From positions 5,423 to 69,422 of the forward strand of contig CAZCMD010000002.1 of the NCBI GenBank assembly GCA_964499695.1: a stretch of 64,000 nucleotides of DNA, given 5' to 3'. The translations under genes were made by a program, and so were the position numbers. This DNA comes from an uncultured Desulfatiglans sp. Its GTDB lineage: Bacteria > Desulfobacterota > DSM-4660 > Desulfatiglandales > HGW-15. Positions 1-64,000 of this stretch are shown here, one piece after another (the first letter of the stretch is position 1; every line of letters begins with the position of its first letter). The notes below the pieces were generated by a model. That model saw only the letters and a list, made by a program, of their open reading frames with translations. It ran no database searches and was not told the origin of the DNA.

Positions 1-226
1 CAGGATTACCGTAGACATCCACAACACGACCATCCTTTACCTGTACCTTAATCGTGCAACGGACCTGGCAGAACGGGCAGCAGCTGTCTATTTCGCGATC
101 CGCACCCGCTACCGGATAAGAAGAAGCCATCGCTTTAGTGGGTATGTCCAGGGAAGACGCTGCAAATCCCGCGCCGATAAGCGTTGCACCGGTTTTTAAA
201 AATTTCCTGCGATTTATTTTTTCCAA
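1..226 (-). CDS. Tat-exported molybdopterin (bis-MGD) oxidoreductase catalytic subunit, N-terminal fragment (gene continues past window start)
   Basis: Hand translation of the minus strand from TTG 226-224 (GAGGAAAGG about 5 nt upstream) gives MEKINRRKFLKTGATLIGAGFAASSLDIPTKAMASSYPVAGADREIDSCCPFCQVRCTIKVQVKDGRVVDVYGNP. It has the twin-arginine motif RRKFLK and the Cx2Cx3C motif of the N-terminal 4Fe-4S Mo/W-bisMGD domain. Confidence 0.65.
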   Translation of the reverse strand, partial: MEKINRRKFLKTGATLIGAGFAASSLDIPTKAMASSYPVAGADREIDSCCPFCQVRCTIKVQVKDGRVVDVYGNP

Positions 227-251
227 CTTTGCCTTTCCTCTTATATACTAT

Positions 252-692
252 TCAGCATGAAATGACCCTGCCCGGCGCTTTTCTCCTGAGATGCTGTTCC
301 ATGGTCCTCTTGAATATCGGAAACAGTTTCTTTTCCTCTTTCGGTAAATATATCTCATCGTAACCCTTTTCTGCCTCAGCAATCACCGTCGAAATCACAT
401 CATCCGTCTCTACCGGCTCAATTTCAAGGGAGATCCCCATCTCCTCTGCCTTCCTGATAAGTTCATTTGCTTCTATCCTGCCCTTTTCAAGGACATGCTC
501 GCGGATATACAGCAGGAATGTCCGCTTGTTCAGTCTGGGGGCAACCAGGTCATTGTGACCGTAATGGTAAAGCTCTGAATCGAGGATCTGCAGAACCTTT
601 ACCATTCCTGAATCGGATCGGGCAGTCTGAAATGCCTGTTCAATGACATTTTCACTATTGTATCCGTTTAACACAATAAGGATATCCTTCAT
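252..692 (-). CDS. Universal stress protein (UspA-like) family protein
   Basis: 146-aa ORF. It has a USP-like alpha/beta pattern (MKDILIVLNGYNSENVIEQAF...VKVLQILD...). It ends 25 nt upstream of the Tat-molybdoenzyme start, so the two are probably co-transcribed. Confidence 0.55.
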   Translation of the reverse strand: MKDILIVLNGYNSENVIEQAFQTARSDSGMVKVLQILDSELYHYGHNDLVAPRLNKRTFLLYIREHVLEKGRIEANELIRKAEEMGISLEIEPVETDDVISTVIAEAEKGYDEIYLPKEEKKLFPIFKRTMEQHLRRKAPGRVISC

Positions 693-777
693 GATCCTTC
701 CCTGTCCTCCTCAATTCTCATAACAATCATCTCAATCTCTGATTAGTCTCCATCCATAACTTTTTGTTTTTGAATGG

Positions 778-860
778 CAGCATTCATACATCAGCTTTCA
801 GTGAAATGGTTTTAAAACTTAATTTGAGCTGACGGCTGATAGCTGAACGCTGAAAGCTCA
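778..860. repeat. Imperfect palindromic intergenic element built from GCTGA(A/T/C)(A/G)GCTGA-type units; related copy at 21228-21317
   Basis: The left arm cagcattcatacatcagctttcag is reverse-complementary (about 18/24) to the right arm ctgacggctgatagctgaacgctg. The same word set (agctttcag, cattcagctatcag, ctgatagctga, gctgaaag) recurs at 21228-21317. Confidence 0.55.
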
Positions 861-888
861 ATCCGGTCTTTTCCCGGATTAATACTCA

Positions 889-1062
889 TTAGTAAAACCC
901 TGCATATTGTAAAAACCAAAGTATGGCTACAGCGCCCAGGGCGATAATCATCGCCATGTACTCATCCGCCCTGTGCCTGCGCTGCTTTGCATCCGCCGCC
1001 GCCTCAACCTTTTTCAAATCATCACTGCCCTGGTCCTGGTTACTGGCTATGTTATCAGACAT
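889..1062 (-). CDS. Small (57 aa) single-pass membrane protein, hypothetical
   Basis: Hand-translated: MSDNIASNQDQGSDDLKKVEAAADAKQRRHRADEYMAMIIALGAVAILWFLQYAGFY. AAGGAG lies 7 nt upstream of the ATG at 1062. The start is 16 nt after the stop of the YeiH-like gene. It is below the 60-aa ORF-track cut-off. Confidence 0.4.
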   Translation of the reverse strand: MSDNIASNQDQGSDDLKKVEAAADAKQRRHRADEYMAMIIALGAVAILWFLQYAGFY

Positions 1063-1077
1063 AATTAACTCCTTCTA

Positions 1078-2262
1078 CTAGCTTATAAAACCCATTTTTG
1101 ATGCAATATAAAGGAGAATCAGGCAGAGGCCTATTCTCAATGATCCGGCTGTATAACCAATCACAATCCCTTTGGCGCCTGCTTTCCTCAGATCCGACAG
1201 CTTGGTCAAAAGTCCCAGACCGACAAAGCTTAAGGAAAAAAACCATTCCATTACCTTGCCCATCGCCTCACTCGCTGGCAGAGGCCAGACCTTCAGGCAG
1301 TTGAGGGTCCAGACAATTGCAAAACCGATAATGAAGATTGGAAACTTCTCCCTGATAACCTGCCAGTAACTGACCGATGACCCACGTATCTCCTTGCCTA
1401 GCGTCATAAAATAGATAAAAAGAACACCCGCTGGAATCAAAACCAGGCGGCCGATATTCGTAAATCCGGCAATCCTCCCCGCTTCGAAACTAAAATTGAA
1501 GCCGGTGGCAATTACCTGGTTTGAGTTAGGTACCCCTGCTGCTGAAAGCAACCCGAATGCATCGTTTGTCATACTGATCAAATGACCGATGAAGGGAAGC
1601 GCAAACAGGCAAAAAAGACCGAAGGTAACCGATACCGCAATGGCATAAGCCACTTCCTCGCTTTTGGCCTTCACCATGGGGGATATGGCGATACACGCTG
1701 AAACGCCGCACATGGAAAACCCCGCTGCGAGAAGGGCTGTCATGGAGTCTCCCATCTTTACCCATCGGCCCATATAAGTAAAAATCAGCGCCCCTCCAAA
1801 AACCATGAATATCATGACTATGATACTCACAGCACCCAGCTTGATGAGGTCACTTAAAAGATATTGAGACCCGAGCATGATGATCCCCACGTTCATGAAA
1901 ATGCCGCTATAGGTAAGGCCTGGTTCCCACGAATTAGGAACACCAATAACATTCCTGACAATGATGCCGACAATCAAACAGTTGACAACATAGTTCATAT
2001 GCAAAAGATCTGTAAAGAAACCTTTGCCATAGATAGGTGGTAAAACAGCATCGATATAATGCAAAAAGGTATCAAGGGTTAAAGGAAAGTTAAGGCCGGG
2101 AAGACCGCAAAACAGGGCGAGCAACGCCATAGCCAGAAGCCCTGGCCAGCTCTTCCTGAAACTGGGGAGCGAACTCCACACCGAAGGCACCCTTGTATTA
2201 TCGGATATTTTTTCTACTGTTTGCCTGTTGGTTATTACTGTTTCCATACAATATTTCTCCAT
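1078..2262 (-). CDS. YeiH/UPF0324-family membrane transporter (annotated in databases as putative sulfate exporter family)
   Basis: 394-aa polytopic membrane ORF. Overall similarity recalled to the YeiH family (...AAGFSMCGVSACIAISP..., ...NSNQVIATGF...). Confidence 0.55.
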   Translation of the reverse strand: MEKYCMETVITNRQTVEKISDNTRVPSVWSSLPSFRKSWPGLLAMALLALFCGLPGLNFPLTLDTFLHYIDAVLPPIYGKGFFTDLLHMNYVVNCLIVGIIVRNVIGVPNSWEPGLTYSGIFMNVGIIMLGSQYLLSDLIKLGAVSIIVMIFMVFGGALIFTYMGRWVKMGDSMTALLAAGFSMCGVSACIAISPMVKAKSEEVAYAIAVSVTFGLFCLFALPFIGHLISMTNDAFGLLSAAGVPNSNQVIATGFNFSFEAGRIAGFTNIGRLVLIPAGVLFIYFMTLGKEIRGSSVSYWQVIREKFPIFIIGFAIVWTLNCLKVWPLPASEAMGKVMEWFFSLSFVGLGLLTKLSDLRKAGAKGIVIGYTAGSLRIGLCLILLYIASKMGFIS

Positions 2263-2266
2263 TATA

Positions 2267-5158
2267 TTACTGCAGTCGCCAGACTTCCCGGTAAGCCAAT
2301 CGATCCAGCACGGTTTCGCGTAAAAAACCTTCTATTGTTCCATTCACTCCTACCATCACATCTATATTATTCCTTTTGAATTCAGCCATATTAGATGTTT
2401 TATGGGTCTTGTTTTTATAAATGGTCTCGATATGCCATGCATTGATGGCCTCCCCGTCAAAATCATCAATAACGATCTTAAAATATCCTTTGGGACCTTC
2501 ATAGACAGGATGATCTGCGTCCAGTACGACAGGTTCGCTGTTTGAAAAAAGTACTTCATTCAGCTGGTAGCAGTGGCCGCAGACATCAGGTTTTACAAGA
2601 AACCTGGGATCCTCCGGCAAGGGCTCGTCCCGCTTGTAGGTTACCGCTCCCTTTGCGATATGGAAAGAAGCTCTTCCCTTTAAGAGATCGACAGGAACAT
2701 CAAGGGTAACGTACATATCCTGGTATCGCATGGTGATCTTTTCCTGGGACGGCCCATACTGTGGGAGTGTATCCAGCAGCTCCTCGTCCATGGGGCCGAA
2801 CGTCTTATCGGAAACCACTTGCCCGTTCGCGTCCGACAGACGGCATTCAACCACTCTCTTTTCAGGGTCAATCTTCACAACCTTGAACATATAACTTCCA
2901 AAGGCCGTCTCTTCACCTTCTCCAAGAACAGCCTGCCCGGGTTTTTCATAGGTTATGGTAAATTCGTCCATGCCCGGGGCGCCCATTTCCGCCACTTCCA
3001 CAAAATCCGGTGAAATGAATTTCGGGATCAGGTATGTGCTGCCCTCGGCAAATACATCAGGGATGTAGTATTTAAAATCCTGTTTATAAACGCCTTCTTC
3101 CGGAAGCGTTTCGGGAAGGTCATCATATGAGTTTAAGCCCTGTGCAACAAGAAGGTTGGCTCCCCAGTTATTCCCCGAATATTTCGTCACGCGAAGTTCC
3201 CCAATCGGCTTACCCCATAAAAAGTCGGTACCCGTGTAGCGAACGGCCTTGGCGCCGTCGCCGATAGCAACATCCTGCCAGAAAATCAGGTTGTCATCGC
3301 CCATGGGATATTCCTTCCAGAGGTCGATCTTAAAGTCCTTCTTTACTACCAGATAGCTTTTAAACCCCAGGAGATATGCATCCTTCCCGAGGATTGTAAG
3401 GGGTTCTCCCGGACGGATATTCCTGTTGTCACGCGAGCTGTAACAAAGCCCCCCGGGAGGGATGATGATTTTACGATTCCTATAATCCACGTAGCTTTTC
3501 CTGATTGTCATGGCTTCCTGGGCGATCAGACGATTGCCATCATTTGTTTTCATGTATTTGCGTATAAAACCATTCAGTTTCGGTACAAATGCACTCGAGG
3601 AGTCAGGGTTGAACCACTTTGCATCAGGAATAACCTCAGGATAGGATGTGAAACGTGACTGCACCACCGGGACACCATAGGTAGGATCAGCCAGTCGTTC
3701 GAGGAAGGTATCCTCCATCACAGGATAGAACAGCGGGCTCTTGCCGATGAAAAAGTCGATATTTTCTCTTCCCTCCTTCCAGAGTATAAGGTTGTCAGTT
3801 CTCTGGAAATAAGAATCTCGCACATAGCAATCCTTTACAACGTCGTCTTTAAAATCCCTGGCAACCACCTTGAAATAACTTCGGTCCCATACTTCTGAAA
3901 TCTTTACAGGACCGTTAAAACTGCTGTTGTTATCGCTCAGGACAAAGGCCTCCCGGTTTTCCAGCACAAGCCTTTTCAGCATGCCTGTCTTATAGTCCGC
4001 CTCAAGCCTCACGATATACCGGTCGTCTTTCGGCCATGGCTTTCCATCCTCAACCCTGATGAGGTCATTGTAGACGGCCAGGGAAAGGGTACCGTCCTTC
4101 CACCCATAAGGCACATCGTTGGCCCAGGGAACGAAGTCCGATGCCTTGTAGGAATAAGGATCAACAATAAGCTCGATATGCATGTCAAGATCGAAATCTG
4201 TCAGGCAATAATCATCCTGATTTTGAATCTTATATTCCTGCTGGGTAGCCGGCTTAAGAAGCTTGGATGCTAGTATTTTTTCCCCTGTCCAGTTCCTTAT
4301 CTCCACCAGGACGCCGTTCTCTTTCCTGAAGGTGTATATCCTTTTGTTGCCGTACCAGCGGAAAGTCTCCTGATATACATCCATCACCCATGGTCTTTCC
4401 ATCGAAAAAACGGCATCAGCGACAATGGGATATTCTATCATCGAAAAAACGGCCTTATCAAAACCGATATTTTTGGCAACCAGTTTTGTAAGTCCATAAA
4501 GATAAGAGTCGCTCATGAAAAAGGATTTAAGCTGAGGATTGATACCTTCATTCAGCTTCATCTCCTTCACATCATCCGCTTTACTAAAGGAGGTAGATAT
4601 AGGCCATTCATGAGGCCATGCCCCGGAAGGTGAAATGAGGGCAAACTCGCCGTATGGTTTTCCGTAATGATCCGTCGCGTAATCAAACCACAGCCGGTAA
4701 CCGGAGGCATCCAGGATCGCCTTTTCACCCTTTTTCACCTCTACATCCCGTTTAATTACTTTTTTATGGGTAGAGCGAAGAAGATAGGTGTGCTCCCCGA
4801 GAATTAAAAACGGTTCTCTCATCAGGGGTCTCGCATCATCTGAGGTCTCAGATACGTAATAAAGACCGCCCGCAGGTACATATGCCTTACCCTCTTTGAT
4901 CTTGCTTCCCCTTAAAATGAGACATTCCGAAAGACCTCGTTTCTCACCGTATTGGTTGTGGTATTCATTGTTAAGCAGGCCTCCAAGTTCGGGGATATAG
5001 GTCGCATCCCGTATTGGGGCCAACCCCCTTGGATTTTCCTCTCCGATGGAGGGAGTTGTGGAGTAAATTAAAAAGAAAGCTATTAAAATGGCCGCTAAAG
5101 ACCATTTCATTCCAGAAGCGCGTGAATGAAGGCATTTATCAATCCTTAGAAAAGACAC
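2267..5158 (-). CDS. Large secreted protein of unknown function (963 aa) with an internal duplication
   Basis: GTG start with GGAGGG 4 nt upstream. The N-terminal signal-like segment is MKWSLAAILIAFFLIYS. Two related segments are present (VPAGGLYYVSE...REPFLILGEHTYLL... and IPPGGLCYSSR...GEPLTILGKDAYLL...). I recognised no family. Confidence 0.7.
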   Translation of the reverse strand: MSFLRIDKCLHSRASGMKWSLAAILIAFFLIYSTTPSIGEENPRGLAPIRDATYIPELGGLLNNEYHNQYGEKRGLSECLILRGSKIKEGKAYVPAGGLYYVSETSDDARPLMREPFLILGEHTYLLRSTHKKVIKRDVEVKKGEKAILDASGYRLWFDYATDHYGKPYGEFALISPSGAWPHEWPISTSFSKADDVKEMKLNEGINPQLKSFFMSDSYLYGLTKLVAKNIGFDKAVFSMIEYPIVADAVFSMERPWVMDVYQETFRWYGNKRIYTFRKENGVLVEIRNWTGEKILASKLLKPATQQEYKIQNQDDYCLTDFDLDMHIELIVDPYSYKASDFVPWANDVPYGWKDGTLSLAVYNDLIRVEDGKPWPKDDRYIVRLEADYKTGMLKRLVLENREAFVLSDNNSSFNGPVKISEVWDRSYFKVVARDFKDDVVKDCYVRDSYFQRTDNLILWKEGRENIDFFIGKSPLFYPVMEDTFLERLADPTYGVPVVQSRFTSYPEVIPDAKWFNPDSSSAFVPKLNGFIRKYMKTNDGNRLIAQEAMTIRKSYVDYRNRKIIIPPGGLCYSSRDNRNIRPGEPLTILGKDAYLLGFKSYLVVKKDFKIDLWKEYPMGDDNLIFWQDVAIGDGAKAVRYTGTDFLWGKPIGELRVTKYSGNNWGANLLVAQGLNSYDDLPETLPEEGVYKQDFKYYIPDVFAEGSTYLIPKFISPDFVEVAEMGAPGMDEFTITYEKPGQAVLGEGEETAFGSYMFKVVKIDPEKRVVECRLSDANGQVVSDKTFGPMDEELLDTLPQYGPSQEKITMRYQDMYVTLDVPVDLLKGRASFHIAKGAVTYKRDEPLPEDPRFLVKPDVCGHCYQLNEVLFSNSEPVVLDADHPVYEGPKGYFKIVIDDFDGEAINAWHIETIYKNKTHKTSNMAEFKRNNIDVMVGVNGTIEGFLRETVLDRLAYREVWRLQ

Positions 5159-5193
5159 ATTACCCTCCGACCTGAAACCTGTTTAAGATTAAA

Positions 5194-5577
5194 TCAGCAT
5201 TTGGACGGGGACAGGGGAATGTCCTCATCTTCTTCTTGAAGCTCCTCACCCTGACGCGGAACAGTATAAAGGTCACCCTCTGTGCCTACCCTGGGGTTGA
5301 TCTCCTTATATATCTCCTGTGTAATCCCGGGTACTTTAAGCAGATCTTCCGCCTTCTTGAAAGGCCCGTTTTCATCCCGGTATTCTATTATGGACTTGGC
5401 GATCTCGGGTGTAATGCCCGGCGCTTTAGCAAGATTCTCTTCAGAAGAGAAATTAAATTGGATTCTTTGTTCTCCCAAACCGCCGGTATGCCCTTTTTCC
5501 TGAGCCAATGCCCATCCAGTAGAGAATATCCCCACTATAAACATCGTGGCCATAAAACTTAATACCCTGTACTTCAT
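5194..5577 (-). CDS. comEA: ComEA-like helix-hairpin-helix DNA-binding protein, exported
   Basis: Signal peptide followed by two HhH motifs (LAKAPGITPEIAKSIIEYR and LLKVPGITQEIYKEI). Confidence 0.65.
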   Translation of the reverse strand: MKYRVLSFMATMFIVGIFSTGWALAQEKGHTGGLGEQRIQFNFSSEENLAKAPGITPEIAKSIIEYRDENGPFKKAEDLLKVPGITQEIYKEINPRVGTEGDLYTVPRQGEELQEEDEDIPLSPSKC

Positions 5578-5636
5578 GATAACACTCCTTGTTTATGTTT
5601 TCTTGTCACATTATTAATTTTGTTTTTTTCCAATAC

Positions 5637-7016
5637 CTATTTTGCCGGTTTAAGGTCTTTGAGCCTGAGAAGGGAATTCTCAGGAGGAATTACAGCATTC
5701 TCTTTTGGCTTCTTAAGCTGCGGAACATAACTATATGGGACCCTGTATGCCCTGTATACCAGGTTAAAATTTTCAGACTTATCATAGTAAGGGCTGACAT
5801 ATTCCCATACTATCTTATAATCAGGTGTAACTTCAAAAATACGGCCAAATGAGCCTTCAGTTATAAGTGTATTACCGTTTGGCAGTCTCTGGGCTGAGCT
5901 TACATAATCACTGTAAAACCTTACGTTATCCCTTGAGCCCGCCTTATTCGCATTATATTCCCATACAATTTCTAGTGTAACAGGGTTTAATTCAATAACC
6001 CTTGAATAATCCCTTTTTAAATTATTAATGCCGGTCGGGGCGACGGGACTAGGTTCACCATATCCACCATAACCACCATTATCAAAAATAAGTATGTTTC
6101 CTTCACCGGGCAAACCTTTTGGGATCATGTGGGCATGATGCTGACCTATAATAGGCCCGATCTTTCTCAGTTCCTTTGTAGATTCATATTCAGGACCTAA
6201 ATGCCATACAATCTTGCCGGTTTTTCTATCTATGATTCCGGTCGTATTGGTCTGGCGCCCATCATATATGATATTGTCAGGGTTGAATCGTTCATCTCCC
6301 TGATCATACCACTTGTTTGGACCAAGCCATGACGCGGCATTAACATGTATCCAGTCGCCGCCAACAATACCCGGCGTCCTGGTCATCGCGTAATTTGGGT
6401 ATCTGTACATGACTATCTTTGCAATTTCATCAAATCCCATCTCTTTTACATGATCGCTGGCAATCCATCTGAAGATTTCTTTACCGCTGTAATCCACTTC
6501 CACGATAATATCATCACACAAAAGCTTGTCACTTATCTTCTTGTTCTCGACCATAAAATTGGAAAGGATCAGCGTTTTGCCCTTGTCCACGTATGAATCC
6601 ATTCCGGGCACATAATAGCCTACAGGGTTCCCCTCCCTCTGAAAATCATGGTGAACACCTGCCTTCTTAAATGTCCATACTATTTTTCCATCCCAGTCAA
6701 CGATTGAAAGATCATTTGATTCTTCATGACCCAGTATCCTGCCGCCCTTTCCTGTGGCACCCATTGCATATCCGCCGGGGAGTAATTTTGCAGGATGCTC
6801 CTCGTCACACATGTTGGCCCAGTGATGAACAACATTACCGTTCATATCTATCAGGATTGCCTGGTTTCCCTTTGTTGTAAGAATTGTGTAGCCGCTGTAT
6901 GTTTTATCAGGGTTAAAAATAGTTGTACCGTGGGGATACACAGTAGGAAACGCATATATTGATGAAGGTATTAAAAAACACAGCAACAAAATCGAATATA
7001 TATAGTATCTTTTCAT
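5637..7016 (-). CDS. Arylsulfotransferase (ASST)-like beta-propeller protein, exported
   Basis: Recurrent propeller-blade motifs (DMNGNVVHHW, DWDGKIVWTF, DRKTGKIVWHLG, LEIVWEY, YKIVWEY) typical of the ASST family. I chose the ATG at 7016 (AAGGAG 6 nt upstream) rather than the TTG at 7034. Confidence 0.5.
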   Translation of the reverse strand: MKRYYIYSILLLCFLIPSSIYAFPTVYPHGTTIFNPDKTYSGYTILTTKGNQAILIDMNGNVVHHWANMCDEEHPAKLLPGGYAMGATGKGGRILGHEESNDLSIVDWDGKIVWTFKKAGVHHDFQREGNPVGYYVPGMDSYVDKGKTLILSNFMVENKKISDKLLCDDIIVEVDYSGKEIFRWIASDHVKEMGFDEIAKIVMYRYPNYAMTRTPGIVGGDWIHVNAASWLGPNKWYDQGDERFNPDNIIYDGRQTNTTGIIDRKTGKIVWHLGPEYESTKELRKIGPIIGQHHAHMIPKGLPGEGNILIFDNGGYGGYGEPSPVAPTGINNLKRDYSRVIELNPVTLEIVWEYNANKAGSRDNVRFYSDYVSSAQRLPNGNTLITEGSFGRIFEVTPDYKIVWEYVSPYYDKSENFNLVYRAYRVPYSYVPQLKKPKENAVIPPENSLLRLKDLKPAK

Positions 7017-7043
7017 AACAGGCTCCTTAGTCAAAAGACAGGT

Positions 7044-7532
7044 TTAATAAACATGGAAACTTTCAGTATCATCTATATCAAACCACTCCTTGAGCATCTC
7101 AAACCATTTTTCCTTTTCATCCTTCCTGACAGTGGTTACAGACTCCTTATTTGGCCCTATTATCAGTATAACCTTCTGGCCCACATTCCATGCCTGGGGT
7201 TTGTAGAACATCTTTCCGGTGCTGCCCTCTGCAACGGCTTTGTATTCATCCGCAGTAAGGGCCTCCTTGGCGATATCCGCTATCTCCTTTGATTCATCAA
7301 AGCTCCCCAGCACAAAAATATACAACTCCTCCTTTACACCAGAAAATGAATCCGGGGTAACAACCTTAACAGGTATCTCCTTTGACTCAAGAAACCCGAG
7401 CCAGTCTTTTGAGGCATCCTGTGTGGCCTTTGTGGCAACCACTATAAGATCTGCAGCGGTTGTATTATAAGCAAGTAAGATGGCCATAAATACTGTGGAA
7501 ACCATTATTTTCCATACCGATTTTATCTTCAT
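7044..7532 (-). CDS. Exported hypothetical protein (162 aa)
   Basis: ORF with an N-terminal signal-like hydrophobic segment, in operon position upstream of the ASST-like gene. Confidence 0.5.
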   Translation of the reverse strand: MKIKSVWKIMVSTVFMAILLAYNTTAADLIVVATKATQDASKDWLGFLESKEIPVKVVTPDSFSGVKEELYIFVLGSFDESKEIADIAKEALTADEYKAVAEGSTGKMFYKPQAWNVGQKVILIIGPNKESVTTVRKDEKEKWFEMLKEWFDIDDTESFHVY

Positions 7533-7562
7533 GAAATCCTCCTCAATATTTTTATTGTTTAT

Positions 7563-7923
7563 TTATTTTTTTTTGATCCTGTCTCTATACTTCTTTTCCA
7601 TTTCAATGAGTCCGCTGGAGTATTTTTCAAGATGATTCCTCATGGAATCTGAGGCCTTGTCAGGGTTCCCTGAAATAACCGCCTCCAGTATTTCATTATG
7701 CTGCCCTGTACCATGCACTATCATATCACCCCCACAGTAACCTGCCACGATTATCTCCTGTGTTGAGGTATACGAAACATAATTTCCTCCGGTACAGGTG
7801 ATTTATTGACGTGTGCTTTTCAGAATTCATATTCTGTTTTTTATATATAGGGAGATAGTTCTTATGTGTCAATGAAAATCTAAAACCGATTTTGCCTGAT
7901 TCCTCCTGTAATACAATATTCAT
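7563..7923 (-). pseudogene. Remnant of a GntR/FadR-family regulator (only the FCD-domain C-terminus is intact; the upstream part is frame-disrupted and no wHTH is present)
   Basis: The 61-aa ORF ends with an FCD-like signature (QHNEILEAVISGNPDKASDSMRNHLE). The overlapping 65-aa ORF 7726-7923 is in another frame. No N-terminal DNA-binding domain is present. Confidence 0.35.
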
Positions 7924-7983
7924 AGGGACTGGTGCACGTCCCTGTTATTGCTCTACAATATACTGCAAATTCCGTAACATGTT

Positions 7984-8232
7984 TCATATTTTTTTAAGGG
8001 CCGTAAAAGTTCCCAGGCTGTTACCGCTGGCAAAGGCCAGGATATTCATCATCCCGTTGCTGGCGCTATCCTGCAGGATCATGGTCAGAAGCACGAAATT
8101 GACTACTGTAATGATCCCGCTCAGAAGCGTGGCCGCTGCGATTTTTTTTTCAGTTATGAATCTGGTGTACTTTGTGACCAAAAGATCGACAATAAACCCT
8201 GCCACAAAAATGATTAAAATTTTCCAGACCAT
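7984..8232 (-). CDS. Small membrane protein, DUF5698/UPF0316 N-terminal-like
   Basis: 82 aa with 3 predicted TM segments. It resembles the membrane part of the YebE/UPF0316 family (…GMMNILAFASGNSLG…). Confidence 0.4.
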   Translation of the reverse strand: MVWKILIIFVAGFIVDLLVTKYTRFITEKKIAAATLLSGIITVVNFVLLTMILQDSASNGMMNILAFASGNSLGTFTALKKI

Positions 8233-8741
8233 GGGTCACCTCCTTCCTTGGAGATTTAATGGAATGTGATCTTGACCGAACCGACGGACACCTATCGGGT
8301 TCCGGATATCAGAAACAAAGATATCTCTATCCGGATATCTAACCGGAAAAGCATTCAGCTTAATGATGAATTGGCTTAAAATTTTTCAAGTTGTAAAGAT
8401 TCATGATTGGATAAAAGAGAAGAGGTCGACACGAATCTTTATTACCCAAAGCCCGACGGAGGTTGATCTTTTAAATCCATAAAAATCTCCATTTTTAAGT
8501 GAATAATAAGCCTACAAAGGCTATTTTTGCTCCAATATAATATTAAACGGTTGGAATGTCAAGATTTAGCCGAAAACAGGCAAATATCGGAATTTTCTAA
8601 TTTTATAGCCACAGTCAGATCCGGCAGTCAAATAATATTCAGTAAACCGTAAAGGATTCCTGTCAGGGTCTGTAAAATAGGGCTTTACATTTTTCTATTT
8701 TTTATTTAAAGCGCTAATACTAATAGATGAGGTGCCTGTAT

Positions 8742-9299
8742 ATGAAACGATATTTACTATATTCATCAATTCTTATTGTATTAACCCTTAACATTTTTTC
8801 GGCTTCTGTATCCGGTGCTGTTGAATATAAATGGCTCAAGACATCAAACTATCAGACAGTTCTGGTATTTGCAGATATAAAGGAATGCGGGCAATTATCC
8901 GGATATATGAAAGATACTATAAAGGTTATCCTGTCGCGCTCGGATATCAAAGCGACCATCTCAGACAGCCTTGTTTTTCAGTCTGAAGAAGAAGGTGGTG
9001 GATTTACACTGGAGCTTATGAACAGTAAACTGATAGAAGACCGCAAGATACTCTTTTATGTGTATGGCAGATGTATTGAATATGGCTCGGCCCTTATTTA
9101 CCAGTTTGATATAAATTTCGCCACATATGATAATAAGAGCTCACAGGCACTTATCTATTCATCGCCCAGACACAGCGTGTTTGGCGCTGATTCAGTAAAC
9201 GGTATTAAAAGGAAATTTAAAAAGCTCATGGAAGATGCAACGATTGATTATCTCTCATCCAATAAAGAACAGTCAAAACCTTATAAAACAAATAGGTAA
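8742..9299 (+). CDS. Exported hypothetical protein
   Basis: ATG at 8742 with GAGGTG 7 nt upstream. Signal peptide MKRYLLYSSILIVLTLNIFSASVSG. Confidence 0.55.
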   Translation: MKRYLLYSSILIVLTLNIFSASVSGAVEYKWLKTSNYQTVLVFADIKECGQLSGYMKDTIKVILSRSDIKATISDSLVFQSEEEGGGFTLELMNSKLIEDRKILFYVYGRCIEYGSALIYQFDINFATYDNKSSQALIYSSPRHSVFGADSVNGIKRKFKKLMEDATIDYLSSNKEQSKPYKTNR

Positions 9300-9374
9300 A
9301 AACCGGTTGACTTTTATGGAGCAGCCATTTTAGATATCTTTACTATTAATAAAACATCAGGAAAGGAATGAACA

Positions 9375-9914
9375 ATGACACAAAGGAAATATGAGAGACT
9401 TGTATATGAGTTTAAACCTGAATACAACGAGGCAGCAGCTGAAGGCGTGGGAACGGATTTTGTCTATTCTCCACAGGCATATTTCAGGGGTGCATGTCAG
9501 ATACCCGGTTCAAAGTACAATGTGGGTTTTCAGATCTTTGTAAAACCCTTCTTTCTTGACAGGACTCCTCACCGACACCCTGTTGAAGAATATCTTATTT
9601 TTCTGGGTGGGACATTCCCCAATGTGTTTGAATTTGACGCTGATATTTCGCTCTGTCTGGGTGAAGAGATGGAGGAATATATCATTACCAAGCCAACCAT
9701 AGTGCGCATACCCGCCGGCGTGCTCCACTGCCCGCTTAATTTCAAGCGTGTTGATAAGCCGATCTTTTTTCAGGCAGCATGCATGCAGGGTATGTTCGGC
9801 GGCGTATATAATGGAAAGGAGATCTATTACAATGGGCCTGGCCAGTGTGTATATGATGCAGACAAGAAGTGCGATGCCTGCAAAAAATGCCTGGATGATG
9901 ACTGGGATAGATAA
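9375..9914 (+). CDS. Cupin-like hypothetical protein with a Cys-rich C-terminus
   Basis: HRHPVEEYLIFLGG resembles cupin motif 1. C-terminal CVYDADKKCDACKKC. AGGAAAGGA RBS. Confidence 0.35.
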   Translation: MTQRKYERLVYEFKPEYNEAAAEGVGTDFVYSPQAYFRGACQIPGSKYNVGFQIFVKPFFLDRTPHRHPVEEYLIFLGGTFPNVFEFDADISLCLGEEMEEYIITKPTIVRIPAGVLHCPLNFKRVDKPIFFQAACMQGMFGGVYNGKEIYYNGPGQCVYDADKKCDACKKCLDDDWDR

Positions 9915-9931
9915 TTTTTACATGATAAGCC

Positions 9932-9962
9932 TGTTGAGACTGGTTTGAAACCCGTCTCAACA
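9932..9962. terminator. Hairpin between convergent genes (possible bidirectional terminator)
   Basis: tgttgagac-N13-gtctcaaca forms a 9-bp perfect stem between the stops at 9914 (+) and 9991 (-). The flanking T/A runs are weak. Confidence 0.45.
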
Positions 9963-9990
9963 CCTCATTTTATAACCCTACTGGCCATTC

Positions 9991-12900
9991 TCAATTTTTA
10001 ATACTATTTATCTCAGAAATAGCCCATTCTGCACTTTTTCTTGAGAGTTCATTCTCATCTTTCAGGAGCTTTGTCAGTGCAGGTATGGCAGTTTTAGCAG
10101 GTTTTCCTATCTTTCCAAGGGCGAGAGCCACCTTTGATTTTACAAAATAGTTTTTATCATCAAGGGAATCGATCAATGCAGGAACAGCTTCGATGGTTGA
10201 GGGACTCCTTTTACCAAGTGCCGCTGCTGACCGTACCTTGACCATATTATCCCCATTATCAAGTTCATCAATTAGTATAGACACTGCCTCTTTTACAGAC
10301 TGATCTATGGCGATAAGTGCGTCGGCAGCGCTGATCCTGACCTTGGGGTCACTATCTTTTAATGCGTTAACAAGCTGACCTGCGCTTGATTTTGCCTCTT
10401 TTCCTATCTTGCCAAGGGCACGGGCTGCACATACCTTTACTAAAGGACTCGGATCACTAAGTGCATTAGCAAGTTCAGGTACAGCAGGTGCTGCCATCGG
10501 CCCTATGCTGCCCAAGGCATCAGCAGCTCCCCACTTTACACTCTCTATACTGTTAATATCGGAAAAAACCTTTTGAAGGTAAGGTACTACCTTTTTTCCG
10601 GTAGCACCGAGAAGAAATATACTGTTCCTGTGGACATATTCATCCTGATCTTTTAACAGCTCTATAAGTGCAAAAATATATGCCTCTGAATCCATACCAA
10701 TATTGATAAGCGAACGTACAGCAGCATACTGTACAGCAGAGCTGGAATCTTTAAGAGATGAGGTCAGGTTGATTGCCGCATCTTTTATTTCAGGACCCAT
10801 TTTACCAATGGATTCAGTTGCGCTTACCCGTACATTTTCATCCTGATCCTTAAGTGCAGCAATAATTTTTGAAATTACTTCTTTATTAACAGGCTTTATA
10901 TTCCCAAGGGCATAAACTGCACCAGACCTTACATCCGGGTTTGTATCCTTTGATGCCTCAATAAGGGGTTTAACAGCCTCAGGCCCTATCATGCCCAAAA
11001 TATATACAATATTTTCCGGCTGCCAGACAACAGGCTCAGGCCCTTTCTGATCTTGAATTGCTACAGCAGATTTATCCTTAAGGTACTGAATAAGCGCAGG
11101 AACAGCATCAGGGCCGATAATGATAAGGGCATCAGCAGCGGCAGACTGTACATTAGGATTTTTATCCTTCAGTTTAAGTATCAGTTCAGGAATAGCCGTC
11201 TTGCCAATAATTCCCAGTGCCTCCGAAACCCTGTAACGGATGGATTTGTCATCAAGGGCTTTAATAAGGTGAGGGACAGCCGAAGGCCCTATCTTTCCAA
11301 GGGTGTTAACAACCTTTGAGCGAAAATATTCATCATTTTTATGTTTAAGAGCTTCGATTAACAGGGGAACAGCATCCTTTGCTGCGCTACCAGTTTTACT
11401 AATTGCATATACGGCATATGACCTGACAAAGATATCCCTGTCTTTAATGGCATCCATCAGCGCCCCTAACGTCTCTTTTCCAGAAGGATCAATCTTGATT
11501 ATGGCACTTACGGCAAGCCTTCTTACAATCACATCTTCATCTTTAACTGCCATTATCAGGGCAGGAATGGCTGCCTTGTCAGATGAACCGATATGGTTTA
11601 TTGCCTCAACCCCTGCCCTGCGTATAATCACCTCCTTGTCTTGAAGGGCCTCAATAATGGCGGAAATGGCCTCTGAGGTAGGTGAACCTGACTTTCCAAG
11701 GACATTGATAACTGTATTTCTTAAAACAGGGTCATTATCCCTTGATGCACTTACAAGGGCAGCGGTTACATCATTTCCGGTTGCCCCAATTGATAAAATG
11801 GCATTTGCAGCAATTGCGCGCAAATAGGTCTCTTCATTTTTTGAAGTTATGATCTTTAATAATTCAGGAACAGCATCCTTTGCCTTTACTCCTTTTTTAG
11901 AGAGGGCTTCAACTGCATATGCCCTGATAGAGGGATCAGTATCCTTAAGATCTTTTATCAGTGATAAAACATCCCTGTCAGCTAAAGGAATTGAATCAGC
12001 ACCAGCGTCTATGGCCTGCATATCAGGTTGGAGCTTACTTTCTTTTAGTGTTTCAGAATCGGGTACGCTCTTCTCTCCATCATGCGAAGTACTATCAATA
12101 TAATCGTTAGATTTTAATCGGATAGCACTGTCATATGCATTCAATGCCTGGAGAGCCTCTGAGTTTGTGCTTTTTGATGAGATGATCTTTCTTAATGCCT
12201 CGGCTGCACTGGTATGAATGGAGACATCATTGCCTTTTAATATCTTCACCAGACCGGGTATGGCCCCTTTTGCTGGCGCCCCGATCTCACCCAGGGCATC
12301 AGCAGATAATTTTCTAATAGTTATATCCTGATCCGAAAGAGATGCAACGAGGTATGGTACAGCAGCATCAGCAGACGGACCGATATTAATAATGGCATTA
12401 ACAGCAGCCAGACGAACTGGTTTTTTACCATTGGTATCACCCAGTATCTTGCCAAGTTCAGTGACAGCACCCTTTGCATCAGCACCTATTACACCTAGTG
12501 CAATGGCCGCACCCTCCCTGATATTTTCATCTTTATTTTTAAGCGCACCTGTAAGGGCCGGTAGAGCCTTTGCCCCCATCCTGCCAATGATGTTTTCAGG
12601 GCTATAATATGAATTACCTGCGTTGCTTATCTTCATGGCATCTATTAAGGGCTGTATTGCATCCTGACCCATACGTGTCAATGCATAAGAGGCCCCCCAA
12701 TTTATTGAGCCATTAATATCTTTCTCATTAATTACATCAATCAGGACTGGTATGGCTGCCTTTGCCTTTGATCCCATTCTTCCTATGGTAACAGCAGCCC
12801 TGTATCTTAAGATATTGTCATTTTTATCCTTCAGGGCATTTACAAGGGCTGACACACTCTGAGCTCCTATCCTGATCAAAACGGTTGCAGGGCCCTCCAC

Positions 12901-13437
12901 ACTCCAGACAATATCATCATTCCCCTGTTTAAGGCTTTTTATCAGATCAGGAATAGCAGACAAACCAAAACCGGTAAGGGAGTCAACAGCGCATTTTCTG
13001 ATGTAAGGATCATTATCCTTCATCATGCGGATAAGCGCCTGAGCAGCATCTTTTGAATGAGAACCTGTTTTACCGAGCGCAACAAGAGAGGCGATGCGTA
13101 CAGAATCATCCTCGTCATCAAGGGCCTTTATAAGATAAGGAATCGCATCCTTTGCCTGTTCACCCATATCTCCAAGTACCTTTACCGCCCTTTCACGGAC
13201 AGCAGGGTCTTTATCCTTAAGGGAATCTAAAAGGGTAGATACAGTTTCTCCTCTTGTAGAATCTACGTTATTTATAAGATCTGCAACCTTCTCTTTATCT
13301 TTAATGTCCTTGGTATCTGTTATTTTACCGGGGCTGTCATTGCTGGTCATGGCCGGTAAAGGATGAATTAACACTGATATGGCAATGGTCACAAGAATTA
13401 AACAGATATTTGTGCCCTTTATAACTGCCCTGCTCAT
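9991..13437 (-). CDS. Giant HEAT-repeat (PBS-lyase HEAT-like) protein with an N-terminal signal/anchor, 1148 aa
   Basis: More than 25 tandem units of about 31 aa of the type D.D..VR..A..ALG.IG (e.g. DKDPAVRERAVKVLGDMG, DEDDSVRIASLVALGKTG). Hydrophobic N-terminus ICLILVTIAISVLIHPLPA. The start is 23 nt after the exbD stop. Confidence 0.85.
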   Translation of the reverse strand: MSRAVIKGTNICLILVTIAISVLIHPLPAMTSNDSPGKITDTKDIKDKEKVADLINNVDSTRGETVSTLLDSLKDKDPAVRERAVKVLGDMGEQAKDAIPYLIKALDDEDDSVRIASLVALGKTGSHSKDAAQALIRMMKDNDPYIRKCAVDSLTGFGLSAIPDLIKSLKQGNDDIVWSVEGPATVLIRIGAQSVSALVNALKDKNDNILRYRAAVTIGRMGSKAKAAIPVLIDVINEKDINGSINWGASYALTRMGQDAIQPLIDAMKISNAGNSYYSPENIIGRMGAKALPALTGALKNKDENIREGAAIALGVIGADAKGAVTELGKILGDTNGKKPVRLAAVNAIINIGPSADAAVPYLVASLSDQDITIRKLSADALGEIGAPAKGAIPGLVKILKGNDVSIHTSAAEALRKIISSKSTNSEALQALNAYDSAIRLKSNDYIDSTSHDGEKSVPDSETLKESKLQPDMQAIDAGADSIPLADRDVLSLIKDLKDTDPSIRAYAVEALSKKGVKAKDAVPELLKIITSKNEETYLRAIAANAILSIGATGNDVTAALVSASRDNDPVLRNTVINVLGKSGSPTSEAISAIIEALQDKEVIIRRAGVEAINHIGSSDKAAIPALIMAVKDEDVIVRRLAVSAIIKIDPSGKETLGALMDAIKDRDIFVRSYAVYAISKTGSAAKDAVPLLIEALKHKNDEYFRSKVVNTLGKIGPSAVPHLIKALDDKSIRYRVSEALGIIGKTAIPELILKLKDKNPNVQSAAADALIIIGPDAVPALIQYLKDKSAVAIQDQKGPEPVVWQPENIVYILGMIGPEAVKPLIEASKDTNPDVRSGAVYALGNIKPVNKEVISKIIAALKDQDENVRVSATESIGKMGPEIKDAAINLTSSLKDSSSAVQYAAVRSLINIGMDSEAYIFALIELLKDQDEYVHRNSIFLLGATGKKVVPYLQKVFSDINSIESVKWGAADALGSIGPMAAPAVPELANALSDPSPLVKVCAARALGKIGKEAKSSAGQLVNALKDSDPKVRISAADALIAIDQSVKEAVSILIDELDNGDNMVKVRSAAALGKRSPSTIEAVPALIDSLDDKNYFVKSKVALALGKIGKPAKTAIPALTKLLKDENELSRKSAEWAISEINSIKN

Positions 13438-13460
13438 TAATAACTCCTGTTAAATAAAAA

Positions 13461-13868
13461 TTACCGATCCTTTTCCGTGGCAAGGCACAATCTTCCAGCG
13501 CCGGCAGCCTTTGCAACATCCATCACCCTCACAGCCTTATTCAGGATCACACCCCTGTCTGCCTTGATAACGACAAGCCTGTCCTTGTCATTACCGATCA
13601 TCTTTTTCAGATCCTTGAACAGTGCATCAAGGGAGATCTCCTTATTCATCAAAAATGCCCTTCCCTCTTTATCCACATACAGGGTTATCTCCTGTTGGGT
13701 CTGGGGCGCTGCGGCATTTGCCTGGGGCAGCTTTATCTTGATACCCTCATCAACCAGAAAATTTGTTGTAAGGAGAAAATAGATAAGGAGCAGAAACACT
13801 ATGTCTATAAGCGATGTCAGGGGCGACTGAATTTCATATCTTCTTTTTTTACGAGGTTTTAATGACAT
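13461..13868 (-). CDS. exbD: ExbD/TolR-family biopolymer transport protein
   Basis: 135 aa. N-terminal TM segment (LTSLIDIVFLLLIYFLL) followed by a periplasmic ExbD-type domain. Confidence 0.85.
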   Translation of the reverse strand: MSLKPRKKRRYEIQSPLTSLIDIVFLLLIYFLLTTNFLVDEGIKIKLPQANAAAPQTQQEITLYVDKEGRAFLMNKEISLDALFKDLKKMIGNDKDRLVVIKADRGVILNKAVRVMDVAKAAGAGRLCLATEKDR

Positions 13869-13877
13869 GATTTACCT

Positions 13878-14489
13878 TTATTTTTTTAGTCTTCCAATGC
13901 CTTTAATAAATGTAACTGCACCTGACTGAAGTACTGCCTCATATTTGTCTATCCTGGAATAGAGGTAACTATAGGCGACCATTGTTGGGAGCGCTACACC
14001 AAGACCAAGGGCAGTTGTAAGCATTGCCTCCCAGATGCCTCCTGCAAGTACTGCTGCATTAACCTTTCCACCCATCTCCTGGATAACCATAAATGCCTTT
14101 ATCATCCCGAATACAGTACCCAGAAGTCCAAGAAGCGGGGCAATATTGCCCATTGTGGCAAGTGCCTGCACATACCGGGAAAGACTTCTAACCTCTTCAT
14201 CAGTGGAGTTGGAAATGACTGTCTCAAGGGTATCCCTGTCCTGGTCAATTACCTCTACTGCATGTAAAAGCACTCTTCCCATTGGAGAGTTGCTTTTTAA
14301 AAGCATATCCTGAAGATGTTTTTCATCGCCTTCCTTAAGCATCTGTACTGTCTTTAAGGCAAGATCAGTGCCATGGTTATTTATTTTTGAAAACCTTATT
14401 AGCCGCTCGACGAAAATGGCAAGTGCTATGACAGAACACAGTAAAATGGGAATTACCAGCACACCGCCTTTAGCAAGTAAATCAAACAT
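13878..14489 (-). CDS. exbB: MotA/TolQ/ExbB-family proton channel
   Basis: 203 aa with the conserved C-terminal TM pair (...GNIAPLLGLLGTVFGMIKAF...AGGIWEAMLTTALGL...). Confidence 0.85.
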   Translation of the reverse strand: MFDLLAKGGVLVIPILLCSVIALAIFVERLIRFSKINNHGTDLALKTVQMLKEGDEKHLQDMLLKSNSPMGRVLLHAVEVIDQDRDTLETVISNSTDEEVRSLSRYVQALATMGNIAPLLGLLGTVFGMIKAFMVIQEMGGKVNAAVLAGGIWEAMLTTALGLGVALPTMVAYSYLYSRIDKYEAVLQSGAVTFIKGIGRLKK

Positions 14490-14617
14490 CCTTTTTCCTC
14501 CTTGTTAATTACATTTTACCTTTCATAACCCTCTGTAGAGACAAGGCATGTTTACCCGCCAGTATTTTGGCGGGCCTTGCTTCTACTATTTATCCGGGCA
14601 ATTCATATCGCTATAAA

Positions 14618-16345
14618 TCATTCTGTCACCGCCCCCTGATCCTCTCCGGCCTCTTCAACAATATCAGGGGTTCCGTCATAATCCAGGTCCTTCTTTGTCT
14701 GGATAACAGCCTCTGTCTCATCATAGATTTCCCAGATATCGGGCTTGCCATCAAGGTTGGTATCCTCTTCAACAGAGGTCAAAATATTCTCTGCATAATG
14801 AAACCATGTATCAATCTTTCCATCAAGATTATCATCCTTTTCGGCCAGTACTGCCTTTTCACCTTCATAGTGCCAGATGATATTTATCTTTCCGGTATCC
14901 CCTTCATCCTTTTCGATCTTTGTTATCTTACCGTTTTTATCCAGATGGTCTATCTGCTCAAGCCTGCCATCACTGTTTTCATCAATCTCTTTTTTCTTGA
15001 GCAGTGAATCCTGATAAAAAAGCCGTGTCTCAGGATTACTATCATTATCAGCATCATTTTCCAAAATAACAGACCACTCCGGCCTGTTATACCAGTAGGT
15101 TATTTCGAATCTGCTGTCATGGTTTTCATCCTTTAAACGTTTGACCCTCTTTCCCTCAGTATAAAGCTCAATGATATCCACTACACCGCTGGCATTTGCA
15201 TCCTTTTCAACACGGGCAAGACCTTTCAGATTATAAAATGCCCAGGTGTCATATCGCCCATCAAGATTACTGTCATCCTCAGACATCTTTTTGCTCCCAT
15301 TATTATTTAAAAAGACCCTGTCATCAGCTATGCCGTCCATATTTTTATCCCTGGTCATCAAATATACTACGGCTCCTTTTGTGTTAAAAAATCTGATCCG
15401 GTCTATTTGACCCGTATGCATCGAGTCATCAAATATCTTTTTTAAAATTCCTTTATCATCATAAAAAGAAAATCTGTCAGGGGCCCCGTTAAAATTGCTA
15501 TCAGCCTCTTCTGAAAAAGGCTTATCCTTTTTGATTGCAACTGATGAGTCATATTTGCCGTCAAGGTTTTTATCCCTTTTCTGTATTACAGGAAGGGAAT
15601 TCACAAAGGATGTTAAGATTTCATACCTCCCGTCAAGGTCCCTGTCTCTTTTTTCTTCTTTGAGTTCACCGGCTTCATAAATGCGGAATATATCCATGAT
15701 CCCGTCCTTGTCTGAATCCAGACTGCGGCTATATAACTGCCCTTCACTGTCAAAGCGTGTTACATAATCAAGGATATTGTCCCCATCAGGATCTGACATC
15801 TGCATATAAGGTTTATCGTTTTTATAATCCTGCCAGACATTCACCTTTTTATCGTTGTCTGTATCATCTAAATAAGAGACAAGCTTTCCATCATTGTAGT
15901 AAACAACCTGGTTTAAATTCCCATCGCCATTTGTATCTATTCTCCTCCTGACCCACTTCTCATCTTCATCAAAATCAATTATTTCATATATTCTACCCTC
16001 TTTATTTATCTTTTCCTGACGTATGACTTTACCTTCTGAATAGTATATCCTTTCGTCTATTTTGTTATCAAAATCACTGTCAGTTTCAATCCTTAAATAC
16101 TTATCGTTTTTAACATAATAAAACTTATCCATTATCCCGTCTTCATTGTTATCAGACTCAACCAGATTGATAACGCCTATTGAGGCGTCCCTGTGGATAA
16201 TACTGTCAGCCTCACCATCAAGATCCCTGTCCTGAACAACTGTAACTGCCATTACCTGACTGCACAATAAATGCAGTAAAAAGATGATCAAAGGAGCTGT
16301 TGAAACAGCAGATAAAAAAGATAGTTTATTTCTGTTTTTTTTCAT
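14618..16345 (-). CDS. Secreted protein made of about 22 tandem 24-aa DxDxDG (EF-hand-loop-like) repeats
   Basis: Signal peptide MKKNRNKLSFLSAVSTAPLIIFLLHLLCSQVMA. Repeats include DTNGDGNLNQVVYYNDGKLVSYLD, DSDKDGIMDIFRIYEAGELKEEKR and DDNLDGKIDTWFHYAENILTSVEE. I preferred the ATG at 16345 over the ORF-track start at 16369. Confidence 0.75.
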   Translation of the reverse strand: MKKNRNKLSFLSAVSTAPLIIFLLHLLCSQVMAVTVVQDRDLDGEADSIIHRDASIGVINLVESDNNEDGIMDKFYYVKNDKYLRIETDSDFDNKIDERIYYSEGKVIRQEKINKEGRIYEIIDFDEDEKWVRRRIDTNGDGNLNQVVYYNDGKLVSYLDDTDNDKKVNVWQDYKNDKPYMQMSDPDGDNILDYVTRFDSEGQLYSRSLDSDKDGIMDIFRIYEAGELKEEKRDRDLDGRYEILTSFVNSLPVIQKRDKNLDGKYDSSVAIKKDKPFSEEADSNFNGAPDRFSFYDDKGILKKIFDDSMHTGQIDRIRFFNTKGAVVYLMTRDKNMDGIADDRVFLNNNGSKKMSEDDSNLDGRYDTWAFYNLKGLARVEKDANASGVVDIIELYTEGKRVKRLKDENHDSRFEITYWYNRPEWSVILENDADNDSNPETRLFYQDSLLKKKEIDENSDGRLEQIDHLDKNGKITKIEKDEGDTGKINIIWHYEGEKAVLAEKDDNLDGKIDTWFHYAENILTSVEEDTNLDGKPDIWEIYDETEAVIQTKKDLDYDGTPDIVEEAGEDQGAVTE

Positions 16346-16355
16346 TTGATAGGTC

Positions 16356-16991
16356 TCATAACAGTTCAAATGATAGATTTAATGGTATTACAACTCCGCC
16401 CTTGAAGATATTCTGCGGAGGTTTTGGAAAGGGAATACTGTCTTTTACTGCCTGAAGCGCAGCATGGTTCAGGGAATTATAAGGGCATGGTTTAACAATC
16501 TTCAGATTACTGACTGTACCATCAGGATTTATGATAAAGCTCAGGGAAACAACCGCCTCCTTGTACGTACCGTCCGCATCTTTAGGGTATTTTTTAACCC
16601 GCTCTATCCTGCGGAGGACCATCTCTTTATAGTCTTCACCCTTTGTAAGGCCAGACACACCTTCAATAAGGCTTGATGAAAGTGCTGTATCGCCATGCCC
16701 GGTCATAATACGGCTTACATCCGGAACTGATAGAGGGGCTGCCTGGCTGATATTTATCTTGCTGTCGTTCTGAAGCACAGGCTTTGGTATCATCGGGGGC
16801 CTCGGTATGCCGCGGCCAGGGGTCTTTTTTTCCTGCATCATATTCAATTCTATGAACTGGTATACCTTTGAGGAGAGTAACCCATTCATGTGGAGATATA
16901 TCGGGATGTGTACAACCATGGAAAAAATAATCAGCCATAACAAGAGCTTATTTGATTTTTTATCAGTATTATGTATAGATTCCATCAACAC
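16356..16991 (-). CDS. tonB: TonB-family energy transducer
   Basis: N-terminal TM segment (LLLWLIIFSMVVHIPIYL), Pro-rich linker (GRGIPRPPMIPKPV) and a C-terminal TonB_C-like domain (…AVVSLSFIINPDGTVSNLKIVKPCPYNSLNHAALQAV…). Confidence 0.8.
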   Translation of the reverse strand: MLMESIHNTDKKSNKLLLWLIIFSMVVHIPIYLHMNGLLSSKVYQFIELNMMQEKKTPGRGIPRPPMIPKPVLQNDSKINISQAAPLSVPDVSRIMTGHGDTALSSSLIEGVSGLTKGEDYKEMVLRRIERVKKYPKDADGTYKEAVVSLSFIINPDGTVSNLKIVKPCPYNSLNHAALQAVKDSIPFPKPPQNIFKGGVVIPLNLSFELL

Positions 16992-17232
16992 TATCCTAAA
17001 ATCAATGTTTTAAACAATATGGTTTTTAATGCAGATAAAAAAACTGAAAAGCTTATAAAACTTATAACAACAGGAAAAGGTGAATGTAAAGAGAAAAAGA
17101 TTTATTACTTCCCTAATTGTGCTCAATACAATCACTTTATAAATTTAATTGGCTGTTTTTAAGAATAAAATCCCGCTAATCTATAAACGATCGTAATATA
17201 ATTGCCACGATCTATATATTTTATAAATGTTG

Positions 17233-17775
17233 TTACTTGATTATTTTAACTATATCCCTGAACTTTGGATGCTCTGCTGTCTTTATCAGTTCAAAAAGGG
17301 CCATCTCAACACAAGTCATATTTGCGCCCATGTGTTCCATCTTTTTTAAGGCAAGCTTCCTGTTTTCAGGGTCTCTTGATGCTACTGCATCTGCCACAAT
17401 ATGAACCTCATAGCCCATATCAAGAAGGTTCATTGTGGTTTGATAGATACATATATGGCTTTCTATCCCGGAGATGAGTATCTGTCTTTTACCAATCCTT
17501 TTGATCTCCTCCATAAATGCCTTTTCATCACAGCAACTAAAACTGATCTTTGGGATAGCCGTTAAATCAGGTATAAGTTCCCTGATTTCGGGTATCGTAG
17601 GGCCAAGCCCCTTCGGGTTCTGTTCAGTAAGTATCATGGGTATTTCAAGGCACTTAATACCTTTTATCAACTGCCCGGTGGCCTTAAAGAGAGACTCCTT
17701 ATCATGCATGGCATGGGCAAGGTTTCCCTGAATGTCAATAACAGTGAGCAATGTGTTTTTCAGTTCAAGCGTCAT
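17233..17775 (-). CDS. Isochorismatase-family cysteine hydrolase
   Basis: 180 aa. LLTVIDIQ…, …ILISGIESHICIYQT… (catalytic Cys context) typical of the isochorismatase/YcaC family. Confidence 0.8.
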   Translation of the reverse strand: MTLELKNTLLTVIDIQGNLAHAMHDKESLFKATGQLIKGIKCLEIPMILTEQNPKGLGPTIPEIRELIPDLTAIPKISFSCCDEKAFMEEIKRIGKRQILISGIESHICIYQTTMNLLDMGYEVHIVADAVASRDPENRKLALKKMEHMGANMTCVEMALFELIKTAEHPKFRDIVKIIK

Positions 17776-17787
17776 TTGTTCTCCTTT

Positions 17788-17982
17788 TTAATCGTCCCAG
17801 AATATACATGACATGGGGCATTCACCCATTGCATCCAATATACAGTCCTCATCACCACCTTCAGCCATTATCACAAAGGCCTTTTCAAGTTCATGATTTA
17901 ACTCAAATACTTCCGGACATATATCAGCGCAGCTTCCACATCCTATGCATTCATTTTTATCTATCCGAACCTTTCTGCTCAT
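17788..17982 (-). CDS. Small 4Fe-4S ferredoxin
   Basis: MSRKVRIDKNECIGCGSCADICPEVF…CPMSCI carries a CxxCxxCxxxCP motif. The internal ATG at 17982 is more plausible than the ORF-track start. Confidence 0.8.
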   Translation of the reverse strand: MSRKVRIDKNECIGCGSCADICPEVFELNHELEKAFVIMAEGGDEDCILDAMGECPMSCIFWDD

Positions 17983-18210
17983 AAAAGCTCCATATATATG
18001 ATTGCAAACGGGGGGCACTATACCATATTAACCGGTATTATCCATTTATTTCTATCAGGAAACTTAAATAATTGCTTGAAATAATGAACAGTTTTTTATA
18101 TCTCTATTATAATCGGATTTTTTGGGGCTGAACTCACACTGACAGCCTTTGAAAAGTATAGAAAAAAGTTTATTTAACTAAAATATACCAAACACAATAA
18201 GGAGAACCAG

Positions 18211-19296
18211 ATGACAAACAGAGTTTATAATTTTAACGCAGGCCCGTCGGCTCTTCCACTGCCAGTACTGGAAGAGGTAAGAGAGGAATTTCTTGATTTC
18301 AAGGGATCAGGGATGTCTATAACAGAGATCAGCCACAGATCAACTGCCTTTGATGAAGTGATAGATACAGCCATAGCAAGGGCAAAAAGGCTCTTAAATC
18401 TTGATGACAACTATAGTGTGCTCTTTATTCAGGGCGGGGCAAGCATGCAGTTTTGCATGGTACCAATGAACCTGAATGTCAGCGGCAAACCCGTTGACTA
18501 TATAAATACGGGCACATGGTCTACAACTGCTATAAAAGAGGCAAAGATCCAGGGACTTAATACAAGGGTTCTCGCCTCTTCCGAGGACAGAAATTTTGCT
18601 TATATCCCATATAATGTAAAAGAGGATGGCAATGCCGCATACCTTCACTTCACCTCCAATAACACCATTAAGGGTACACAGTGGGCAAAATTTCCGGAAC
18701 CAAACGGGGTGCCCCTTATATCTGACATGTCTTCGGATTTTTTAAGCCGGACCTTTGATGCAAAACCCTTTGGCCTGATCTACGCCGGAGCCCAGAAGAA
18801 TGTGGGCCCTGCCGGTGCGGCAATGGTTATTATAAGAAAGGATATGCTTGAAAGGACCCCTGCTAATCTCCCGACCTTTCTCAAATATACCACCTTTTCT
18901 GAACATAATTCCATGTTCAATACACCGCCGTGCTTTGTTGTCTATGTAACAGGCCTTGTACTTAAATGGCTTGAAGAAACCATAGGCGGCCTTAAAAATA
19001 TGGAAAAGCTGAACAATGAAAAGGCTGAAACCCTTTACTCATTCCTCGACAGTTCCAGCTTTTACAGGGGGACGGCAGATAAGGACAGCAGGTCAAAGAT
19101 GAATGTCACATTCAGGCTGCCTACGGAAGATCTTGAAAAACGATTTGTCTCCGCTGCAACAAAGGCTGGTCTGGAAGGGCTAAAAGGCCACCGCTCTGTT
19201 GGCGGATGCAGGGCATCCATATATAATGCCACTGCCATAGATGCGGTAAAAAGCCTGATTAACTTCATGAAGGACTTTGAAAAGAAAGAGGGGTAA
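18211..19296 (+). CDS. serC: Phosphoserine aminotransferase
   Basis: 361 aa. N-terminus [18 protein letters not shown]… and overall SerC architecture. AAGGAG RBS. Confidence 0.9.
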
Positions 19297-19300
19297 TCTT

Positions 19301-20692
19301 GTGATACATACAAGGGTCGACCGGCTCCTCTCCCTTGAAAAAGGAGAGGATAATATCACAGTAATGGGATGGGTAAGAACCAGACGGGACTCAAAGGGAG
19401 GATTTTCCTTTATTGAGATTAATGACGGCTCCTGCCTGGGGAATCTCCAGGTTATCGCTGACTCAAACCTGCCTAATTACAAAAATGAGATCATTAATCT
19501 CCAGACCGGCTGCTCTGTAAAAGTGACAGGGGCAATCGTGCCTTCGCAGGGTAAAGGTCAACACATGGAGATGCAGGCAAAAAGCATAGAGGTGCTTGGA
19601 TGGGCAGACCCTGAAACATACCCAATGCAGAAAAAAAGGCACTCATTTGAATTTCTTCGCACTATTGCCCACTTAAGACCACGCACAAATACCTTTGGCG
19701 CAATAGCCAGGGTCAGAAATGCCATGAGCATGGCTATACACAACTTCTTTCAGGAGAGGGGTTTTCTGTATATACATACACCTATCCTTACAGGAAGCGA
19801 TTGCGAAGGGGCTGGCGACATGTTCCGGGTTACCACATTCGAACTGGATAAAATACCATTTAAAAATGGAAAACCCGACTTTGAACAGGACTTTTTTGGC
19901 GCTCCCTCTCACCTGACCGTAAGCGGTCAACTTGAGGCAGAGATTTATGCCCTAGCTATGGGTGATGTATATACCTTCGGCCCTACATTCAGGGCTGAAA
20001 ATTCCAACACATCCCGCCATCTTGCAGAGTTCTGGATGATTGAACCTGAGATGGCATTCTGTGACCTTGAAGACAATATAAAGGTAGCCACGGAGTTTAT
20101 TAAATATGTATTAAAGTATGTGCTTGAAAACTGCCGCGAAGACATGGATTTTTTTAACAGTTTTATTGATAAGACCATTATCGATACACTTGAAGCCATC
20201 ATAACCAGAGATTTCAGGATACTGACCTATACAGAGGCAGTTAATATTCTTGTCGCATCCGGTGAAACATTTGAGTACCCGGTAAAATGGGGAGAGGATC
20301 TTCAGGCAGAACATGAAAGATATCTCTGTGAAAAGACCTTTAAATGTCCTGTAGTACTTATAAATTACCCTAAGGATATCAAGGCCTTTTACATGAAACT
20401 TAATGAAGATAATAAGACAGTAAAGGCCATGGATGTACTATTTCCAAAGCTGGGCGAGATAATAGGCGGAAGCCAGAGGGAAGAAAATTATGATGTACTC
20501 CTTTCAAGGATCAAAGCGACTGGCCTTAACCCTGACGATTACTGGTGGTATCTTGAATTGAGAAAATTCGGTTCAGTACCCCACTCGGGTTTTGGTCTTG
20601 GGTTTGAACGGTTAATCCAGTTTGTTACAGGCATGGGGAACATCAGGGATGTCATCCCCTTCCCCCGTACACCGGGTAATATATCCTTTTAA
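19301..20692 (+). CDS. asnS: Asparagine--tRNA ligase
   Basis: Class IIb aaRS with AsnS-type motifs (…[22 protein letters not shown]…, …[21 protein letters not shown]…, …[15 protein letters not shown]…). I preferred the GTG at 19301 (AGAGGGG upstream) because it begins after the serC stop. Confidence 0.9.
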
Positions 20693-20696
20693 AAGA

Positions 20697-21122
20697 CTAT
20701 TGATCCATAGAAACCTTTACTTTCTCTTTAATATCTATCACCCTGTCATTGCTGACAGTTTTATCATCCATCTGATAAATGACAGCTACAAGGTGTTTGC
20801 CTTTTTTGAACCTGTCCACCGGGCTTATTATAAGGGTACCCATACCAAAAGTGGTAAAATCCATCACATCAAAACTAAGGAGATCCTTTGAACTCAACTC
20901 AGAACGATATTCATATATCCCGCTGTACTGGTTATCGTTAAGACGTGAAATAAACATGGGGGTTCCCAGGTGTCTTTCAGCCTCACCCCTTTTCATACCC
21001 AAGAATACCGGTCCCCATTCAGGTGCAGTTGAATTCTTCTTTACATATACCCCTGTTGAACAGGCTGTAAAAAACAGAGAAATTCCCAGAAAAAAAACAA
21101 AAGGGATCAATCTTCTATGCAT
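20697..21122 (-). CDS. Lipoprotein, hypothetical
   Basis: Signal peptide with lipobox LFFTAC. 141 aa. Confidence 0.6.
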   Translation of the reverse strand: MHRRLIPFVFFLGISLFFTACSTGVYVKKNSTAPEWGPVFLGMKRGEAERHLGTPMFISRLNDNQYSGIYEYRSELSSKDLLSFDVMDFTTFGMGTLIISPVDRFKKGKHLVAVIYQMDDKTVSNDRVIDIKEKVKVSMDQ

Positions 21123-21168
21123 TTATGACTTTCTCCTTTATGTTAAAAGATATCCTCTATTAAAATAT

Positions 21169-21184
21169 TCAAATACCATGCCAA
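21169..21184 (-). promoter_or_regulatory. Weak sigma-54-like promoter candidate upstream of the lipoprotein gene
   Basis: The minus strand reads TTGGCATGGTATTTGAA. The GG and spacing are correct, but the -12 element is TTGA rather than TTGC. Confidence 0.25.
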
Positions 21185-21227
21185 TTAATGGATTGTGTCC
21201 ATTCGGAAAGAGGCTATTTTTTGATGA

Positions 21228-21317
21228 AGCTTTCAGCATTCAGCTATCAGTTGTAAGCCAAATCTTAGTATTAGATACCCTTTGCTGAAAGTTGAACGCT
21301 GATAGCTGAGCGCTAAG
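21228..21317. repeat. Second copy of the GCTGA-unit palindromic intergenic element (see 778-860)
   Basis: agctttcagcattcagctatcag … tgctgaaagttgaacgctgatagctgagcgctaag. The arms are reverse-complementary (ctgatagctga core). Confidence 0.55.
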
Positions 21318-21501
21318 ATCCAAAAAACGATAGTTTTTGGATGCAAGCTAGGTAATATTTGCCGGCCACAGGGAAACTACTTCATATCTGACACTCTGAC
21401 AAAATTTACCATAAATTGACCAGCCTGCTTATTTTATTTATTATTCTTTATTTTCAATATGTTACACACACGAAACAGGATATCCTGAAGCCAAAAATGA
21501 A

Positions 21502-21517
21502 TGGTATGATAATTGCT
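21502..21517 (+). promoter_or_regulatory. Sigma-54 (-24/-12) promoter candidate for the flgF operon
   Basis: TGGTATGATAATTGCT against consensus TGGCACG-N4-TTGCW. The GG-to-GC spacing is exact. It lies about 40 nt upstream of the flgF ATG. Confidence 0.55.
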
Positions 21518-21556
21518 AATATCAATCGCAGTAATCATTCTTATGTGGAGGCAGAG

Positions 21557-22270
21557 ATGATAAACGGAATGCTTGAAGCTTCCAGAGGTTGCATGAAAGA
21601 AGAATTCAGGATGGATATAATATCCAGCAACCTTGCAAATATCAATGTTATCGGTTTTAAAAAAGACAGGATTTCCTTTCAGAATGTCCTTGATAAAACA
21701 TCCATGTCAGCAAATGCACCTGCTAATATAACAATAAGACCGGATATGGAACAGGGTGACCTTAATTCCACGGGCAACGAGCTTGATATTGCCATTACAG
21801 GTAAAGGCTTTTTCAAGATCAACACGGAAAACGGCATAAGATATACCAGAAAAGGCAATTTTACCCTTGATCCCGATGGCACACTCATAACACAGAGTGG
21901 CGACAAGGTCATGGGTAAATCAGGCACCATAAAGATTACAGGCAAAAACATAAGTATTGACAGCAAAGGTAATATCCAGACCGATGATGGTAACATCGGA
22001 CAACTGGATGTTGTGGATTTTGAAAATTACAAAGGGCTCATCAAGGAAGGGAAAACCCATTTCAAAAACCAGTTGGATGAGTCTGAAATTGAGATCCCTG
22101 CTGAGAGCATTATATCCCAGGGATACACAGAAATCTCAAATGTTAATGCCGCTGATGAAATGGTCAACATGATTCATTCATTGAGGGCATTTGAAACATA
22201 CCAGAAATCCATGAGAACTATTGATGATCTGAATAACCAGGCCATAAACCAGGTTGGCAGATTGAGATAA
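21557..22270 (+). CDS. flgF: Flagellar basal-body rod protein FlgF
   Basis: Rod-protein N-terminus (…DIISSNLANINVIGFKKDR…) and C-terminus (…ISNVNAADEMVNMIHSLRAFETYQK…). ATG at 21557 with GGAGG upstream. Confidence 0.85.
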   Translation: MINGMLEASRGCMKEEFRMDIISSNLANINVIGFKKDRISFQNVLDKTSMSANAPANITIRPDMEQGDLNSTGNELDIAITGKGFFKINTENGIRYTRKGNFTLDPDGTLITQSGDKVMGKSGTIKITGKNISIDSKGNIQTDDGNIGQLDVVDFENYKGLIKEGKTHFKNQLDESEIEIPAESIISQGYTEISNVNAADEMVNMIHSLRAFETYQKSMRTIDDLNNQAINQVGRLR

Positions 22271-22300
22271 TACCGAAAACAAGGAAGAAGGAGAAAAAAA

Positions 22301-23086
22301 ATGATAAGAAGCCTTTGGACATCCGCATCAGGGATGTCAGCACAGAAACTGAATATGGATGTGATCGCACAGAACCTTGCAAACGTAAATACGAGCGGAT
22401 TCAAGAAAAGCCGTGCGGATTTTGAAGACCTCCTGTATCAGAACATGAAATCGCCGGGTGCTGACACAAGCTCCGGCGGACAGATACCCACAGGCATCCA
22501 GATCGGTATGGGTACAAGACCTGTATCAGTACAGAAGATATTCACCCAGGGTGATTTCCAGCAGACAGGAAATAATACTGATATGGCCATTGAAGGAAGT
22601 GGCTTTTTCAAGGTAATAAGCAATGGCGAAGAGGTTTATACCCGTGCCGGCTCTTTTAAACTGGACAATGAAGGATATCTTGTAACATCACAGGGTGACA
22701 GACTTCAGCCTGAAATATCCATACCTCCAACGGCAGTGACATTCACAGTCGACGGTGGAGGAACCCTTGCTGCCATGGAAGAAGATGGCAATACTGTTGT
22801 AGCTAGCGGGCAGATTACCATATACAACTTTATTAATCCGTCAGGGCTTAAGAGTCTGGGCGGCAACTATTACACTCCGACACCTGCATCAGGAGAACCC
22901 ACAGAAGGTAACCCCGGTGTTGATGGCCTTGGCACGCTTGTTCAGGGTTCGCTTGAAATATCAAACGTTGATGTTGTTGAAGAAATGGTAAATATGATCG
23001 CTTGCCAGCGCGCCTATGAAATATCATCGAAATCAATCAGGTCTGCTGATGACATGATGCAGATAGCAAACAATATAAAGAGATAG
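22301..23086 (+). CDS. flgG: Flagellar distal rod protein FlgG
   Basis: MIRSLWTSASGMSAQKLNMDVIAQNLANVNTSGFKKSRADFEDLLYQ… and a C-terminal …SNVDVVEEMVNMIACQRAYE…. Confidence 0.95.
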   Translation: MIRSLWTSASGMSAQKLNMDVIAQNLANVNTSGFKKSRADFEDLLYQNMKSPGADTSSGGQIPTGIQIGMGTRPVSVQKIFTQGDFQQTGNNTDMAIEGSGFFKVISNGEEVYTRAGSFKLDNEGYLVTSQGDRLQPEISIPPTAVTFTVDGGGTLAAMEEDGNTVVASGQITIYNFINPSGLKSLGGNYYTPTPASGEPTEGNPGVDGLGTLVQGSLEISNVDVVEEMVNMIACQRAYEISSKSIRSADDMMQIANNIKR

Positions 23087-23096
23087 GACAAAGGTT

Positions 23097-24074
23097 ATGA
23101 TCAGTAATACTTTCAAATCAGTAAAATATCCGTTGACTCTGTTTATTGCATGCATGTTGCTTTCATCCTTATGCTTCTCACTCGAAATCAAGGTAAAGAA
23201 TACGGCAAAGATCAATGGTGAAACAGTCTCCCTTGGCGACATCGCCTCTTTCCAGCCATCAGATGATATACGTGTTGACAGATTAAAGGCAATAGAAATC
23301 TCAGCATCCCCTGCCCCTGATACAATACGCAAGATTGAAAAAGAGTTGATTATGTACAGGGTTGCCGCCCTTATAAAAGGTGATAGGGATATCACGATTA
23401 ACATGCCTGAAAGTATTATGGTCGAAAGGGATTCGCAGGTTATCTCAGGCAAAACCCTTGAGAAAATATTCACCAATTATGTGCTTGAAAATTCACCCTG
23501 GGATCAGGATCAGGTTGTTTTTGAAAATATAAATACACCATCATCCATAGCATTCCCTATGGGAAAGCTGGATTGGGAAATAACTGAAAAACAGAACAAT
23601 AATTTCTCAGGAAACCTCTCAATTACCGTAGAGTTTTACCTGGATGGGGAATCACAAAGAAAAATAGTCCTCTCCGGAAAATTAGGGATTATCAAAGATG
23701 TAGTAAAAGCCGCCAGAACCATCAATAAAGGCGAGATCATCTCATCGAAAGATATCATCCTTGTCACGGAAAAGGGAAAAAACAATAATAAAAACTCGAT
23801 AACCAGCATTGAGGATATAATAGGGAAAAGGGCAATCAGAAGAATACAGGCTGATCAGCTTATATGTGACAGCATGGTAATGGTCCCCCCTGCTATCGAA
23901 AAGGGAGCACGCATAATGATAAAGGCTGAAAATGATGACCTGATTATAACCGCTTCAGGAAAGGCACTTGAAGAGGGAGGCCTCGGTGACCAGATAAGGG
24001 TTATGAACATAGTGAGTGGCAAGGAAATAATAGCCACAGTAAAAAGATCAGACCTTGTTGTGGTTCAATTCTGA
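23097..24074 (+). CDS. flgA: Flagellar P-ring assembly chaperone FlgA
   Basis: Position between flgG and flgH. Signal peptide. C-terminal SAF/FlgA-like segment (…GKRAIRRIQADQLICDSMV…GDQIRVMNIVSGKEIIATV…). Confidence 0.75.
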   Translation: MISNTFKSVKYPLTLFIACMLLSSLCFSLEIKVKNTAKINGETVSLGDIASFQPSDDIRVDRLKAIEISASPAPDTIRKIEKELIMYRVAALIKGDRDITINMPESIMVERDSQVISGKTLEKIFTNYVLENSPWDQDQVVFENINTPSSIAFPMGKLDWEITEKQNNNFSGNLSITVEFYLDGESQRKIVLSGKLGIIKDVVKAARTINKGEIISSKDIILVTEKGKNNNKNSITSIEDIIGKRAIRRIQADQLICDSMVMVPPAIEKGARIMIKAENDDLIITASGKALEEGGLGDQIRVMNIVSGKEIIATVKRSDLVVVQF

Positions 24075-24124
24075 TTACAGGATGCGATAAAGAATAACAA
24101 CAGGGATATTTTTAGGAGTAAAAA

Positions 24125-24868
24125 ATGGTAAAAGCAACATATAAAATAATACTCATCCTCTGCCTGACAGCATTAGCGGGCTGTGCATCAAAACAACCTC
24201 AGAGGCAGTCAATGATGCCTGCTTCAAATCCATCTTTAAATGCTGTTCCCTATAACAGGGATATTAATAAGAGAGATCCTGAGTCACTTTCAGATATTTA
24301 TTCTGATGAAGCTTCAAGGGATTTTTATCAGGACATGCGCGCCTATAAGGTAGGAGACCTTGTTACTGTTAATATTGCAGAGACATCCGCTGCAAACAAA
24401 TCAGCATCAACACAGACAGGAAGATCTTCATCCATTGATGCAGGTATAGAGAATATGCTGGGCTGGGAAGGCAAAATTAAAAATGTCACATCACTTGGTA
24501 ATGCTGATGCACGTAATGCCTTTAATAATTCAAGCATGCTGAAGGGTTCGCTTTCCAACAGTTTCAATGGCACAGGTCAGACTTCAAGGGGTGACAGCAT
24601 GACAGCATCCATAACCGCAAAGGTTATTGATGTCCAGCCAAATGGAAACCTGCTCATAGAGGGGATAAGGGAGATCAGGGTCAACAGTGAAACACAGGTT
24701 ATAATACTCTCCGGTTTTATCAGACCGGTGGACATATCACCGGATAATACTGTTCTTTCAAGCTATATAGGTGATGCAAAAATACAATACCTGGGAACAG
24801 GAGCAATAAGTGACAAACAACGTCCGGGCTGGCTGTCAAGGGCAGCAGATATTATATGGCCATTCTAA
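24125..24868 (+). CDS. flgH: Flagellar L-ring lipoprotein FlgH
   Basis: Lipobox LTALAGCAS. FlgH core (…YKVGDLVTVNIAE…NGNLLIEGIREIRVNSETQ…). Confidence 0.9.
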   Translation: MVKATYKIILILCLTALAGCASKQPQRQSMMPASNPSLNAVPYNRDINKRDPESLSDIYSDEASRDFYQDMRAYKVGDLVTVNIAETSAANKSASTQTGRSSSIDAGIENMLGWEGKIKNVTSLGNADARNAFNNSSMLKGSLSNSFNGTGQTSRGDSMTASITAKVIDVQPNGNLLIEGIREIRVNSETQVIILSGFIRPVDISPDNTVLSSYIGDAKIQYLGTGAISDKQRPGWLSRAADIIWPF

Positions 24869-24879
24869 TGGAGGCAACG

Positions 24880-26004
24880 ATGAGACCAGTTAATAAAAAC
24901 AGGTTTATAAAACTTATTATCCTTACATGCCTTATTATTACAGGATACGCAACATGCGTTTCAGGCGCAAGGATAAAGGATATCGCATCTTTTAAGGGTG
25001 TAAAGAACTACCAGCTTGTGGGGTATGGACTTGTAATCGGTCTGAACGGAACAGGTGATGGCAATTCTACACAGTTTACAACACAATCCCTTGCAAATAT
25101 GATGGAACGTCTTGGAATCCATACCCAGTCTGATAAAATCAAGGTAGACAATGTAGCAGGTGTTATTGTTACGGCAAATCTTCCTCCCTTTTCAAAAAAG
25201 GGGAGCGCACTTGATGTTCTCGTTTCATCAATTGGCGATGCAAAAAGCCTTCAGGGTGGCACTCTTATAATGACACAACTTAAGGGTGTTGATAACAATA
25301 TATATGCAACAGCTCAGGGAGCACTTCTGGTAGGAGGTTTTGCCTCTTCAGGTGCGGCTGGAGGTGGTGTCCAGAAAAATCATCCAACAGTCGCAAGGAT
25401 ACCCGGAGGTGGCCTTATTGTAAGAGAGATAGCCTTTGATTTCAATACACTTCCAGATATAACCATAGCCCTTGACCGTCCGGATTTTACAACCGCCCTC
25501 AGGATGTCTGATGCCATTAATAATACACTCGGGACTGTAAATGCTATTCCTGTGGATGCCGGAACAGTAAAGATTAATATTCCGGAAGCCTATACCGGAA
25601 ATCATGTAACCCTGGTATCATCACTTGAGCAGATAGAAATACAACCTGATCTTGAGGCCAGAATCGTGCTCTCTGAAAGAACAGGTACGGTTATAATGGG
25701 TGAAAAGGTAATGATTTCTCCTATTGCCATAGCACACGGGAACCTGAGTGTTGAGATCAAGGAAAAAAAGGATGTAAGTCAGCCTGCTCCATTCTCAGAT
25801 GGTGAAACAGTTGTTACACCGGATACTGAAGTAAATGTTACAGAAGAAAAAAACAAGCTCCTGCTGGTCAGTCCTGAAAAGGCAGATATCGGTAGTTTAG
25901 TAAAGGCATTGAATGCCATAGGGGTTTCACCTAGAGACCTTATAACAGTATTCCAGGCCATAAAGGCTAGCGGGGCTTTGCAGGCTGAACTTGAGATTAT
26001 CTAA
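24880..26004 (+). CDS. flgI: Flagellar P-ring protein FlgI
   Basis: …RIKDIASFKGVKNYQLVGYGLVIGLNGTGD… ATG at 24880 with GGAGG upstream, just after the flgH stop. Confidence 0.9.
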   Translation: MRPVNKNRFIKLIILTCLIITGYATCVSGARIKDIASFKGVKNYQLVGYGLVIGLNGTGDGNSTQFTTQSLANMMERLGIHTQSDKIKVDNVAGVIVTANLPPFSKKGSALDVLVSSIGDAKSLQGGTLIMTQLKGVDNNIYATAQGALLVGGFASSGAAGGGVQKNHPTVARIPGGGLIVREIAFDFNTLPDITIALDRPDFTTALRMSDAINNTLGTVNAIPVDAGTVKINIPEAYTGNHVTLVSSLEQIEIQPDLEARIVLSERTGTVIMGEKVMISPIAIAHGNLSVEIKEKKDVSQPAPFSDGETVVTPDTEVNVTEEKNKLLLVSPEKADIGSLVKALNAIGVSPRDLITVFQAIKASGALQAELEII

Positions 26005-26038
26005 GTTTTAAAAAAGGCAGGCCATAACAGGGAGCATA

Positions 26039-26773
26039 ATGCTAATGAAAGATATATCCATAAAATCAACAGATCAGCCCTCAGTAATAAAAACTGCTGA
26101 TCAAAAAGATGCCAAATTAAAAAAGGCCTGCAAAGATTTTGAAGCAATATTTACATATGAGATGCTTAAGAGCATGAGAAAAAGCATAGAAAAGTGTGAT
26201 CTCTTTCATGGCGGACAGGCAGAAGAGATATATGAATCAATGCTTGATCAGGAACTCTCGGAAAATATGGCTGGAAAAGGGAGTAACAGCATAAGCGAGA
26301 TTTTATATAATCAGTTGAAAGATATTTATCAATTAACCGAAAATGCTGAAACGGTGAGAAGCACTGAAAAAAGCAGAGAGATCAGCACACGTCCGCTAAT
26401 GCCTGTGAATGCAGAGGTATCATCATCCTTTGGCTTCAGAAAAGATCCATTTACAGGGAAAAAGAAATTCCATGCAGGAATGGATATGGCTGCAGATGCG
26501 GGTACAGAAGTAAAAGCAGCTATGGCTGGAAGAGTCCAGATGACAGACGATCAGAAAGGATATGGCAAGGTGGTCGTTCTTGATCATGGACAGGGTTATA
26601 CAACACTTTATGCACATAATAGCGACATTACGGTAAAAGCCGGTGACTGGGTACAGAAAGGCACAACAATAGCAAAGGTCGGTTCAACAGGTCGAAGCAC
26701 AGGTCCTCATCTTCACTTTGAGGTAAGAAAGGACGGGCAGAGGCTTGATCCTGAAAATTTCTTTAAATCATGA
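26039..26773 (+). CDS. flgJ: FlgJ-like rod-binding protein fused to an M23 (LytM-type) peptidase domain
   Basis: N-terminal rod-binding motif (ACKDFEAIFTYEMLKSMRKS). C-terminal M23 signature (HAGMDMAA…GYGKVVVLDHGQGYTTLYAHNS…GSTGRSTGPHLHFEVR). Confidence 0.8.
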   Translation: MLMKDISIKSTDQPSVIKTADQKDAKLKKACKDFEAIFTYEMLKSMRKSIEKCDLFHGGQAEEIYESMLDQELSENMAGKGSNSISEILYNQLKDIYQLTENAETVRSTEKSREISTRPLMPVNAEVSSSFGFRKDPFTGKKKFHAGMDMAADAGTEVKAAMAGRVQMTDDQKGYGKVVVLDHGQGYTTLYAHNSDITVKAGDWVQKGTTIAKVGSTGRSTGPHLHFEVRKDGQRLDPENFFKS

Positions 26774-26843
26774 TGTTATGCCGGTGATTAAAGGATATTT
26801 CAGAATTTGCATTCTTTTACCGATATATAAGTTAAGGAGCAAT

Positions 26844-27299
26844 ATGGAAAAGGACATAATAAGACTAAAAAATCTATACCTTAAAAGGGTATCACTGTAT
26901 GAAGAGCTGCTTGGTTGTATAAAAAGGGAGAGTGATAACCTTATAAACCAGGACATAAAGGGTATCTGGTCATCTCTCGATGAAAAAAAGGAGATTTTAG
27001 AGGCTATTGAAGAAAATAACATGAGTTTTCCGGGAAATCATGCTGCAAGTCCTGTACCAGCAGATATTTTAAGGAATGACAAGGATTTAATAATGGGTTT
27101 CAAGAGAAAACTCATGGAGTTAAAACAGGAAATCGGCACAAGGGTCAAAGAAAACATATCATTTATCAATGATACGCTTTCTTTTATTAACGACGTGTTC
27201 AACACCATCACAAATAACGATAAAAAACCTGATATATATGGACGTGACCTGAAAAGAAGAAACGGGACCTCTAACCTTATTTACCATAACGAGGTTTAA
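26844..27299 (+). CDS. flgN: FlgN-like export chaperone for FlgK/FlgL
   Basis: 151-aa helical protein immediately upstream of flgK. ATG at 26844 with AAGGAG upstream. The family call rests mostly on position and composition. Confidence 0.5.
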   Translation: MEKDIIRLKNLYLKRVSLYEELLGCIKRESDNLINQDIKGIWSSLDEKKEILEAIEENNMSFPGNHAASPVPADILRNDKDLIMGFKRKLMELKQEIGTRVKENISFINDTLSFINDVFNTITNNDKKPDIYGRDLKRRNGTSNLIYHNEV

Positions 27300-27301
27300 A
27301 A

Positions 27302-29038
27302 ATGAGTGGAATTGGCCTTGTACTTAATCTGGCAAAGGATGCCATACTTACACAGCAATATGCTATTGATGTGATTTCACATAATATTGCCAATGTGAGC
27401 ACTGAAGGGTATGCAAGACAGGTCCCCATGCTTGAGGCACAGGACGCTGCACCCTATGGAGGCCATCTGTTCGGCAGAGGAGTAAAGCTGAGTGAGATTC
27501 AGAGCGTGACAAACGCATTCATAGAAAGGCGTTTACAGTCAGCAACAAGCAACCTCTCCATGATGTCAGAAAAAGAGACATACATGAATATCATGGAGAC
27601 TATCTTTACTGAAAATTCAAGCAACAGTATAAGCAATCAGTTAAGCGAGTTCTGGAATGCCCTTAATGACCTCAATAACAATCCTTCAGGAATACCCGAA
27701 AGAAATATGGTTACAGAATATGCCTCGCTTCTTGCCCAGAGTTTTCAGGATACAAGCAGTGATCTTCTAAACCTGAGCAAAGAGATTAACAATTCGGTAG
27801 AGGTAAGTATAAACTCCATAAATGAGATACTTGATCAGATAGCAGATGCAAATAAACAGATACAGGTGGTAGGAATTACAGGAAATCCAAATGACCTTAT
27901 AGATAAAAGGAATCTCCTGGTAAAACAACTATCAGAGTATATGGATGTCAATACCTATGAATATGAGGATAGAACCATTTCAGTCAGCAGCAATAAGGGT
28001 TTTATGCTGGTCAACAAGCAGTCATCATACCACCTTGACTTTACTGGGACAGATATAACCTGGTCAACCAATTCAAGCCCTATAACTAATGAAATCAATG
28101 GGGGCAAACTTGGCGGATGGCTCGATATAAGGGATGAGATAATCCCGAAATTCAAGTCTGACCTTGATGAACTTGCCAAGGAAATAATATGGGAAGTGAA
28201 CAAACTTCACAGCCAGGGAGTGGGGCTTAACGGATTTTCCTCTGTCACAGGCACCTATGATGTAGATGATTCATCTCAGGCGATTGGGAACCCTATTCCA
28301 CCTAGTTCAGGCCTGGACTATTATGACAGGATAACGAATGGGAGTTTCAGAATATCGCTGTATGATGCAACAGGAAATTTTGTGGGAGATACCACAATAG
28401 CTGTTACCGCAGCCTCTACCAACCTTGATGACCTCGTATCTGTAATAAACGGGTATACTGGCCTGAACGCCTCAATTACAGATGGATTACTAAATATAAA
28501 GGCAGACCCCGGTTACACCTTTGCCTTTTCAGATGATAGCAGCAATACCCTTGCAGCGCTCGGTATAAACACATTTTTTACATCCTCAAACGCAAGGGAT
28601 ATGGGGATAAATGATATGATTCTTGCTGACAAAAACTATATTGCAGCAGGCACAATAAGCGATGACGAAATTTATCCCGGCGACAACACAAACTCCCTGA
28701 AACTGGCAAACCTCCAGTATGAAAATGTATCTGTAAAAAAATGGATATATTCGCGGGGTGAGAGCCCAACCTCACTTGATGTGACAAATATTACACTTGA
28801 TAATTATTTTCACCAGATGGTAGGCTCAATAGGGATAGAGAGCCAGAGCGTACAGCGCGAAAAGAGCTATAATGAGGCAATACAGGAAGAGATGAAGGCA
28901 ACAAGGGACAATATATCCGCTGTCTCCCTGGACGAAGAGATGACCAACCTGATCAAGTTTCAGCATGCCTATATGGCCGCTGCCAAATTAATAACAACCG
29001 CACAGGAGATGCTTGATGAGATTCTCCAGACGGTATAG
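27302..29038 (+). CDS. flgK: Flagellar hook-associated protein 1 FlgK
   Basis: N-terminus …QYAIDVISHNIANVSTEGYARQ… and C-terminus …SGVSLDEEMTNLIKFQHAYMAAAKLI…. Confidence 0.9.
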   Translation: MSGIGLVLNLAKDAILTQQYAIDVISHNIANVSTEGYARQVPMLEAQDAAPYGGHLFGRGVKLSEIQSVTNAFIERRLQSATSNLSMMSEKETYMNIMETIFTENSSNSISNQLSEFWNALNDLNNNPSGIPERNMVTEYASLLAQSFQDTSSDLLNLSKEINNSVEVSINSINEILDQIADANKQIQVVGITGNPNDLIDKRNLLVKQLSEYMDVNTYEYEDRTISVSSNKGFMLVNKQSSYHLDFTGTDITWSTNSSPITNEINGGKLGGWLDIRDEIIPKFKSDLDELAKEIIWEVNKLHSQGVGLNGFSSVTGTYDVDDSSQAIGNPIPPSSGLDYYDRITNGSFRISLYDATGNFVGDTTIAVTAASTNLDDLVSVINGYTGLNASITDGLLNIKADPGYTFAFSDDSSNTLAALGINTFFTSSNARDMGINDMILADKNYIAAGTISDDEIYPGDNTNSLKLANLQYENVSVKKWIYSRGESPTSLDVTNITLDNYFHQMVGSIGIESQSVQREKSYNEAIQEEMKATRDNISAVSLDEEMTNLIKFQHAYMAAAKLITTAQEMLDEILQTV

Positions 29039-29051
29039 GTAAAGGTGTAAC

Positions 29052-29948
29052 ATGAGAGTAGCCAATAAATCTATATATGACGGCACCATAAGGAACCTCA
29101 GCATGACCTCATCAGGAATGGTTGAGGCAAATGAAACTGTATCAACAGCAAAGAGGATAAATAATCTTTCCGATGACCCTGTAGGCCTTGTTGCCGTGCT
29201 GGGACTGAGATCATCCCTGTCCAATCTCAATCAGATGGAAAGAAATATCTCCATGGGAAATTCATGGCTCAAGGCATCCGAGTCTGCGCTTACTCAGGTA
29301 AATAATATACTCACATCCACAAAGGAACTGACTGTTGCAATGAGCAGCGCAAACACCAATGCCTCGCAGAGAGCAAATAGTATGGATCTTGTTGACGGGT
29401 ATCTAAAAGAGATCATCTCTCTTTCAAACAGCACCACCGGAGGAAGGTACATCTTCGGAGGCACAAATACTGATACAATACCCTTTGAACTAGATACTGC
29501 CGGCACACAGGTTACATACGCAGGGAATGATACTGCCTTCTCAATAAATATCGGCAAGGACTCTGTCGTTCCGGTTGGGAGAGACGGCAAGGATGTGTTT
29601 GGCGAAGACTGGGATGATTCAAATATATTCAAGACTTTAGTTGACCTTAAGACAAGCCTTGGAAGCAATGATATAGCCGGCATACAGAATGCAATGACAA
29701 AACTTGACTCGCATGTAAAAAGCGTCAGTGCCACCATATCAGATATAGGTGGAAAAACAATAAGGCTTAATGTAAAACAAGAGGTAGTAACGGATCTCAA
29801 ACTCACAGATACTGAAAGGATGTCAGAACTTGAAGATGCTGATCTTGCAGCGGCAGTTATAAACCTTAAGTCAAAGGAGCTGGCATATAATGCGGCACTC
29901 TCTTCATCAGCAAAAATGATGGAGTTGAGCCTGGTTAATTTTATATAG
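29052..29948 (+). CDS. flgL: Flagellar hook-associated protein 3 FlgL
   Basis: Flagellin-like N- and C-termini (MRVANKSIYD…; …DLAAAVINLKSKELAYNAALSSSAKMMELSLVNFI). Confidence 0.85.
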   Translation: MRVANKSIYDGTIRNLSMTSSGMVEANETVSTAKRINNLSDDPVGLVAVLGLRSSLSNLNQMERNISMGNSWLKASESALTQVNNILTSTKELTVAMSSANTNASQRANSMDLVDGYLKEIISLSNSTTGGRYIFGGTNTDTIPFELDTAGTQVTYAGNDTAFSINIGKDSVVPVGRDGKDVFGEDWDDSNIFKTLVDLKTSLGSNDIAGIQNAMTKLDSHVKSVSATISDIGGKTIRLNVKQEVVTDLKLTDTERMSELEDADLAAAVINLKSKELAYNAALSSSAKMMELSLVNFI

Positions 29949-30026
29949 CTGCATTCTCGGGTATCTGAGTTTTTACTTAAGAGGATTATTAGATAAATTA
30001 TATTTCTGGAGCCATGGAGGGTACCA

Positions 30027-30266
30027 GTGCTTGTACTAACAAGAAAAGTGGATGAAAGTATAACAATAGGGCATTTTATCACCATATCGATCCTGGAGGT
30101 CAAAGGGAATCAGGTAAAACTGGGCATCAATGCGCCAAAAGATGTCCATATAAACAGGACCGAGATATATGAAAAGATCATGAGTGAAAATATAAAGGCA
30201 TCACAGACAGAGATCGATCTTGATAAATTCCTTAACTCTATTGAAACAGGTGAAAAAGGAAAGTAA
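30027..30266 (+). CDS. csrA: Carbon storage regulator CsrA (FliW-partnered type)
   Basis: [15 protein letters not shown]…[25 protein letters not shown] start with GGAGGG upstream. Confidence 0.95.
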
Positions 30267-30703
30267 TGAATATAAAAACTTCAAGATTTGGCGAGATAGA
30301 AATTGATAAAGAAAGGATTATCCAGTTTACTGATGGCCTGATTGGGTTTCCTGATGAAAAGGAATATATAGTCATGGAACACAGGAGTGATTCCCCTTTC
30401 ATGTGGCTCCAGTCTGTAAATAAGCCTGACCTGGCCTTTGTTATAATGAATCCTTTTCAGGTTTTTCCTGAATACCTGAAGGATATCCCGCAAGAAGAAG
30501 AAAATGCCCTGAAGCCGGACAATAATGAAACAGTAATGATATTTGCGATTGTCACCATACCAAATGGAAAGCCTCAAGAATCAACCTTAAACCTGATGGG
30601 GCCGGTTGTAATAGACCCTGTTACAAATAAAGGCAAACAGGTAATCCTTGCAAATTCGGGATACAGTCACCGGCACCCGATCATGTTTAAAACTGACAAG
30701 TAA
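30266..30703 (+). CDS. fliW: Flagellar assembly factor FliW (CsrA antagonist)
   Basis: …FGEIEIDKERIIQFTDGLIGFPDEKEYIVME…PFMWLQSV…FVIMNPF… The start overlaps the csrA stop. Confidence 0.9.
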   Translation: MNIKTSRFGEIEIDKERIIQFTDGLIGFPDEKEYIVMEHRSDSPFMWLQSVNKPDLAFVIMNPFQVFPEYLKDIPQEEENALKPDNNETVMIFAIVTIPNGKPQESTLNLMGPVVIDPVTNKGKQVILANSGYSHRHPIMFKTDK

Positions 30704-30758
30704 GAGAATATTTTTATCATTTTTTTATGGCAAAAGTAAAAATTACTGCATAATATCC

Positions 30759-30787
30759 TTGAAAAAATAGTACTTACGTATTATATT
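30759..30787 (+). promoter_or_regulatory. Sigma-70-type promoter candidate (TTGAAA-17 nt-TATATT)
   Basis: -35 TTGAAA at 30759-30764 and -10 TATATT at 30782-30787, about 30 nt upstream of the 74-codon ORF. Confidence 0.45.
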
Positions 30788-30818
30788 TTGTGTTACTTTT
30801 CTTAGTCAGGGTTCAGTA

Positions 30819-31043
30819 ATGAAAACAAATACGGGTCTTGCGATTATTCCGGTGAATTATGAGATCAAGCCTGTGAGGGGGATTTCCAGCAGAGCTATAG
30901 GCGCATATAATAATGATAAGGATAAACTTGTAAAACTCCCTTTTACTGACACAAAATATAACCGTGTTGGCAGCACCTATGGCAGGGCAGGCAATGAAAA
31001 GGATACCAGGGGCATGGGAGAAAATATTGACCTGTATGTATAG
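30819..31043 (+). CDS. Small Gly/Asn/Lys-rich hypothetical protein (74 aa), or a GGA-rich transcript
   Basis: ORF with its own promoter-like element. No family recognised. The RBS is weak. It contains several A(A/G)GGA motifs. Confidence 0.3.
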   Translation: MKTNTGLAIIPVNYEIKPVRGISSRAIGAYNNDKDKLVKLPFTDTKYNRVGSTYGRAGNEKDTRGMGENIDLYV

Positions 31044-31052
31044 CAACTGACC

Positions 31053-31769
31053 CTATTCATCAAAACCTCCCCTTTCCTTGAGCACCCTTCTCTGACAATA
31101 ATAGGTAAATTTTGTAAGTTCGTTCTGGTCATCCTTTTTTATTTCAAGGATCTTAAGTCCAAAATCCATTTTCCCTGTTTCCACATATTTTATCATTCTT
31201 ACAATCTCAGCAGAACCCATCTTGATATTAACAGAGTTTTCTTCCTCTTCATATAAAAGAGAGATGGCCAACAATTTTTCACCCTTGAACAGGATATCCT
31301 TATTATACCGGTTTAGATCAGCCTCTATCTGGATACCCTCTTCACTTATATTTGTAACCGTAAAGGTCATTTGAGTGTCAGCACATTTGCAGGATAACTT
31401 TACTCCTGAAGGGACAGGCACCCTGAAACAGTTACGTCTCTGTACCCTTTCTATGTATTCGGGAAAAGGGAACTTGATTCTTCTACCAAATATCCTGTCA
31501 ATGGTCGTCTTGAAACTGTACTGTATCTTTTCACTATCACTGAACTGGAAATAACATTTTTTACCTTCGGCAATAGGGGTAACAGAATCGGCGCTTCCGG
31601 GGTAATCAATGAAGAATCCCCTGTTTTCAGTATCAGACAGGCCCAGCACAATTGTCAGGCCATCGAAATTTGTACCCATCACATGTATGTTCAGTATGGT
31701 ATGATCCTGTTTTAATCTCTCAAGGATAGCAAGCATCTTTTTCCCGCTGATCTTCTCCGTTTCTTCCAT
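31053..31769 (-). CDS. PilZ-domain c-di-GMP receptor, YcgR-like flagellar brake architecture
   Basis: PilZ motifs QRRNCFR(VPV) and NISEEGIQI in the C-terminal half. The N-terminal half resembles a YcgR-N (PilZN) domain. Confidence 0.75.
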   Translation of the reverse strand: MEETEKISGKKMLAILERLKQDHTILNIHVMGTNFDGLTIVLGLSDTENRGFFIDYPGSADSVTPIAEGKKCYFQFSDSEKIQYSFKTTIDRIFGRRIKFPFPEYIERVQRRNCFRVPVPSGVKLSCKCADTQMTFTVTNISEEGIQIEADLNRYNKDILFKGEKLLAISLLYEEEENSVNIKMGSAEIVRMIKYVETGKMDFGLKILEIKKDDQNELTKFTYYCQRRVLKERGGFDE

Positions 31770-31816
31770 AACTGTACCCCATTAATTCCCTGCCCTGATC
31801 ATACATATCTTAGAGA

Positions 31817-31832
31817 TGCAATACCTGTGCCC
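31817..31832 (-). promoter_or_regulatory. Sigma-54 (-24/-12) promoter candidate for the PilZ gene
   Basis: The minus strand reads GGGCACAGGTATTGCAT against TGGCACG-N4-TTGCW with exact spacing. It lies about 45 nt upstream of the ATG at 31769. Confidence 0.55.
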
Positions 31833-31853
31833 TGCAATACTGATCCCGGGTGA

Positions 31854-32540
31854 TCAGGAAATGGTTCCATGATTTTTACCAGATTTCATTACCAAACGAT
31901 GTATGAATACATATGCTACAATTACTACTGCAATAAAAAGCAGAATCCATATGTAATGTTCTGCTATCATAGCCTTTCCGCTGTGAACCAGGTCACTGTA
32001 TGACATATCACCGGATAGACTCCCGAGATAATAGCCAACCCATAATAAAATTATAGACCATATACCAGCGCCAAGACCGGTAAATAATGTAAACTTCGCA
32101 AAAGGCATTCTAGCAATACCTGCGGGTATTGAGATCAACTGCCGAATAGCTGGAAGGAGACGGCATATAAATGTGGCAATCTCTCCATATTTTAAAAATA
32201 TCTCTTCCGACCTTGTAAGCACCACTGGTTTTAGAAAAAAGCATTTACCATAACAATAAAGAAAAGGCCTGCCCAGACGAATTGCCAGATAATAGTTTAT
32301 ATACGCCCCGGTAAGGGATCCGGCCAGACCGCATACAAACACAACAGCGATGTCAATACAGGGTTCACCGAAAAACAGCTCACCCCTATATGCCATGAAA
32401 CCAGCAGGGATCAAGACCACCTCACTCGGGAAGGGGATAAATGAGCTTTCTATGGTCATAAATATGAAGACCATTAGAAAACCCCATACATGTGCATATT
32501 GCACTGCCCATTCAATATGTCCTATTATTATCTCTGTCAT
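31854..32540 (-). CDS. dedA: DedA-family membrane protein
   Basis: …ESSFIPFPSEVVLIPAGF… and an overall DedA/SNARE-associated pattern. Confidence 0.8.
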   Translation of the reverse strand: MTEIIIGHIEWAVQYAHVWGFLMVFIFMTIESSFIPFPSEVVLIPAGFMAYRGELFFGEPCIDIAVVFVCGLAGSLTGAYINYYLAIRLGRPFLYCYGKCFFLKPVVLTRSEEIFLKYGEIATFICRLLPAIRQLISIPAGIARMPFAKFTLFTGLGAGIWSIILLWVGYYLGSLSGDMSYSDLVHSGKAMIAEHYIWILLFIAVVIVAYVFIHRLVMKSGKNHGTIS

Positions 32541-32550
32541 CTCTATTCAT

Positions 32551-34110
32551 TTACTCCGGCTGATGCTCATCCCTTATAAGATCAAAAACAGTTTTTACAG
32601 GACTGAAGGTTGCAGCAGGCACTTCAATAAAAACAGTATTCCAGAAAGCCATAGAGCCATTCCAGAGCCCGGGCAGTTCAAGTGCCTTCACTTCCCTGCC
32701 ATTCTGTGATTTTAAGGAAATAAAGCCTGCATCATTATCTACATACTCTCCCAGGTTATATGGATTCCCACAATAATCCCTAAGGCCGCATACAAGATCA
32801 ACCGGGTTAAAATGGGTTGCAGACTCAAATGCCTTTTTCTGATCCTTCTTATTCAGGTCTATCTGTGATGATTCGACTATTTGTATTGAGGTGCCTTTAC
32901 CTGTCTTTTCAACCCAGAATGGTCCGCCTCCAGGTTCACCTGCATTCTTTACCATCCCGCATACTCTTAACGGCCTGTTAAGAATACCAATAAGATATTC
33001 TCTTTGTATACTGACAGGACTCTCTGTTAATCCATTATCAGGTGTGATACAAAGGCGTTTTTGTAAATATGTGAATAGTGATTTTATATATTGATCATCA
33101 TGGTTACCCTCTATCAGGGTTTTTAAATGTCCGAATATTTCATTCTGAAGATAAATCAGGAAACCCCCGATGGCCTTTTTATACCTGGAGGTGATATCCT
33201 TAAACCTGTCATGGCTGACATTATCTATATTCTTGATAAAAACAATATCACCCTTAAGGTTTGAAAGATTTTCTATCAGGGCACCGTGGCCTCCAGGCCT
33301 GAAAACAAGGGCCCCATTTTCATCCCGGAATGGCATATTATCCATATCAACTGCGATTATATCTGTATGAGGCATCTGGCATGAATACCCTATTTCAAAT
33401 TTAGCCCCTTCCCTTTCATACTGGTCAAGGACAGAGTCAATGTATCCCCTTACCCGTGCCTCATGTTCAGGGGAGATGGTAAAATGAATCTTTACCCTGC
33501 CAGCCCTGTCATATGTATAATTGAATGCCTCAACAAGGTGCTCCTCAAATGGAGTTCTCGAATGGGTATCATACCTGTGAAACGGTATCAAACCCTTGGG
33601 GATATTGGGTAAGTTAAGGCCTTCATCAGACAGGAGGCAATCAAGTATCCGGCTGATATTTTGATCTTTAACAGCATCATCAATGTTAATGCCGTTTTCT
33701 TTCATTTTTATTTTAAGATCATCATAGAAGGCGTATCTTTTTAGATCACCTGTGAATGAAATGAGAGGTTTATGTCTTTCATCAGATAATATTTTTCCGA
33801 GATCATCCACATTTTTTATTTCGTTATAAACCTCAAGCAGATATTTAAACATCCTGCTGGCTGCCCCTGATGCAGGCACAAATTTCATGCACCTGCCCTG
33901 CTTCCGGGCAGTATCAAATGTACTGATATATTTTTCGATATCATTATTATCCAGGGTTGTAATGCCATCATTGATAGTACAGGGTCTTAAGATCTTTGTG
34001 AATGGTATCCCTTTTTTAAATATGTTAATTTGAGAGATAACCTTTTCAGGCGTCATCCCATGTGCGGATATCTGTGTAAGATCTGCTTTTGAGAACATTG
34101 ATGTATCCAT
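32551..34110 (-). CDS. DUF4301-family protein (nucleotide-sugar pyrophosphorylase-like fold)
   Basis: …KFVPASGAASRMFK… and …RPGGHGALI… motifs recalled from DUF4301/UDPGP-like proteins. 519 aa. Confidence 0.5.
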   Translation of the reverse strand: MDTSMFSKADLTQISAHGMTPEKVISQINIFKKGIPFTKILRPCTINDGITTLDNNDIEKYISTFDTARKQGRCMKFVPASGAASRMFKYLLEVYNEIKNVDDLGKILSDERHKPLISFTGDLKRYAFYDDLKIKMKENGINIDDAVKDQNISRILDCLLSDEGLNLPNIPKGLIPFHRYDTHSRTPFEEHLVEAFNYTYDRAGRVKIHFTISPEHEARVRGYIDSVLDQYEREGAKFEIGYSCQMPHTDIIAVDMDNMPFRDENGALVFRPGGHGALIENLSNLKGDIVFIKNIDNVSHDRFKDITSRYKKAIGGFLIYLQNEIFGHLKTLIEGNHDDQYIKSLFTYLQKRLCITPDNGLTESPVSIQREYLIGILNRPLRVCGMVKNAGEPGGGPFWVEKTGKGTSIQIVESSQIDLNKKDQKKAFESATHFNPVDLVCGLRDYCGNPYNLGEYVDNDAGFISLKSQNGREVKALELPGLWNGSMAFWNTVFIEVPAATFSPVKTVFDLIRDEHQPE

Positions 34111-34309
34111 AACCGTTCCGATAATTAGTAATTTACTCGTACAATAAAAGTAAACAGAGGATATTTTAAAGGAAGATTCATGTCAATATGATCTTGGGAA
34201 AGTTTCGCATTACTGTTATGTTTTTTAAAATTGCTTTTATTTCTTGTATAAAAGTAATTTGTCTCGCTGGCCTTAATAGAAAATGAGAATTTAATACTGA
34301 AATCTGCTC

Positions 34310-34347
34310 TTGACATAAGAATATTATTTGGTTATTTTACCAAATAA
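34310..34347 (+). promoter_or_regulatory. Sigma-70 promoter (TTGACA-17-TATTTT) with an overlapping 9-bp inverted repeat; probable ArsR operator
   Basis: TTGACA at 34310-34315 and TATTTT at 34333-34338. The inverted repeat TTATTTGGT-N6-ACCAAATAA at 34324-34347 straddles the -10. Confidence 0.6.
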
Positions 34348-34366
34348 ACAAACATGAGGTGACATA

Positions 34367-34690
34367 ATGAATCAGAAGAATAAATCTTTATACGAGGCAA
34401 AGTCCAGGGTTCTTAAGGCCCTTGCCCACCCCACACGGTTGTGGATGGCTGAAGAACTTTCAAAAGGGGAGCGATGCGTGTGTGAATTTGTCGAAGTTAT
34501 TGATGTTGATTTTTCCACCATTTCAAAGCATCTCACTGTTTTGAAGCAGGCAGGTATTGTGGAGGATGACAAACGCGGTAAACAGGTATTTTACCGCCTG
34601 AAGGTTCCCTGTGTTCTAAATTTCATGAGTTGTGTTGAGGCTGTAATTGAGTCACAGATCAAAACACAGAAAGGTCTGATCAAAAAATAA
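34367..34690 (+). CDS. arsR: ArsR/SmtB-family metalloregulator
   Basis: …LKALAHPTRLWMAEELSKGERCVCEFVEV… (wHTH with a CVC metal(loid) site). Confidence 0.85.
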   Translation: MNQKNKSLYEAKSRVLKALAHPTRLWMAEELSKGERCVCEFVEVIDVDFSTISKHLTVLKQAGIVEDDKRGKQVFYRLKVPCVLNFMSCVEAVIESQIKTQKGLIKK

Positions 34691-34786
34691 TTAACTATAG
34701 GGTATTCAGGTCGTAGGCATTTGGCGTTTCCAATCCTACACTATAAATAAAGTCAGATGTGAGAGTAAATAATTTTGAGGTAAATT

Positions 34787-36208
34787 ATGAAAAATAAAAA
34801 AGCTATATTTATGACGCTTTTCTCAATTATATCTATTGGTCTTACCGGGTGTGTAATGAAACCATCCACTGATGCCTATTATCCGATCCCGCTTAGTTAT
34901 CATACTGAACCAGATCAACCGCAAACAATAACAGCAAGATATCCTGCTGTATTAAATCCTGAAGGCATGATGCTTCCGGAAATTATCAAAATCGCACTGG
35001 AAAACAACTTTGAAATTGCTGTGTCAGTTCATGAATCCGATGCTTCTATGGCACGCATTGATCAGTCAAAAAGCGTAACCCGCCCTGTGTTAACAGCAGA
35101 GGGAGGATATTCGCTTTATCTGGATGATCAGCGTCTTATACCTGCAAGATCAAATGGTGACCCCGGGGCATTCAGCAATTCAATTTTTTCCGGGGATATG
35201 GTTGTAAGAATGCCTTTATATGCAGGAGGAAGATATGTAAATGCCATAAAGGCCGAAGAGCTGCTCGGAGATGCATCGGAATACAATGTGAACCGCATAA
35301 AAAATGAGGTTGTATTCAATGTTACAAGGGTTTTTTATAATATCCTTGCGCAGGATAAAATCCTTGAGTCATTGTCCTTCTCAAAGGATGCCCTTGAATC
35401 CCATATAAAGAGGGTTAACAATCTTATTGACCTGAAAAAGGCTGCAAAGGTTGATCTCTTACGCACAGAGGTAAGGCTTGCTGATATCAATCAACGTATT
35501 TTAGCGGAAAACAATACCCTGATGATACTTAAAAGGACACTGATAAACCTTATGGGGATTAACCCCGGAGAGGGGGAGGTCAAACTTAAAGGGGATTTTA
35601 CAGAAAACACTTATCAGCCATTTTCACCTGAAGAATCTCTCCAGACTGCTTTAGAGCAAAGACCTGATTATCTTGCTGCAAAAAAAATTCTCGAATCCCA
35701 GGCAAAAAAGGTTGATATGGCCAGGTCAGGCCATTACCCCTCCATTAATCTTTTCGGATCATACGGGGGACGATGGGCCGCAGGCGGAAGCGCCCAGGGT
35801 TCATCAGATGAATTTTCCGATACTGGGAAAATAGGCGTTGGCATAGAAGTGCCACTCTTTAACTGGGGCCGTGTTGACGCCCAGATAAGGGAAGAATACG
35901 CAAAACTTGAAGCATCACGAAAACGGCTTGATAAACTGAAGGATATGATACGTCTTGAAACAGAATCGGCCCTTTTGCTCTTTAATTCCATATCTGAGCG
36001 TATTCAGATGCTTAAAAAGGCGATTGAGCAGGCGCGTGAAGGACTGCGCATTGAACAGCAGAAATATGAGCTTGGAAAGGGTGTTATTGTTGATGTCCTT
36101 GATTCGCAGACCGCGCTGCTGGAATCGGAGACAAACTATTATATTGCACTTGGAGAGAGCCACGTCGCACTGGCACAGATCAATCTGGTTACTGGAGGAT
36201 TAAAATAA
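34787..36208 (+). CDS. TolC-family outer-membrane efflux lipoprotein
   Basis: Lipobox GLTGC. Duplicated OEP repeats. 473 aa. Confidence 0.85.
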   Translation: MKNKKAIFMTLFSIISIGLTGCVMKPSTDAYYPIPLSYHTEPDQPQTITARYPAVLNPEGMMLPEIIKIALENNFEIAVSVHESDASMARIDQSKSVTRPVLTAEGGYSLYLDDQRLIPARSNGDPGAFSNSIFSGDMVVRMPLYAGGRYVNAIKAEELLGDASEYNVNRIKNEVVFNVTRVFYNILAQDKILESLSFSKDALESHIKRVNNLIDLKKAAKVDLLRTEVRLADINQRILAENNTLMILKRTLINLMGINPGEGEVKLKGDFTENTYQPFSPEESLQTALEQRPDYLAAKKILESQAKKVDMARSGHYPSINLFGSYGGRWAAGGSAQGSSDEFSDTGKIGVGIEVPLFNWGRVDAQIREEYAKLEASRKRLDKLKDMIRLETESALLLFNSISERIQMLKKAIEQAREGLRIEQQKYELGKGVIVDVLDSQTALLESETNYYIALGESHVALAQINLVTGGLK

Positions 36209-37371
36209 TGATCAATTATTCTATGCATTTAAACAATAAAATAAAAACCTGTATCAGCTCACCTGGATTTTTGATAGCTCTTGCGATTATTATATTTTTA
36301 TCAGGGTGCGGAGAAAATAAAGAGGCTTCTGAATCAGCATCTGCAAAAAAAAACATACCCAGGGTAAAGGCCGTCAAGGTAGCGCCTTCATTTATCTCAA
36401 AAACAATAGAGCTGACAGGTTCGGTTGTTCCCTATCGTGTTGCGGCACTTTCGTCCCCTGCTGAAGGTCCGGTTGCAGGGCTTCGTGTGCGTGAAGGCGA
36501 TCGTGTTTCCGCTGGGGAGGTATTGCTTACAATCGGAAGAAAGATGGGGGTTGAGGCATCAATTGTTTCCCTCAGAGAAGAGTTGAAAAAAGAGGAGGAC
36601 AACCTTAAAAGGGTCCGCCAGCTTGTTGAAAGCGAAGCGATCCCCAGTGAACAGCTTGATCAGGCAAAGGCCGCTTATGAAAAGGTTCTGGCACTGCTTG
36701 TAAAGGCTGAAGAAACCGCCAACGATTATATTATAACAGCCCCCTGGCCAGGAGTGGTATCAAGTGTAAATGTCAAAGATGGCCAATTTGTTTCACCGCG
36801 TACTGCGCTTCTTGAGATATATGACCCTGCGAGCATGGTTATAAACACAGAGGTTCCGGAGGATTATTCAACTGAAATTATAAGAGGAATAGCGGTTGAG
36901 GTGAGGCTGGATGCCTATCCCGGAAAAATATTTAATGGAAAAATTGAGAGGGTTTACCCTTATCTGGACAGTCAAATGAGAACAAGGAGAGTGGAGGTAA
37001 ACATAGAAAAATCTGTCAACCTGCTTCCTGGCATGTTTGCCAGGTTGAAAGCAATGCTTGAAACATTTGAGGATGCGATCACAGTGCCTTCAGAGGCGTT
37101 GATCAATACAAAAAAAGGTATTACCGCCTTTGTGATAGAAGATAATAAGGCAGTATCAAGAATAGTCAGCACAGGTATTGAATCAGGTAATAGTGTGCAG
37201 ATCCTGTCTGGCATCAAAGCCGGTGATTCGGTCATTGTTTCGGGAAACGACAAACTCAAGGAGGGAATGGAAGTCGGGCTTATAAAAGATGAAAAGACCG
37301 GGGATAAAAAAGCACAGGAGTTAAGCGACATGCCAATGAAGAAAACAGGCGAGGGGGACGAGGACAAATGA
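36208..37371 (+). CDS. RND efflux periplasmic adaptor (MFP/HlyD family) lipoprotein
   Basis: Lipobox FLSGCG with lipoyl, coiled-coil and beta-barrel pattern. TAATG overlap with the upstream gene. Confidence 0.85.
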   Translation: MINYSMHLNNKIKTCISSPGFLIALAIIIFLSGCGENKEASESASAKKNIPRVKAVKVAPSFISKTIELTGSVVPYRVAALSSPAEGPVAGLRVREGDRVSAGEVLLTIGRKMGVEASIVSLREELKKEEDNLKRVRQLVESEAIPSEQLDQAKAAYEKVLALLVKAEETANDYIITAPWPGVVSSVNVKDGQFVSPRTALLEIYDPASMVINTEVPEDYSTEIIRGIAVEVRLDAYPGKIFNGKIERVYPYLDSQMRTRRVEVNIEKSVNLLPGMFARLKAMLETFEDAITVPSEALINTKKGITAFVIEDNKAVSRIVSTGIESGNSVQILSGIKAGDSVIVSGNDKLKEGMEVGLIKDEKTGDKKAQELSDMPMKKTGEGDEDK

Positions 37372-40300
37372 AACTTACAAAATATGCGGTAACACGTCCA
37401 TTGGCAACCAGTGCAATATTACTTGCATTGACTGTCCTTGGCCTCTACGGGTTATGGCGGCTGCCTGTGGATTTTCTCCCCAGCATAACCTATCCAATGA
37501 TCAAGGTGCATATCTGGTGGAGGGGCGCAACACCGGAAGAGATAGATAAAAACATTGCTGACCCTGTTGAGCGGCAGATGGCCACTGTTGATGATCTGGA
37601 TTATCTTGAGTCTTCATCAATAGAGGGCATGTATACGCTTCAGGCAAACTTCAAATATGGTGTGAATGTTGATGTAGCCTACCAGGATGCAATGGCTGCA
37701 ATGGCCCGTGTGGCAAGGGAACTCCCTAAAGAGATGGACCCGCCTGTAATAATAAAGTCTGACCCATCGCAACTACCGGTTGTCCAATTGACAATAAGCG
37801 GCGATAAATGGGACCTTGTACAATTACGCACATGGGTGGATGACTGGCTTCAGGATCAGTTGCTTGCGGTTCAGGGTGTGGCTGGAACAGAAGTTGTTGG
37901 AGGGCTCAAGCGTGAAATACGTGTTCATCTTAACCGTGACGCACTCGAAAAATTCGGTATTGGCCTCAATGATGTATTGAAACGGCTGAGGGAGGAAAAT
38001 ATTGAGCAGTTCGGCGGACGCATAACAGTCGGCACCAAAGAGATCATAGCCCGTACCATGGGAGAATACAAATCTCTTGATGAAATAAGGAATGTCCTCG
38101 TATCAAGAAAAGGGGACTCAAAGATATATGTAAGGGACGTGGCAGAGGTCCTGGATTCCAATGAGGAGGTGCGTGTTATTACCCGCCTTGATGGTAACGC
38201 ATGTGTCAAGCTGAGCGTGCTGAAACAGTCCAGTGCAAATACTGTAGAGGTGGCAGAGGCGGTAAACAGGAGGATAAAGGAACTAAGGCCGGAATTACCT
38301 GAAGGGTTAACCCTGGGAATGGTGGAAAATCAGGCAGATTATATCGGAGCGGCTATTGACGGGGTCCGCAATGCCGCGTTTGAAGCTGCACTGCTGGTAA
38401 TTTTAATAGTCTGGCTTTTCCTTGGCTCATTCAGGCAGGTGCTTGTGATAACGGCCGCATTGCCGTTAACCCTGCTTTTAAATTTCGGGCTCATGAAACT
38501 TGGTGGTTTCTCTCTGAACATCTTCTCTCTTGGCGGCCTGGTTATTGCTATCGGTGTTCTGGTGGATAACTCCATAGTTGTAATCGAGACAATCACACGT
38601 AAAAGGCATGAAAACCCGGATGAACCGATCAGTGCGGTGGTGACAGGTTCCACATCTGAGGTAGGCCCCGCAATAGTAGCTGCCACACTTTCATTTCTGG
38701 CCCTGTTTCTTCCATTTTTACTTGTGCCGGGGCTTGTCAGTCTGCTTTTCAGGGAACTGATTCTTGTAATCGCGGGTATCGTCATTGTAAGCCTTATAAT
38801 GGCTGTTACTGTAACTCCGATGATTTCATCAATACTTATCGGAAAACATCGTAAGCAAAGGCTTTCACGTTTTGAACTTGCCTTTGACCGGATAACCGGT
38901 GCATATGGGCGTATCCTGGAAACAGCCATCAAAGGGCGATGGATCGTTGCTGCTATATTTTTTATTATCTTAGTCCCAGGGATAATGGTTATAGGCCGTA
39001 TCGGAAGCGAGTTTCTGCCTCAGATGGATGACGGCCGCATCATGGTTAAGGTAAAACTTCCGACCGGGGCATCACTGGCTGAGACCAACAGCGTCCTCTC
39101 ACAGCTTGAAAAGGCAATCGGCAAAGATGATCGTATTGAAAGCATCTTCACTCTCTCTGGCGGAAAGGTATGGGGACTCTATACATATGAAATAGCAAAT
39201 GAAGGGGAGCTTAACATACAGCTTGTCCCGAGGCATTCTCGAAATGTTTCGACCAGCGAATATATTGAGTACCTCAGGCCTGTTGCAGACAAAGTGCCCA
39301 TTGCAGGGGCAAAGGCTATGGTCTCACAGATGAAGCTGAAAGGCATTAGAAAGCTGGGTGACGCCGACATTGAGGTAAAAATTAAAGGCCAGGAAATCGG
39401 GCAGTTATATGCCATTGCCGGAGAGATGGCTGCTGTTATGAACAGGCTGAAACACTTCACCAATGTTTATGTATCCATGGATATGACCAAACCGGAATAT
39501 CAGGTGGTTGTGGACAGGGTCAGGGCAGCGGAACTTGGCATACAGGTTTCGGATGTAGCAGAGTCTCTGCGTACCCTTGTTTCGGGTAGTGTGGCAACAC
39601 GTTTCAGGGATGGTGATGAGTATTACAATATCCGGGTTATGATTCCTGAAAAAGATATTGTCTCCAGGTCTGACCTTGAAAATTTGCCATTAAAATCCTT
39701 ACATAGCGGATATTTACGCGTTAAGGATGTGGCAAGGGTGCTTAAAGCAGCAGGGCCAGTTGAAATTGTGCGTGAAGATCAGATCAAACAGGTCATTGTC
39801 CGGGGTGATGCATCCGGCGTCAATGTCGGACAGGCGCTGGAAGAACTTAAGAGGTCAATGGCTAATATAAGTATACCGGTCGGTTATGACCTGACATACG
39901 GCGGGCAGGCGCAGATGATGGACGAAATGAAACAGAACGTTCTTTCTGTCCTTGTATTTGCGGTCTTCTTCTCCTTTATTGTCCTTGCTGTCCAGTTCAA
40001 TAGTATCAGGCTTCCAGCTCTTATTCTGGGAAGTGTCCCATTTTGTCTGGCGGGTCTTGTCTTTATCATGCTTTCAACCGGTTTGCCATTTGGAGCCACG
40101 GTGATTATAGGCGTTCTTGTTATTATAGCAGCGGTTGTAAACGATGGAGTTCTTTTGCTTAGCTTTGCCAATGAGATGCAGTCACAGGAAAAAATAACAC
40201 CGGCAGAAGCAGTAGTAAGGGCGGCAAAGATACGTCTTAGGCCAAGGGTAATGACAACAATAAGCGTTATTGTTGGTTTCATTCCGCTTGCGCTTGCCAT

Positions 40301-40460
40301 TGAAGAGGGAGGGGACATGCTCCAACCCATGGCAGTTGCCGCTATCGGGGGGTTAATCATGGAAATGCTTGAGGCCTTGTTTTTAATGCCATGCATGTAT
40401 GTCATGGCATCGGGAAAAATTAAAAAAGGAGAGTTTGATAATGCCGCAAATCAAAATTAA
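37368..40460 (+). CDS. RND efflux transporter permease (AcrB/HAE-like)
   Basis: 1030 aa with 12-TM architecture. TM4 motif …AIGVLVDNSIVVIE…. Confidence 0.9.
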   Translation: MKLTKYAVTRPLATSAILLALTVLGLYGLWRLPVDFLPSITYPMIKVHIWWRGATPEEIDKNIADPVERQMATVDDLDYLESSSIEGMYTLQANFKYGVNVDVAYQDAMAAMARVARELPKEMDPPVIIKSDPSQLPVVQLTISGDKWDLVQLRTWVDDWLQDQLLAVQGVAGTEVVGGLKREIRVHLNRDALEKFGIGLNDVLKRLREENIEQFGGRITVGTKEIIARTMGEYKSLDEIRNVLVSRKGDSKIYVRDVAEVLDSNEEVRVITRLDGNACVKLSVLKQSSANTVEVAEAVNRRIKELRPELPEGLTLGMVENQADYIGAAIDGVRNAAFEAALLVILIVWLFLGSFRQVLVITAALPLTLLLNFGLMKLGGFSLNIFSLGGLVIAIGVLVDNSIVVIETITRKRHENPDEPISAVVTGSTSEVGPAIVAATLSFLALFLPFLLVPGLVSLLFRELILVIAGIVIVSLIMAVTVTPMISSILIGKHRKQRLSRFELAFDRITGAYGRILETAIKGRWIVAAIFFIILVPGIMVIGRIGSEFLPQMDDGRIMVKVKLPTGASLAETNSVLSQLEKAIGKDDRIESIFTLSGGKVWGLYTYEIANEGELNIQLVPRHSRNVSTSEYIEYLRPVADKVPIAGAKAMVSQMKLKGIRKLGDADIEVKIKGQEIGQLYAIAGEMAAVMNRLKHFTNVYVSMDMTKPEYQVVVDRVRAAELGIQVSDVAESLRTLVSGSVATRFRDGDEYYNIRVMIPEKDIVSRSDLENLPLKSLHSGYLRVKDVARVLKAAGPVEIVREDQIKQVIVRGDASGVNVGQALEELKRSMANISIPVGYDLTYGGQAQMMDEMKQNVLSVLVFAVFFSFIVLAVQFNSIRLPALILGSVPFCLAGLVFIMLSTGLPFGATVIIGVLVIIAAVVNDGVLLLSFANEMQSQEKITPAEAVVRAAKIRLRPRVMTTISVIVGFIPLALAIEEGGDMLQPMAVAAIGGLIMEMLEALFLMPCMYVMASGKIKKGEFDNAANQN

Positions 40461-40935
40461 AACCATTGTGAAAGGGAATAGAATTATTAAGGCGTTTAAC
40501 AATAAAACAGGTTTAGCGCATAAAGGGCTGTTAATTAATTCCGCACTTTTAGCGGCTCTGCTTTGCTGCCTTTTATTTATCACTTCCTGCGGAGACAGCT
40601 CCAAAGGGGAAATCCAGAATTCTTCGCCTATAAAGGCCGGTCAAAAACTTCCCAGGCTTCTTGACCTGGGTTCCGGCACCTGTATTCCATGCAAGATGAT
40701 GGCTCCTATCCTTGATGAGCTTTCAGCAAAATATAAAGGTGTTTTTGATGTTGAATTTATTGATGTAAGGGATGAACAAAGCAGGCCCCTTATTGATTTA
40801 TATAGAATAAGGGCAATCCCAACCCAGATATTTCTGGATTCCAATGGAAAGAAACTGTGGAGGCATGAAGGTTTTATTTCAAAGGATGATATCCTTAACA
40901 AATGGAAAGAGCTTGGATACTCATTCAAAATATAA
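40441..40935 (+). CDS. Thioredoxin-fold lipoprotein (CxxC = CIPC)
   Basis: ATG at 40441 (AAGGAG upstream) overlaps the RND gene end. Lipobox FITSCG. …GSGTCIPCKMMAPILDEL… It is a paralogue of the 56383-56775 product. Confidence 0.7.
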   Translation: MPQIKIKTIVKGNRIIKAFNNKTGLAHKGLLINSALLAALLCCLLFITSCGDSSKGEIQNSSPIKAGQKLPRLLDLGSGTCIPCKMMAPILDELSAKYKGVFDVEFIDVRDEQSRPLIDLYRIRAIPTQIFLDSNGKKLWRHEGFISKDDILNKWKELGYSFKI

Positions 40936-40953
40936 AGATGCATCTAAATTCAT

Positions 40954-41742
40954 ATGATTAATTTCCCGGACATCAGCCCATATATTTTAAAAATCGGCCC
41001 CTTCCAGTTGAGATGGTACGGCCTTATGTACCTGCTTGGGTTTCTGGCTGCATATTTCCTGATAAAATATCAGGAGAAAAAGAGGCCTGTTGGCCTGACT
41101 ACTCCCTTGATTCATGACCTCCTGTTTTATCTCATACTGGGGCTAATGGCAGGTGCAAGACTCGGATATATCCTTTTTTACCAACACATGAATTTAATGG
41201 ATTATGTTTTAAATCCTGTTGAGATCATAGCGGTCTGGCATGGAGGCATGTCCTTTCATGGCGGGCTTTTGGGCACAATTGCTGCCGGATTGCTGTTTGC
41301 GAATAAAAACAGATTCTCATTCTGGAAAATAGCTGACCGGGTAATTCTTGCAGCGCCTATCGGCCTTGGTCTAGGCAGGATCGGAAATTTCATAAATGGA
41401 GAACTCTATGGCCGCGTTTCAGATCTGCCATGGGCTATGGTATTCCCGGATGGAGGCCCTCTGGCCAGGCACCCATCTCAACTATATGAAGCATTTTTCG
41501 AAGGACTTGTATTGTTTCTGATACTGTTCTGGTTAAGCATGAAGAAAATACCGGGAGGTTTTCTTCTGGGCGTATTTTTTCTAGGATATGGGATGTTTCG
41601 TTTTTGTATAGAATTTTTCAGAGAACCGGACGAACAGATAGGCTTTATCCTGGAGCATTTATCAATGGGGCAGATACTTTGTATTGTTATGGTTGTTCTT
41701 GGAATCTTTATCTTATTATTAAAAACAGGAAAAAGAAAATAA
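40954..41742 (+). CDS. lgt: Prolipoprotein diacylglyceryl transferase
   Basis: …LRWYGLMYLLGF…HGGLLG…GRIGNFINGELYGR…HPSQLYEA…. Confidence 0.9.
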   Translation: MINFPDISPYILKIGPFQLRWYGLMYLLGFLAAYFLIKYQEKKRPVGLTTPLIHDLLFYLILGLMAGARLGYILFYQHMNLMDYVLNPVEIIAVWHGGMSFHGGLLGTIAAGLLFANKNRFSFWKIADRVILAAPIGLGLGRIGNFINGELYGRVSDLPWAMVFPDGGPLARHPSQLYEAFFEGLVLFLILFWLSMKKIPGGFLLGVFFLGYGMFRFCIEFFREPDEQIGFILEHLSMGQILCIVMVVLGIFILLLKTGKRK

Positions 41743-41958
41743 GATGAGATTGCAGTTTAATTTTTTTTTTAAATAAGCCACAGGAATTCACAGAGGTTTG
41801 TATAAATCCCCTGCTTTAATATCACCTCTTGTGTGTGTCGAAAACCTTTTAAAGGAAAGCGCCATTTTATCGAGCTTTTAAATTTACACAAAATGTTTTA
41901 TACTATTTCATTTCATGGTAGGTATCGATTTACTTAATGGTCAGGAAGGAAGGATATA

Positions 41959-43242
41959 ATGTTGTCCAGATTATTTCCGCTAGATATCAAACTGAGAAGC
42001 TACATTCCATATTCAACATTTGAAAGAATACCTCTAAAAATCCCAATATACCTGATTATCTTCTTTAACATTCTTGGGAGCTTCTCGTTTCAGAGCTGCT
42101 CTTCAGAAGGAAGCAAGAATGAGTATAAAACAATTCGAGCTGCTAAGCAAACCTTCTCCCTTACAGTTACCGCCCTTGGTACAGTTAAACCTCAGGTAGG
42201 CGCGGAGGTGCGCCTTGGCTCTCGCATATCCGGTAAAGTCGAGCACCTTCGTGCCAATGTAGGCAATTTTGTAGAGAAAGGACAGATCATTGCAGAGATT
42301 GAAAAAGATGAATTAAAGGCGACTGTCGAAAAGCAGCAGGCTTTGCTGAGCATTGCCGAAATCAATCTTACAACAAGGACAACACTAGGCCCTGTAGTAA
42401 TAGAGAAGGCCGAAGCCGATTTAAATCAATTCAGGTCGATCTATGAACTGAAAGCTATAGAATATGAAAGGGAAAAGATCCTTTTTGATGAAAATTACAC
42501 ATCCAAGCAGGTTTTCGACCAGTCAAGTGAGGCCCTCTTAGTGGCTAAGGCTCAGTTTGAGGCTAGTTCCAAAACGCTGGAGTTGGCAAGAAATACGCTC
42601 AATGAAGATTTAAAATTACTAAACGCTGAGGTTGAAAGTGCTCGGGCTTCTGTGAAAATCTCTGAGGCGGCATTGTTGTACGCAACCTTGCGTGCCCCTA
42701 TTTCAGGAATTATTGCCTCTGTCTCAACGCAAGAAGGTGAAACTGTAGCCGCAGGTTTAAACGCACCCACATTTGTGACAATTATTGATCTTGATCGACT
42801 TCATGTTGAGGCGTATATAGATGAGATCGATATCGGCAAGATCAAGATTGGCCAGAAGGCCTCATTTACGGTTGAGGCTTTTCCTTCAATTGACATAGAG
42901 GGAGAGGTTGTTGGGATATATCCAGAGGCAATTCTCAAAGAAAATGTTGTTTTCTACAATGTTATGATTAAGAGCATGAAATCTTCTTCAGTTGATCTCC
43001 GGCCGGAAATGACTGCTAATGTTTCAATATTCCTCGAATCTCGCGAGGATGTTCTTGTAATAACAGCGAGTTCCGTTAAAAAATCGGGGGGTGTCAACTT
43101 TGTATATTTAATGGAGAATGGAAAACCGATAAGACGTGAGGTGAAAATTGGCTGGAAACAGGGTCGCTTCCTGGAAATAACAGAGGGTCTTAATGAAGGG
43201 GATGAGGTGCTTGAAGATCAAAGCGCCTTTGAAGGAGGATAA
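41959..43242 (+). CDS. MacA/HlyD-family periplasmic adaptor
   Basis: Lipoyl, coiled-coil and barrel pattern (…LGSRISGKVEHL…LRAPISGIIASV…). Possible lipobox SFQSCS. Confidence 0.8.
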   Translation: MLSRLFPLDIKLRSYIPYSTFERIPLKIPIYLIIFFNILGSFSFQSCSSEGSKNEYKTIRAAKQTFSLTVTALGTVKPQVGAEVRLGSRISGKVEHLRANVGNFVEKGQIIAEIEKDELKATVEKQQALLSIAEINLTTRTTLGPVVIEKAEADLNQFRSIYELKAIEYEREKILFDENYTSKQVFDQSSEALLVAKAQFEASSKTLELARNTLNEDLKLLNAEVESARASVKISEAALLYATLRAPISGIIASVSTQEGETVAAGLNAPTFVTIIDLDRLHVEAYIDEIDIGKIKIGQKASFTVEAFPSIDIEGEVVGIYPEAILKENVVFYNVMIKSMKSSSVDLRPEMTANVSIFLESREDVLVITASSVKKSGGVNFVYLMENGKPIRREVKIGWKQGRFLEITEGLNEGDEVLEDQSAFEGG

Positions 43243-43244
43243 TA

Positions 43245-44465
43245 ATGACCCGAATAATACGAATTACCAGAGAATCATTTCGGATGGTGAGAAACAACAG
43301 GGTCCGGGGATTCATTATGATCCTGGGCATAGCAGTTGGAGTTGCTTCCCTCACAATGACGATCTGTGTGAGTCAGGGTGTGTATGAAAAAGTAATGGAC
43401 ACTGTCAACAAGCAGGGGCTGGATCTGATACAGATACGGCCTGGTTCGGACAAATTTACCGGGGCTCCTTCGGGCAGCAGGGATGTTGTATCACTAGTCG
43501 AGGAGGATGTCGATGTTATCCGCCAACACGTTGGAAATATTGTAGCTATCTCGCCCGTAAAAGACCGCAAGGAAATTGAGGTAAAATATGGAGATAAGTT
43601 CACCTTCACCAGGGTATTCGGTGTTACTCCGATATGGGCGCAGATCCGTGATTTTGACGCAAATAAAGGAAGCTTCATATCCGAGGAAGACATGTCTTTT
43701 TCTGCAAGGGTATGCCTCATCGGACAGATTGTAAAAAAGACCCTGTTCGGCGATGCTGATTCAATCGGTCAAACAATCAAAATCATGGATGTCCCGTTCA
43801 CTGTCAAGGGAGAACTAGAGACAAAAGGAACAGGCGCTGAAGGGAGGGATCGGGACGACCGTATCATCATCCCAATTACTACTTACACAAACAGACTCTT
43901 CAGAGATATTCCTCTGACACAGATAGTTGTTACCGTGAAGGATACCGACAAACTCAACAAGACTGTCAAAGATATAAGCGCCGTGCTTCGCGAACGCCAT
44001 AAGATCTCCCCCGGTGAATCGGATGATTTTGCCATGAGAACTCCCCAGGACCTTATCGACATGACCTATGGCGCCTCTCGATCCTTGTTACATGTGCTGA
44101 TGGTAATCGCCGGAATAACTTTACTGATCGCTGGCATTATGATTATGAACATAATGCTTGCATCTGTTTCCGCGAGAAGGAGTGAAATAGGAGTTCGCAG
44201 GGCGCTTGGTGCGCGGAAGAATGATATACTCCGCCAATTTATAATAGAGTCTCTCCTCATCTCATTAATGGGGGGCATATTAGGAACTATCCTGGGATAC
44301 AGCGGTTCTATTATACTTTCGAGCATGAACGTAGCTGCAAGCAATCTTACACCCCTGGCTTTTGCAGCCGCCATTGTATCATGCAGTCTCATTGCGGTTA
44401 TTTTCGGAATATACCCTGCAAGGAAGGCGGCAAACCTTAATCCTGTCGACATTTTGAGAGGTTAG
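43245..44465 (+). CDS. ABC transporter permease, MacB/FtsX type (1 of 2)
   Basis: MacB_PCD-like periplasmic domain and a C-terminal FtsX 3-TM module (…GVRRALGARKNDILRQF…). Confidence 0.85.
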   Translation: MTRIIRITRESFRMVRNNRVRGFIMILGIAVGVASLTMTICVSQGVYEKVMDTVNKQGLDLIQIRPGSDKFTGAPSGSRDVVSLVEEDVDVIRQHVGNIVAISPVKDRKEIEVKYGDKFTFTRVFGVTPIWAQIRDFDANKGSFISEEDMSFSARVCLIGQIVKKTLFGDADSIGQTIKIMDVPFTVKGELETKGTGAEGRDRDDRIIIPITTYTNRLFRDIPLTQIVVTVKDTDKLNKTVKDISAVLRERHKISPGESDDFAMRTPQDLIDMTYGASRSLLHVLMVIAGITLLIAGIMIMNIMLASVSARRSEIGVRRALGARKNDILRQFIIESLLISLMGGILGTILGYSGSIILSSMNVAASNLTPLAFAAAIVSCSLIAVIFGIYPARKAANLNPVDILRG

Positions 44466-44486
44466 TGAGAAAGTGAGGGACGAAGC

Positions 44487-45149
44487 ATGATCAATATAAA
44501 AGACATTGAGAAAACCTATATAAAGACTTCTGTCGAAACCCATGTACTGCGCGGTGTAACCTTTTCTATTCAGCGCGGGGAATATGTGGCAATCATGGGA
44601 GCATCAGGTTCCGGCAAATCCACACTTATGAACATTATCGGTTGCCTCGATAAGCCTACGAATGGCCAGTTTGAACTGGACAACATTAATGTATTACAAC
44701 TGGACGATGATGCCCTTTCCGCGCTGAGGAACAAAAAGTTCGGGTTTGTATTCCAGCAGTTTTTTCTTTTGGAACGAACCACTGTGCTTGATAACGTTCT
44801 CTTACCGCTTATCTACACAGACAAATACCCTACTGATGCGATGCAACACGCTATGAAACTTCTGGCCAAAGTTGGACTGGAAGACAGGATGCAATATTAT
44901 GCCAATGAATTGTCTGGGGGGCAACAACAAAGGGTAGCTATCGCTAGATCCCTGATCAATGATCCTGATATAATTCTGGCTGATGAGCCAACCGGCAATC
45001 TTGATTCGGAGAACGCGGCCGAAATCGTGGAAATTTTCAGTCGTCTTCATAAAGAGGGACGAACTATCATCGTTGTGACGCATGATCGGGCGGTAGCTGA
45101 GCATGCGCAACGAATACTGGAACTCAAAGATGGACAGCTAAAGGGATAA
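44487..45149 (+). CDS. ABC transporter ATP-binding protein (MacB/LolD type)
   Basis: Walker [10 protein letters not shown], signature [13 protein letters not shown], Walker [12 protein letters not shown]. Confidence 0.9.
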
Positions 45150-45204
45150 AGCACATTATCTGTGATTTTTTTGAGTTTCTTTGTAAGATAAACTCAATAG
45201 CAGA

Positions 45205-46443
45205 TTGTCAATCCCGGAGATTTTCTTGAAAATATCAAAAAACATCACCTTATCATGTAAGCTCCTTGCCGTTCATAAATTACGCACTGCCCTGTGTATG
45301 TCAAGCATGACCATAGGGGTCGCGGCCGTAATAGTTATGGTGTCCATGGGACGAGGTGCACAAAAACACGTGCTTGATATGATCCGCGATATGGGCACTA
45401 ACTTGATTGTAGTGAATGCAGGACATGTTACCCTTGTTGGTGGTCGGGAGACCCAGACAGCGATCGTTACTTCATTGCAAATCACGGATGCTGATGCCAT
45501 AAAGTCTCAGTGTGCATCTGTTGTCGATGCGGCTCCAGAGACCAGCAGCAAAATGAGTGTACAGTGGGAATCGGAAAATCTAAAAACAGAGATTGTTGGA
45601 GCTACTCCATCTGCTTTTCGGATACGCAATATAGAGATAGCAAAAGGTCGTGCATTCGATGAGGTAGATAATGATACAGCCCAGAGAGTCGCAATCATCG
45701 GTGAAGTGATCGTTGAAAAAATATTCCATGGCGAAAATTCTATTGGATATCTAATACGAATCGGCGGCGCGCTCTTCGAAGTTGTGGGAGTTATGAAAGC
45801 AAAAGGGATAGATGCCAATGGAGTGGATCGGGATGATAGAATTCTCATCCCGTTAAATACTGCGATGCATCGGCTTATACGCACTACCTTCATACAAAGG
45901 ATACACATCCAGGTCACAGATTCTACGCAATTGAAAAGTGCCGAGACCGAAATAAGAGAGTTGTTGCGTGAGAGGCACAGACTGCGTGACAAACCTGATG
46001 ACTTCACTATTCAGAACCAGGCAACCCTGATAGAGTCAGAGAGAGAATCCTCTCGCGTCTTGTCTCTTTTAGTTGCAAGTGTTGCCGCAATATCGCTTCT
46101 TGTTGGTGGTATTGGGATTCTTGCGGTCATGCTTACAGTAGGCCGGGAGAGAAGGCAAGAAATTGGATTACGCCGAGCCATTGGCGCCCGTCGACGTGAC
46201 ATTCGAACCCAGTTCCTGCTGGAATCTCTCATTATTGCCGGACTGGGCGGATTTTTTGGAGCTTTCTTCGGAATGCTCTCGACCTTTCTCGCCTCGAAGA
46301 TTGGTAATTTGCCTGCGGTTCAATCATGGGACGCAATGGGTGCGGGATTGACTCTTTCATTTATTATTGGGCTGATTTTTGGAATTTATCCTGCTTCCAA
46401 GGCTGCGACATTAGAGCCTATCGAGGCACTAAGAGCCGAATGA
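45205..46443 (+). CDS. ABC transporter permease, MacB/FtsX type (2 of 2)
   Basis: TTG start. Same architecture as 43245-44465 (…GLRRAIGARRRDIRTQF…). Confidence 0.85.
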   Translation: MSIPEIFLKISKNITLSCKLLAVHKLRTALCMSSMTIGVAAVIVMVSMGRGAQKHVLDMIRDMGTNLIVVNAGHVTLVGGRETQTAIVTSLQITDADAIKSQCASVVDAAPETSSKMSVQWESENLKTEIVGATPSAFRIRNIEIAKGRAFDEVDNDTAQRVAIIGEVIVEKIFHGENSIGYLIRIGGALFEVVGVMKAKGIDANGVDRDDRILIPLNTAMHRLIRTTFIQRIHIQVTDSTQLKSAETEIRELLRERHRLRDKPDDFTIQNQATLIESERESSRVLSLLVASVAAISLLVGGIGILAVMLTVGRERRQEIGLRRAIGARRRDIRTQFLLESLIIAGLGGFFGAFFGMLSTFLASKIGNLPAVQSWDAMGAGLTLSFIIGLIFGIYPASKAATLEPIEALRAE

Positions 46444-46858
46444 GAACTAATACTAGTCCTCCTGTTAAGAGAAAAATAAATATTTATAATATCAATTAGC
46501 TGGAGGGAACTAATTCCCAGGGCATATTTCCCCTATAGTCGAAATGTTTAAAAAATCAGCGAGTCTCTCGCGAAAGCAAATTCCCTACCTAATCGTTATA
46601 AATCGATAATATACCCGAAGGAAACGTGTCGGCTGGAAATGAACCGGTTACTATTGTCAGGTATTCATTAAACACACCATCCTTGAACGAGGTTTCTTAC
46701 CCATGAACCACCATGTATTATGCGATGACTGTCTGGAGACTTGCAACAAACCATTGAAATGTTATAGCATAACCAGTTATTTGGGCAACTGGACGAATGA
46801 TAATGCTATTTATTGGGATATGGTTTTGAAATATCCAGCTTAGGTTTCTTTAATTTTA

Positions 46859-47179
46859 TTATTTCCCCGGTTTATTCTTAAACCATCCCCTGTCTGAGTA
46901 ATATTTTATTACAGCTTCTCTGAGGGATTGAAATGGGTGATCCTGCATTGCAGAAACAGAGATATTTTGCCATTGATTTTCTGCTGTTTGATCAGAATGA
47001 AAATTTTGGCTTACCAAAAAATCATATGCCTGTTGAATCTCTTTGAATCTTTCTTCTGCCTCAGGATTGTCCGGATTTTTATCAGGATGATATTTCATGA
47101 CCAGTCGCCGGTATGCCTTTTTTATCTCCTTTTTTGTTGCGTTTGGAGATATTCCTAAATGTCTATATGGATCATTCAC
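46859..47179 (-). CDS. J-domain (DnaJ-like) protein, 106 aa
   Basis: …[53 protein letters not shown]… (HPD motif). Confidence 0.85.
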
Positions 47180-47204
47180 TATATTTATCCGACTTTCGTA
47201 TTAT

Positions 47205-47972
47205 TTAAAAAATCCCCAAAAGTTTTAATACTATCTGTACCCCGAAAAACCACATGATGCACGCGAAGGCCACCTTGACGAATCCTGGGTTTGCCCTCAC
47301 TGTAATCTGAGATCCGATGGCAGAACCGAGTATGCATGCCAAGGCAGTAGCCGCAAGAAACCGAAGATCAACCTTACCAAGGGTAAAATGACCAATGGTT
47401 CCGATCAAAGAGCTGACAGTCACGATAAGCGAGTTGGCTCCAGCCGCCTTCTGAGCCCCGTATTTCATGAAAATAACAAGGAATGGAAAGATTATCAATC
47501 CACCCCCCACTCCGATAAGGCTGGACAAAACTCCGACACCAAAAGAAAAAAACAGTATAAATATGATCATCCCTGCATTAAGGGCCTTCACTTGCCGGGC
47601 AACCTTATCCTTACCGGAAATGAACAGGAGAAGGCCAGCGGCAAAAAGGAATGCAGAAAATATCCCAAGCAGCAGGTTTTTGGGGGCTATGCTGGAGAGT
47701 AACGCCCCAATAAATGAGCCTATTATTGTGCCTGGAAGAAAGACGAGACAAAAACGAAAGTCCACCAGCTTGTTCCGCTGAAATACAATTGTTGCAGTCA
47801 ACGCGGTCAGTAGGTTCAAAAAAAGCGCAGTGGATATTGCGGGCCCGACTGCCATACCTAGCATTATTAGGACAGGCGTGTAAAGCGACCCTCCTCCTTT
47901 CCCGAACATTGAAAAGACACCTGAAATTACCAAAATAGTGATAAAGCTGACAATAACTGATGACAGATTCAT
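47205..47972 (-). CDS. TauE/SafE (TSUP, DUF81) family anion exporter
   Basis: 255 aa with 8 TM segments. …GKGGGSLYTPVLIML… and …GVGGGLIIFPFLV… repeats. Confidence 0.8.
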   Translation of the reverse strand: MNLSSVIVSFITILVISGVFSMFGKGGGSLYTPVLIMLGMAVGPAISTALFLNLLTALTATIVFQRNKLVDFRFCLVFLPGTIIGSFIGALLSSIAPKNLLLGIFSAFLFAAGLLLFISGKDKVARQVKALNAGMIIFILFFSFGVGVLSSLIGVGGGLIIFPFLVIFMKYGAQKAAGANSLIVTVSSLIGTIGHFTLGKVDLRFLAATALACILGSAIGSQITVRANPGFVKVAFACIMWFFGVQIVLKLLGIF

Positions 47973-48016
47973 GACAGTTTACCTTTCAATGTCATGCACA
48001 AAACGCGAGCAACAGA

Positions 48017-48628
48017 TTAATTCTTATCTTCATAGCCGGAGCAGGGAATACATACCGGATTGCCTTCCGCTGTTTCCCTGATCTTGTTCACGAAGGTCAG
48101 CTCACCGCACTTTGAGCACCGCTTTGTTGTGAACACACCCTTGCCCTTTTTGATCTCCACCGTGTGAACCGGCCCCACCTGCAGAAAATCTTCTTCCTTG
48201 AGACCAAGAATGCGATTTACAAGCGGGTCAGTGATCTGTTGTTCAATGTCCTGAGGAGGAACCCCGGCCTTGCGCTTTTGAACAAACGGTGAGTTCAACG
48301 CCTTTTCAAAGAAGTCCGGCTTGAGTGACACACGCACCGCCCTGCCGGTTTTCTGGTCGATAAGGGTAAAGGCCATTTTATTATAATAACGTTTCTGGAT
48401 ATTGGACTTTCCATAGGTGCATCCTGTGGCGGTCATGATACCGTCCAGAAAGCAGCCGGCAGCATGGTCTTTGCCGGTTTCCGCATCAACGAAAAGCTCC
48501 TTGTCCTTTGACCTCTCCACACCGAGCGCTTTCATGGCTGCAAGCCCAGCCTTGAGCCCCATGGGCATGGCGGGGCATTTGTGGCCGTGAAACGCTAATC
48601 CAATCTCAAAAAGTTTTTCAAATTCCAT
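48017..48628 (-). CDS. FmdE-family protein with a C-terminal zinc ribbon
   Basis: …[12 protein letters not shown]… and a C-terminal CSKCGE…CIPC. Confidence 0.75.
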
Positions 48629-48651
48629 AGGTGTTCTCCTCTAAATAGTTA

Positions 48652-49917
48652 TTAATTTCCTGGTAATAGATCCGAAATACTTCCACCCATCAGGTAGAAA
48701 TAGGTGACAATCCAGTTGCAGAGTATTGTAACAATACCAAACAAAATATTTCCCACACTCATAAGCGCCCATCCTGAGAGGATATTACCTATGACACATC
48801 CACCTGCAAACGCAGCGCCTGCACCCAATAATATACCCCCTATAAATGCAACCAGTGTCTGAGATGGCGGCCTTGGTGTAAAGGTCAGAGTGCCTGAGAG
48901 TCTGCCTGAAACCCATGCGCCTATCATAAGACTTACAACAAGAAACAGCAACCAAAGGTTGATCTTTTTTGGCGCCGGGGTAGAAGGTGTAATTGGTTTT
49001 TCAGCAGCTGAGACCTGCCCGGTGGCTGTTGTTTGAGTTATAGCAGCAGGGTTTGTTTCAGACTTTTTGTAGACATATGTCGGGTTATTTTCAGTAAAGA
49101 TCTGCTGCATATGAAGAACACCGTGGGTCACACCCAGGGGATAATTTCTTCCTGTAGGGGCTGATGAGAGATAGGCAAACAATGCAAGGATGCCAATAGC
49201 AATACCGGCCTTCCAGGGTTTCCATGGGTGCGTGATCGTCCTTGATATTGCTCCTGTATCATCCTGTTTTAGTTTGCTCTGTTTTTTATTCTTTTTGTTG
49301 CTAATAATAATGCCAATTATCGTCAATACAGCAAAGATAGCTGCCAGCATCCAGTAGGGCATACCTGTAATGGATGATAAAGTAACAGGCCCGCCATCCT
49401 GTGTTTTAAGCACAAACCCGTTCATATATTTTTGTAAGCCATTAAGATAACCGAACTCCACAATGGATATCCCGAGTGGAATACCAATAAGACCGGCCAT
49501 TGAATTGATGTTACCGGCAGCAGATTTGAACAGGCACCCGCTTATACAGCCTCCGGCAAGCACTATGCCTGTACCAAAGAGCACCCCGCCAACAATATAG
49601 TTAAGATAGATAAAGGGTTTTGGTGACAATTTTATAATCCCCATAAGGTCAAATATGGCAAAAAGCGCCATGCTCACAACTATCGCTATCCAGAGACCAA
49701 GGGCCTTTGAGCGGTCTCGCATGAGAATAACTTCACTAATGGCGCTTGCACCGCACAACTCTCCTTTTTTCAGGAAAAACCCGAATAGAAAACCGACAGG
49801 GATAGCGGTTATTACCCATAGACGTGTATATATGGCAATCATGATAATAGCTGCCATTATTACAATACTTGCAATCGAATAACCTTTCCAGTTGATATCT
49901 CTTACTGCTGCTGACAT
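48652..49917 (-). CDS. YeeE/YedE-family sulfur(selenium)-compound transporter-like membrane protein
   Basis: Duplicated halves carrying conserved Cys motifs (…KKGELCGASAISE…, …AGGCISGCLFK…, …AGGCVIGNILSG…). Confidence 0.7.
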   Translation of the reverse strand: MSAAVRDINWKGYSIASIVIMAAIIMIAIYTRLWVITAIPVGFLFGFFLKKGELCGASAISEVILMRDRSKALGLWIAIVVSMALFAIFDLMGIIKLSPKPFIYLNYIVGGVLFGTGIVLAGGCISGCLFKSAAGNINSMAGLIGIPLGISIVEFGYLNGLQKYMNGFVLKTQDGGPVTLSSITGMPYWMLAAIFAVLTIIGIIISNKKNKKQSKLKQDDTGAISRTITHPWKPWKAGIAIGILALFAYLSSAPTGRNYPLGVTHGVLHMQQIFTENNPTYVYKKSETNPAAITQTTATGQVSAAEKPITPSTPAPKKINLWLLFLVVSLMIGAWVSGRLSGTLTFTPRPPSQTLVAFIGGILLGAGAAFAGGCVIGNILSGWALMSVGNILFGIVTILCNWIVTYFYLMGGSISDLLPGN

Positions 49918-49994
49918 TTGATCTCCTCCTTGTTAATATCGATTTTCATTCTGTCTACAGCCTATAGCCTAAAAAGCTACAGCCTCTTTCTCCA

Positions 49995-51272
49995 TCACGG
50001 ACATCTTATTATACCCTGCGCCCAGAGACATGCTCCGCAGGTGGGGTGTTTGTTACCGATGCAATCCTCCTCATTCTTTTCTGAAAGATCACAGCCCCCG
50101 CAGGTGATGCATGGTGAAAAATCAAAATCCATTACACGCTCTCTGAATGCCTTGTGTTCAGGGGTGTTCCACAGGTCATAGAGTTTTTTATCAACCACAT
50201 TGCCTATTGCCCATTTTTGAGAATGACGACTTCCATAATTAAGAAAGCCAAGGTACCCTTCATGGTTGTGCAGCAGGGGAAGACATGGGCTCAAGTCACC
50301 GTTCCAGGCAATTGCCCCGGCACTATCCTCGATAAAAGGGCAACGGTTTCGTAATTTCTCAGCAGATATGAATGGTATTGTCATGTGGATACTCTCTGCT
50401 GCCTTGCGTATTGCAGAAAGAGTGGCATCGTCCATATCCATTAGAGGCAGATCCAGGTCGAAACTATTCCTGTTTATTGACCTGTAATACATGGCCCCCT
50501 GAGTCATGCCTTCTGTATAAGGAAGCAGGTTCGTAACAAGCACACTGCTTGCCCCGATATTTTTACCGATATCTATTACAGCCGGTAATTCAGCTATGTT
50601 CCGTTTCATAGCAACAAAAGCAATACCTATTTTCATATGCTTTAAAAAGCCAAACCTGCCCCCCTTTTCGTTATTCATCCTGTTTAACATACTCAGGTTT
50701 TCAAGTATATTTGGCAGCTGGGCTCCCATTCGTATATCTGAAAAACTTTCTGGTGTTGCGCCGTCAAGAGATATCCACAGGGTATCAAGGCCCGATTCTA
50801 TCAGGGATTTTATCATCTCCTTTTTAAGAAGGGTCCCGTTTGTGATCAGCTCTGCTTTCATATTCATTGACTTGACGCGTGAAATCATGTCAATGATCCA
50901 CGGATGGGATAAAGGCTCACCGAAACCGCCAAAGAATATCTTTTCCGGTAATGCTGAAAATTCCATCAGCCCATCAAGTATAGCCTTAAAAACCCCTTCA
51001 GACATCATGCCCGGGGTTTCATCCCAGACATTCCTTATACAGGTGCGGCAATTGAGGTTACACTGATTTGTAACCTCAATGTAAAGTTTTGTGAGTCGCA
51101 TTGGAAGGCTCAAGGTTAAAGAGCTTCCCCTTTCTGAATATTTTACATGATCGCCAGGTTTTATTCCCAATCCAGCGGCAATTTTTGCAGGAATGATGAG
51201 GTTGCCTGATGAATCTGATTTTAAAAACTGATTTTGATCTTCTATTGTATTAAGTTTAGTACTGCTTTGCAT
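49995..51272 (-). CDS. Radical SAM / SPASM-domain protein with an N-terminal SpoVT/AbrB-like swapped-hairpin segment
   Basis: CNLNCRTC (CxxxCxxC). C-terminal Cys clusters (…NRCPFIEDSAGAIAWNGDLSPC…, …CITCGGCDLSEKNEEDCIGNKHPTCGACLWAQGIIRCP). The N-terminus …GNLIIPAKIAAGLGIKPGDHVKY… is AbrB-like. Confidence 0.8.
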   Translation of the reverse strand: MQSSTKLNTIEDQNQFLKSDSSGNLIIPAKIAAGLGIKPGDHVKYSERGSSLTLSLPMRLTKLYIEVTNQCNLNCRTCIRNVWDETPGMMSEGVFKAILDGLMEFSALPEKIFFGGFGEPLSHPWIIDMISRVKSMNMKAELITNGTLLKKEMIKSLIESGLDTLWISLDGATPESFSDIRMGAQLPNILENLSMLNRMNNEKGGRFGFLKHMKIGIAFVAMKRNIAELPAVIDIGKNIGASSVLVTNLLPYTEGMTQGAMYYRSINRNSFDLDLPLMDMDDATLSAIRKAAESIHMTIPFISAEKLRNRCPFIEDSAGAIAWNGDLSPCLPLLHNHEGYLGFLNYGSRHSQKWAIGNVVDKKLYDLWNTPEHKAFRERVMDFDFSPCITCGGCDLSEKNEEDCIGNKHPTCGACLWAQGIIRCP

Positions 51273-51437
51273 TTTAAAACACTTATATTATTTTTTATTG
51301 AACCCTGTATCCATATCTTAACAAATGACTTTATCTAGTAGTATACCAATCTTAAAGGTTCAATGCCTCTATCATCTGCCCGCGGCATAATTGCCCGGTT
51401 TATTAAAACAGATTATTTTTTATCATGATACTCATAA

Positions 51438-54086
51438 TCATTCGTTACTTTCAACCTCAGGATGATTTTCCTTTAACCATTTTCGGCTTACCTTTCCTCC
51501 AAATATACTGCGCATCGACTGAGGATTAACTATAGTGCTTAGATAAAGATGCGCTACAATCAGAATTAGGATTAACAATGCTGCCAGATCGTGAAGTGTA
51601 TAAAGCATAGCAAGATTGGTATTTATGTTATCCTTAAGTATAGCCAAAGAGACACCTGTGATGACCAGGAAAAAACCGCATGCGGCTATCATCCAGAATA
51701 ATATCTTCTGGCCTGCATTGAACTTGCCTGCAGGTTGTTCTCCGCGATAACCAAAATATCCACCCAGCGCCTTAAGCCACTTTTTGTCACTCTTGTTGAA
51801 AAGCATATCCCTGAACCAGATAAGCATCATCGCTATCCATGCTACACCAAATACAATGCCTATCCACATATGGAGGTTACGTGTCGGCATGCCATTTAGC
51901 CCCCGATTATTCTGTAAAAACAGTATGCCGGTTATTGCAAGGACAAGAAAAGCGGCGAGAGAAACATAATGTGCCAACCTTTCGGAGAGTGTGAATCGCA
52001 TAGTGAGGTCAGTCTCTTCGAGCGATGATCTAATGCTCCTCTGTCCATAGATCACAAAATGGAGCAACAAAACAAGTATCTCTATAAAAATTATCCAGAG
52101 ATTAGCGGGTTTTAAAATGGCCTCCCTGAACGAGCCAAGCCAGGCCTCAAGTGAAGTGATGCCCAGAATCGCATAGTTGGGTATCCATTCAGGTTGAGCA
52201 TCAGTACCAGTGAACAGTGCATCAAGAATAGCCCCATTAAAAAAGGCAGAGTCTCTGCTATGGCAATCAATACAGCCCCCTGACCCCAAAGCTGCCTTTG
52301 AGGGTGCAATATCATGAGAAAACTTATAAACCGATGCATATGCAGTAGCCTCATACTCCTCACGGTGAAGCTCTCTGACCTCTGTTGATGAAAAATATGC
52401 CTTGCTATCTGATACCCATACCAGCCGACGATTCTCAAGAGGAAAAGATGTTGCTGTAAGATAATCCTTTGTCGCTGTAAGTAGAGCCTCTATTTCCTCA
52501 TCACGATTAACCTCAATAATACCGTCCTTATTGTCGTCTGTTATCTTTGAAAGTTCAGGATATTTTTTTCCCGGATCTGCCTGATGTTGCGCCCACATCT
52601 GGTAAAAGTCCTTCATAAAAAGCTGGTTCAGCCCGGTCTTGCCTTGTTCTTCAAATCCAACCCATGAGCTGTGGACACGGTTAGCAGGGAAAATTTTACC
52701 CTTGTATCTTATAAGAGTGGGCCGGGTTATGTCAGTCGGCTGATCTTTGTTAGTAAATAGTTCCAGTTCCCCATAGTGGTTCCAAAAGTTCATCTCCTGG
52801 TCATAAAATGTCCATATGTGTTTCCCGGCAGGGTTAATCCTTGGCGCTGGGTTATAAACATCACTGGCCTGAACTAATGCGCTTTTTACTGAACGTGCCG
52901 GTATATGGCATGCCTGGCATGATATTTTATCTAGGTGCAGATCAGGAAGCCAGTCATGCCTTGCACGCGGGGCATTACCCCATCCTTCTATATGACATCT
53001 CTCACATGATCGAACCGTATTATCAAGGTCATTGCGGACAGAACCGGACGGGTCATCACCCTTCCCTATCTGGTGCACCTCTTTACCTCGGATTATCGGG
53101 TCAGCAGCATCGCTGCCAGCCGTATGGCAATCCACACAACGAAGTCCGGCAGCCATGTGGATATCCGTGCGGGTAGAGAATGAAGCCCCTCGCTTTTTCC
53201 AGCCAGGTTTGGCATGACATTTAAGACAGGTCTCATTTCGCGGTTCAGGAGTCATATGCAGCATGACATTGCCTTCGGCATCAAACCTGCTTTTATCATA
53301 GGAAATGGTTGGTTTTTCACCTGTGTTTACTTTTCCAATTATCTCCCCTAAACCTGCCCCTGCCGTCGCGGCCCAGCGAAAGTTCAGGTTGGCAAGCTCT
53401 TTGTTTCGTTTTGTATAGTCATACTCAGGCATATGACATAGAAGACAATCTGCCTCGATCACGCCAGTCTCTGCCCAACGCGCCTTGAAATAATCGCCAT
53501 CAAAATTATTCTCTCCGCCAGAGACCAGGCCTGATGCGGGATCTTGCATATTTATGTCATAGCGTTTGCCGTCACGGTCATACTCAAGAGGCCCTCCTCC
53601 TGGATGGCAATTACCACAGGAGGCGGTCACAAATTCAAAGGAGGTCATATCAATTATGCGTGCGTTTGTGTTATTTTTAGAGGCAAGCTGCCGATAAAGG
53701 GGAGCAGGTGAGCACCAGTTTCCGCCATAATTTCCGGGCGAACTTACCCAGTTGTAGCGTTTGGCCATGGCATCAGGGACTTTCTCCCCCTTACCCTGAG
53801 TAAAGTGAAAACCCTCGGTGATTTTTTCATAGTTGTGACATCCGCTAACACCGCAGGTCTGCTTGGGGGAATATGGTACAGTATCGTTTATACCTTTAAC
53901 AGGGTCAATTATATTTCCAGCCTCATCGCGTAGTTGAAAAGGTGGGCAGACATCAATGGCCTGGGGCACATCTTCATCATTAGAGGAATGATTACGAGTT
54001 TCTCCTATAGTCACATCAGGACTTACTCCCGCAAATAACATTATCATAAGGCCAATGCTTATAAAAGAAGTATAAATATATTTCAT
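51438..54086 (-). CDS. Fusion cytochrome: periplasmic octahaem c-type domain plus C-terminal FdnI/HydC-like b-type membrane domain (CbcL-like)
   Basis: Seven CxxCH motifs (SCGNCH, DCLLCH, TCLKCH, RCVDCH, SCERCH, SCQACH, GCIDCH) plus one CX4CH (CGVSGCH). The last 250 aa or so carry 4-5 TM helices with conserved His residues. I preferred the ATG at 54086 (GAGGGGG upstream). Confidence 0.8.
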   Translation of the reverse strand: MKYIYTSFISIGLMIMLFAGVSPDVTIGETRNHSSNDEDVPQAIDVCPPFQLRDEAGNIIDPVKGINDTVPYSPKQTCGVSGCHNYEKITEGFHFTQGKGEKVPDAMAKRYNWVSSPGNYGGNWCSPAPLYRQLASKNNTNARIIDMTSFEFVTASCGNCHPGGGPLEYDRDGKRYDINMQDPASGLVSGGENNFDGDYFKARWAETGVIEADCLLCHMPEYDYTKRNKELANLNFRWAATAGAGLGEIIGKVNTGEKPTISYDKSRFDAEGNVMLHMTPEPRNETCLKCHAKPGWKKRGASFSTRTDIHMAAGLRCVDCHTAGSDAADPIIRGKEVHQIGKGDDPSGSVRNDLDNTVRSCERCHIEGWGNAPRARHDWLPDLHLDKISCQACHIPARSVKSALVQASDVYNPAPRINPAGKHIWTFYDQEMNFWNHYGELELFTNKDQPTDITRPTLIRYKGKIFPANRVHSSWVGFEEQGKTGLNQLFMKDFYQMWAQHQADPGKKYPELSKITDDNKDGIIEVNRDEEIEALLTATKDYLTATSFPLENRRLVWVSDSKAYFSSTEVRELHREEYEATAYASVYKFSHDIAPSKAALGSGGCIDCHSRDSAFFNGAILDALFTGTDAQPEWIPNYAILGITSLEAWLGSFREAILKPANLWIIFIEILVLLLHFVIYGQRSIRSSLEETDLTMRFTLSERLAHYVSLAAFLVLAITGILFLQNNRGLNGMPTRNLHMWIGIVFGVAWIAMMLIWFRDMLFNKSDKKWLKALGGYFGYRGEQPAGKFNAGQKILFWMIAACGFFLVITGVSLAILKDNINTNLAMLYTLHDLAALLILILIVAHLYLSTIVNPQSMRSIFGGKVSRKWLKENHPEVESNE

Positions 54087-54128
54087 TTTACCCCCTCTTT
54101 TAAAAACCATTTTCTGAAACACAGTATC

Positions 54129-54557
54129 CTACCTGCCAAGCTCTTCCTCTAGATTTTCCACAAATGCCTTTATCTCATTCCTTACCCTTCTGTAATTGTT
54201 CAATGCCTTCTCCTCATCCTTTTCACCTTCAGAAAGCCTTGGCGGATCATCAAAACCCCGGTGCATCAATTTTGTCTTTGCAGGGAAATAGGGACATGCC
54301 TCATGGGCATTGTCACAAAGGGTTACCACATAATCAAATTGCATATCTCCGAGTGAATCTATATCTTTTGATTTCTGACCTGATATATCTACCCCTGCTT
54401 CAGACATTACCTTCACAGCTCTGGGGTCAACCCCTTTTGGAGATATCCCGGCAGAGTATGCATTGAATTTAATCTTTTGCAGATAATTTGTCCACCCTTC
54501 TGCCATCTGGCTTCTGCATGAGTTCCCAGTACATAGGAAGAGTATCTTTTTAGGCAT
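54129..54557 (-). CDS. arsC: Arsenate reductase, LMW-PTP / thioredoxin-coupled type
   Basis: MPKKILFLCTGNSCRSQMAEGW… with downstream TLC…EACP cysteines. The ATG lies 1 nt after the acr3 stop. Confidence 0.9.
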   Translation of the reverse strand: MPKKILFLCTGNSCRSQMAEGWTNYLQKIKFNAYSAGISPKGVDPRAVKVMSEAGVDISGQKSKDIDSLGDMQFDYVVTLCDNAHEACPYFPAKTKLMHRGFDDPPRLSEGEKDEEKALNNYRRVRNEIKAFVENLEEELGR

Positions 54558-54558
54558 G

Positions 54559-55659
54559 TTAACCCTCACACCTCACATGACACACACCTGTCAGTGTTTT
54601 AACTTCATATGGGAAATATTTTCTTTTTAACCATAATGCCACATTAACCAGTGCAATCAGTACAGGTACTTCAACAAGCGGCCCAATGACAGCGGCAAAT
54701 GCCTGCCCTGAGTTAATACCGAATACTGCTACTGCAACGGCAATGGCCAGTTCAAAATTGTTGGATGCCGCAGTAAAGCTTAAGGTTGTTGACTGCTCGT
54801 ATGTGGCCCCCGCCTTCATGGAAAGGAAGAAAGAGGCAAAAAACATTATTACAAAATAGATACAGAGCGGAATAGCAACCCGAATCACATCCATTGGGAG
54901 CTGAACAATATATTCGCCTTTAAGGGAGAACATGACCAGTATGGTAAACAATAGTGCAATCAGTGTAATGGGGCTGATCTTTGGGATGAATTTTTTCTCA
55001 TACCATTCCTTTCCTTTTGTATTAAGACCTATAACACGTGTAATAATGCCCGCAATAAAGGGAATACCGAGGTAGATAAATACACTTTCGGCTATCTGAC
55101 CGATTGATATATTAACAACAATACCCTTTAATCCAATCCACTGTGGTACAACAGTTATAAAGATGTAGGCATACAATGAAAAGAAGAGCACCTGGAATAT
55201 TGAATTGAACGCAACAAGACCGGCACAGTATTCGGTATCGCCTGATGCGAGTTCATTCCAGACTATAACCATTGCTATACATCTTGCGAGGCCAATTAGT
55301 ATCAGCCCAACCATGTACTCATGGTGCCCTGATAAAAAGGCGATTGCCAGCAGAAACATCAGGATTGGCCCTATAACCCAGTTCTGCACGAGCGAAAGAA
55401 CAAGTACCCTGATATTTTTGAATACACTGCCAAGCTGTTCGTATTTGACCTTTGCGAGAGGCGGATACATCATCAATATAAGACCTATCGCTATTGGTAT
55501 ATTGGTTGTTCCAACCTGAAAGATATTAATGACATCTTTAATTTTCGGAAACAGATATCCTGAAAAAACCCCAATTATCATTGCTGCAAAAATCCACAGC
55601 GTAAGGAACCTGTCAAGAAAAGAGAGTCTTTTAGTAATTGATCCACTCATTTTATTCAC
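54559..55659 (-). CDS. acr3: Arsenite efflux permease, ACR3 family
   Basis: …[21 protein letters not shown]…[22 protein letters not shown]…. Confidence 0.9.
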
Positions 55660-56359
55660 CTATAAATGGTTTAACAATAAAATAGAGACCCAACAGGATG
55701 ATAACTACACCTGCCCCCCTTCTAAACCATCTCCCGGTACCCTGCCACCTGCTGTTTTCCATTATACTTTTAACAAACCCGGTTGAGCTCCCTGCAATAA
55801 CAATGGGCAGACAATGGCCTATAGCAAAAAGGATTATGTAAATAATGCCAACAATGATCTTTTGCTGCACAGTAATAATGGCAAGCACAGGGGCAATAAA
55901 TCCAAAGGTGCAGGAGCCTGAAAGAATGCCATATGCAAGCCCTAAACCCAGTGCCCCAAGAAATCCCCTGAAGTTTAATTTATACAGCAGGCTGCCGGAT
56001 GCGGAGCATTTATCTACCCCGAGCATACCAAGTGCAATCCATATCAGAATAATTCCAATAATAACCTGCCAGTAATTACCTATATCTCCAAGCATCCTGC
56101 CAAGAAAGGCGCATATGATACCCACAAGAGCTATAGAGATAAAAAGTCCGGTGGAAAATAATAAAGAATATATGGCTGCCTTCCGGGGTGTTAAAAGGGT
56201 CTCCTGGCCCCCTACATATGCAACTATAAGAGGTATTGATGCCAGGTGACAGGGGCTGAACAGAACGCTTATCACACCCCACAGAAAACAACCCAGTGCC
56301 GCTATTGCAGGGCCTGCTGTTATCCATTCATTAACAGTAAGGAAAAAAGAATCAAACAT
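55652..56359 (-). CDS. ccdA: CcdA/DsbD-type transmembrane thiol-disulfide electron transporter
   Basis: …[16 protein letters not shown]… and …[13 protein letters not shown]… (two essential TM cysteines). Confidence 0.8.
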
Positions 56360-56382
56360 CAGATATTACTCCGAAACACCAA

Positions 56383-56775
56383 TTATTTTTCAACACCCAT
56401 TTTAGCAAGCTGGGCTACAATATCCTTTTCACTCATGAACCCGATGTGTCTGAAGACCTCTTCTCCACTTGGGTTAAAGAATACCTGGGTGGGAAGAGCC
56501 CTTAATTTGTATACATATTGCTGTTCAGGATCATCAAGGAGATTTATAAAAACAATGGCGGCCTTTCCCTCATAACTAGTTTTGAGTTTTTCCAGTATCG
56601 GAGACATCATTTTGCATTGAGTGCAGGTTTTTTTACCAAGTGCGACCATTGTCACCATACCCTTGACAGGAAGGTTTTTTAGGAATTCCTCATGCTCTTC
56701 AGCAGGCGTTTTACCTGATACAATTCCTGGCACAATAAGAATGGCTATAAGTATTGTAATTAATAAAGACTTCAT
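56383..56775 (-). CDS. Periplasmic thioredoxin-fold protein (TlpA/ResA-like, CxxC = CTQC)
   Basis: ATG at 56775 with GGAGG upstream. Signal peptide. …KKTCTQCKMMSPILEKL… It is a paralogue of the 40441-40935 product. Confidence 0.75.
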   Translation of the reverse strand: MKSLLITILIAILIVPGIVSGKTPAEEHEEFLKNLPVKGMVTMVALGKKTCTQCKMMSPILEKLKTSYEGKAAIVFINLLDDPEQQYVYKLRALPTQVFFNPSGEEVFRHIGFMSEKDIVAQLAKMGVEK

Positions 56776-56791
56776 TTTTATCCTCCACAAA

Positions 56792-57583
56792 TTATTTAAC
56801 AGCCTGTATATAAGCAGAGAAAACCAAGTTTTCAGCCCCTTTGGCCACATTCCAACTACTGATTATTTCATGACTCTTAGGTTTATTTATAATTGTTTTT
56901 TCTTTAAACCCATTGTCTGTAAGAATTTTTTCCACCTCACCGGGTGAAATAGCCCCGGACACTCAGCCAGTGTAGGCTTCAGGATCATTCAGAACCTGCG
57001 CTGGCAGATCTCCTGATCGTAATACATCAGAGATAATCATCCTTCCACCAGGTTTAAGGGCGCGGAATATCTCACCGAACACCCTGTTTTTATCGGGTGA
57101 AAGATTAATTACACAGTTGGATATTACCACATCAACAGAGCTGTCAGGTACGGGCAGTTCTTCTATTTTTCCCCACCTGAAATCAACATTCTTAAAATTT
57201 AATTTTTGAGCGTTTTCTTTGGCCCGTTCAACCATTTCGGGGGTCATGTCCACGCCAATCACCTTTCCTGATTCACCCACAATCCTTGCTGCAAGAAATG
57301 CATCAAACCCGGCGCCGCTTCCCAAATCCAGTACTGTTTCACCGGGTTTGAGTTTTGCCTGGCTTAATGGATTTCCGCATCCAAGCCCCAGGTTTGCCTC
57401 ACCGGGGGCAAGACGAAGCTCTTCATCAGTGTAATCAAGGGCCCTGCCTAGTTCTTCAATAGAGATATCCTGCCCTGTTTCTCCGCAGCATGAAGAACAG
57501 GCAATGCCACCTGATTTAGCAATATCAGAGTATTTTTTAATTACAATCTGATGAATTTTTTCTTTTTGTATTTCAATGCCCAT
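56792..57583 (-). CDS. arsM: Arsenite S-adenosylmethionine methyltransferase (ArsM-like) with in-frame UGA (56965-56963) read as selenocysteine, Sec207
   Basis: The ORF track stops at …NDPEAYTG(TGA). My hand translation continues in frame: VSGAISPGEVEKILTDNGFKEKTIINKPKSHEIISSWNVAKGAENLVFSAYIQAVK, ending at TAA 56794-56792. The upstream part carries the ArsM cysteines (CSSCC, GLGCGNP, SNCVINL) and the SAM motif VLDLGSGAG. The UGA sits where ArsM has the conserved G-C-(V/L)-(A/S)-GA cysteine. The extension closes an otherwise 187-nt gap to the next gene, leaving 16 nt. Confidence 0.7.
56924..56962 (-). promoter_or_regulatory. Candidate bacterial SECIS hairpin(s) immediately 3' of the UGA
   Basis: The mRNA reads UGA GUGUCCGGGGCUAUUUCACCCGGUGAGGUGGAAAAAAUU. 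Alternative 1 is CCGGG/CCCGG (5 bp, 9-nt loop). Alternative 2 is UUUCACC/GGUG(G)AAA with apical loop CGGUGA (containing GGU) starting 20 nt after the UGA. Confidence 0.4.
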
Positions 57584-57590
57584 ATATTAT

Positions 57591-57971
57591 CTATGCACCC
57601 CCGCAACACACCTTTTTAATCTCATCTTTTACCCTCTGAATCTCAAGGTGTTTCAGATCAAAGTCCTTGCTCTTTTTGATTCCCAGATCAGTTAGAACAA
57701 TATAATCTTTTAAAGGAACATCTGCCCGAGCAAGCGTAGCCTTTGCGCAGCCCACTTCACATCCATCAATGGCTATCATGCGGGGCGTATCCTTTGCCGA
57801 CTGTACAAAACCCGAAAGACCGCCACCTATCCCTGCAAGACAGAACATCTTTCCAAAACCTTCCTGCGTAAGTTCAACAGCAGCCCTGTTGGCTAGCTGA
57901 CCCACATTTGATGCGCCTGAACAGGCAAGAATCATAATATTCCCATCAGTTGTACAGCAATTTTCTGCCAT
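57591..57971 (-). CDS. DGC-domain putative metal(loid)-binding protein
   Basis: …ILACSGASNVGQLAN…AIDGCEVGCA… and a C-terminal CCGG. The family is commonly found in ars clusters. Confidence 0.65.
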   Translation of the reverse strand: MAENCCTTDGNIMILACSGASNVGQLANRAAVELTQEGFGKMFCLAGIGGGLSGFVQSAKDTPRMIAIDGCEVGCAKATLARADVPLKDYIVLTDLGIKKSKDFDLKHLEIQRVKDEIKKVCCGGA

Positions 57972-57992
57972 TTTTTTATCCTCCTTAAATGA

Positions 57993-58226
57993 TTATTGTT
58001 GTATCCAACCTTTGATCTCATCCTTGGTTGGTATCTTTCCTACGCTTTTTACCTTGCCATCCACAACAATAGCAGGTGTCCCGAACACACCGTGTTTAGC
58101 TATCTCAAGGGTGTCAGTGATTTTTTCAACATTTACATTTATTCCTGCCTCTGCCACGGCATCCATCACGTTTTTCATGGTAGCCTCGCATCTTTTACAT
58201 CCCGGTCCTAATACCTTTATTTCCAT
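57993..58226 (-). CDS. Thioredoxin-family 'redox-active disulfide protein 2' (Thioredoxin_3)
   Basis: MEIKVLGPGCKRCE…GVFGTPAIVVDGKV… 77 aa. Confidence 0.85.
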   Translation of the reverse strand: MEIKVLGPGCKRCEATMKNVMDAVAEAGINVNVEKITDTLEIAKHGVFGTPAIVVDGKVKSVGKIPTKDEIKGWIQQ

Positions 58227-58255
58227 AATTACCTCCTTTTTAATATTACTTATTA

Positions 58256-58327
58256 TTCACCGCAAAGGCGCAAAGAGTGCTAAGTTTTTTTTGTTTTTCT
58301 CTGCGTCCTTGGCCTCTTTGCGGTGAA
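58256..58327. repeat. REP-like imperfect palindrome (CGCAAAG units) inside the ars operon
   Basis: ttcaccgcaaag…(about 48 nt with a T-rich centre)…ctttgcggtgaa forms a 12-bp perfect outer stem. Inner arms are cgcaaaggcgcaaagag and ctctgcgtccttggcctctttgcg. Confidence 0.55.
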
Positions 58328-58330
58328 ACT

Positions 58331-59503
58331 TTACATAGTTAACCATCCATAGGTCATACCCGCTATAGTGGATAGAATCACAATTATTGAACAGAACACG
58401 GCTGTCTTTTTAACTCCCATAATCCCGTTTATGACCAGCATGTTAGGCAGAGACAAAGCCGGCCCTGCCAGAAGCAGCGCAAGCGCAGGCCCTTTGCCCA
58501 TGCCTGCCCCAATAAGCCCCTGCAATATGGGGACTTCAGTAAGGGTTGCAAAATACATTAACGCCCCTGCTACTGAGGCAAAAAGGTTTGCCCATAGAGA
58601 ATTGCCACCAACCAGGCTCTCTATATAGTGTTCAGGTATAAGCGCCGGATGACCCGGTCTTCCAAGTAAAAAACCAGCAACAAGTACACCTGCGAAAAGA
58701 AGCGGGAAAATCTGTTTCATGAACCCCCATGTTGATTCGACCCAGTTTATTCTTTCATCTTTTTTGAACCACTGTTTGATCATAAACCCTAAAACAATCA
58801 GCAAAATAAAGGTGATGTACCATTTTATTGAAAATATGAAGGGCCAGATCCCTATTTCCCCCTGGGCTGGTCTGGCAAAGGCGGCAAATATAAGTATGAG
58901 AACCATTGTAAATATAAACATGGCATCTTGTGTCAGTGTCCGGCCCTTTTCCTCTTCATCAGGCAGATATATCTGCCCTGCCTCTCTTGCCGCATCATCC
59001 TTTCTGAAGATAAATGCCATCAGAATGCCTGTTATTATAGCAAATAGCACCGCTCCGACAGCCCTTGCTAAACCAAGCTGCCAGCCAAGGATTCGCGCAG
59101 TCAAGACAATGGCAAGTACATTTATCGCGGGCCCTGAATAAAGAAAGGCAGTAGCAGGACCAATACCCGCACCCCTTGTATATATACCAGCAAAAAGGGG
59201 AAGAACCGTACATGAACATACAGCAAGTACTGTCCCGGACACGGAGGCAACAGAGTATGATAATATCTTATTTGCCTTTGAGCCAAAATATTTAAGGACA
59301 GATGCCTGGGATACAAATACTGCTATAGCACCGGCAATAAAGAAAGCCGGTATAAGGCATGTGAGCACATGCTCCCTTGCATACTCCTGAAGCATAAGAA
59401 ATGCCTCAAGACCTGACCTGCGGACAATTTCACTGTGCCAGGGTATATAATATGCCCCTAAAAATATAACGATTATAAGTAATAATTTATTACGTTCTTT
59501 CAT
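58331..59503 (-). CDS. arsP: ArsP-like permease (DUF318 family; putative organoarsenical efflux)
   Basis: 390-aa polytopic protein. Vicinal Cys pair in a TM segment (…GTVLAVCSCTVLPLF…). It is linked to Thioredoxin_3 and ArsR, as is typical for this family. Confidence 0.75.
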   Translation of the reverse strand: MKERNKLLLIIVIFLGAYYIPWHSEIVRRSGLEAFLMLQEYAREHVLTCLIPAFFIAGAIAVFVSQASVLKYFGSKANKILSYSVASVSGTVLAVCSCTVLPLFAGIYTRGAGIGPATAFLYSGPAINVLAIVLTARILGWQLGLARAVGAVLFAIITGILMAFIFRKDDAAREAGQIYLPDEEEKGRTLTQDAMFIFTMVLILIFAAFARPAQGEIGIWPFIFSIKWYITFILLIVLGFMIKQWFKKDERINWVESTWGFMKQIFPLLFAGVLVAGFLLGRPGHPALIPEHYIESLVGGNSLWANLFASVAGALMYFATLTEVPILQGLIGAGMGKGPALALLLAGPALSLPNMLVINGIMGVKKTAVFCSIIVILSTIAGMTYGWLTM

Positions 59504-59515
59504 GGTATTATCCCC

Positions 59516-59539
59516 AATATCTATATTCTAATATAGATA
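59516..59539. promoter_or_regulatory. 11-2-11 perfect inverted repeat between arsR and arsP (operator-like)
   Basis: ATATCTATATT-CT-AATATAGATAT. It shares the CTATATT/AATATAG half-site with the repeat at the arsR promoter. Confidence 0.5.
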
Positions 59540-59552
59540 TATAGCGCATTTA

Positions 59553-59897
59553 TCATCTGCAGCAGACTTCATCCCTTCGGACTGATGGAAGCTTATCCAT
59601 AAGGGATATGATATCTTTTTCATTCTTGAGCCAGTGTTTAAGGTTACCCAGAAGGCTTGCAGCATAGGGTGATCCATTCCCATCGGACAGATAATAATCC
59701 ACCCATAACCCATCCTTTCTGCTTTCGACCAGACCTGCTTCTTCAAGTATTTTAAGGTGTTTTGATGCGCTCGGCTGGGCAATCTGGAGCGCCTCCCTTA
59801 TTTCGCAGACACACATTTTCTTATGTTGAAGCATTTTTACTATCTTAACCCTGTTTGGATCAGACAGGGCCTTCATTACCTTTATAAAATCTTTCAT
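59553..59897 (-). CDS. arsR: ArsR/SmtB-family repressor (second copy)
   Basis: MKDFIKVMKALSDPNRVKIVKMLQHKKMCVCEIREAL…SKHLKILEEAGLV… I preferred the ATG at 59897 (GGAG upstream) because a promoter lies inside the longer TTG-initiated ORF. Confidence 0.85.
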   Translation of the reverse strand: MKDFIKVMKALSDPNRVKIVKMLQHKKMCVCEIREALQIAQPSASKHLKILEEAGLVESRKDGLWVDYYLSDGNGSPYAASLLGNLKHWLKNEKDIISLMDKLPSVRRDEVCCR

Positions 59898-59911
59898 TCG
59901 TATCTCCACAT

Positions 59912-59957
59912 CTATATTCTTTTTATGGAATATAGTCTCCACATATGCCATTGTCAA
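59912..59957 (-). promoter_or_regulatory. Sigma-70 promoter (TTGACA-17-TATATT) with an overlapping 8-bp inverted repeat; probable autoregulatory ArsR operator
   Basis: The minus strand reads TTGACA(59957-59952)-atggcatatgtggagac-TATATT(59934-59929). The inverted repeat CTATATTC-N8-GAATATAG at 59912-59935 overlaps the -10. Confidence 0.6.
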
Positions 59958-60031
59958 CAGCTATATTATCTACTTAAAATTGGTATGTAATATGATGTTA
60001 AAAGGAATAATTTTCCTGGAAGGTTGTTCCC

Positions 60032-60058
60032 GGGAATCGGCCATTACGGCTGATTCCC
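60032..60058. terminator. Intergenic hairpin between the PiT stop and the arsR promoter (no U-tract)
   Basis: gggaatcggcc-attac-ggctgattccc forms an 11-bp stem with one mismatch/wobble. Confidence 0.3.
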
Positions 60059-60065
60059 AGTATTA

Positions 60066-62342
60066 TTAATGGCTGTCAAGCTGTGGGTAGGATTTTACGA
60101 GATCTTTATCAAGCTTAAAGGATTCATTCAGTATCTCAAGCAGTTTTATATTCTGCCTGACTGCCATCAAACAATCACCCACAATTGCATAGAAAAGAAT
60201 GCTAAGTCTTGTTTTTGATGAATTATCCTGTATCCTTTTGATCTGCTCGATATTCGCCCTGTCTGCAATCTGATTTAATCTGTTATATTGCTCAACAATG
60301 TTCTGATATTCACTGATATCCTTATTTATGAAGGCAGTCTCTACCTTTATAAATACATCCATCACAATATCTTTTATCTCCTTAAGCTCTTCGATCTGAA
60401 CACCAAGCAGCCCTTTATGCTTATTTGCGATATGTATATATGACCTCAACACAATATCTCTGAACCCGTCAGAAAGTTTCTGGAGGATACGGATTGTCCG
60501 TGCATAATTATGAGAGAGTTTATGATCTTCCTTCTGCTGAAGCCTCAACACCTTGAAGACATTTGCCATAATGATATTGACCCACACCTGGTGTTTTTTA
60601 ACCACTTTTCTTTGTATATTTAATGTGCTGATATCCTGCATGAAAAGGGCATCAAGTGTTGTATCAAAACATCTCCTGAATTCACCAATCAAGATGGCCA
60701 GGTGATTGAAGGTTATTGATATAGCCGCTTTAGGATCAGAGATCTTCTTCAGGTTTAATATCTCTGTTTCTTTAATCTCTTCTGACCGTGTCTTATGCTT
60801 TTTATGATTGCGGTAGATAATCAATATGGATATGACAAACAGTAGTGCAATCCCTATAATCTCCAGTGATGCTATTATGTAGCAGAAGAGAAATGCAAAT
60901 ATAAAGGCAACCAGGGCGGTCATAAACCACCCGCCTATTACTGTCAGCACCCCTGTAACCCTGTAAACAGCGCTTTCTCTTCCCCAGGCCTGATCAGCAA
61001 ATGAGGTACCCATGGCAACCATAAATGTTACATATGTGGTAGAAAGGGGAAGTTTCATCGACGTGGCATATGCTATGAGGGCGCTCGAGACCATCAGGTT
61101 TACCGAGGCGCGCAGCATATCGAACTGTGGTCTTCTGTCCAGGTCTGGAGTTGCCTTTCTACTTGACGGGTCTATTCTTCTGTCAACGATCTCCTTTACC
61201 CTTTCAGGTATAAAGCAGCACAGATTGTTGAAGAGTGCATCGGTCATGCTCACAATCTTTCTTGAGATCCACATGGATTCAAAAAGTTCAGTCCCTTCAT
61301 CCTGCTGCCCCAGGCTTATCTCTGTACGTGTAACAGTGCGGCCTTTTTTAGAAAACCAGAGAGTAAGCACCATAATTATACCTGACAACACCAGGAGCAT
61401 CCCCTGGGTATGCACCTTGTCACTTAATGCGCCCATCATCTGAGTCATCGGGTTTCCTGATGCCACTGCTATCTGATATGCATTAAGTCCGGCAAGGGGC
61501 ACTCCAATGAAATTTACAAGGTCATTGGATGCAAAGGCCATTGCCAGGGCAAAGGTGCCAGCGAGGACAATTATCTTTAATATTTTAATCCTGAATAAAA
61601 TCAGGGCCTGGAATATTATTGCTGAACAGATAAAAATGTAGGCCATCAGTCTGAAGGTATGCTCCTTTATCCAGAGAGCTATCTCAGGTGTTATAAATGT
61701 TGCCCCTTTTACCCCGTTAATCAGCATGAAATATATAATCAGCACCATTGCAAGGCCACCCCACAGCGCGCCATATCGTTTGATTTTTTTCTCATAGTTA
61801 AAAGTAAAGATAAGGCGTGTAAAAAACTGGATGACTGTACCGAAAAAGAAGGCAACAATAATTGATAATAGAATACCGAATATGATAACCATTGCCTTTG
61901 ATGTGTTGATGTATGAAATAACATCGACAAAACTTGCGCCTGAATCCTGTACCTTTAAAAAGGCCATTGCAACGGCGGCACCAAGCAGATCAAAAACAAT
62001 AGAAACTGTTGTTGATGTTGGAAGACCATAGGTATTGAATACATCAAGGAGGAGTATATCGGTGAACATAACCGCAAGAAAGACCGTGATCAGCTCCGGC
62101 ATGGTAAAAAACTGGGGATGAAAAATACCCTTTCTTGCCACCTCCATCATCCCGCCTGATGCAGCGACTCCGGTAAGGATACCAATGCTCGCAATAATAA
62201 GTATTACGAAAAATGGGGCAGCCTTTGAACCTATGGCTGAATTTAAAAAATTAACCGCATCATTTGCCACGCCAACTATCAGATCAAAAAAGGCAAAGAG
62301 CAGCAAGAGACCGACAAGTATATATATAACTTCTATTCCCAT
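60066..62342 (-). CDS. pit: PiT (PHO4) family inorganic phosphate transporter with a long C-terminal PhoU-like helical domain
   Basis: N-terminal GVANDAVNF (GANDxxN) and a second …SNDLVNFIGVPLAG… PiT repeat. The last 230 aa or so are soluble and helical (PhoU-like pattern). 758 aa. Confidence 0.75.
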   Translation of the reverse strand: MGIEVIYILVGLLLLFAFFDLIVGVANDAVNFLNSAIGSKAAPFFVILIIASIGILTGVAASGGMMEVARKGIFHPQFFTMPELITVFLAVMFTDILLLDVFNTYGLPTSTTVSIVFDLLGAAVAMAFLKVQDSGASFVDVISYINTSKAMVIIFGILLSIIVAFFFGTVIQFFTRLIFTFNYEKKIKRYGALWGGLAMVLIIYFMLINGVKGATFITPEIALWIKEHTFRLMAYIFICSAIIFQALILFRIKILKIIVLAGTFALAMAFASNDLVNFIGVPLAGLNAYQIAVASGNPMTQMMGALSDKVHTQGMLLVLSGIIMVLTLWFSKKGRTVTRTEISLGQQDEGTELFESMWISRKIVSMTDALFNNLCCFIPERVKEIVDRRIDPSSRKATPDLDRRPQFDMLRASVNLMVSSALIAYATSMKLPLSTTYVTFMVAMGTSFADQAWGRESAVYRVTGVLTVIGGWFMTALVAFIFAFLFCYIIASLEIIGIALLFVISILIIYRNHKKHKTRSEEIKETEILNLKKISDPKAAISITFNHLAILIGEFRRCFDTTLDALFMQDISTLNIQRKVVKKHQVWVNIIMANVFKVLRLQQKEDHKLSHNYARTIRILQKLSDGFRDIVLRSYIHIANKHKGLLGVQIEELKEIKDIVMDVFIKVETAFINKDISEYQNIVEQYNRLNQIADRANIEQIKRIQDNSSKTRLSILFYAIVGDCLMAVRQNIKLLEILNESFKLDKDLVKSYPQLDSH

Positions 62343-62453
62343 AGAAATACACCTTTCTAACTATTTGTTATCGTATAAAATATCTTTCAATGATATTTTT
62401 CTAACAATTTTTGAATAGTATTTTAGCCGGGTATTTCAGTCAACCCTAAACAG

Positions 62454-62475
62454 AATTCTAACACAATTCTAACAA
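62454..62475. promoter_or_regulatory. Tandem 11-bp direct repeat upstream of the PiT gene (response-regulator / Pho-box-like geometry)
   Basis: AATTCTAACAC AATTCTAACAA, with a third TTCTAACAA at 62400-62408. Confidence 0.4.
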
Positions 62476-62508
62476 TTGGTTTGTAAGGCAGATTTTACGG
62501 AGATAGAG

Positions 62509-62552
62509 TAAGAAAAGATGCGATATCAGTTATGAAAAAGATATCGCATCTG
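62509..62552 (-). terminator. Rho-independent terminator after the DRTGG-domain gene
   Basis: agatgcgatatc-N12-gatatcgcatct forms a 12-bp perfect stem, followed on the minus strand by CTTTTCTT. Confidence 0.75.
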
Positions 62553-62560
62553 TGTGATTA

Positions 62561-63628
62561 TCAAGCCAGCAATTCACTGATACTAGTGTGTTTCTCAATA
62601 AGATGAGATAGAAGTTTTAACTTCACATCATTATCCTTTGTAAGAAGCGCCTCCATATCATCCACCTTCTTTACTGTCTGGAATGTATCCATGGTAACGA
62701 GCAGAAGAGGGACCTTCTTATCCATAGCCTTAGAAATAACATGCTGTGGAGGCATAATATCGTTAGTGATTATTATGCATGCAGTATCACGTTCAAGCGC
62801 TGCAAGGATCATGTCGCTCCTGTCACCACCTGTGATCATGAGCTGGTCCTCCCTGTTAAGGGTAGGCAATGTAAAAAGGGGATTTTTATGGGGATCGCTT
62901 GTAGACATGGCGCCTACTATCATGTTCTTGACTGTATTCTTGATATTCTCCTCACCGGCAAGCACCTTGGCCATCAGCTTTTCAGCGAGAAAATCGACAG
63001 TAAAATAGGTCAGTTGCTCTTTGTATGGAATAAGTCCAAGTATCTCTATACCCATTTTTTTAATTTCAGGCACAAATATTTCTTCAAACTCATCTACTTC
63101 ATTTACCTTGTTGATTATTATTCCGCCAAAGTTCTTGCCTTTCACATCCAGATACTTATCTATGAACTTTATATCATCCAGTATAGTATCCCTGTTCCCG
63201 CTTAATACCATAATAAGTTTTGCATCCAGGTATTTTGACACTGAGATGGAATCAAGATTCTCCCATGACCCGAAAAACAGATCCCTGCCTCCTTCGGAAA
63301 AAAGGATATCATTACCGGTGCCTATCTCTTTCACCATATCGAAAAGCGCCTTTTTGATACCCTCTTCATCATACATATATCTTATTTTTGACTGGTCAAA
63401 ACCCAGGGTTATCTTCTCAAAACGGGATTCCAGCTCTCCCTCACGCCCCAGGAGTTTTACAATAAGGCTTGCGTCATAATCCCAGCTTTTTTTCCTGCGA
63501 TAGATCAGCCTGTCACCGAGAGGTTTAATATATGCAAACTTTTTATCTTTTATCGAAGAAATAATACCGGCGATAATGCTTGTTTTCCCGGCGCCGTCTC
63601 TCATTGAAGATATCACTACCTTTTTCAT
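62561..63628 (-). CDS. Phosphotransacetylase-N-terminal-like protein (P-loop AAA_26 plus DRTGG domains)
   Basis: MKKVVISSMRDGAGKTSIIAG… (P-loop-like) and …ITGGDRSDMILAALE… (DRTGG-type motif). ATGA overlap with the upstream gene. Confidence 0.6.
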   Translation of the reverse strand: MKKVVISSMRDGAGKTSIIAGIISSIKDKKFAYIKPLGDRLIYRRKKSWDYDASLIVKLLGREGELESRFEKITLGFDQSKIRYMYDEEGIKKALFDMVKEIGTGNDILFSEGGRDLFFGSWENLDSISVSKYLDAKLIMVLSGNRDTILDDIKFIDKYLDVKGKNFGGIIINKVNEVDEFEEIFVPEIKKMGIEILGLIPYKEQLTYFTVDFLAEKLMAKVLAGEENIKNTVKNMIVGAMSTSDPHKNPLFTLPTLNREDQLMITGGDRSDMILAALERDTACIIITNDIMPPQHVISKAMDKKVPLLLVTMDTFQTVKKVDDMEALLTKDNDVKLKLLSHLIEKHTSISELLA

Positions 63629-64000
63629 CTGTTTCCCTCCTTTGGTTTTGCAATCAAGATCCTTGCGTCCACAGCCTTAAGTCCGCTTTTATCTGTATAG
63701 ACTACAACCGGATTAATTTCTATATCAGTTATCCTGTCACATTTTTTTATAATAGAGCTTATTTTTATAATTGTATCGATCACAGAATCAATATCCTTCT
63801 TTTCTTCACCCCTTGCGCCCAGGAGCAGGGGATATGACCTGATATCCTCAAGCATAGAAAGGGCAATGTCACGATTCATAGGCATTGTCCTGAAGGAGAC
63901 ATCCTTCATGACCTCAACGTATATTCCTCCAAGCCCGCACATGATCACAGGGCCAAATGAAGGATCTCTTCTGGCCCCAATGATAAGCTCTGTTCCCTTC
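63625..64000 (-). CDS. Acetate--CoA ligase (ADP-forming) family protein, C-terminal ATP-grasp part (gene continues past window end)
   Basis: The reading frame is open to the window edge: …KGTELIIGARRDPSFGPVIMCGLGGIYVEVMKDVSFRTMP…INPVVVY… This is typical of the ADP-forming acyl-CoA synthetase beta region. Confidence 0.6.
   Translation of the reverse strand, partial: KGTELIIGARRDPSFGPVIMCGLGGIYVEVMKDVSFRTMPMNRDIALSMLEDIRSYPLLLGARGEEKKDIDSVIDTIIKISSIIKKCDRITDIEINPVVVYTDKSGLKAVDARILIAKPKEGNR

Follow-up and report, generated by a model that had tools for sequence, protein, structure and literature searches.

The five genes tonB, REP, exbB, exbD and a HEAT-repeat gene, which follow each other in this order on the minus strand of the window (the whole 64-kb stretch of DNA analysed here; the order is from the ORF coordinates), constitute a real, conserved operon, and the REP and HEAT products are exported repeat proteins that have not been described previously. 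REP is a near-constant partner of exbB–exbD–tonB in Desulfobacterota, and sequence comparison suggests that Ton motors appear to be built with this extra exported subunit throughout the phylum. We read the operon, with moderate confidence, as a paralogous energy-transducing Ton module of the Desulfobacterota type that includes two lineage-specific accessories in the periplasm and probably serves TonB-dependent transporters (TBDTs) encoded elsewhere.

Table 1. Genes and sequence elements of the operon and its immediate surroundings.
Feature	Coordinates	Strand	Description
179-aa cupin-like cytoplasmic protein	9375..9914	+	Beside the HEAT gene; recurrent neighbour
Hairpin GTTGAGAC-13 nt-GTCTCAAC	9933..9961	.	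Between the convergent HEAT and 179-aa genes; seen in the sequence
HEAT-repeat protein, 1148 aa	9991..13437	-	Exported; Pfam HEAT_2, signal sequence
exbD/tolR-family subunit, 135 aa	13461..13868	-	Pfam ExbD
exbB/tolQ-family proton-channel subunit, 203 aa	13878..14489	-	Pfam MotA_ExbB
GC-rich hairpin GGCCCGCCAAAATACTGGCGGG	14555..14576	-	In the 128-nt REP–exbB spacer; no U-tract
REP, 575 aa	14618..16345	-	Exported; signal peptide and ~22 repeat units
tonB-type gene, 209 aa from ATG	16356..16985	-	Pfam TonB_C, NCBIfam tonB_Cterm
Promoter-like block	17061..17090	-	Upstream of tonB; -35 TTTACA, 18-nt spacer, extended -10 TGT-TATAAG
Isochorismatase-family hydrolase	17233..17775	-	Upstream neighbour; Pfam Isochorismatase, E = 5e-28
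Ferredoxin, 64 aa	17788..17982	-	Upstream neighbour; recurrent

Operon layout and motor core

The genes are separated by 10, 128, 9, and 23 nt, if REP is taken from the ATG at 16345 (M9 of the maximal ORF) and tonB from the ATG at 16985 (its maximal ORF begins with a GTG at 16991). Independent gene calls in the identical public contigs L159 and L160 reproduce the gene boundaries of the operon exactly, and the protein P0155 is 100% identical to the product of the window's tonB. These observations agree with the sequence-only reading, which had described five same-strand genes with short gaps, encoding a full TonB/ExbB/ExbD transducer and two signal-bearing repeat proteins: the transducer is confirmed by matches to Pfam TonB_C, MotA_ExbB, and ExbD, and both repeat proteins have N-terminal Sec-type signal sequences that are kept in their homologues.

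The tonB product scores 45.7 bits against Pfam TonB_C (PF03544; cutoff 24.6, E = 9e-12) and 52.1 bits against NCBIfam tonB_Cterm (TIGR01352; cutoff 27.1). From the N terminus, it has a transmembrane helix, a short linker containing Pro, and a TonB C-terminal domain, for which the nearest solved structures are the C-terminal domain of H. pylori TonB (E = 7e-10) and HasB. An S-x3-H motif (FSMVVH), the anchor motif as defined from E. coli TonB, can be read inside the single N-terminal hydrophobic segment.

The other two motor proteins match Pfam MotA_ExbB (PF01618; 108.5 bits, E = 3e-31) and Pfam ExbD (PF02472; 101.9 bits, E = 3.5e-29), respectively, and the transmembrane Asp22 of ExbD aligns with Asp25 of E. 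coli ExbD (alignment to 6TYI chain Y). Among the NCBIfam models both score slightly higher with TolQ/TolR than with ExbB/ExbD, and neither reaches an equivalog cutoff: the exbB product yields 79 against 206 for exbB (TIGR02797) and 96.7 against 221 for tolQ (TIGR02796), and ExbD yields 60 against 127 for tolR. TolQ structures are the top PDB matches of the exbB product, solved TolQ and ExbB structures being about equally similar to it; on these sequence grounds it is a member of the MotA/TolQ/ExbB family without subfamily assignment.

No TBDT was found in the 64-kb window with a profile HMM of 62 TBDTs taken from related loci, nor among its large ORFs by a Pfam scan, as had been stated before; most standard REP loci, and also L005, L161, and L163, do encode a TBDT (Plug and 22-strand barrel) together with the motor.

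The promoter-like block (-35 at 17090–17085, extended -10 at 17069–17061), not picked up by a generic promoter scan, is also conserved upstream in L005, L161, and L163 (alignment A3) and may act as a promoter. Iron regulation is unsupported, because no Fur box was found upstream of the operon. The hairpin in the REP–exbB spacer could be an RNA-stability or attenuation element, and the one at 9933..9961 is likely the operon terminator, missed by the terminator scan due to the lack of a T-run. The ferredoxin and hydrolase genes, or the hydrolase gene alone, adjoin the cluster in L005, L163, L160, and L008. The 179-aa protein, which matched no Pfam family, has homologues encoded beside the HEAT gene in three loci, convergently in L005 and L163 and on the same strand in L164 (E = 2e-25). 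For all three neighbours, membership in the system is uncertain.

Two exported repeat proteins

REP is composed of 20–22 units of approximately 24 aa, each formed by a D-x-[DN]-x-DG-x-x-D loop and a subsequent beta-hairpin; 13 loops are strict D-x-[DN]-x-[DN]-G motifs, and about 22 are found if the motif is relaxed, in good agreement with the approximately 22 calcium-loop-like repeats originally noted. Loops of the DxDxDG type are typically structural Ca2+ sites, and those of REP may bind Ca2+ as well. REP homologues have AxA-type signal peptides without a lipobox. No family was reached in Pfam or NCBIfam, and the comparison with PDB sequences gave only marginal EF-hand/lanmodulin matches (E = 0.04).

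The AF2 model of REP is all-beta, with about 44 strands (pLDDT 85, pTM 0.56). Searched with Foldseek, this model locally resembles Rhs/YD shells, teneurins, and the OspA sheet (E = 1e-15 to 1e-9), with TM-scores of just 0.1–0.16, and at a pTM of 0.56 the global shape of the protein is uncertain. REP is modelled as a beta-hairpin ribbon, and its best Foldseek matches are hairpin ribbons too, which is at odds with the propeller suggested earlier. Two identities are not supported: FG-GAP/beta-propeller, as there is no FG-GAP match and the model suggests a regular two-strand repeat, and Rhs/YD, as there is no RHS/YD match in Pfam and the Foldseek similarity is local, with a TM-score of about 0.1. 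REP shares the local architecture of successive beta-hairpins with Rhs/YD-repeat and teneurin shells and with the OspA single-layer sheet, but, in contrast to the Rhs/YD and teneurin shells, it has no toxin or plug domains, and its 24-aa period contains a DxDxDG loop per unit.

The HEAT protein matches Pfam HEAT_2 in 15 stretches (430 bits, E = 9e-132) and the NCBIfam DVU0298_fam domain (91 bits, cutoff 75). We counted 31 repeats, arranged as 11 (64–418) and 20 (492–1137) around an acidic linker (419–491), consistent with the initial estimate of more than 25. The single-sequence AF2 model is all-helical and of low confidence (pLDDT 57). Similarity to the phycobilin lyases CpcE/F and to NblB was discarded as generic repeat similarity (178, 166, and 110 against cutoffs of 330, 300, and 220, respectively), and PADLOC models of known anti-phage defence systems gave generic HEAT matches only. 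N-terminal signal sequences are kept in the HEAT homologues of the clade described below. A conserved TonB-box-like N-terminal strand, which the sequence-only reading had considered, was seen in neither the REP nor the HEAT sequences.

The REP family and the HEAT-type clade

At least 227 relatives of REP were found, and every taxonomically informative title among them is from Desulfobacterota; the family comprises 113 clusters (50% identity) with E < 1e-30. The exbB gene directly follows REP in 100 of the 122 informative loci and lies at most 5 kb away in 114 of them (59 and 68, respectively, of the 71 genome loci; 41 and 46 of the 51 metagenome loci). In 30 out of 40 well-flanked genome loci a TBDT is encoded within 9 kb, often together with Ni/Co or chelate-import genes; for example, the order in Desulfobacula is REP–exbB–exbD–tonB–Peripla_BP_2–FecCD–ABC–TBDT, and L021, L029, and L051 contain a TBDT with Plug and barrel, plus DUF4198 and FmdE. 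REP stays beside exbB in different cargo contexts (Ni/Co, Fe/B12-type ABC importers, an OprC-like TBDT), and it is also present where cargo genes are absent nearby.

In the REP tree, the window's protein belongs to one monophyletic clade shared with other HEAT-type loci. The order tonB–REP–exbB–exbD–HEAT recurs in at least eight further loci of this clade; it is seen in L001, L005, L007, L008, L161, L163, and L164, partially in L140, and without exbBD in L009. The conservation of the five-gene order across genomes, which the sequence-only reading had proposed to test, is observed, and the alternative that the repeat proteins are unlinked to exbBD/tonB elsewhere is contradicted by the linkage of REP almost everywhere and of HEAT within the clade.

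A TBDT adjoins the HEAT-type operon, within a few kb, in three loci: L005 (OprC-like, E = 7e-24 to 6Z8R, with the TonB-box-like ELAPIVVHG), L161 (845 aa, 890 nt downstream), and L163. None was found within approximately 9 kb of L001, L008, L009, and L164, and in total five of the approximately nine HEAT-type loci have no nearby TBDT. One MAG holds both the HEAT-type locus L005 and the TBDT-type REP locus L075, hence the two kinds of REP systems are paralogous. One genome (L008/L009) encodes an exported 831-aa fusion of HEAT and REP, and the alpha-solenoid partner in L084 is a TPR protein.

Likely role of the module and its alternatives

Since REP is normally found in metal-import loci, a variant nutrient-uptake motor is the most likely interpretation, rather than a new envelope machine. 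By homology, ExbB/ExbD are the stator driven by protons, with the catalytic Asp present in the transmembrane segment of ExbD, and TonB is the force-transmitting arm, with its S-x3-H anchor and C-terminal domain. Comparative genomics points to REP as a phylum-specific accessory subunit of Ton motors; as it is inherited with exbB whatever the cargo genes are, it would act on the energy-transducing side and not on a particular substrate, most likely as a Ca2+-stiffened periplasmic strut or adaptor touching ExbD/TonB on their periplasmic side. In the window's clade, tonB seems to have moved ahead of REP, and the clade seems to have gained an exported HEAT solenoid of 900–1430 aa behind exbD. This solenoid is probably a periplasmic scaffold working with REP, to which it is fused in a relative. 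Most probably, the TBDTs energised by the module are encoded elsewhere in the genome. That the window lacks a TBDT does not characterise the system: REP–exbB–exbD–tonB usually adjoins TBDTs and metal-import genes, and three close relatives of the window's operon have a TBDT within a few kb. Location of tonB/exbBD apart from TBDT genes is normal, e.g., in E. coli.

The module shares with the canonical E. coli-type TonB–ExbB–ExbD system the TonB_C, MotA_ExbB, and ExbD domains, the S-x3-H motif, the transmembrane Asp of ExbD, and, in its relatives, linkage to TBDTs and ABC importers; it differs by two additional exported repeat proteins (REP between tonB and exbB, HEAT at the end) and by ExbB/ExbD scoring below the NCBIfam equivalog cutoffs. 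Enlargement of a Ton operon by lineage-specific accessories is also seen in Vibrio TonB2/TonB3 (ttpB–ttpC–exbB–exbD–tonB–ttpD), where the TonB2 system needs TtpB, TtpC, and the TPR protein TtpD, and the Ttp accessories, including this alpha-solenoid protein, are essential for TBDT-dependent uptake (PMC6957404). However, REP and HEAT have no detectable homology to any Ttp protein, the window's operon has no TtpC-like membrane protein, REP is all-beta with Ca-type loops, and HEAT is approximately three times larger than TtpD.

The sequence-only reading had proposed an envelope machine of unknown function. Of that reading, the conserved order and the export of the repeat proteins hold, whereas the absence of a TBDT did not prove to be a trait of the system, three close relatives having one; a non-import machine is possible, but we do not favour it, because TBDTs and metal-import genes adjoin REP systems and unlinked TBDTs are normal. 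In such a machine, which we consider unlikely, the TonB arm would pull the HEAT solenoid and/or the REP ribbon instead of a plug, independently of TBDTs and similarly to Agl–Glt of Myxococcus, where GltG/GltJ are predicted to dock, through their TonB-CTD-like domains, on the approximately 1200-aa periplasmic TPR pillar GltD (PMC11761067). Both systems have a TolQR/ExbBD-type motor, TonB-CTD-bearing arms, and an alpha-solenoid in the periplasm that exceeds 1000 aa, and their phyla are related; besides this precedent, the HEAT clade forms a paralogous lineage of its own, coexisting with a TBDT-linked REP system in one MAG, five of its approximately nine loci have no TBDT nearby, the HEAT–REP fusion exists, the solenoid partner varies, and the window's TonB has a faint sub-threshold match to the AgmX/PglI tail domain. 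On the other hand, REP is overwhelmingly linked to TBDT/import loci, with TBDTs adjacent even at three HEAT-type loci; the C-terminal domain of the window's TonB is an ordinary TonB_C whose nearest structures are those of H. pylori TonB and HasB; at REP/HEAT loci, we found none of the outer-membrane, adhesin, or cytoplasmic components of Glt; and the solenoid is of the HEAT type here and of the TPR type in Glt. An equally doubtful extension to the whole HEAT clade is that TonB, instead of opening a transporter, passes the ExbBD force to a periplasmic super-scaffold of the HEAT solenoid and the Ca-loop ribbon, a Desulfobacterota counterpart of the Glt-type "pillar," which could power surface-protein display, secretion, envelope remodelling, or signalling through BlaR1-like sensors.

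An envelope signalling module, in which the operon would work with BlaI/BlaR1-type (Peptidase_M56) sensor–repressor pairs and pass on an outer-envelope signal like TonB-dependent cell-surface signalling, draws on three of the approximately nine HEAT-type loci: directly upstream of tonB, L001 and L009 carry Penicillinase_R and Peptidase_M56 genes, and the M56 protein of L005 bears its own TonB_C domain; we give it a low probability, as the window, L161, L163, and L164 encode no M56 or BlaI homologue, and the M56 proteins may merely regulate the operon, outside its mechanism. Similarly improbable is that REP, by virtue of some 20 acidic DxDxDG loops, is a periplasmic metal-buffering or metal-binding protein on the cargo side of TBDT metal uptake and not an accessory of the motor: standard REP loci are indeed metal-uptake loci, and the sole PDB sequence similarity, the marginal one noted above, is to lanmodulin/EF-hand loops, but REP keeps beside exbB across cargo genes and without them nearby, and the usual role of such loops is structural. 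The weakest candidate, in our view very improbable, is a divergent Tol–Pal-like envelope-integrity system with REP in place of TolB and HEAT in place of CpoB. It agrees with the TolQ/TolR-like stator, reflected in the slightly better Tol model scores and the top PDB matches of ExbB, and with beta-rich and alpha-solenoid periplasmic partners in a single operon; at the same time, the scores with the Tol models fall far short of the equivalog cutoffs, there is neither a Pal/OmpA-like lipoprotein nor a TolB-type propeller, TonB_C takes the place of TolA domain III in the arm, and the REP family adjoins TBDTs.

The preferred interpretation, a Ton motor with added subunits, bears on a system usually described as three proteins. 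The Vibrio precedent shows that extra Ton subunits can be essential. In Desulfobacterota, environmentally dominant sulfate reducers and their relatives, REP is an unannotated protein of approximately 580 aa with no solved relative, and one clade further adds a giant, apparently periplasmic HEAT solenoid. As the REP family is large, well defined, and present in cultured Desulfosarcina species, the question is directly testable. If REP is a true subunit, models of metal, B12, and nickel uptake in Desulfobacterota would change, and the family would provide a structurally new way to span or organise the periplasm.

The five-gene operon and its motor proteins

The five ORFs of the operon occupy positions 16991-9991 of the minus strand and encode TonB, REP (a 575-aa exported repeat protein), ExbB, ExbD, and the HEAT protein (an 1148-aa exported repeat protein), respectively, with gaps of 10, 128, 9, and 23 nt, given the start codons ATG 16985 for tonB and ATG 16345 for REP. 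Gene calls made independently on public contigs of identical sequence place the gene boundaries at the same positions, and the exact TonB sequence also occurs in an NCBI contig and, among the Logan assemblies, in those of SRR8925737 and SRR8925742.

The stator and the TonB arm of the operon are complete and intact. The C-terminus of the first protein is a TonB domain (TonB_C, 45.7 bits; tonB_Cterm, 52 bits; both above the cutoff), whose nearest solved structures are the C-terminal domain of H. pylori TonB and HasB, and its N-terminus carries one hydrophobic segment with S-x3-H (FSMVVH). The third and fourth proteins belong to the MotA_ExbB (E = 3e-31) and ExbD (E = 3.5e-29) families, respectively, with Asp22 of ExbD aligned to the essential Asp25 of E. 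coli ExbD; both score far below the cutoffs of the ExbB/ExbD and TolQ/TolR equivalogs, the Tol scores being marginally higher. The promoter-like block upstream of tonB (see the table) is kept in three related loci, and a hairpin lies 3' of the HEAT gene. A classical Fur box is absent upstream of tonB, the best matches being no better than those in shuffled sequence in seven out of eight loci.

The REP family in Desulfobacterota

REP starts with a Sec signal peptide, after which come 20-22 units of ~24 residues; in 13 of these units, the D-x-[DN]-x-[DN]-G loop is strict. The AlphaFold2 model based on a four-sequence alignment is locally confident (pLDDT 85) and all-beta, with ~44 strands in regular pairs. 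The Foldseek search with this model yielded only local matches, namely, to Rhs/YD shells, teneurins, Tc toxins, and the OspA sheet, with E-values down to 1e-15 and TM-scores of only ~0.1; therefore, the modeled hairpin-ribbon unit is credible, with an uncertain global shape. The term "propeller," used in the sequence-only reading, does not seem to fit this model, which resembles hairpin repeats instead. No Pfam or NCBIfam family was reached by REP, DUF6802 being sub-threshold; the Leptospira adhesin Lsa25.6 was rejected as its identity (48.8 bits against a cutoff of 150), the likeness being at the repeat level only. The sole similarity to PDB sequences is a marginal one, of the loops to lanmodulin and EF-hands. 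Over ~75 loci, the REP N-termini are AxA-type signal peptides, and these sites and the lack of a conserved lipobox Cys led us to reject REP as a lipoprotein.

Words from the repeats crowd the candidate list of a word-indexed protein search, which returned only four proteins with REP as a single sequence and as a profile; DNA-pattern scans and an exhaustive HMMER search were therefore needed. At least 227 relatives were identified by the pattern scan over one genome per GTDB species. Wherever the title is informative, the 79 best loci come from Desulfobacterota, among them the isolates Desulfosarcina widdelii, D. alkanivorans, and D. cetonica. The metagenome scan added 75 loci, and the exhaustive profile search yielded 113 clusters (50% identity) at E < 1e-30.

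All loci were annotated with phmmer and profile HMMs. Among those with enough downstream sequence (71 genome and 51 metagenome loci), exbB directly follows REP in 59 and 41 loci, and lies within 5 kb in 68 and 46 loci, respectively. The most frequent gene order is REP-exbB-exbD-tonB, and 30 out of 40 well-flanked genome loci have a TonB-dependent transporter (TBDT) within 9 kb. According to Pfam, these import contexts are of an ordinary kind: the order in Desulfobacula is REP-exbB-exbD-tonB-Peripla_BP_2-FecCD-ABC-TBDT, and in three loci (L021, L029, L051) Plug+barrel TBDTs occur with DUF4198 and FmdE genes. By these comparisons, REP is a phylum-restricted, unannotated, putatively soluble periplasmic partner of Ton motors, inherited with exbB whatever the cargo.

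In some loci, a small PDDEXK_3 (PD-(D/E)XK) gene is inserted at the REP/exbB or exbD/tonB junction of the standard operon. It was checked against Pfam in L029, and similar ORFs of 122-133 aa are seen in L016, L020, L025, L027, L057, L094, L099, L103, L109, L120, and L131; the recurrence gives this insertion the look of a selfish or accessory element. A more distant REP-like family (L141-L149; ~410 aa, ~31% identical) shows another arrangement of the REP-Ton partnership: its genes follow that of a long TonB of 336-592 aa, and exbD-exbB are encoded on the other strand.

HEAT-type loci and their neighbors

A long branch of the neighbor-joining tree built from REP unites the window with L005, L001, L006, L007, L008, and L009. 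The gene order of this clade places tonB ahead of REP and, after exbD, a HEAT protein of 915-1433 aa with a signal sequence. The window has this order, as do L001 (frameshifted), L005, L007 (fragmented), and L008; L009 shares it except that exbBD is missing. As further HEAT-type loci were found by the TonB search (L161, L163, L164) and the metagenome scan (L140), the five-gene order, whose recurrence in other genomes was the point to be checked, is conserved at REP identities down to ~43%. In the clade member L006 and in L084, also a clade member, a DUF6491 lipoprotein takes the place of the HEAT protein, and L084 has a TPR protein upstream of tonB.

The HEAT protein comprises a signal sequence, 11 HEAT repeats, an acidic linker of ~70 residues, and 20 further repeats; its single-sequence AlphaFold2 model (pLDDT 57) is too poor for a fold search. 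Since the signal sequence is kept in all homologs of the clade, with mostly SPase-I-like sites, the solenoid should be located in the periplasm. In L001, a frameshift leaves the signal peptide in a separate 51-aa ORF, and in L007 the HEAT gene is split into at least six ORFs; both breaks are probably assembly indels, not pseudogenes. An exported 831-aa protein combines a HEAT_2 N-terminus with REP-type DxDxDG hairpin repeats at the C-terminus, and this fusion supports a functional link between REP and HEAT. One MAG contains both L005 and the TBDT-type REP locus L075, and thus the HEAT-type locus is a paralogous, presumably specialized, system.

Several neighbors recur. Pairs of a BlaI-like repressor and a BlaR1-type Peptidase_M56 protein lie directly upstream of tonB in L001, L005, and L009, the M56 protein having a C-terminal TonB_C domain in L005 and TPR repeats in L009; no such pair occurs in the window. 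A hydrolase of the isochorismatase family, in many cases accompanied by a small ferredoxin, adjoins the cluster in L005, L163, L008, and the window itself, and the cupin-like gene adjoins the HEAT gene, as in the window, in L005, L163, and L164, in either orientation. Directly downstream of the HEAT gene, L009 encodes two ~1100-aa proteins, each with an RCC1-like propeller and long ankyrin-repeat arrays, architectures unusual in bacteria.

Features of the window and of related loci
Feature	Locus	Positions	Strand	Comment
963-aa protein	window	2267-5158	minus	N-terminal hydrophobic signal, no Pfam family; adjoins arylsulfotransferase-like gene 5637-7034
Exported 190-aa protein	window	8727-9299	plus	no Pfam family
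Cupin-like 179-aa protein	window	9375-9914	plus	C-terminal Cys cluster, no Pfam family
Promoter-like block	window	17090-17061	minus	TTTACA, 18 nt, TGT-TATAAG; ~75 nt upstream of tonB
4Fe-4S ferredoxin and isochorismatase-family hydrolase	window	17233-17982	minus	upstream of tonB; recurs in near-identical contig L160
894-aa protein	window	51438-54122	minus	multihaem cytochrome c motifs, C-terminal cytochrome b561/Ni_hydr_CYTB membrane domain
Penicillinase_R/Peptidase_M56 pair	L001	6637-8766
Penicillinase_R/Peptidase_M56 pair	L005	3182-5010
Penicillinase_R/Peptidase_M56 pair	L009	6542-9217
HEAT-REP fusion	L008 (= L009)	18811-21306 (= 931-3426)		flanked by two tonB-REP clusters; 6.48-Mb Desulfatiglandales contig
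His/Cys-rich exported protein	L005; L163	5086-5502; 4943-5359		138 aa, HSHGKSHCCHS
HEAT frameshift	L001	12931-13120
Split HEAT gene	L007	12823-15857
RCC1-like/ankyrin proteins	L009	14517-21725
PDDEXK_3 gene	L029	12845-13213

Transporters and the role of the operon

The absence of a TBDT, emphasized in the sequence-only reading, holds for the 64-kb window and also for the ~9-kb flanks of L001, L008, L009, and L164, but not for three other HEAT-type loci. In the nearest relatives, L005 and L163, an OprC-like TBDT (E = 7e-24 against 6Z8R) with a TonB-box-like ELAPIVVHG and a plug-like segment lies upstream of the same ferredoxin/isochorismatase-tonB arrangement, beside the His/Cys-rich exported protein, which suggests copper or another soft metal as the cargo at these loci. 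In L161, an 845-aa Plug+barrel TBDT is encoded 890 nt downstream of the HEAT gene, and a second TBDT upstream. Moreover, tonB and exbBD are often unlinked from their transporters, e.g., in E. coli, and thus the missing TBDT is weak evidence for a non-import role.

Both repeat partners carry export signals. REP is co-inherited with exbB and also with HEAT, to which it is fused in one case. A TonB-box-like N-terminal strand was also sought in both proteins; none is conserved 3' of the signal peptides, the N-terminal strand of REP being its first repeat. In the most probable reading, REP would be a Ca2+-stabilized hairpin ribbon on the motor side that serves ExbD/TonB as an adaptor or a strut; the HEAT protein would be an extra periplasmic scaffold, and the Ton module would energize TBDTs encoded elsewhere. 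The nearest functional precedent for a Ton motor with accessory proteins is the Vibrio TonB2 system, where uptake depends on each of three such proteins, TtpB, TtpC, and the TPR protein TtpD (PMC6957404). The main alternative is a Glt-like arrangement with the TonB domain docked on the HEAT solenoid itself, as predicted for the TonB domains of GltG/GltJ on GltD, a 1200-aa TPR pillar (PMC11761067); we regard it as unlikely. Signaling, Tol-like, and metal-buffer roles are less likely, and a defense system was rejected.

Thus, the Ton-like motor with two repeat proteins is confirmed as an observation, while its interpretation is partly supported: the operon encodes a Ton system to which two accessory proteins, so far undescribed, are added. 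Literature searches on ExbB/ExbD with HEAT proteins or in Desulfo- taxa, and on DUF6802, yielded no description of REP or the HEAT protein. Of the two findings, the REP family as a whole is the better founded and the broader, and the HEAT clade, the more unusual.

Follow-up and report, generated by a model that had tools for sequence, protein, structure and literature searches.

The closest described counterpart of the locus analysed here is the arsenic resistance (ars) operon. The ars determinant set of Castillo & Saier 2010 (PMC2963123), in which a DsbD_TM/CcdA-like protein and a secreted thioredoxin are already known, matches exactly the upstream two-thirds of the island. The determinants of thioarsenate resistance are stated to be unknown (PMC6205960). 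Two arsenic-related radical SAM enzymes, ArsL and ArsS, are known as well (PMC8552651). Among the transport systems, YeeE/YeeD (TsuA/TsuB) is responsible for thiosulfate uptake (PDB 6LEO, 8J4C), the TauE/SafE (TSUP) family is known for sulfite or sulfonate export, and ArsD-ArsA/ArsB combines a metallochaperone with a pump.

In contrast to the Castillo and Saier set, five extra genes continue on the same strand in the present locus, encoding a radical SAM (rSAM)/SPASM enzyme, a YeeE-like membrane protein, an FmdE protein, a TauE protein and a J-domain protein. None of these families is among the ars determinants listed in PMC2963123, in a transporter survey (PMC4435449) or in a review (PMC6205960), and a literature search found no paper naming them as such. 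An earlier note on this DNA proposed the five genes as a candidate sulfur/selenium or Mo/W-cofactor module lying directly downstream of an ars island. Its gene calls, absent partners, ars location and maturase model are upheld; the separate module is not, since the rSAM, YeeE and FmdE-TauE families are each linked to ars islands on their own. The five genes probably form the accessory far end of a single long ars island, of a type that occurs in anaerobes and serves arsenic resistance and transformation; here it is probably from a Desulfatiglandales bacterium.

Organization of the island

On the minus strand, the proposed island begins with ArsR at 59957 and ends with the J-protein at 46859; its fifteen genes follow the order ArsR-ArsP-Trx3-DGC-ArsM-Trx-DsbD-ACR3-ArsC-cytochrome-rSAM-YeeE-FmdE-TauE-DnaJ. 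At its head lies the ArsR regulator (59553-59957), where the best sigma-70-like match (59929-59957) is also located; regulators of the ArsR/SmtB family sense other metals and persulfides too. It is followed by an ArsP permease (58331-59503), a small Thioredoxin_3 redox protein (57993-58226) and a DGC-domain protein (57591-57971). The next gene encodes an ArsM-like SAM methyltransferase (56792..57583; Pfam Methyltransf_31), the putative selenoprotein of the earlier note. Its in-frame TGA (56963-56965), read through as EAYTG-TGA-VSGAISPGE, indicates that the organism probably uses selenocysteine. Pfam matches identify a secreted thioredoxin (56383-56850) and a DsbD_TM/CcdA-like membrane protein (55652-56359). 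The ACR3 arsenite efflux permease (54559..55659) scores 460 bits with TIGR00832, above the equivalog cut-off of 282.8, and confirms the ars island upstream of the five genes. The thioredoxin-type ArsC of the LMWP family (54129..54569) reaches 142 bits with TIGR02691, below the cut-off of 174. Between ArsC and the rSAM gene, an 894-residue fusion of a multihaem cytochrome c and an FdnI-like cytochrome b (51438..54122; Pfam, NCBIfam) is encoded. The same fusion is present in four other ars islands (L002-L004, L007), and weaker homologues are encoded in L071, L082 and L131. Genes for DsrE-like, rhodanese, DoxX and CCG proteins, all of sulfur trafficking, recur in related ars islands.

The five distal reading frames occupy positions 46859-51272 and are separated by 77, 23, 44 and 25 nt; both these gaps and the earlier domain calls are borne out, by the ORF coordinates and by Pfam matches, respectively. 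The gap preceding the rSAM gene measures 165 nt and contains neither a strong terminator-like site nor a same-strand ORF of precursor-peptide size. The other gaps within the string are too short to accommodate a YeeD/TusA gene; the absence of a YeeD/TusA partner and of a precursor peptide had been noted correctly. Only close Desulfatiglandales relatives carry the complete string, against the idea of a conserved five-gene set. In relatives, the rSAM or YeeE gene begins 11-14 nt after ArsC, and one locus (L167) repeats the order YeeE-FmdE-TauE-DnaJ after ArsC without the rSAM gene.

An accidental placement of unrelated genes behind an ars operon would agree with the sigma-70-like site directly upstream of the rSAM gene (51425-51454) and with the closest rSAM relatives (L008-L011, 70-73% identical), which have no adjacent ars genes. 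It is nevertheless very improbable in view of the tight gaps, the single strand throughout and the same ars association in three different families from independent samples and phyla. By a general estimate, at most about 2% of randomly chosen genes would have ars genes nearby.

The rSAM/SPASM enzyme

The rSAM gene (49995..51272, minus strand) encodes 425 residues with an AbrB-like N-terminal domain followed by radical-SAM and SPASM domains (Pfam, NCBIfam; Radical_SAM 53.3 bits, SPASM 40.3 bits). Its characteristic features are a conserved CX3CX2C motif (C71/C75/C78) and nine further C-terminal cysteines. The AbrB-like domain (PF04014) is matched in 12 of 20 family members; in P0033 the match is to HTH_11. 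Like ArsL and ArsS, the enzyme is encoded within an ars gene cluster, but it is of the SPASM type and belongs to a different subfamily. Among the matches listed (for NCBIfam, the best 25 of 64), no Pfam or NCBIfam model is annotated for ArsL or ArsS.

TIGR04317, the tungsten cofactor oxidoreductase maturase model named in the earlier note, is a context-based annotation. No other model scores better across the entire rSAM-SPASM core, the cysteine-rich C-terminal end included, yet it gives only 294.8 bits for the window protein against a curated cut-off of 380. Every member tested, AOR-linked and ars-linked alike, scores between 268 and 316 bits, below that cut-off, and most carry the AbrB-like domain as an extra. 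Judged by these profile scores, the enzyme is a member of a sister family of TIGR04317.

The neighbourhoods of this family were compared in 80 species loci from at least eight phyla, including Asgard archaea. Genes of ars islands lie within 10 kb in 38 of the 80 (29 with ACR3, ArsP or ArsC, and nine with at least two other ars-island families), a count in which ars contexts may be over-represented because these loci are the top matches of a query that is itself linked to ars genes. A tungsten AOR gene is found in 22 loci at a median distance of 741 bp, six loci have both, and 26, L008-L011 among them, have neither. Unbiased clustering of the neighbours, with family labels checked by Pfam, places ArsR first (31 loci), followed by Thioredoxin_3 (29), ACR3 (24) and AOR (22). 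FmdE is present in only six of the 80 loci and YeeE in only two.

These data bear on a Mo/W-cofactor module, in which the rSAM protein would be a TIGR04317-type maturase, FmdE an accessory of Mo/W enzymes, and TauE and YeeE movers of oxyanions or sulfur for cofactor synthesis; proximity to ars genes would then reflect As(III) poisoning of dithiolene cofactors, or chance. The best model, the AOR-linked loci, the six loci with both contexts and a tree in which AOR-linked and ars-linked members are interleaved speak for it. So does one FmdE-TauE locus (L173) that continues into an oxyanion ABC importer of the Mod/Cys type, TOBE domain included, with no ars genes alongside, and so does the name of FmdE, which derives from Mo formylmethanofuran dehydrogenase operons. 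This explanation is unlikely, however: all tested members fall short of the equivalog cut-off, and ars linkage is commoner than AOR linkage, making ars the predominant context. No AOR homologue occurs in the window (the whole 64-kb stretch of DNA analysed) or in any of 80 FmdE loci, no Fmd or other Mo/W-enzyme gene was detected in the scanned neighbourhood (about 40-64 kb), and a literature search turned up no experimental work on a maturase of this kind.

Modification of a small precursor peptide by the rSAM/SPASM enzyme, with export of the product by the adjacent membrane proteins, is the most improbable of the explanations considered. Peptide maturation is common among SPASM enzymes, a fold search with the predicted structure returns SuiB, SkfB, PqqE and ChlB, and the AbrB-like domain (HTH_11 in P0033) could be a recognition element. 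The search returns the small-molecule enzymes BlsE, DesII, BtrN and viperin equally, so that substrate type is not discriminated. Besides the lack of a flanking same-strand small ORF, neighbour clustering over the 80 loci reveals Thioredoxin_3 as the only conserved small ORF, and the rSAM gene shows no co-conservation with the transporters.

The YeeE-like channel, the FmdE-TauE pair and the J-protein

The YeeE/Sulf_transp-type protein (48652..49917, minus strand; 421 residues; Pfam Sulf_transp 195.4 bits) shares its fold family with YeeE and, in an alignment to PDB 6LEO, retains the three cysteines that line the thiosulfate pathway in Spirochaeta YeeE. It differs in an insert of about 40 residues between its two halves, in the missing YeeD/TusA partner, in scores below the TsuA cut-offs and in its location in ars islands. 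Of six further sampled loci of the subfamily (50-68% identity), five (L167-L170, L172) belong to ars islands, whereas L171 does not. Every one of the near-identical Desulfatiglans loci (L002-L004, L007, L013) is part of an ars island.

The FmdE-family protein (48017..48628, minus strand; 203 residues; Pfam FmdE 105.2 bits) ends in a C-terminal zinc ribbon and belongs to a very tight subfamily, the best 120 homologues all being at least 74% identical. The invariant elements are HGHxCP, H55, C59, C70 and the four-cysteine ribbon. Three of the cysteines also occur in the Thermoplasma homologue (PDB 2GVI; E 3e-34), a general family feature that indicates no arsenic-specific adaptation. Directly downstream of FmdE, TauE (47205..47972, minus strand; 255 residues) is a clear member of the TauE/SafE anion permeases (Pfam 134.7 bits), but unlike the described exporters it is paired with FmdE and placed in ArsR-controlled islands. 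This pairing is found in 62 of 80 metagenome loci with a median gap of 40 nt, and the window TauE shares 77% identity with its FmdE-adjacent counterpart in L002. Among 40 FmdE contigs with a length of 5 kb or more, 19 carry ACR3, ArsP or ArsC, as illustrated by the Pfam-labelled loci L174 and L167; the families most often co-occurring with FmdE are DsbD, Trx3, Trx, ArsR, ArsP and ACR3. None of the 80 FmdE loci contains the rSAM, YeeE or J-protein gene. FmdE is also combined with other transporters, in 16 loci with a CDF gene and once in a fusion to a chromate transporter; since CDF (divalent-cation) genes often follow FmdE-TauE, arsenic may not be the metal that the pair serves.

The last gene encodes a J-domain-only protein with an HPD motif and a conserved C-terminal tail (46859..47179, minus strand; 106 residues; Pfam DnaJ 85.8 bits). 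Orthologues with 59-67% identity, tail included, occur in four Desulfatiglandales ars islands, to which the protein is limited.

A self-contained module of sulfur or selenium utilisation, independent of arsenic, would have YeeE/YedE import thiosulfate or selenium and the remaining proteins process or export the products. The retained cysteines, the export of sulfite or sulfonates by TauE relatives, the probable use of selenocysteine and the DsrE and rhodanese genes of related islands are in its favour. It is quite improbable all the same, as the selenium YedE models reach only 65 bits of 350 and 30 of 200, which also speaks against the selenium reading proposed earlier, and the TsuA models 163 of 400 and 110 of 645. 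A YeeD/TusA or YedF partner is absent, and as a set the five genes are conserved only in close relatives. Five of the six further sampled YeeE loci, all the near-identical Desulfatiglans loci and roughly half of the longer contigs with FmdE are found in ars islands, not in sulfur-assimilation or sel clusters.

Three units of a probable extended ars island

The FmdE-TauE pair is not a regular companion of the rSAM gene, and each unit's ars linkage extends across phyla. The string is best explained as three independently mobile units, each repeatedly recruited into ars islands, rather than as one module: (i) the AbrB-rSAM-SPASM enzyme; (ii) the YeeE-like three-cysteine channel; (iii) the FmdE-TauE pair, joined by a lineage-specific J-protein. 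Because these units occur separately and repeatedly within ars islands, the string is read as the distal part of the island and not as its neighbour.

From gene neighbourhood we infer the following functions, whose likelihoods are our own estimates. A sulfur flavour of the five-gene chemistry is plausible, and in sulfidic habitats the island would handle arsenic as As-S species. The YeeE-like channel may move a thio-oxyanion, either thiosulfate as a supply of sulfane sulfur or its structural analogue monothioarsenate. Somewhat more tentatively, FmdE may be a cytosolic Cys/His metal(loid)-binding partner of membrane exporters, with TauE as the anion exporter it serves. The analogy to ArsD-ArsA/ArsB is functional only: a small cytosolic cysteine-rich protein is encoded directly upstream of an efflux permease, although its sequence is unrelated and As(III) binding by FmdE is putative. 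More tentative still, the rSAM/SPASM enzyme might act on an As(III)-vulnerable protein or cofactor target, such as a dithiol or dithiolene, which would explain the occurrence of this family beside tungsten AOR genes in other genomes; direct action on an arsenical is an unlikely alternative. The J-protein would recruit Hsp70 to arsenic-damaged or island-encoded proteins.

The three units, conserved separately and uncharacterised, are candidates for the handling of sulfur-bound arsenic; thioarsenic handling or a radical chemistry related to arsenic are roles that can be tested for them.

The five-gene string in the ars island

The string at 46859-51272 of the minus strand consists of five genes encoding, successively, a radical SAM (rSAM)/SPASM enzyme (49995-51272, 425 aa), a YeeE-like protein (48652-49917, 421 aa), FmdE (48017-48628, 203 aa), TauE (47205-47972, 255 aa) and a J-domain protein (46859-47179, 106 aa), with intergenic gaps of 77, 23, 44 and 25 nt. 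These open reading frames and gaps, described in the earlier note, have been confirmed, and all domain calls are backed by Pfam. The string had been proposed to act as one sulfur/selenium or Mo/W-cofactor handling module; the gene string is real, but its members are not co-conserved as a module. Three units, each found independently and repeatedly in ars islands, make it up together with a lineage-specific J-protein. Because each of the three units recurs independently in such islands, we interpret the string as an accessory tail to the ars island, and the genomic context points to an ars island with uncharacterised, widely conserved accessory determinants.

The genes ahead of the string are located on the same strand in the order: ArsR (59553-59957, minus strand), which heads the run, ArsP, Thioredoxin_3 (Trx3; 57993-58226, minus strand), DGC, an ArsM-like methyltransferase, a secreted thioredoxin (Trx), a DsbD_TM/CcdA protein, ACR3, a thioredoxin-type ArsC and a multihaem cytochrome c/cytochrome b (FdnI-like) fusion of 894 aa (51438-54122, minus strand), the last lying inside the island and 165 nt from the rSAM gene. 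ACR3 passes the TIGR00832 equivalog cut-off. The placement of the string beside an ars island therefore stands: it is contiguous, on one strand, with upstream ArsR, ArsP, ACR3 as As(III) efflux permease and ArsC, and the ars linkage of its genes is also present in the loci of relatives. By consensus match only, the start of ArsR bears the top promoter-like site of the region, another sits just ahead of the rSAM gene, and a weak terminator-like hairpin is located about 290 nt past the J-protein gene. An Rfam scan of the window revealed no RNA families.

The J-protein contains a J-domain (residues 3-57) and no other part of a type I/II DnaJ/Hsp40. Since only this domain is present and all DnaJ equivalog models score far under their cut-offs, it is predicted from its sequence to be a J-domain-only co-chaperone. 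Its orthologues (59-67% identity, with a distinctive C-terminal tail in common) are confined, among the loci examined, to four Desulfatiglandales ars-island arrangements.

Further genes in and around the island deserve mention. The ars islands at L002-L004 and L007 (L numbers denote sampled homologue loci of other genomes or contigs) encode the cytochrome fusion as well, and L071, L082 and L131 contain weaker homologues. Immediately ahead of ArsR and in its orientation is a gene for a PHO4/PiT-family phosphate transporter of 758 aa (60066-62342, minus strand), a possible entry route for arsenate. At the head of a convergent plus-strand cluster (34358-46443) stands another ArsR-like gene (34358-34687); the cluster contains OEP, MFP, an RND pump (1030 aa), a secreted thioredoxin, Lgt, MFP, MacB, an ABC ATPase and a second MacB. 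This cluster may belong to the same regulon as the ars island; RND or MacB pumps are found inside or adjoining the ars islands of L002 and L172 as well. The ArsM-like gene (56792-57583, minus strand) carries an in-frame TGA at 56963-56965, with the read-through '...NDPEAYTG-TGA-VSGAISPGEVEKIL...'. As this codon occupies what we take to be the site of the third conserved As(III)-binding cysteine of ArsM enzymes, the protein is a candidate selenocysteine-containing ArsM. The RNA downstream of the TGA, folded as a test for a SECIS element, gave a z-score of -0.10, a fold that is not distinctive.

The radical SAM/SPASM family and its genomic contexts

The window enzyme possesses the features of a radical SAM/SPASM protein: (i) the CX3CX2C motif (C71/C75/C78); (ii) nine conserved C-terminal cysteines; (iii) Pfam Radical_SAM and SPASM matches, both over cut-off. 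An additional N-terminal segment of about 55 residues gives a weak SpoVT/AbrB (PF04014) match, found in 12 of 20 family members. In an alignment of 20 members the CX3CX2C motif is invariant, and the nine cysteines and the N-terminal domain are kept. One member, the database protein P0033 (477 aa, 55% identity), bears a further N-terminal HTH_11 domain, which suggests that the N-terminal extension of the family is a recognition or DNA-binding element. The protein search returned over 5000 matches; the best 120 share an identical architecture at about 420 aa and 46-100% identity.

TIGR04317, a tungsten cofactor oxidoreductase radical SAM maturase model of the kind suggested in the earlier note, is indeed the nearest NCBIfam model; the score of 294.8 bits, however, lies under the equivalog cut-off of 380. 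Ten other family members, six linked to tungsten aldehyde-oxidoreductase-type (AOR) genes and four to ars genes, score 268-316 bits. A search of the 64-kb window revealed no AOR homologue, the neighbour expected of a TIGR04317 protein. In a neighbour-joining tree the AOR-linked and ars-linked members are interleaved, and the window enzyme groups with ars-linked Desulfatiglans copies. A division into separate AOR-linked and ars-linked clades was rejected on this interleaving and on the similar TIGR04317 scores. As the members interleave and all score 268-316 bits, the AbrB-rSAM-SPASM family as a whole is sister to TIGR04317 and has two alternative settings, AOR and ars.

The predicted structure (pLDDT 68, pTM 0.74) matched only generic rSAM, SPASM and twitch folds in a Foldseek search of the PDB (TM 0.4-0.5), where peptide maturases are mixed with small-molecule enzymes and functions are not discriminated. 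A PDB sequence search returned only BtrN, GDGT-MAS, BlsE and PqqE. A RiPP cluster was considered and rejected: the gaps flanking the rSAM gene contain no same-strand open reading frame of at least 20 aa, and neighbour clustering revealed no conserved small gene except Thioredoxin_3. The lack of a precursor peptide, remarked on from the sequence, thus holds both in the flanks and in the neighbour clustering. A role in anti-phage defence, as a prokaryotic viperin, is not supported: PADLOC relates the enzyme to pVip merely through the common rSAM core (58 bits) and gives zero matches for the other four proteins of the string.

For the neighbourhood analysis one genome per GTDB species was scanned, and 80 loci from 230 relatives were kept, a sample ranked by similarity to the ars-linked query. 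The loci come from Desulfatiglans (80% identity), Zixibacteria, Desulfobacterales, Dehalococcoidia, Anaerolineae, Syntrophaceae, Acidobacteriota, Spirochaetia, Christensenellaceae, Heimdall- and Promethearchaeota. Six-frame open reading frames were searched with the window proteins, all open reading frames were separately clustered label-free, and neighbour labels were verified with Pfam. Among these 80 loci the commonest neighbours are ArsR (31), Thioredoxin_3 (29), ACR3 (24), AOR-family tungsten oxidoreductase (22, at a median distance of 741 bp), a PF04060 FeS-domain protein (17), ArsP (15), Thioredoxin/DsbD pairs (13 and 12), a GcvH-DGC-DGC-OsmC module (10), DGC (9) and ArsM-like methyltransferase (9). 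ACR3, ArsP or ArsC lies within 10 kb of the rSAM gene in 29/80 loci, and a further 9 contain at least two other island families. AOR is the sole context in 16; six loci with both AOR and ars genes are counted within the 29 and 9. A third (26/80) have neither context. By our own estimate chance adjacency to ars genes would reach a few per cent at most, since ars loci number one to a few in a typical genome, of which a 20-kb stretch makes up well under 1%.

Other arrangements recur around these genes. Two to three tandem AbrB-rSAM-SPASM paralogues are present per ars island in L045, L052, L054, L059, L069, L071, L076 and L081. The rSAM gene is frequently framed by genes for a secreted CxxC protein (about 169 aa, with no Pfam match) and a DsbD_2 protein upstream, and for Thioredoxin_3 downstream. 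A module of GcvH-like, DGC, DGC, OsmC and Thioredoxin_3 genes adjoins it in the ars islands of 10 species of Chloroflexota, Acidobacteriota and 'delta proteobacteria' (L031, L041, L061, L063, L066, L068, L076, L081, L082, L084). A lipoyl-carrier-like protein in an arsenic island is worth noting, since As(III) classically attacks dihydrolipoyl groups. Corrinoid/Fe-S-enzyme-like genes, namely the PF04060 FeS-domain protein (about 175 aa) and a CdhD-ferredoxin pair, are found in ars islands at L002 (12608-13987), L168 (9255-10640), 17 rSAM loci and 11 FmdE loci, and hint that methyl groups may be moved onto or off arsenic in a corrinoid-dependent way.

The YeeE-like protein and the FmdE-TauE pair

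The YeeE-like protein falls short of the TsuA models (NF052577, 162.6 bits against 400; NF041049, 110 against 645) and gives partial matches to the selenium YedE/FdhT models (NF033796, 65.2 against 350; TIGR04112, 30.3 against 200), the shortfall being larger on the selenium cut-offs. Aligned to 6LEO, its segments 'gelCgasa', 'laggCisg' and 'faggCvig' match the three conserved cysteine motifs of Spirochaeta YeeE, the cysteines of which are presumably C22, C91 and C293. No YeeD/TusA-like partner adjoins the window gene, whose neighbours are rSAM and FmdE at 77 and 23 nt, and no TusA-like gene is present in any Pfam-labelled YeeE locus, in agreement with the first reading.

In the three near-identical Desulfatiglans arrangements (L002-L004, L007, L013) YeeE is always inside the ars island, as it is in five of six other sampled homologue loci at 50-68% identity. 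The Desulfatiglandales locus L167 is organized as ArsR-ArsP-Trx3-Trx3-DGC-Trx-DsbD-FeS-ACR3-ArsC-YeeE-FmdE-TauE-DnaJ, that is, with the window's four-gene tail and no rSAM gene; the rSAM gene of this genome is about 13 kb further along (L008). YeeE-CdhD-Fer4 follows ArsC in L168, L169 reads ArsR-ArsP-YeeE, and in L172 YeeE is located between an RND pump and Trx3-DGC-DsbD.

FmdE (PF02663, 105.2 bits against a gathering score of 22.9) possesses the HGHxCP motif and a C-terminal zinc ribbon. None of its best 120 matches falls under 74% identity, and their lengths are all within 201-203 aa; HGHxCP, H55, C59, C70 and the four-cysteine ribbon are invariant in this remarkably conserved subfamily, and PDB 2GVI, a full-length match, is the closest solved structure. 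Structural genes of formylmethanofuran dehydrogenase were found neither among the scanned window neighbours nor in 80 FmdE loci. TauE (PF01925, a TauE/SafE TSUP permease) scores 134.7 bits against 32.6 over residues 10-246.

These 80 FmdE loci were kept from over 530 relatives in a metagenome scan. In 62 of them the gene directly after FmdE, in the same orientation, is TauE (median gap 40 nt), and the loci with no following TauE are mostly contig ends. Next in frequency come DsbD_TM (25 loci), Thioredoxin_3 (22), thioredoxin (21), ArsR (19), ArsP (18) and ACR3 (16), while rSAM, YeeE and the J-protein are absent from all 80. ACR3, ArsP or ArsC occurs in 19 of the 40 contigs of at least 5 kb. 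By Pfam, L174 is ordered ArsR-Trx3-ArsP-Trx3-DsrE-FmdE-TauE-FeS-ACR3-DsbD, and in L173 ArsR-FmdE-TauE precedes a Mod/Cys-type ABC importer. A CDF (Cation_efflux) gene comes after FmdE-TauE in 16/80 loci (within L097-L165); given the CDF genes and the ArsR-family regulators, FmdE-TauE may serve a non-arsenic metal.

The TauE partners diverge far more than FmdE, with 22-31% identity to the window TauE outside its closest relatives; across lineages FmdE retains 70-89% identity, against only about 30% in many cases for the TauE next to it. A Rosetta-stone search of 1.84 billion representatives revealed no FmdE-TauE fusion. Other fusions were seen in it (P0420, P0508): TrmO_N-FmdE and, in one protein, the FmdE N-domain with a chromate-transporter fragment, which may be a gene-call artefact. 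A tandem FmdE protein also turned up.

Proposed arsenic-sulfur handling in anaerobes

Thiol-disulfide proteins (Trx, Trx3, DsbD, DGC, GcvH-like, OsmC) abound in the islands, which also contain sulfur-trafficking genes (DsrE, rhodanese, DoxX, CCG, YeeE, TauE), and their hosts are sulfidogenic anaerobes. These features would agree with islands that handle arsenic as As-S species. The YeeE-like protein would then serve as a channel for thio-oxyanions, monothioarsenate being a structural analogue of thiosulfate. FmdE may act as a cytosolic Cys/His protein serving exporters, its partners being TauE, CDF and one fused chromate-transporter fragment, and TauE would be an anion exporter. The dual AOR and ars context of the rSAM family suggests that its target could be an As(III)-sensitive group, e.g., a dithiolene or dithiol. 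Alternatively, the enzyme might act directly on an arsenical, and the structure-based searches fail to separate the two.

A sulfur-coupled arsenic pathway of anaerobe ars islands, in which the YeeE channel, FmdE-TauE and the radical chemistry of the ars-linked rSAM act jointly, is rather unlikely as a whole. In such a pathway the YeeE-like channel and the FmdE-TauE chaperone-exporter pair would handle thio-arsenic oxyanions and would represent the missing thioarsenate resistance determinants. The rSAM enzyme might perform arsenical chemistry, e.g., oxygen-independent C-As cleavage or formation; ArsI, the known C-As lyase, requires oxygen. It might instead repair dithiol/dithiolene cofactors after As(III) poisoning, and this would account for the tungsten AOR linkage of the family as well.

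In sulfidic anoxic sediments and paddy soils arsenic is largely present as thioarsenates and methylated thioarsenicals. According to a review of ars genes (PMC6205960), resistance mechanisms for thioarsenic species, including methylated ones, 'should exist' and have not yet been identified or verified. Neither this review, nor a transporter survey (PMC4435449), nor the study of ars-operon determinants by Castillo and Saier (2010; PMC2963123) mentions radical SAM, TauE or YeeE, and FmdE is likewise absent from the last. Full-text searches of the searchable literature, outside which many subscription-journal papers lie, turned up no paper on SPASM rSAM, FmdE, TauE or YeeE in ars operons.

The four families (rSAM/SPASM, YeeE-like, FmdE and TauE) recur in ars islands of anaerobes spanning Desulfobacterota, Chloroflexota, Acidobacteriota and even Asgard archaea. 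They are concrete, clonable candidates for thioarsenic transport and for anaerobic arsenic-linked radical chemistry, and the rSAM family common to both contexts ties arsenic islands to tungsten AOR enzymes.

Follow-up and report, generated by a model that had tools for sequence, protein, structure and literature searches.

Among described systems, CbcL (GSU0274) resembles the cytochrome analysed here in general layout. It is a protein of 619 aa with nine CXXCH motifs at residues 34-257 (positions 34, 57, 82, 105, 129, 158, 186, 229, and 257; PMC6295460 Table S2), i.e., 28 aa per haem, in a largely disordered haem domain of ~250 aa with exclusively bis-His ligation, followed by six transmembrane (TM) helices, and its gene neighbours and phenotype are those of extracellular electron transfer (PMC9129911; PMC6295460). 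The CbcL homologues listed there have a CXXCH every 20-45 aa, and none of the table entries examined displays the motif pattern of our cytochrome (PMC6295460 Table S2). For the periplasmic part, the nearest described protein is OTR of Shewanella oneidensis (1SP3), a soluble tetrathionate reductase thought to be fed by CymA, with eight c haem sites of which seven are bis-His ligated and one is catalytic; for the membrane part, it is the cytochrome b of the FdnI (1KQF chain C)/HydC type, which serves a separate periplasmic partner. Known arsenic redox enzymes comprise cytoplasmic ArsC and the molybdoenzymes Arr, Aio, and Arx. The latter are molybdopterin and iron-sulfur proteins of the DMSO-reductase family, whereas the protein described below is purely haem-based and has no homology to them; ArrAB(C), Aio, and Arx would thus be functional analogues only, performing periplasmic arsenic redox chemistry with the quinone pool, if our best reading is right.

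The stretch analysed (64,000 nucleotides, hereafter the window) comes from an uncultured Desulfatiglans sp. and encodes the cytochrome within a string of arsenic-resistance (ars) genes (Table 1). Its ORF begins at an ATG at position 54086, preceded by GAGGGGG, and its stop codon lies at 51440-51438; a longer GTG-start version extends to 54122. The public collection holds an identical protein (P0001), and homology searches returned a family of >1,600 proteins, with matches in 381 species genomes and identities of 55-80% between phyla. No cultured isolates were found among the close homologues, and no earlier description of the family was found in the searchable arsenic literature.

Table 1. Features of the cytochrome and neighbouring genes, in window coordinates.
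Feature	Coordinates	Strand	Basis
Radical-SAM/SPASM protein	49995..51272	-	TIGR04317 295 bits, cutoff 380 not reached
Octahaem-c / dihaem-b fusion cytochrome gene, 882 aa + stop	51438..54086	-	ORF list, translation
FdnI/HydC-type dihaem cytochrome b domain, PF01292	51495..51998	-	Profiles; 1kqf_C match
Long helix, residues 645-684	52035..52154	-	Secondary structure of full-length model, sequence
Haem-c binding region	52260..53855	-	Motif search, invariance in homologue alignment
CxxCH at C605	52260-52274	-	Sequence
CxxCH at C390	52905-52919	-	Sequence
CxxCH at C361	52992-53006	-	Sequence
CxxCH at C317	53124-53138	-	Sequence
CxxCH at C287	53214-53228	-	Sequence
CxxCH at C214	53433-53447	-	Sequence
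CxxCH at C157	53604-53618	-	Sequence
Cx4CH haem motif, C78GVSGCH84	53835-53855	-	Sequence
Cys47 (VCPPF), candidate axial haem ligand	53946..53948	-	Alignment column Cys/His only
N-terminal signal peptide or membrane helix, residues 1-23, MKYIYTSFISIGLMIMLFAGVSP	54018..54086	-	Sequence; model helix 2-20
arsC, LMW-PTP / thioredoxin-coupled type	54129..54557	-	PF01451; TIGR02691 142 bits, cutoff 174 not reached
acr3 arsenite efflux transporter	54559..55659	-	TIGR00832 460 bits vs cutoff 283
CcdA/DsbD-type thiol-disulfide transporter	55652..56359	-	PF02683
Periplasmic thioredoxin, signal peptide, CTQC motif	56383..56775	-	PF00085
arsM	56792..57583	-	NF008823 289 bits; sub-cutoff NCBIfam ArsM-type selenoprotein matches
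DGC-domain protein	57591..57971	-	PF08859
Small thioredoxin-like protein, CKRC, 77 aa	57993..58226	-	Translation; L081 counterpart PF13192 Thioredoxin_3
ArsP_1-family permease	58331..59503	-	PF03773 255 bits
arsR, CVC motif (As(III)-type)	59553..59897	-	PF01022, NF033788

An earlier note on this DNA had described seven CxxCH motifs and one Cx4CH motif fused to a membrane cytochrome b of the FdnI/HydC type, and both halves of this architecture are borne out. The eight haem-c motifs lie between residues 78 and 609, against a chance expectation of ~0.012 CxxCH given the protein's own Cys and His content, and all eight are invariant in an alignment of 28 homologues. They are spread over a periplasmic domain of ~610 aa (~78 aa per haem), with a non-haem insert of ~210 aa between haems 7 and 8. 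In a Foldseek comparison with the PDB, the predicted structure of this domain (pLDDT 94.2, pTM 0.91) matched only OTR (1sp3) significantly (E = 8e-8, probability 1.0), over 553 aligned columns with a TM-score of only 0.30/0.41 and 14% identity. A family profile also gave OTR as the best cytochrome c match (1.5e-4), followed by NrfA and cytochrome c554, and a sub-threshold match to TIGR04315 (47.7 bits vs a cutoff of 375, residues 305-399 only) agrees with an OTR-like fold. The modelled domain is a distant superfamily relative of catalytic OTR and not a member of the TIGR04315 family.

Haems 4 to 8 each pair with a single OTR haem in the alignment; the window's domain differs in being ~170 aa longer, in carrying the insert between haems 7 and 8, and in having Cx4CH as its first site, and a sub-profile of its N-terminal third, the presumed location of the active site, did not align to 1sp3. 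The alignment yields seven conserved distal-ligand candidates for the eight haem-c sites, which fits the arrangement in OTR; one of the seven is the column of residue 47, occupied by either Cys or His across the superfamily and by Cys in the window's protein. As an OTR-like fold, the domain looks like an enzyme and not like a wire. Residue 47 is Cys in 74/74 core-clade sequences and His in both the paralogue clade (19/19) and an anchor-less clade (12/12), and together with C125 it makes up the cysteines specific to the core clade; K137, found in 113/119 sequences 20 aa ahead of the haem-2 motif, is only a candidate for the counterpart of the Lys that ligates the open-site catalytic haem 2 of OTR.

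The C-terminal 190 aa are shared with FdnI and HydC, with PF01292 (77.5 bits vs a cutoff of 30.1) and TIGR01583 for FdnI (122.1 bits vs 115.85) both above their cutoffs and Escherichia coli FdnI (1kqf_C) matched at E = 7e-25. The predicted haem-b ligands H706, H739, H832, and H846 align to FdnI H18, H57, H155, and H169 and are 100% conserved in 17 FdnI-type homologues, and the domain contains the Q-site-like motif GKFNAGQK (GK[FY]NAGQK in the shared form) within a predicted four-helix bundle. Unlike FdnI and HydC, the window's cytochrome has its periplasmic electron partner covalently attached, through an extra TM helix: in the full-length model (moderate confidence), helices follow the periplasmic domain at residues 645-684, 700-722, 733-757, 791-817, and 825-853, and the hydrophobic residues ~661-680 of the first are predicted to span the membrane, bringing the chain out of the periplasm to the cytoplasmic face before the FdnI bundle, for a TM topology of 1+4 helices. 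No FdnG, FdnH, or hydrogenase genes were found near the cytochrome, and the public label "formate dehydrogenase gamma subunit" carried by its homologues is a misleading and widespread mis-annotation. For the window's cytochrome, the menaquinone connection proposed in the earlier note is plausible. About three-quarters of the close homologues have a degenerate anchor without three of the four haem-b histidines (one His is conserved), and one related ars-linked clade has no membrane anchor at all; quinol coupling is therefore neither general to the family nor essential to an arsenic-related role. At the N-terminus, many homologues display a lipobox at the position of the signal peptide or helix. 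In a minority of homologues, the anchor consists of DUF4405 plus PF01292 and may be of the CbcL type.

The designation "CbcL-like" from the earlier note is thus correct for the layout, i.e., one chain that begins with a periplasmic multihaem c domain, ends with a dihaem b domain related to HydC/FdnI, and is presumed to exchange electrons with the menaquinone pool, and incorrect for the remainder. Nine haems in ~250 aa and six TM helices in CbcL stand against eight in ~610 aa, 1+4 helices, and a folded OTR-like domain here, and the extracellular electron transfer (EET) context of CbcL stands against one of ars genes, thioredoxin, CcdA, and exporters. The wide motif spacing, the five helices, the FdnI-proper domain, and the non-EET neighbours all speak against membership in the CbcL/MtrH/MtoC group.

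In the window, the cytochrome is tightly spaced and co-directional with arsR, arsP, the small thioredoxin gene, the DGC gene, arsM, the thioredoxin gene, ccdA, acr3, and arsC. The 42-nt spacing reported behind arsC is exact (stop at 54129, ATG at 54086); this gap holds a Shine-Dalgarno sequence, and a scan found no terminator-like site in it and a sole promoter-like match that overlaps the start codon. Just upstream of arsR, the scan gave its best promoter-like match for the region (TTGACA-17-TATATT, 11/12 matches, 59957-59929). Within the string, the arsM ORF is interrupted by a TGA (56963-56965) at the position of a conserved catalytic Cys, and this codon probably specifies Sec, with read-through to 56792. 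The CcdA and thioredoxin pair that had been noticed upstream is present on the same strand and forms part of a conserved module (see below). Contrary to what had been proposed, the string does not end with the cytochrome: after a gap of 165 nt, radical-SAM/SPASM, YeeE, FmdE, TauE, and DnaJ genes follow on the same strand, and the first of these may continue the operon.

To what extent this arrangement recurs was examined in the best 80 of the 381 matching loci, which cover >ten phyla. Among these 80, 41 loci have flanks of at least 15 kb, of which 38 carry an ars-module gene and 30 carry Acr3, ArsC, or ArsM. Searched by tblastn with the window's proteins, the best 80 of 381 loci gave ArsR in 49, Acr3 in 37, ArsC and ArsP in 35 each, thioredoxin and DGC in 28 each, CcdA in 26, and ArsM in 22; the more sensitive clustering of ORFs from the same loci gave CcdA in 44, ArsP in 43, and Acr3 in 35. 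Across this set of 80, ArsP_1 shares the cytochrome's strand in every one of 43 loci, as do 46/47 CcdA copies and 27/28 thioredoxin homologues, the latter at a median distance of 1.2 kb. Periplasmic thioredoxin, CcdA, and the ArsP_1 permease are thus the tightest partners of the cytochrome, and one homologue (P0366) is a thioredoxin-cytochrome fusion. By comparison, YeeE (2/80), TauE (6/80), and FmdE (12/80) are rare partners among these loci, 16 of which have a Tat-exported flavoprotein of the FMN_red family beside the cytochrome gene.

Gene order varies, and ars linkage is conserved over >ten phyla. Among the loci listed, L081, the long-contig locus most closely related to the window's, has the order acr3, cytochrome, arsC, with a radical-SAM gene beginning 10 nt past arsC; in L082 and L089, the cytochrome gene lies downstream of RND or ArsP exporters; some loci have ArsR with RND or ArsP_1 and are without Acr3, ArsC, and ArsM; and some core-clade genes are isolated (e.g., L087). 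A second clade, anchor-less and ~34% identical, is likewise ars-linked. As a control, we used the P0157-like paralogue clade, which has the same octahaem-plus-FdnI architecture: ars-module genes were found in 0/52 of its loci, and neither thioredoxin nor CcdA was found among its neighbours. Ars linkage in 58/67 cytochrome loci vs 0/34 paralogue-clade loci gives a Fisher p of 6e-19. Conservation across phyla combined with absence from the paralogue clade supports the suggestion that the arsenic placement is meaningful and rejects its alternative, fortuitous adjacency.

We therefore consider that the cytochrome probably serves arsenic detoxification as a periplasmic redox enzyme not described before, and is not a CbcL-like electron-export protein; its identity as an ars-linked, OTR-like periplasmic redox enzyme is likely. 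The best overall explanation, to which we give about an even chance, is a periplasmic oxidoreductase of OTR-like type that is controlled by ArsR, wired to menaquinol, and accessory to the arsenic-resistance regulon. The cytochrome would be expressed under ArsR control; the FdnI-type site, on the membrane's cytoplasmic side, would oxidise menaquinol, and electrons would pass outward via the two b haems and the chain of c haems to a five-coordinate catalytic haem, where a small arsenic species would be reduced in the periplasm. Its most likely substrate would be a pentavalent oxyanion, i.e., arsenate or methyl- or thio-arsenate, with CcdA and thioredoxin supplying thiol reductant either for maturation of the cytochrome or for re-reduction of its Cys residues. 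This specific substrate and direction are put forward tentatively, as the more doubtful part of the reading. With potentials of ~ +0.14 V for arsenate/arsenite and ~ -0.07 V for menaquinone, menaquinol-driven reduction would be downhill, whereas arsenite oxidation to menaquinone would be uphill. As counterpoints, the cell's gain from periplasmic arsenate reduction is not obvious, and neither ArsR-family regulators nor ArsP_1 permeases are strictly arsenic-specific. In its canonical direction FdnI reduces quinone, opposite to the electron flow proposed here.

That same canonical direction, in which FdnI and HydC reduce quinone with periplasmic electrons, would suit a periplasmic oxidase, in which exported As(III) or methylarsenite is oxidised at the octahaem domain and electrons pass to quinone via the b domain, as an anaerobic counterpart of detoxification by Aio or ArsH. 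Exporters of trivalent species are indeed the closest neighbours (ArsP in 43 and Acr3 in 35 of the best 80 of 381 loci; RND in L082 and L089), the FMN_red-family flavoprotein of 16 of these loci belongs to the same family as ArsH, and octahaem relatives such as HAO operate oxidatively. Nevertheless, we regard such an oxidase as unlikely: from standard potentials, As(III) oxidation by menaquinone is calculated to be uphill by ~0.2 V, electrons moving inward across the membrane, towards the cytoplasm, would run against the membrane potential, the nearest structural relative (OTR) functions as a reductase, and the b haems are missing from most homologues.

An equally improbable proposal is that the cytochrome, CcdA, and thioredoxin protect the envelope by repairing As(III)-caused periplasmic damage, with no direct arsenic chemistry, whether as a thiol:quinone or thiol:cytochrome oxidoreductase or as an NrfA/OTR-like detoxifier of peroxide, nitrite, or hydroxylamine. 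Thioredoxin and CcdA as the nearest and most strand-consistent partners, the P0366 fusion, the core-clade-specific C47 and C125, and the broad small-molecule activity of OTR and NrfA all accord with it. Against it stand the linkage of arsenic-specific Acr3, ArsC, and ArsM in 30 of the 41 long-flank loci among the best 80 of 381, the paralogue clade of identical architecture that is without thioredoxin or CcdA neighbours, and the equal need of ordinary cytochrome c maturation for a dedicated CcdA and thioredoxin pair.

Similarly low in probability is a reductase of another substrate (tetrathionate or polysulfide, selenite, tellurite, antimonate) under an ArsR-family regulator, with arsenic genes merely frequent neighbours on mixed resistance islands. 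Such a role is suggested by the tetrathionate reductase fold, by the YeeE-type sulfur transport, TauE, and FmdE genes that follow the cytochrome in the window, by the apparent selenoprotein nature of arsM, by the loci with ArsR and RND/ArsP_1 only, and by the Cys/His ligand switch, which is typical of sulfur-handling TsdA and SoxAX; however, YeeE, TauE, and FmdE are rare among the best 80 of 381 loci, where Acr3, ArsC, and ArsM are common, and the window's ArsR has an As(III)-type CVC motif. Lastly, a CbcL-like respiratory quinol oxidase for extracellular or periplasmic acceptors, with fortuitous adjacency to arsC, is very improbable in spite of the shared c-plus-b layout and of the possibly CbcL-type anchor in a minority of homologues, given the differences in haem density, TM count, and fold, the lack of Geobacter, Desulfuromonas, or other Desulfuromonadales and (by ORF clustering) of any conserved porin-cytochrome or other multihaem-cytochrome neighbour among the best 80 of 381 loci, and the contradicting synteny.

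Returning to the menaquinol-wired periplasmic oxidoreductase, an extension that we hold to be more speculative still than its substrate is that the whole family constitutes unrecognised, purely haem-based periplasmic arsenic oxidoreductases, carried horizontally between >ten phyla of mostly uncultured anaerobes on ars islands, the window's copy being a menaquinol:arsenate (or methyl-/thio-arsenate) reductase.

Anaerobes drive arsenic mobilisation in aquifers and paddy soils. If the cytochrome acts on arsenic, it would add a new class of enzyme to the arsenic cycle, give metagenomic surveys a new marker gene, and offer a concrete candidate for arsenate reduction independent of Arr; the extended reading for the whole family, if true, would provide a molybdenum-independent route of arsenic reduction, as well as a candidate for arsenate reduction or respiration in organisms without ArrAB. 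In either case, the "formate dehydrogenase gamma subunit" naming of its homologues is corrected. Even if its role were only envelope protection, thioredoxin, CcdA, and octahaem cytochrome form a periplasmic redox module that belongs to the ars islands of anaerobes and is ignored by present models of arsenic resistance.

Behind arsC on the minus strand, the octahaem-c/dihaem-b cytochrome follows a same-strand series of arsR, an ArsP_1 permease gene, a short thioredoxin-like ORF, DGC, arsM, a periplasmic thioredoxin gene, ccdA, acr3 and arsC, in that order, with intergenic gaps of -8 to ~100 nt from arsR to the cytochrome. An earlier note had placed the cytochrome 42 nt behind arsC, with a CcdA and thioredoxin pair upstream. 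The arsC stop at 54129 leaves exactly that distance to the cytochrome ATG (a GTG-started version of the ORF reaches 54122), and the pair is present ahead of acr3. By consensus matching, which is weak evidence, no terminator-like site was found in the 42-nt gap, the sole promoter-like match nearby runs past the start codon, and the region's best promoter-like site sits directly upstream of arsR, whose product carries a CVC motif. The same note's description of the cytochrome as the terminal gene of the string does not stand, since a radical-SAM/SPASM gene follows 165 nt on, succeeded by YeeE, FmdE, TauE and DnaJ genes on the same strand.

Coordinates of the cytochrome gene and of neighbouring features in the window
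Feature	Coordinates	Strand	Details
Efflux cluster	41959-46443	+	HlyD-type adaptor, two MacB/FtsX permeases, ABC ATPase; adjoins the region
Downstream block	46859-51272	-	Radical-SAM/SPASM, YeeE/Sulf_transp, FmdE, TauE and DnaJ-domain genes
Cytochrome gene	51438-54086	-	ATG at 54086, preceded by GAGGGGG; stop 51440-51438; 882 aa
arsM	56792-57583	-	In-frame TGA at 56963-56965, at the conserved C-terminal catalytic Cys (AYTG-TGA-VSGA)
Thioredoxin-like ORF	57993-58226	-	77 aa; CKRC motif; between the ArsP_1 permease and DGC genes
Promoter-like site	59957-59929		Directly upstream of arsR
Phosphate transporter gene	60066-62342	-	758 aa; PHO4/PiT family, long C-terminal extension; directly upstream of arsR

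Several features of the surroundings merit description in their own right. The radical-SAM/SPASM product of the downstream block best matches TIGR04317, a tungsten-cofactor oxidoreductase maturase model, below cutoff. The block recurs partly or reordered in the two closest relatives (loci L081 and L001), where the radical-SAM gene begins 10 nt after arsC, and is rare family-wide (radical-SAM in 6, YeeE in 2, FmdE in 12 and TauE in 6 of 80 loci); its content hints at sulfur or selenium handling. Phosphate transporters let arsenate into cells, and the adjacency of the PHO4/PiT gene to arsR may for this reason be meaningful. The 77-aa ORF corresponds to a Thioredoxin_3 (PF13192) gene of L081, and ArsP_1, Trx_3 and DGC recur together as a module in these ars islands.

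The TGA within arsM is probably a selenocysteine codon, given its place at the catalytic cysteine and the existence of NCBIfam models of ArsM-type selenoproteins, which match the window gene below cutoff. With read-through the ArsM C-terminus is normal, and its coding sequence stops 14 nt ahead of the thioredoxin start. RNA folding gave no significant SECIS hairpin after the UGA (z = -0.1) and Rfam no match, so that it is the alignment that carries the selenoprotein reading.

Conservation of the arsenic linkage was followed in 80 homologue loci, the best 80 of 381 matches in species-representative genomes. All are MAGs, from Desulfatiglans, Desulfonema, Desulfobacca, Myxococcota, Acidobacteriota, Nitrospirota, Planctomycetota, Verrucomicrobiota, Bacteroidota, Ignavibacteriota, KSB1, Sumerlaeota and others, and no cultured host was seen among the close homologues. 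Searched by tblastn, the window's neighbours were recovered as ArsR in 49 of the 80 loci, Acr3 in 37, ArsC in 35, DGC and thioredoxin in 28 each, CcdA in 26 and ArsM in 22, together with ArsP_1 in 35, always on the cytochrome's strand. Synteny was counted by tblastn and by ORF clustering on MAG contigs of unequal length; the latter is more sensitive than tblastn with window sequences, and gives higher counts for genes common to both (CcdA 44, ArsP_1 43). Where at least 15 kb of flank was available, 38 of 41 loci contain an ars-module gene, 30 encode at least one of Acr3, ArsC or ArsM, and 23 at least two. In 49 of the 80 loci, the cytochrome has a recurrent partner gene on its own strand no more than 400 nt away.

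Individual loci show how close this association can be. In L081, whose cytochrome is 74% identical to that of the window, the order is ArsR, ArsP, Trx_3, DGC, Trx, CcdA, Acr3, cytochrome, ArsC, radical-SAM, YeeE; the cytochrome is thus inside the ars operon there. The L082 copy shares 4 nt with the end of an ArsR-linked RND pump gene, that of L089 comes after an RND pump, a half-ArsP_1 and an outer-membrane barrel, and a few copies stand alone (e.g. L087). Further recurrent partners are (i) an outer-membrane barrel of Alginate_exp type (PF13372), present in 27 of 80 loci and often adjoining the cytochrome, (ii) a CxxC lipoprotein of 182 aa that matches no Pfam family, in 26, and (iii) a flavoprotein with a Tat signal, in 16, which belongs to FMN_red (PF03358), the Pfam family of ArsH. 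Examples given jointly for these three are L009 8452-9873, L089 7571-8989, L048 60-758 and L023 5662-6210; all three are absent from the window.

The metagenome protein P0366 (1094 aa) joins a membrane-anchored thioredoxin, an octahaem domain and a DUF4405-plus-PF01292 cytochrome b with no intervening signal peptide, an architecture that argues for a functional link between thioredoxin and cytochrome beyond co-location. Two 'permease-cytochrome' proteins considered as Rosetta-stone evidence (P0124 and P0127; 1130 aa, publicly annotated 'permease'), in which the N-terminal half of an ArsP_1 permease precedes the cytochrome, were judged likely frameshift or gene-calling artefacts of high-GC MAGs, because an Arg/Pro-rich linker that looks out-of-frame leads into the signal peptide of the cytochrome itself.

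Paralogues served as a control, with 80 more loci from a paralogue-seeded metagenome scan. The P0157-like clade shares the octahaem-plus-FdnI architecture at ~33% identity to the window protein, and ars-module genes were found in 0 of its 52 loci (0 of 24 with at least 10 kb of flank). With at least 5 kb of flank, ars linkage stands at 58 of 67 loci of the core clade, to which the window protein belongs, versus 0 of 34 P0157-like loci (Fisher p = 6e-19), and for Acr3, ArsC or ArsM alone at 42 of 67 versus 0 of 34 (p = 4e-11), both p values overstating significance since the loci are not phylogenetically independent. The contrast is unambiguous. Fortuitous adjacency, the alternative left standing by the earlier note, is contradicted by the conservation of ars genes beside the long-flank homologues and by their absence beside these paralogues. 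No conserved neighbour of the large P0157-like clade was found, hence its loci offer no hint to function; its genes (L091-L130, L135, L140, L143, L167, L083 and L084; hosts e.g. Gemmatimonadota and Methylomirabilota) stand alone and are annotated 'formate dehydrogenase gamma subunit'. Judged by annotation, another three paralogue loci are ars-free. A third clade of anchor-less octahaems (~590 aa, ~34% identity to the window protein) is also embedded among ArsR, ArsP, DGC, Trx, CcdA, ArsC and Acr3.

The protein itself bears out the cofactor content first attributed to it, i.e. seven CxxCH motifs and one Cx4CH on an FdnI-type cytochrome b. The Cx4CH is C78GVSGCH84 and the CxxCH motifs begin at C157, C214, C287, C317, C361, C390 and C605; given the protein's own Cys and His content, ~0.012 CxxCH would be expected by chance, and none of the eight haem motifs varies across 28 aligned homologues. 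The C-terminal 190 aa match PF01292 at 77.5 bits (cutoff 30.1) and TIGR01583, 'formate dehydrogenase subunit gamma', at 122.1 bits (cutoff 115.85). A family profile matches E. coli FdnI (1kqf_C; E = 7e-25), placing H706, H739, H832 and H846 on the four haem-b ligands of FdnI and aligning GKFNAGQK with its GKYNAGQK. The full-length model, of moderate quality here, has an extra helix (645-684) followed by four helices, a topology that would join the periplasmic N-domain to the cytoplasmic N-terminus of FdnI.

Three anchor types occur among the 120 closest homologues. The FdnI-type (~18) keeps all four histidines, as does the window copy; a DUF4405-plus-PF01292 anchor (~10) may be of CbcL type; and a shorter anchor (~92) has a single conserved histidine. 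The last would at best be a decayed FdnI-like domain (hhalign probability 24%), and its identity as half an ArsP_1 permease was ruled out (0.2%). Direct quinol coupling of the window protein is well supported; it is not general across the family, because most close homologues have the one-histidine anchor.

The periplasmic haem domain is unusually conserved (55-80% identity across phyla). A homology search with the cytochrome returned more than 1,600 proteins, and a relative is encoded in 381 species genomes of a GTDB-based collection. With a shallow sequence profile, no PDB relative was found for residues 1-640. A full-length AlphaFold model from 28 sequences was unusable in the haem region (pLDDT 57) and was replaced by a domain-only model, for which the alignment was widened to 124 sequences by adding paralogous clades from a representative search (pLDDT 94.2, pTM 0.91). 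The single significant PDB match of this model in Foldseek is 1SP3, the octahaem tetrathionate reductase (OTR) of Shewanella oneidensis, a remote match (E = 8e-8, probability 1.0, 553 columns, 14% identity, TM 0.30/0.41). A deeper sequence profile also matched OTR (1.5e-4), followed by NrfA and cytochrome c554, and aligned haems 4 to 8 one-to-one with those of OTR; a sub-threshold TIGR04315 match agrees with an OTR-like fold. Together, the three matches place the predicted domain among the distant members of the catalytic multihaem superfamily OTR/NrfA/HAO, outside the OTR family proper. Its haems are spaced at ~78 residues each, with a ~210-residue, partly beta-rich insert between haems 7 and 8.

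Outside the haem motifs, H94, H310, H338, H377, H384 and H591 are kept in all clades of the 124-sequence alignment. The Cys47 column (VCPPF) holds only Cys or His (Cys in 74 of 74 core sequences, His in 19 of 19 P0157-like and 12 of 12 anchor-less sequences, and Cys in 8 and His in 3 of the others), and for this reason behaves like an axial-ligand position. The alignment thus offers seven candidate distal ligands for eight haems, a count in agreement with OTR, where seven haems are six-coordinate and one is catalytic. A His/Cys-ligated haem, as is typical of sulfur-handling cytochromes, is suggested for the core clade. K137, 20 residues ahead of the haem-2 motif and kept in 113 of 119 sequences, may correspond to the lysine ligand of OTR; an N-terminal sub-profile used in seeking the counterpart of OTR Lys56 gave no alignment to OTR. 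Positions shared by both ars-linked clades and absent from the non-ars clade amount to two Ala/Ser sites, hence no specificity signature is evident.

The initial comparison with CbcL holds for the general layout of c-domain plus b-domain, but not for haem spacing or fold. According to PMC9129911 and Table S2 of PMC6295460, CbcL (GSU0274) is a 619-aa protein with nine CXXCH motifs at residues 34-257, i.e. 28 aa per haem; its haems are all bis-His, and its haem domain is largely disordered and followed by six TM helices. It is this published description, rather than direct alignment, that sets the two apart. The motif spacing of the window protein is absent from the Table S2 entries examined, and neither Geobacter nor Desulfuromonas is among the best 80 of the 381 genome matches. 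A CbcL-like role in extracellular electron transfer, with chance adjacency to ars genes, is essentially excluded.

Public annotations of the family read 'formate dehydrogenase gamma subunit', 'multiheme c-type cytochrome' or 'hypothetical', and the surveys of multihaem cytochromes examined include OTR and CbcL homologues and not this family. The full-text literature searched yielded no account of a multihaem cytochrome belonging to an ars operon; it lies outside most subscription journals, so that absence is not proof. Arsenate respiration without arr is known from Anaeromyxobacter PSR-1.

Architecture, homologies, operon position and conserved synteny are demonstrated; we infer that the cytochrome is an ArsR-controlled periplasmic oxidoreductase. 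Its nearest structural relative, OTR, is a reductase of small oxyanions, and the standard potentials of arsenate/arsenite (~+0.14 V) and menaquinone (~-0.07 V) make menaquinol a favourable donor for reducing a pentavalent arsenic oxyanion; together with the side of the quinone site, these points favour a reductive path. One rival would keep the reductase and the ArsR-type regulator and change the substrate to a chalcogen or antimony species; another would see a module for thiol chemistry or protection from stress. An enzyme that oxidises As(III) or MAs(III) once exported is disfavoured, as As(III) oxidation by menaquinone is unfavourable by the same potentials, and the cytoplasmic-side FdnI-type quinone site would require electrons to move inward against the membrane potential. 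For arsenate, or methyl- or thio-arsenate, as the substrate, we propose tentatively, as a possible and still rather doubtful path, that menaquinol would deliver electrons to the two b haems, and these through the c-haem chain to the catalytic haem, where the arsenic oxyanion would be reduced. CcdA and thioredoxin may then serve maturation of the enzyme or re-reduction of its cysteines.
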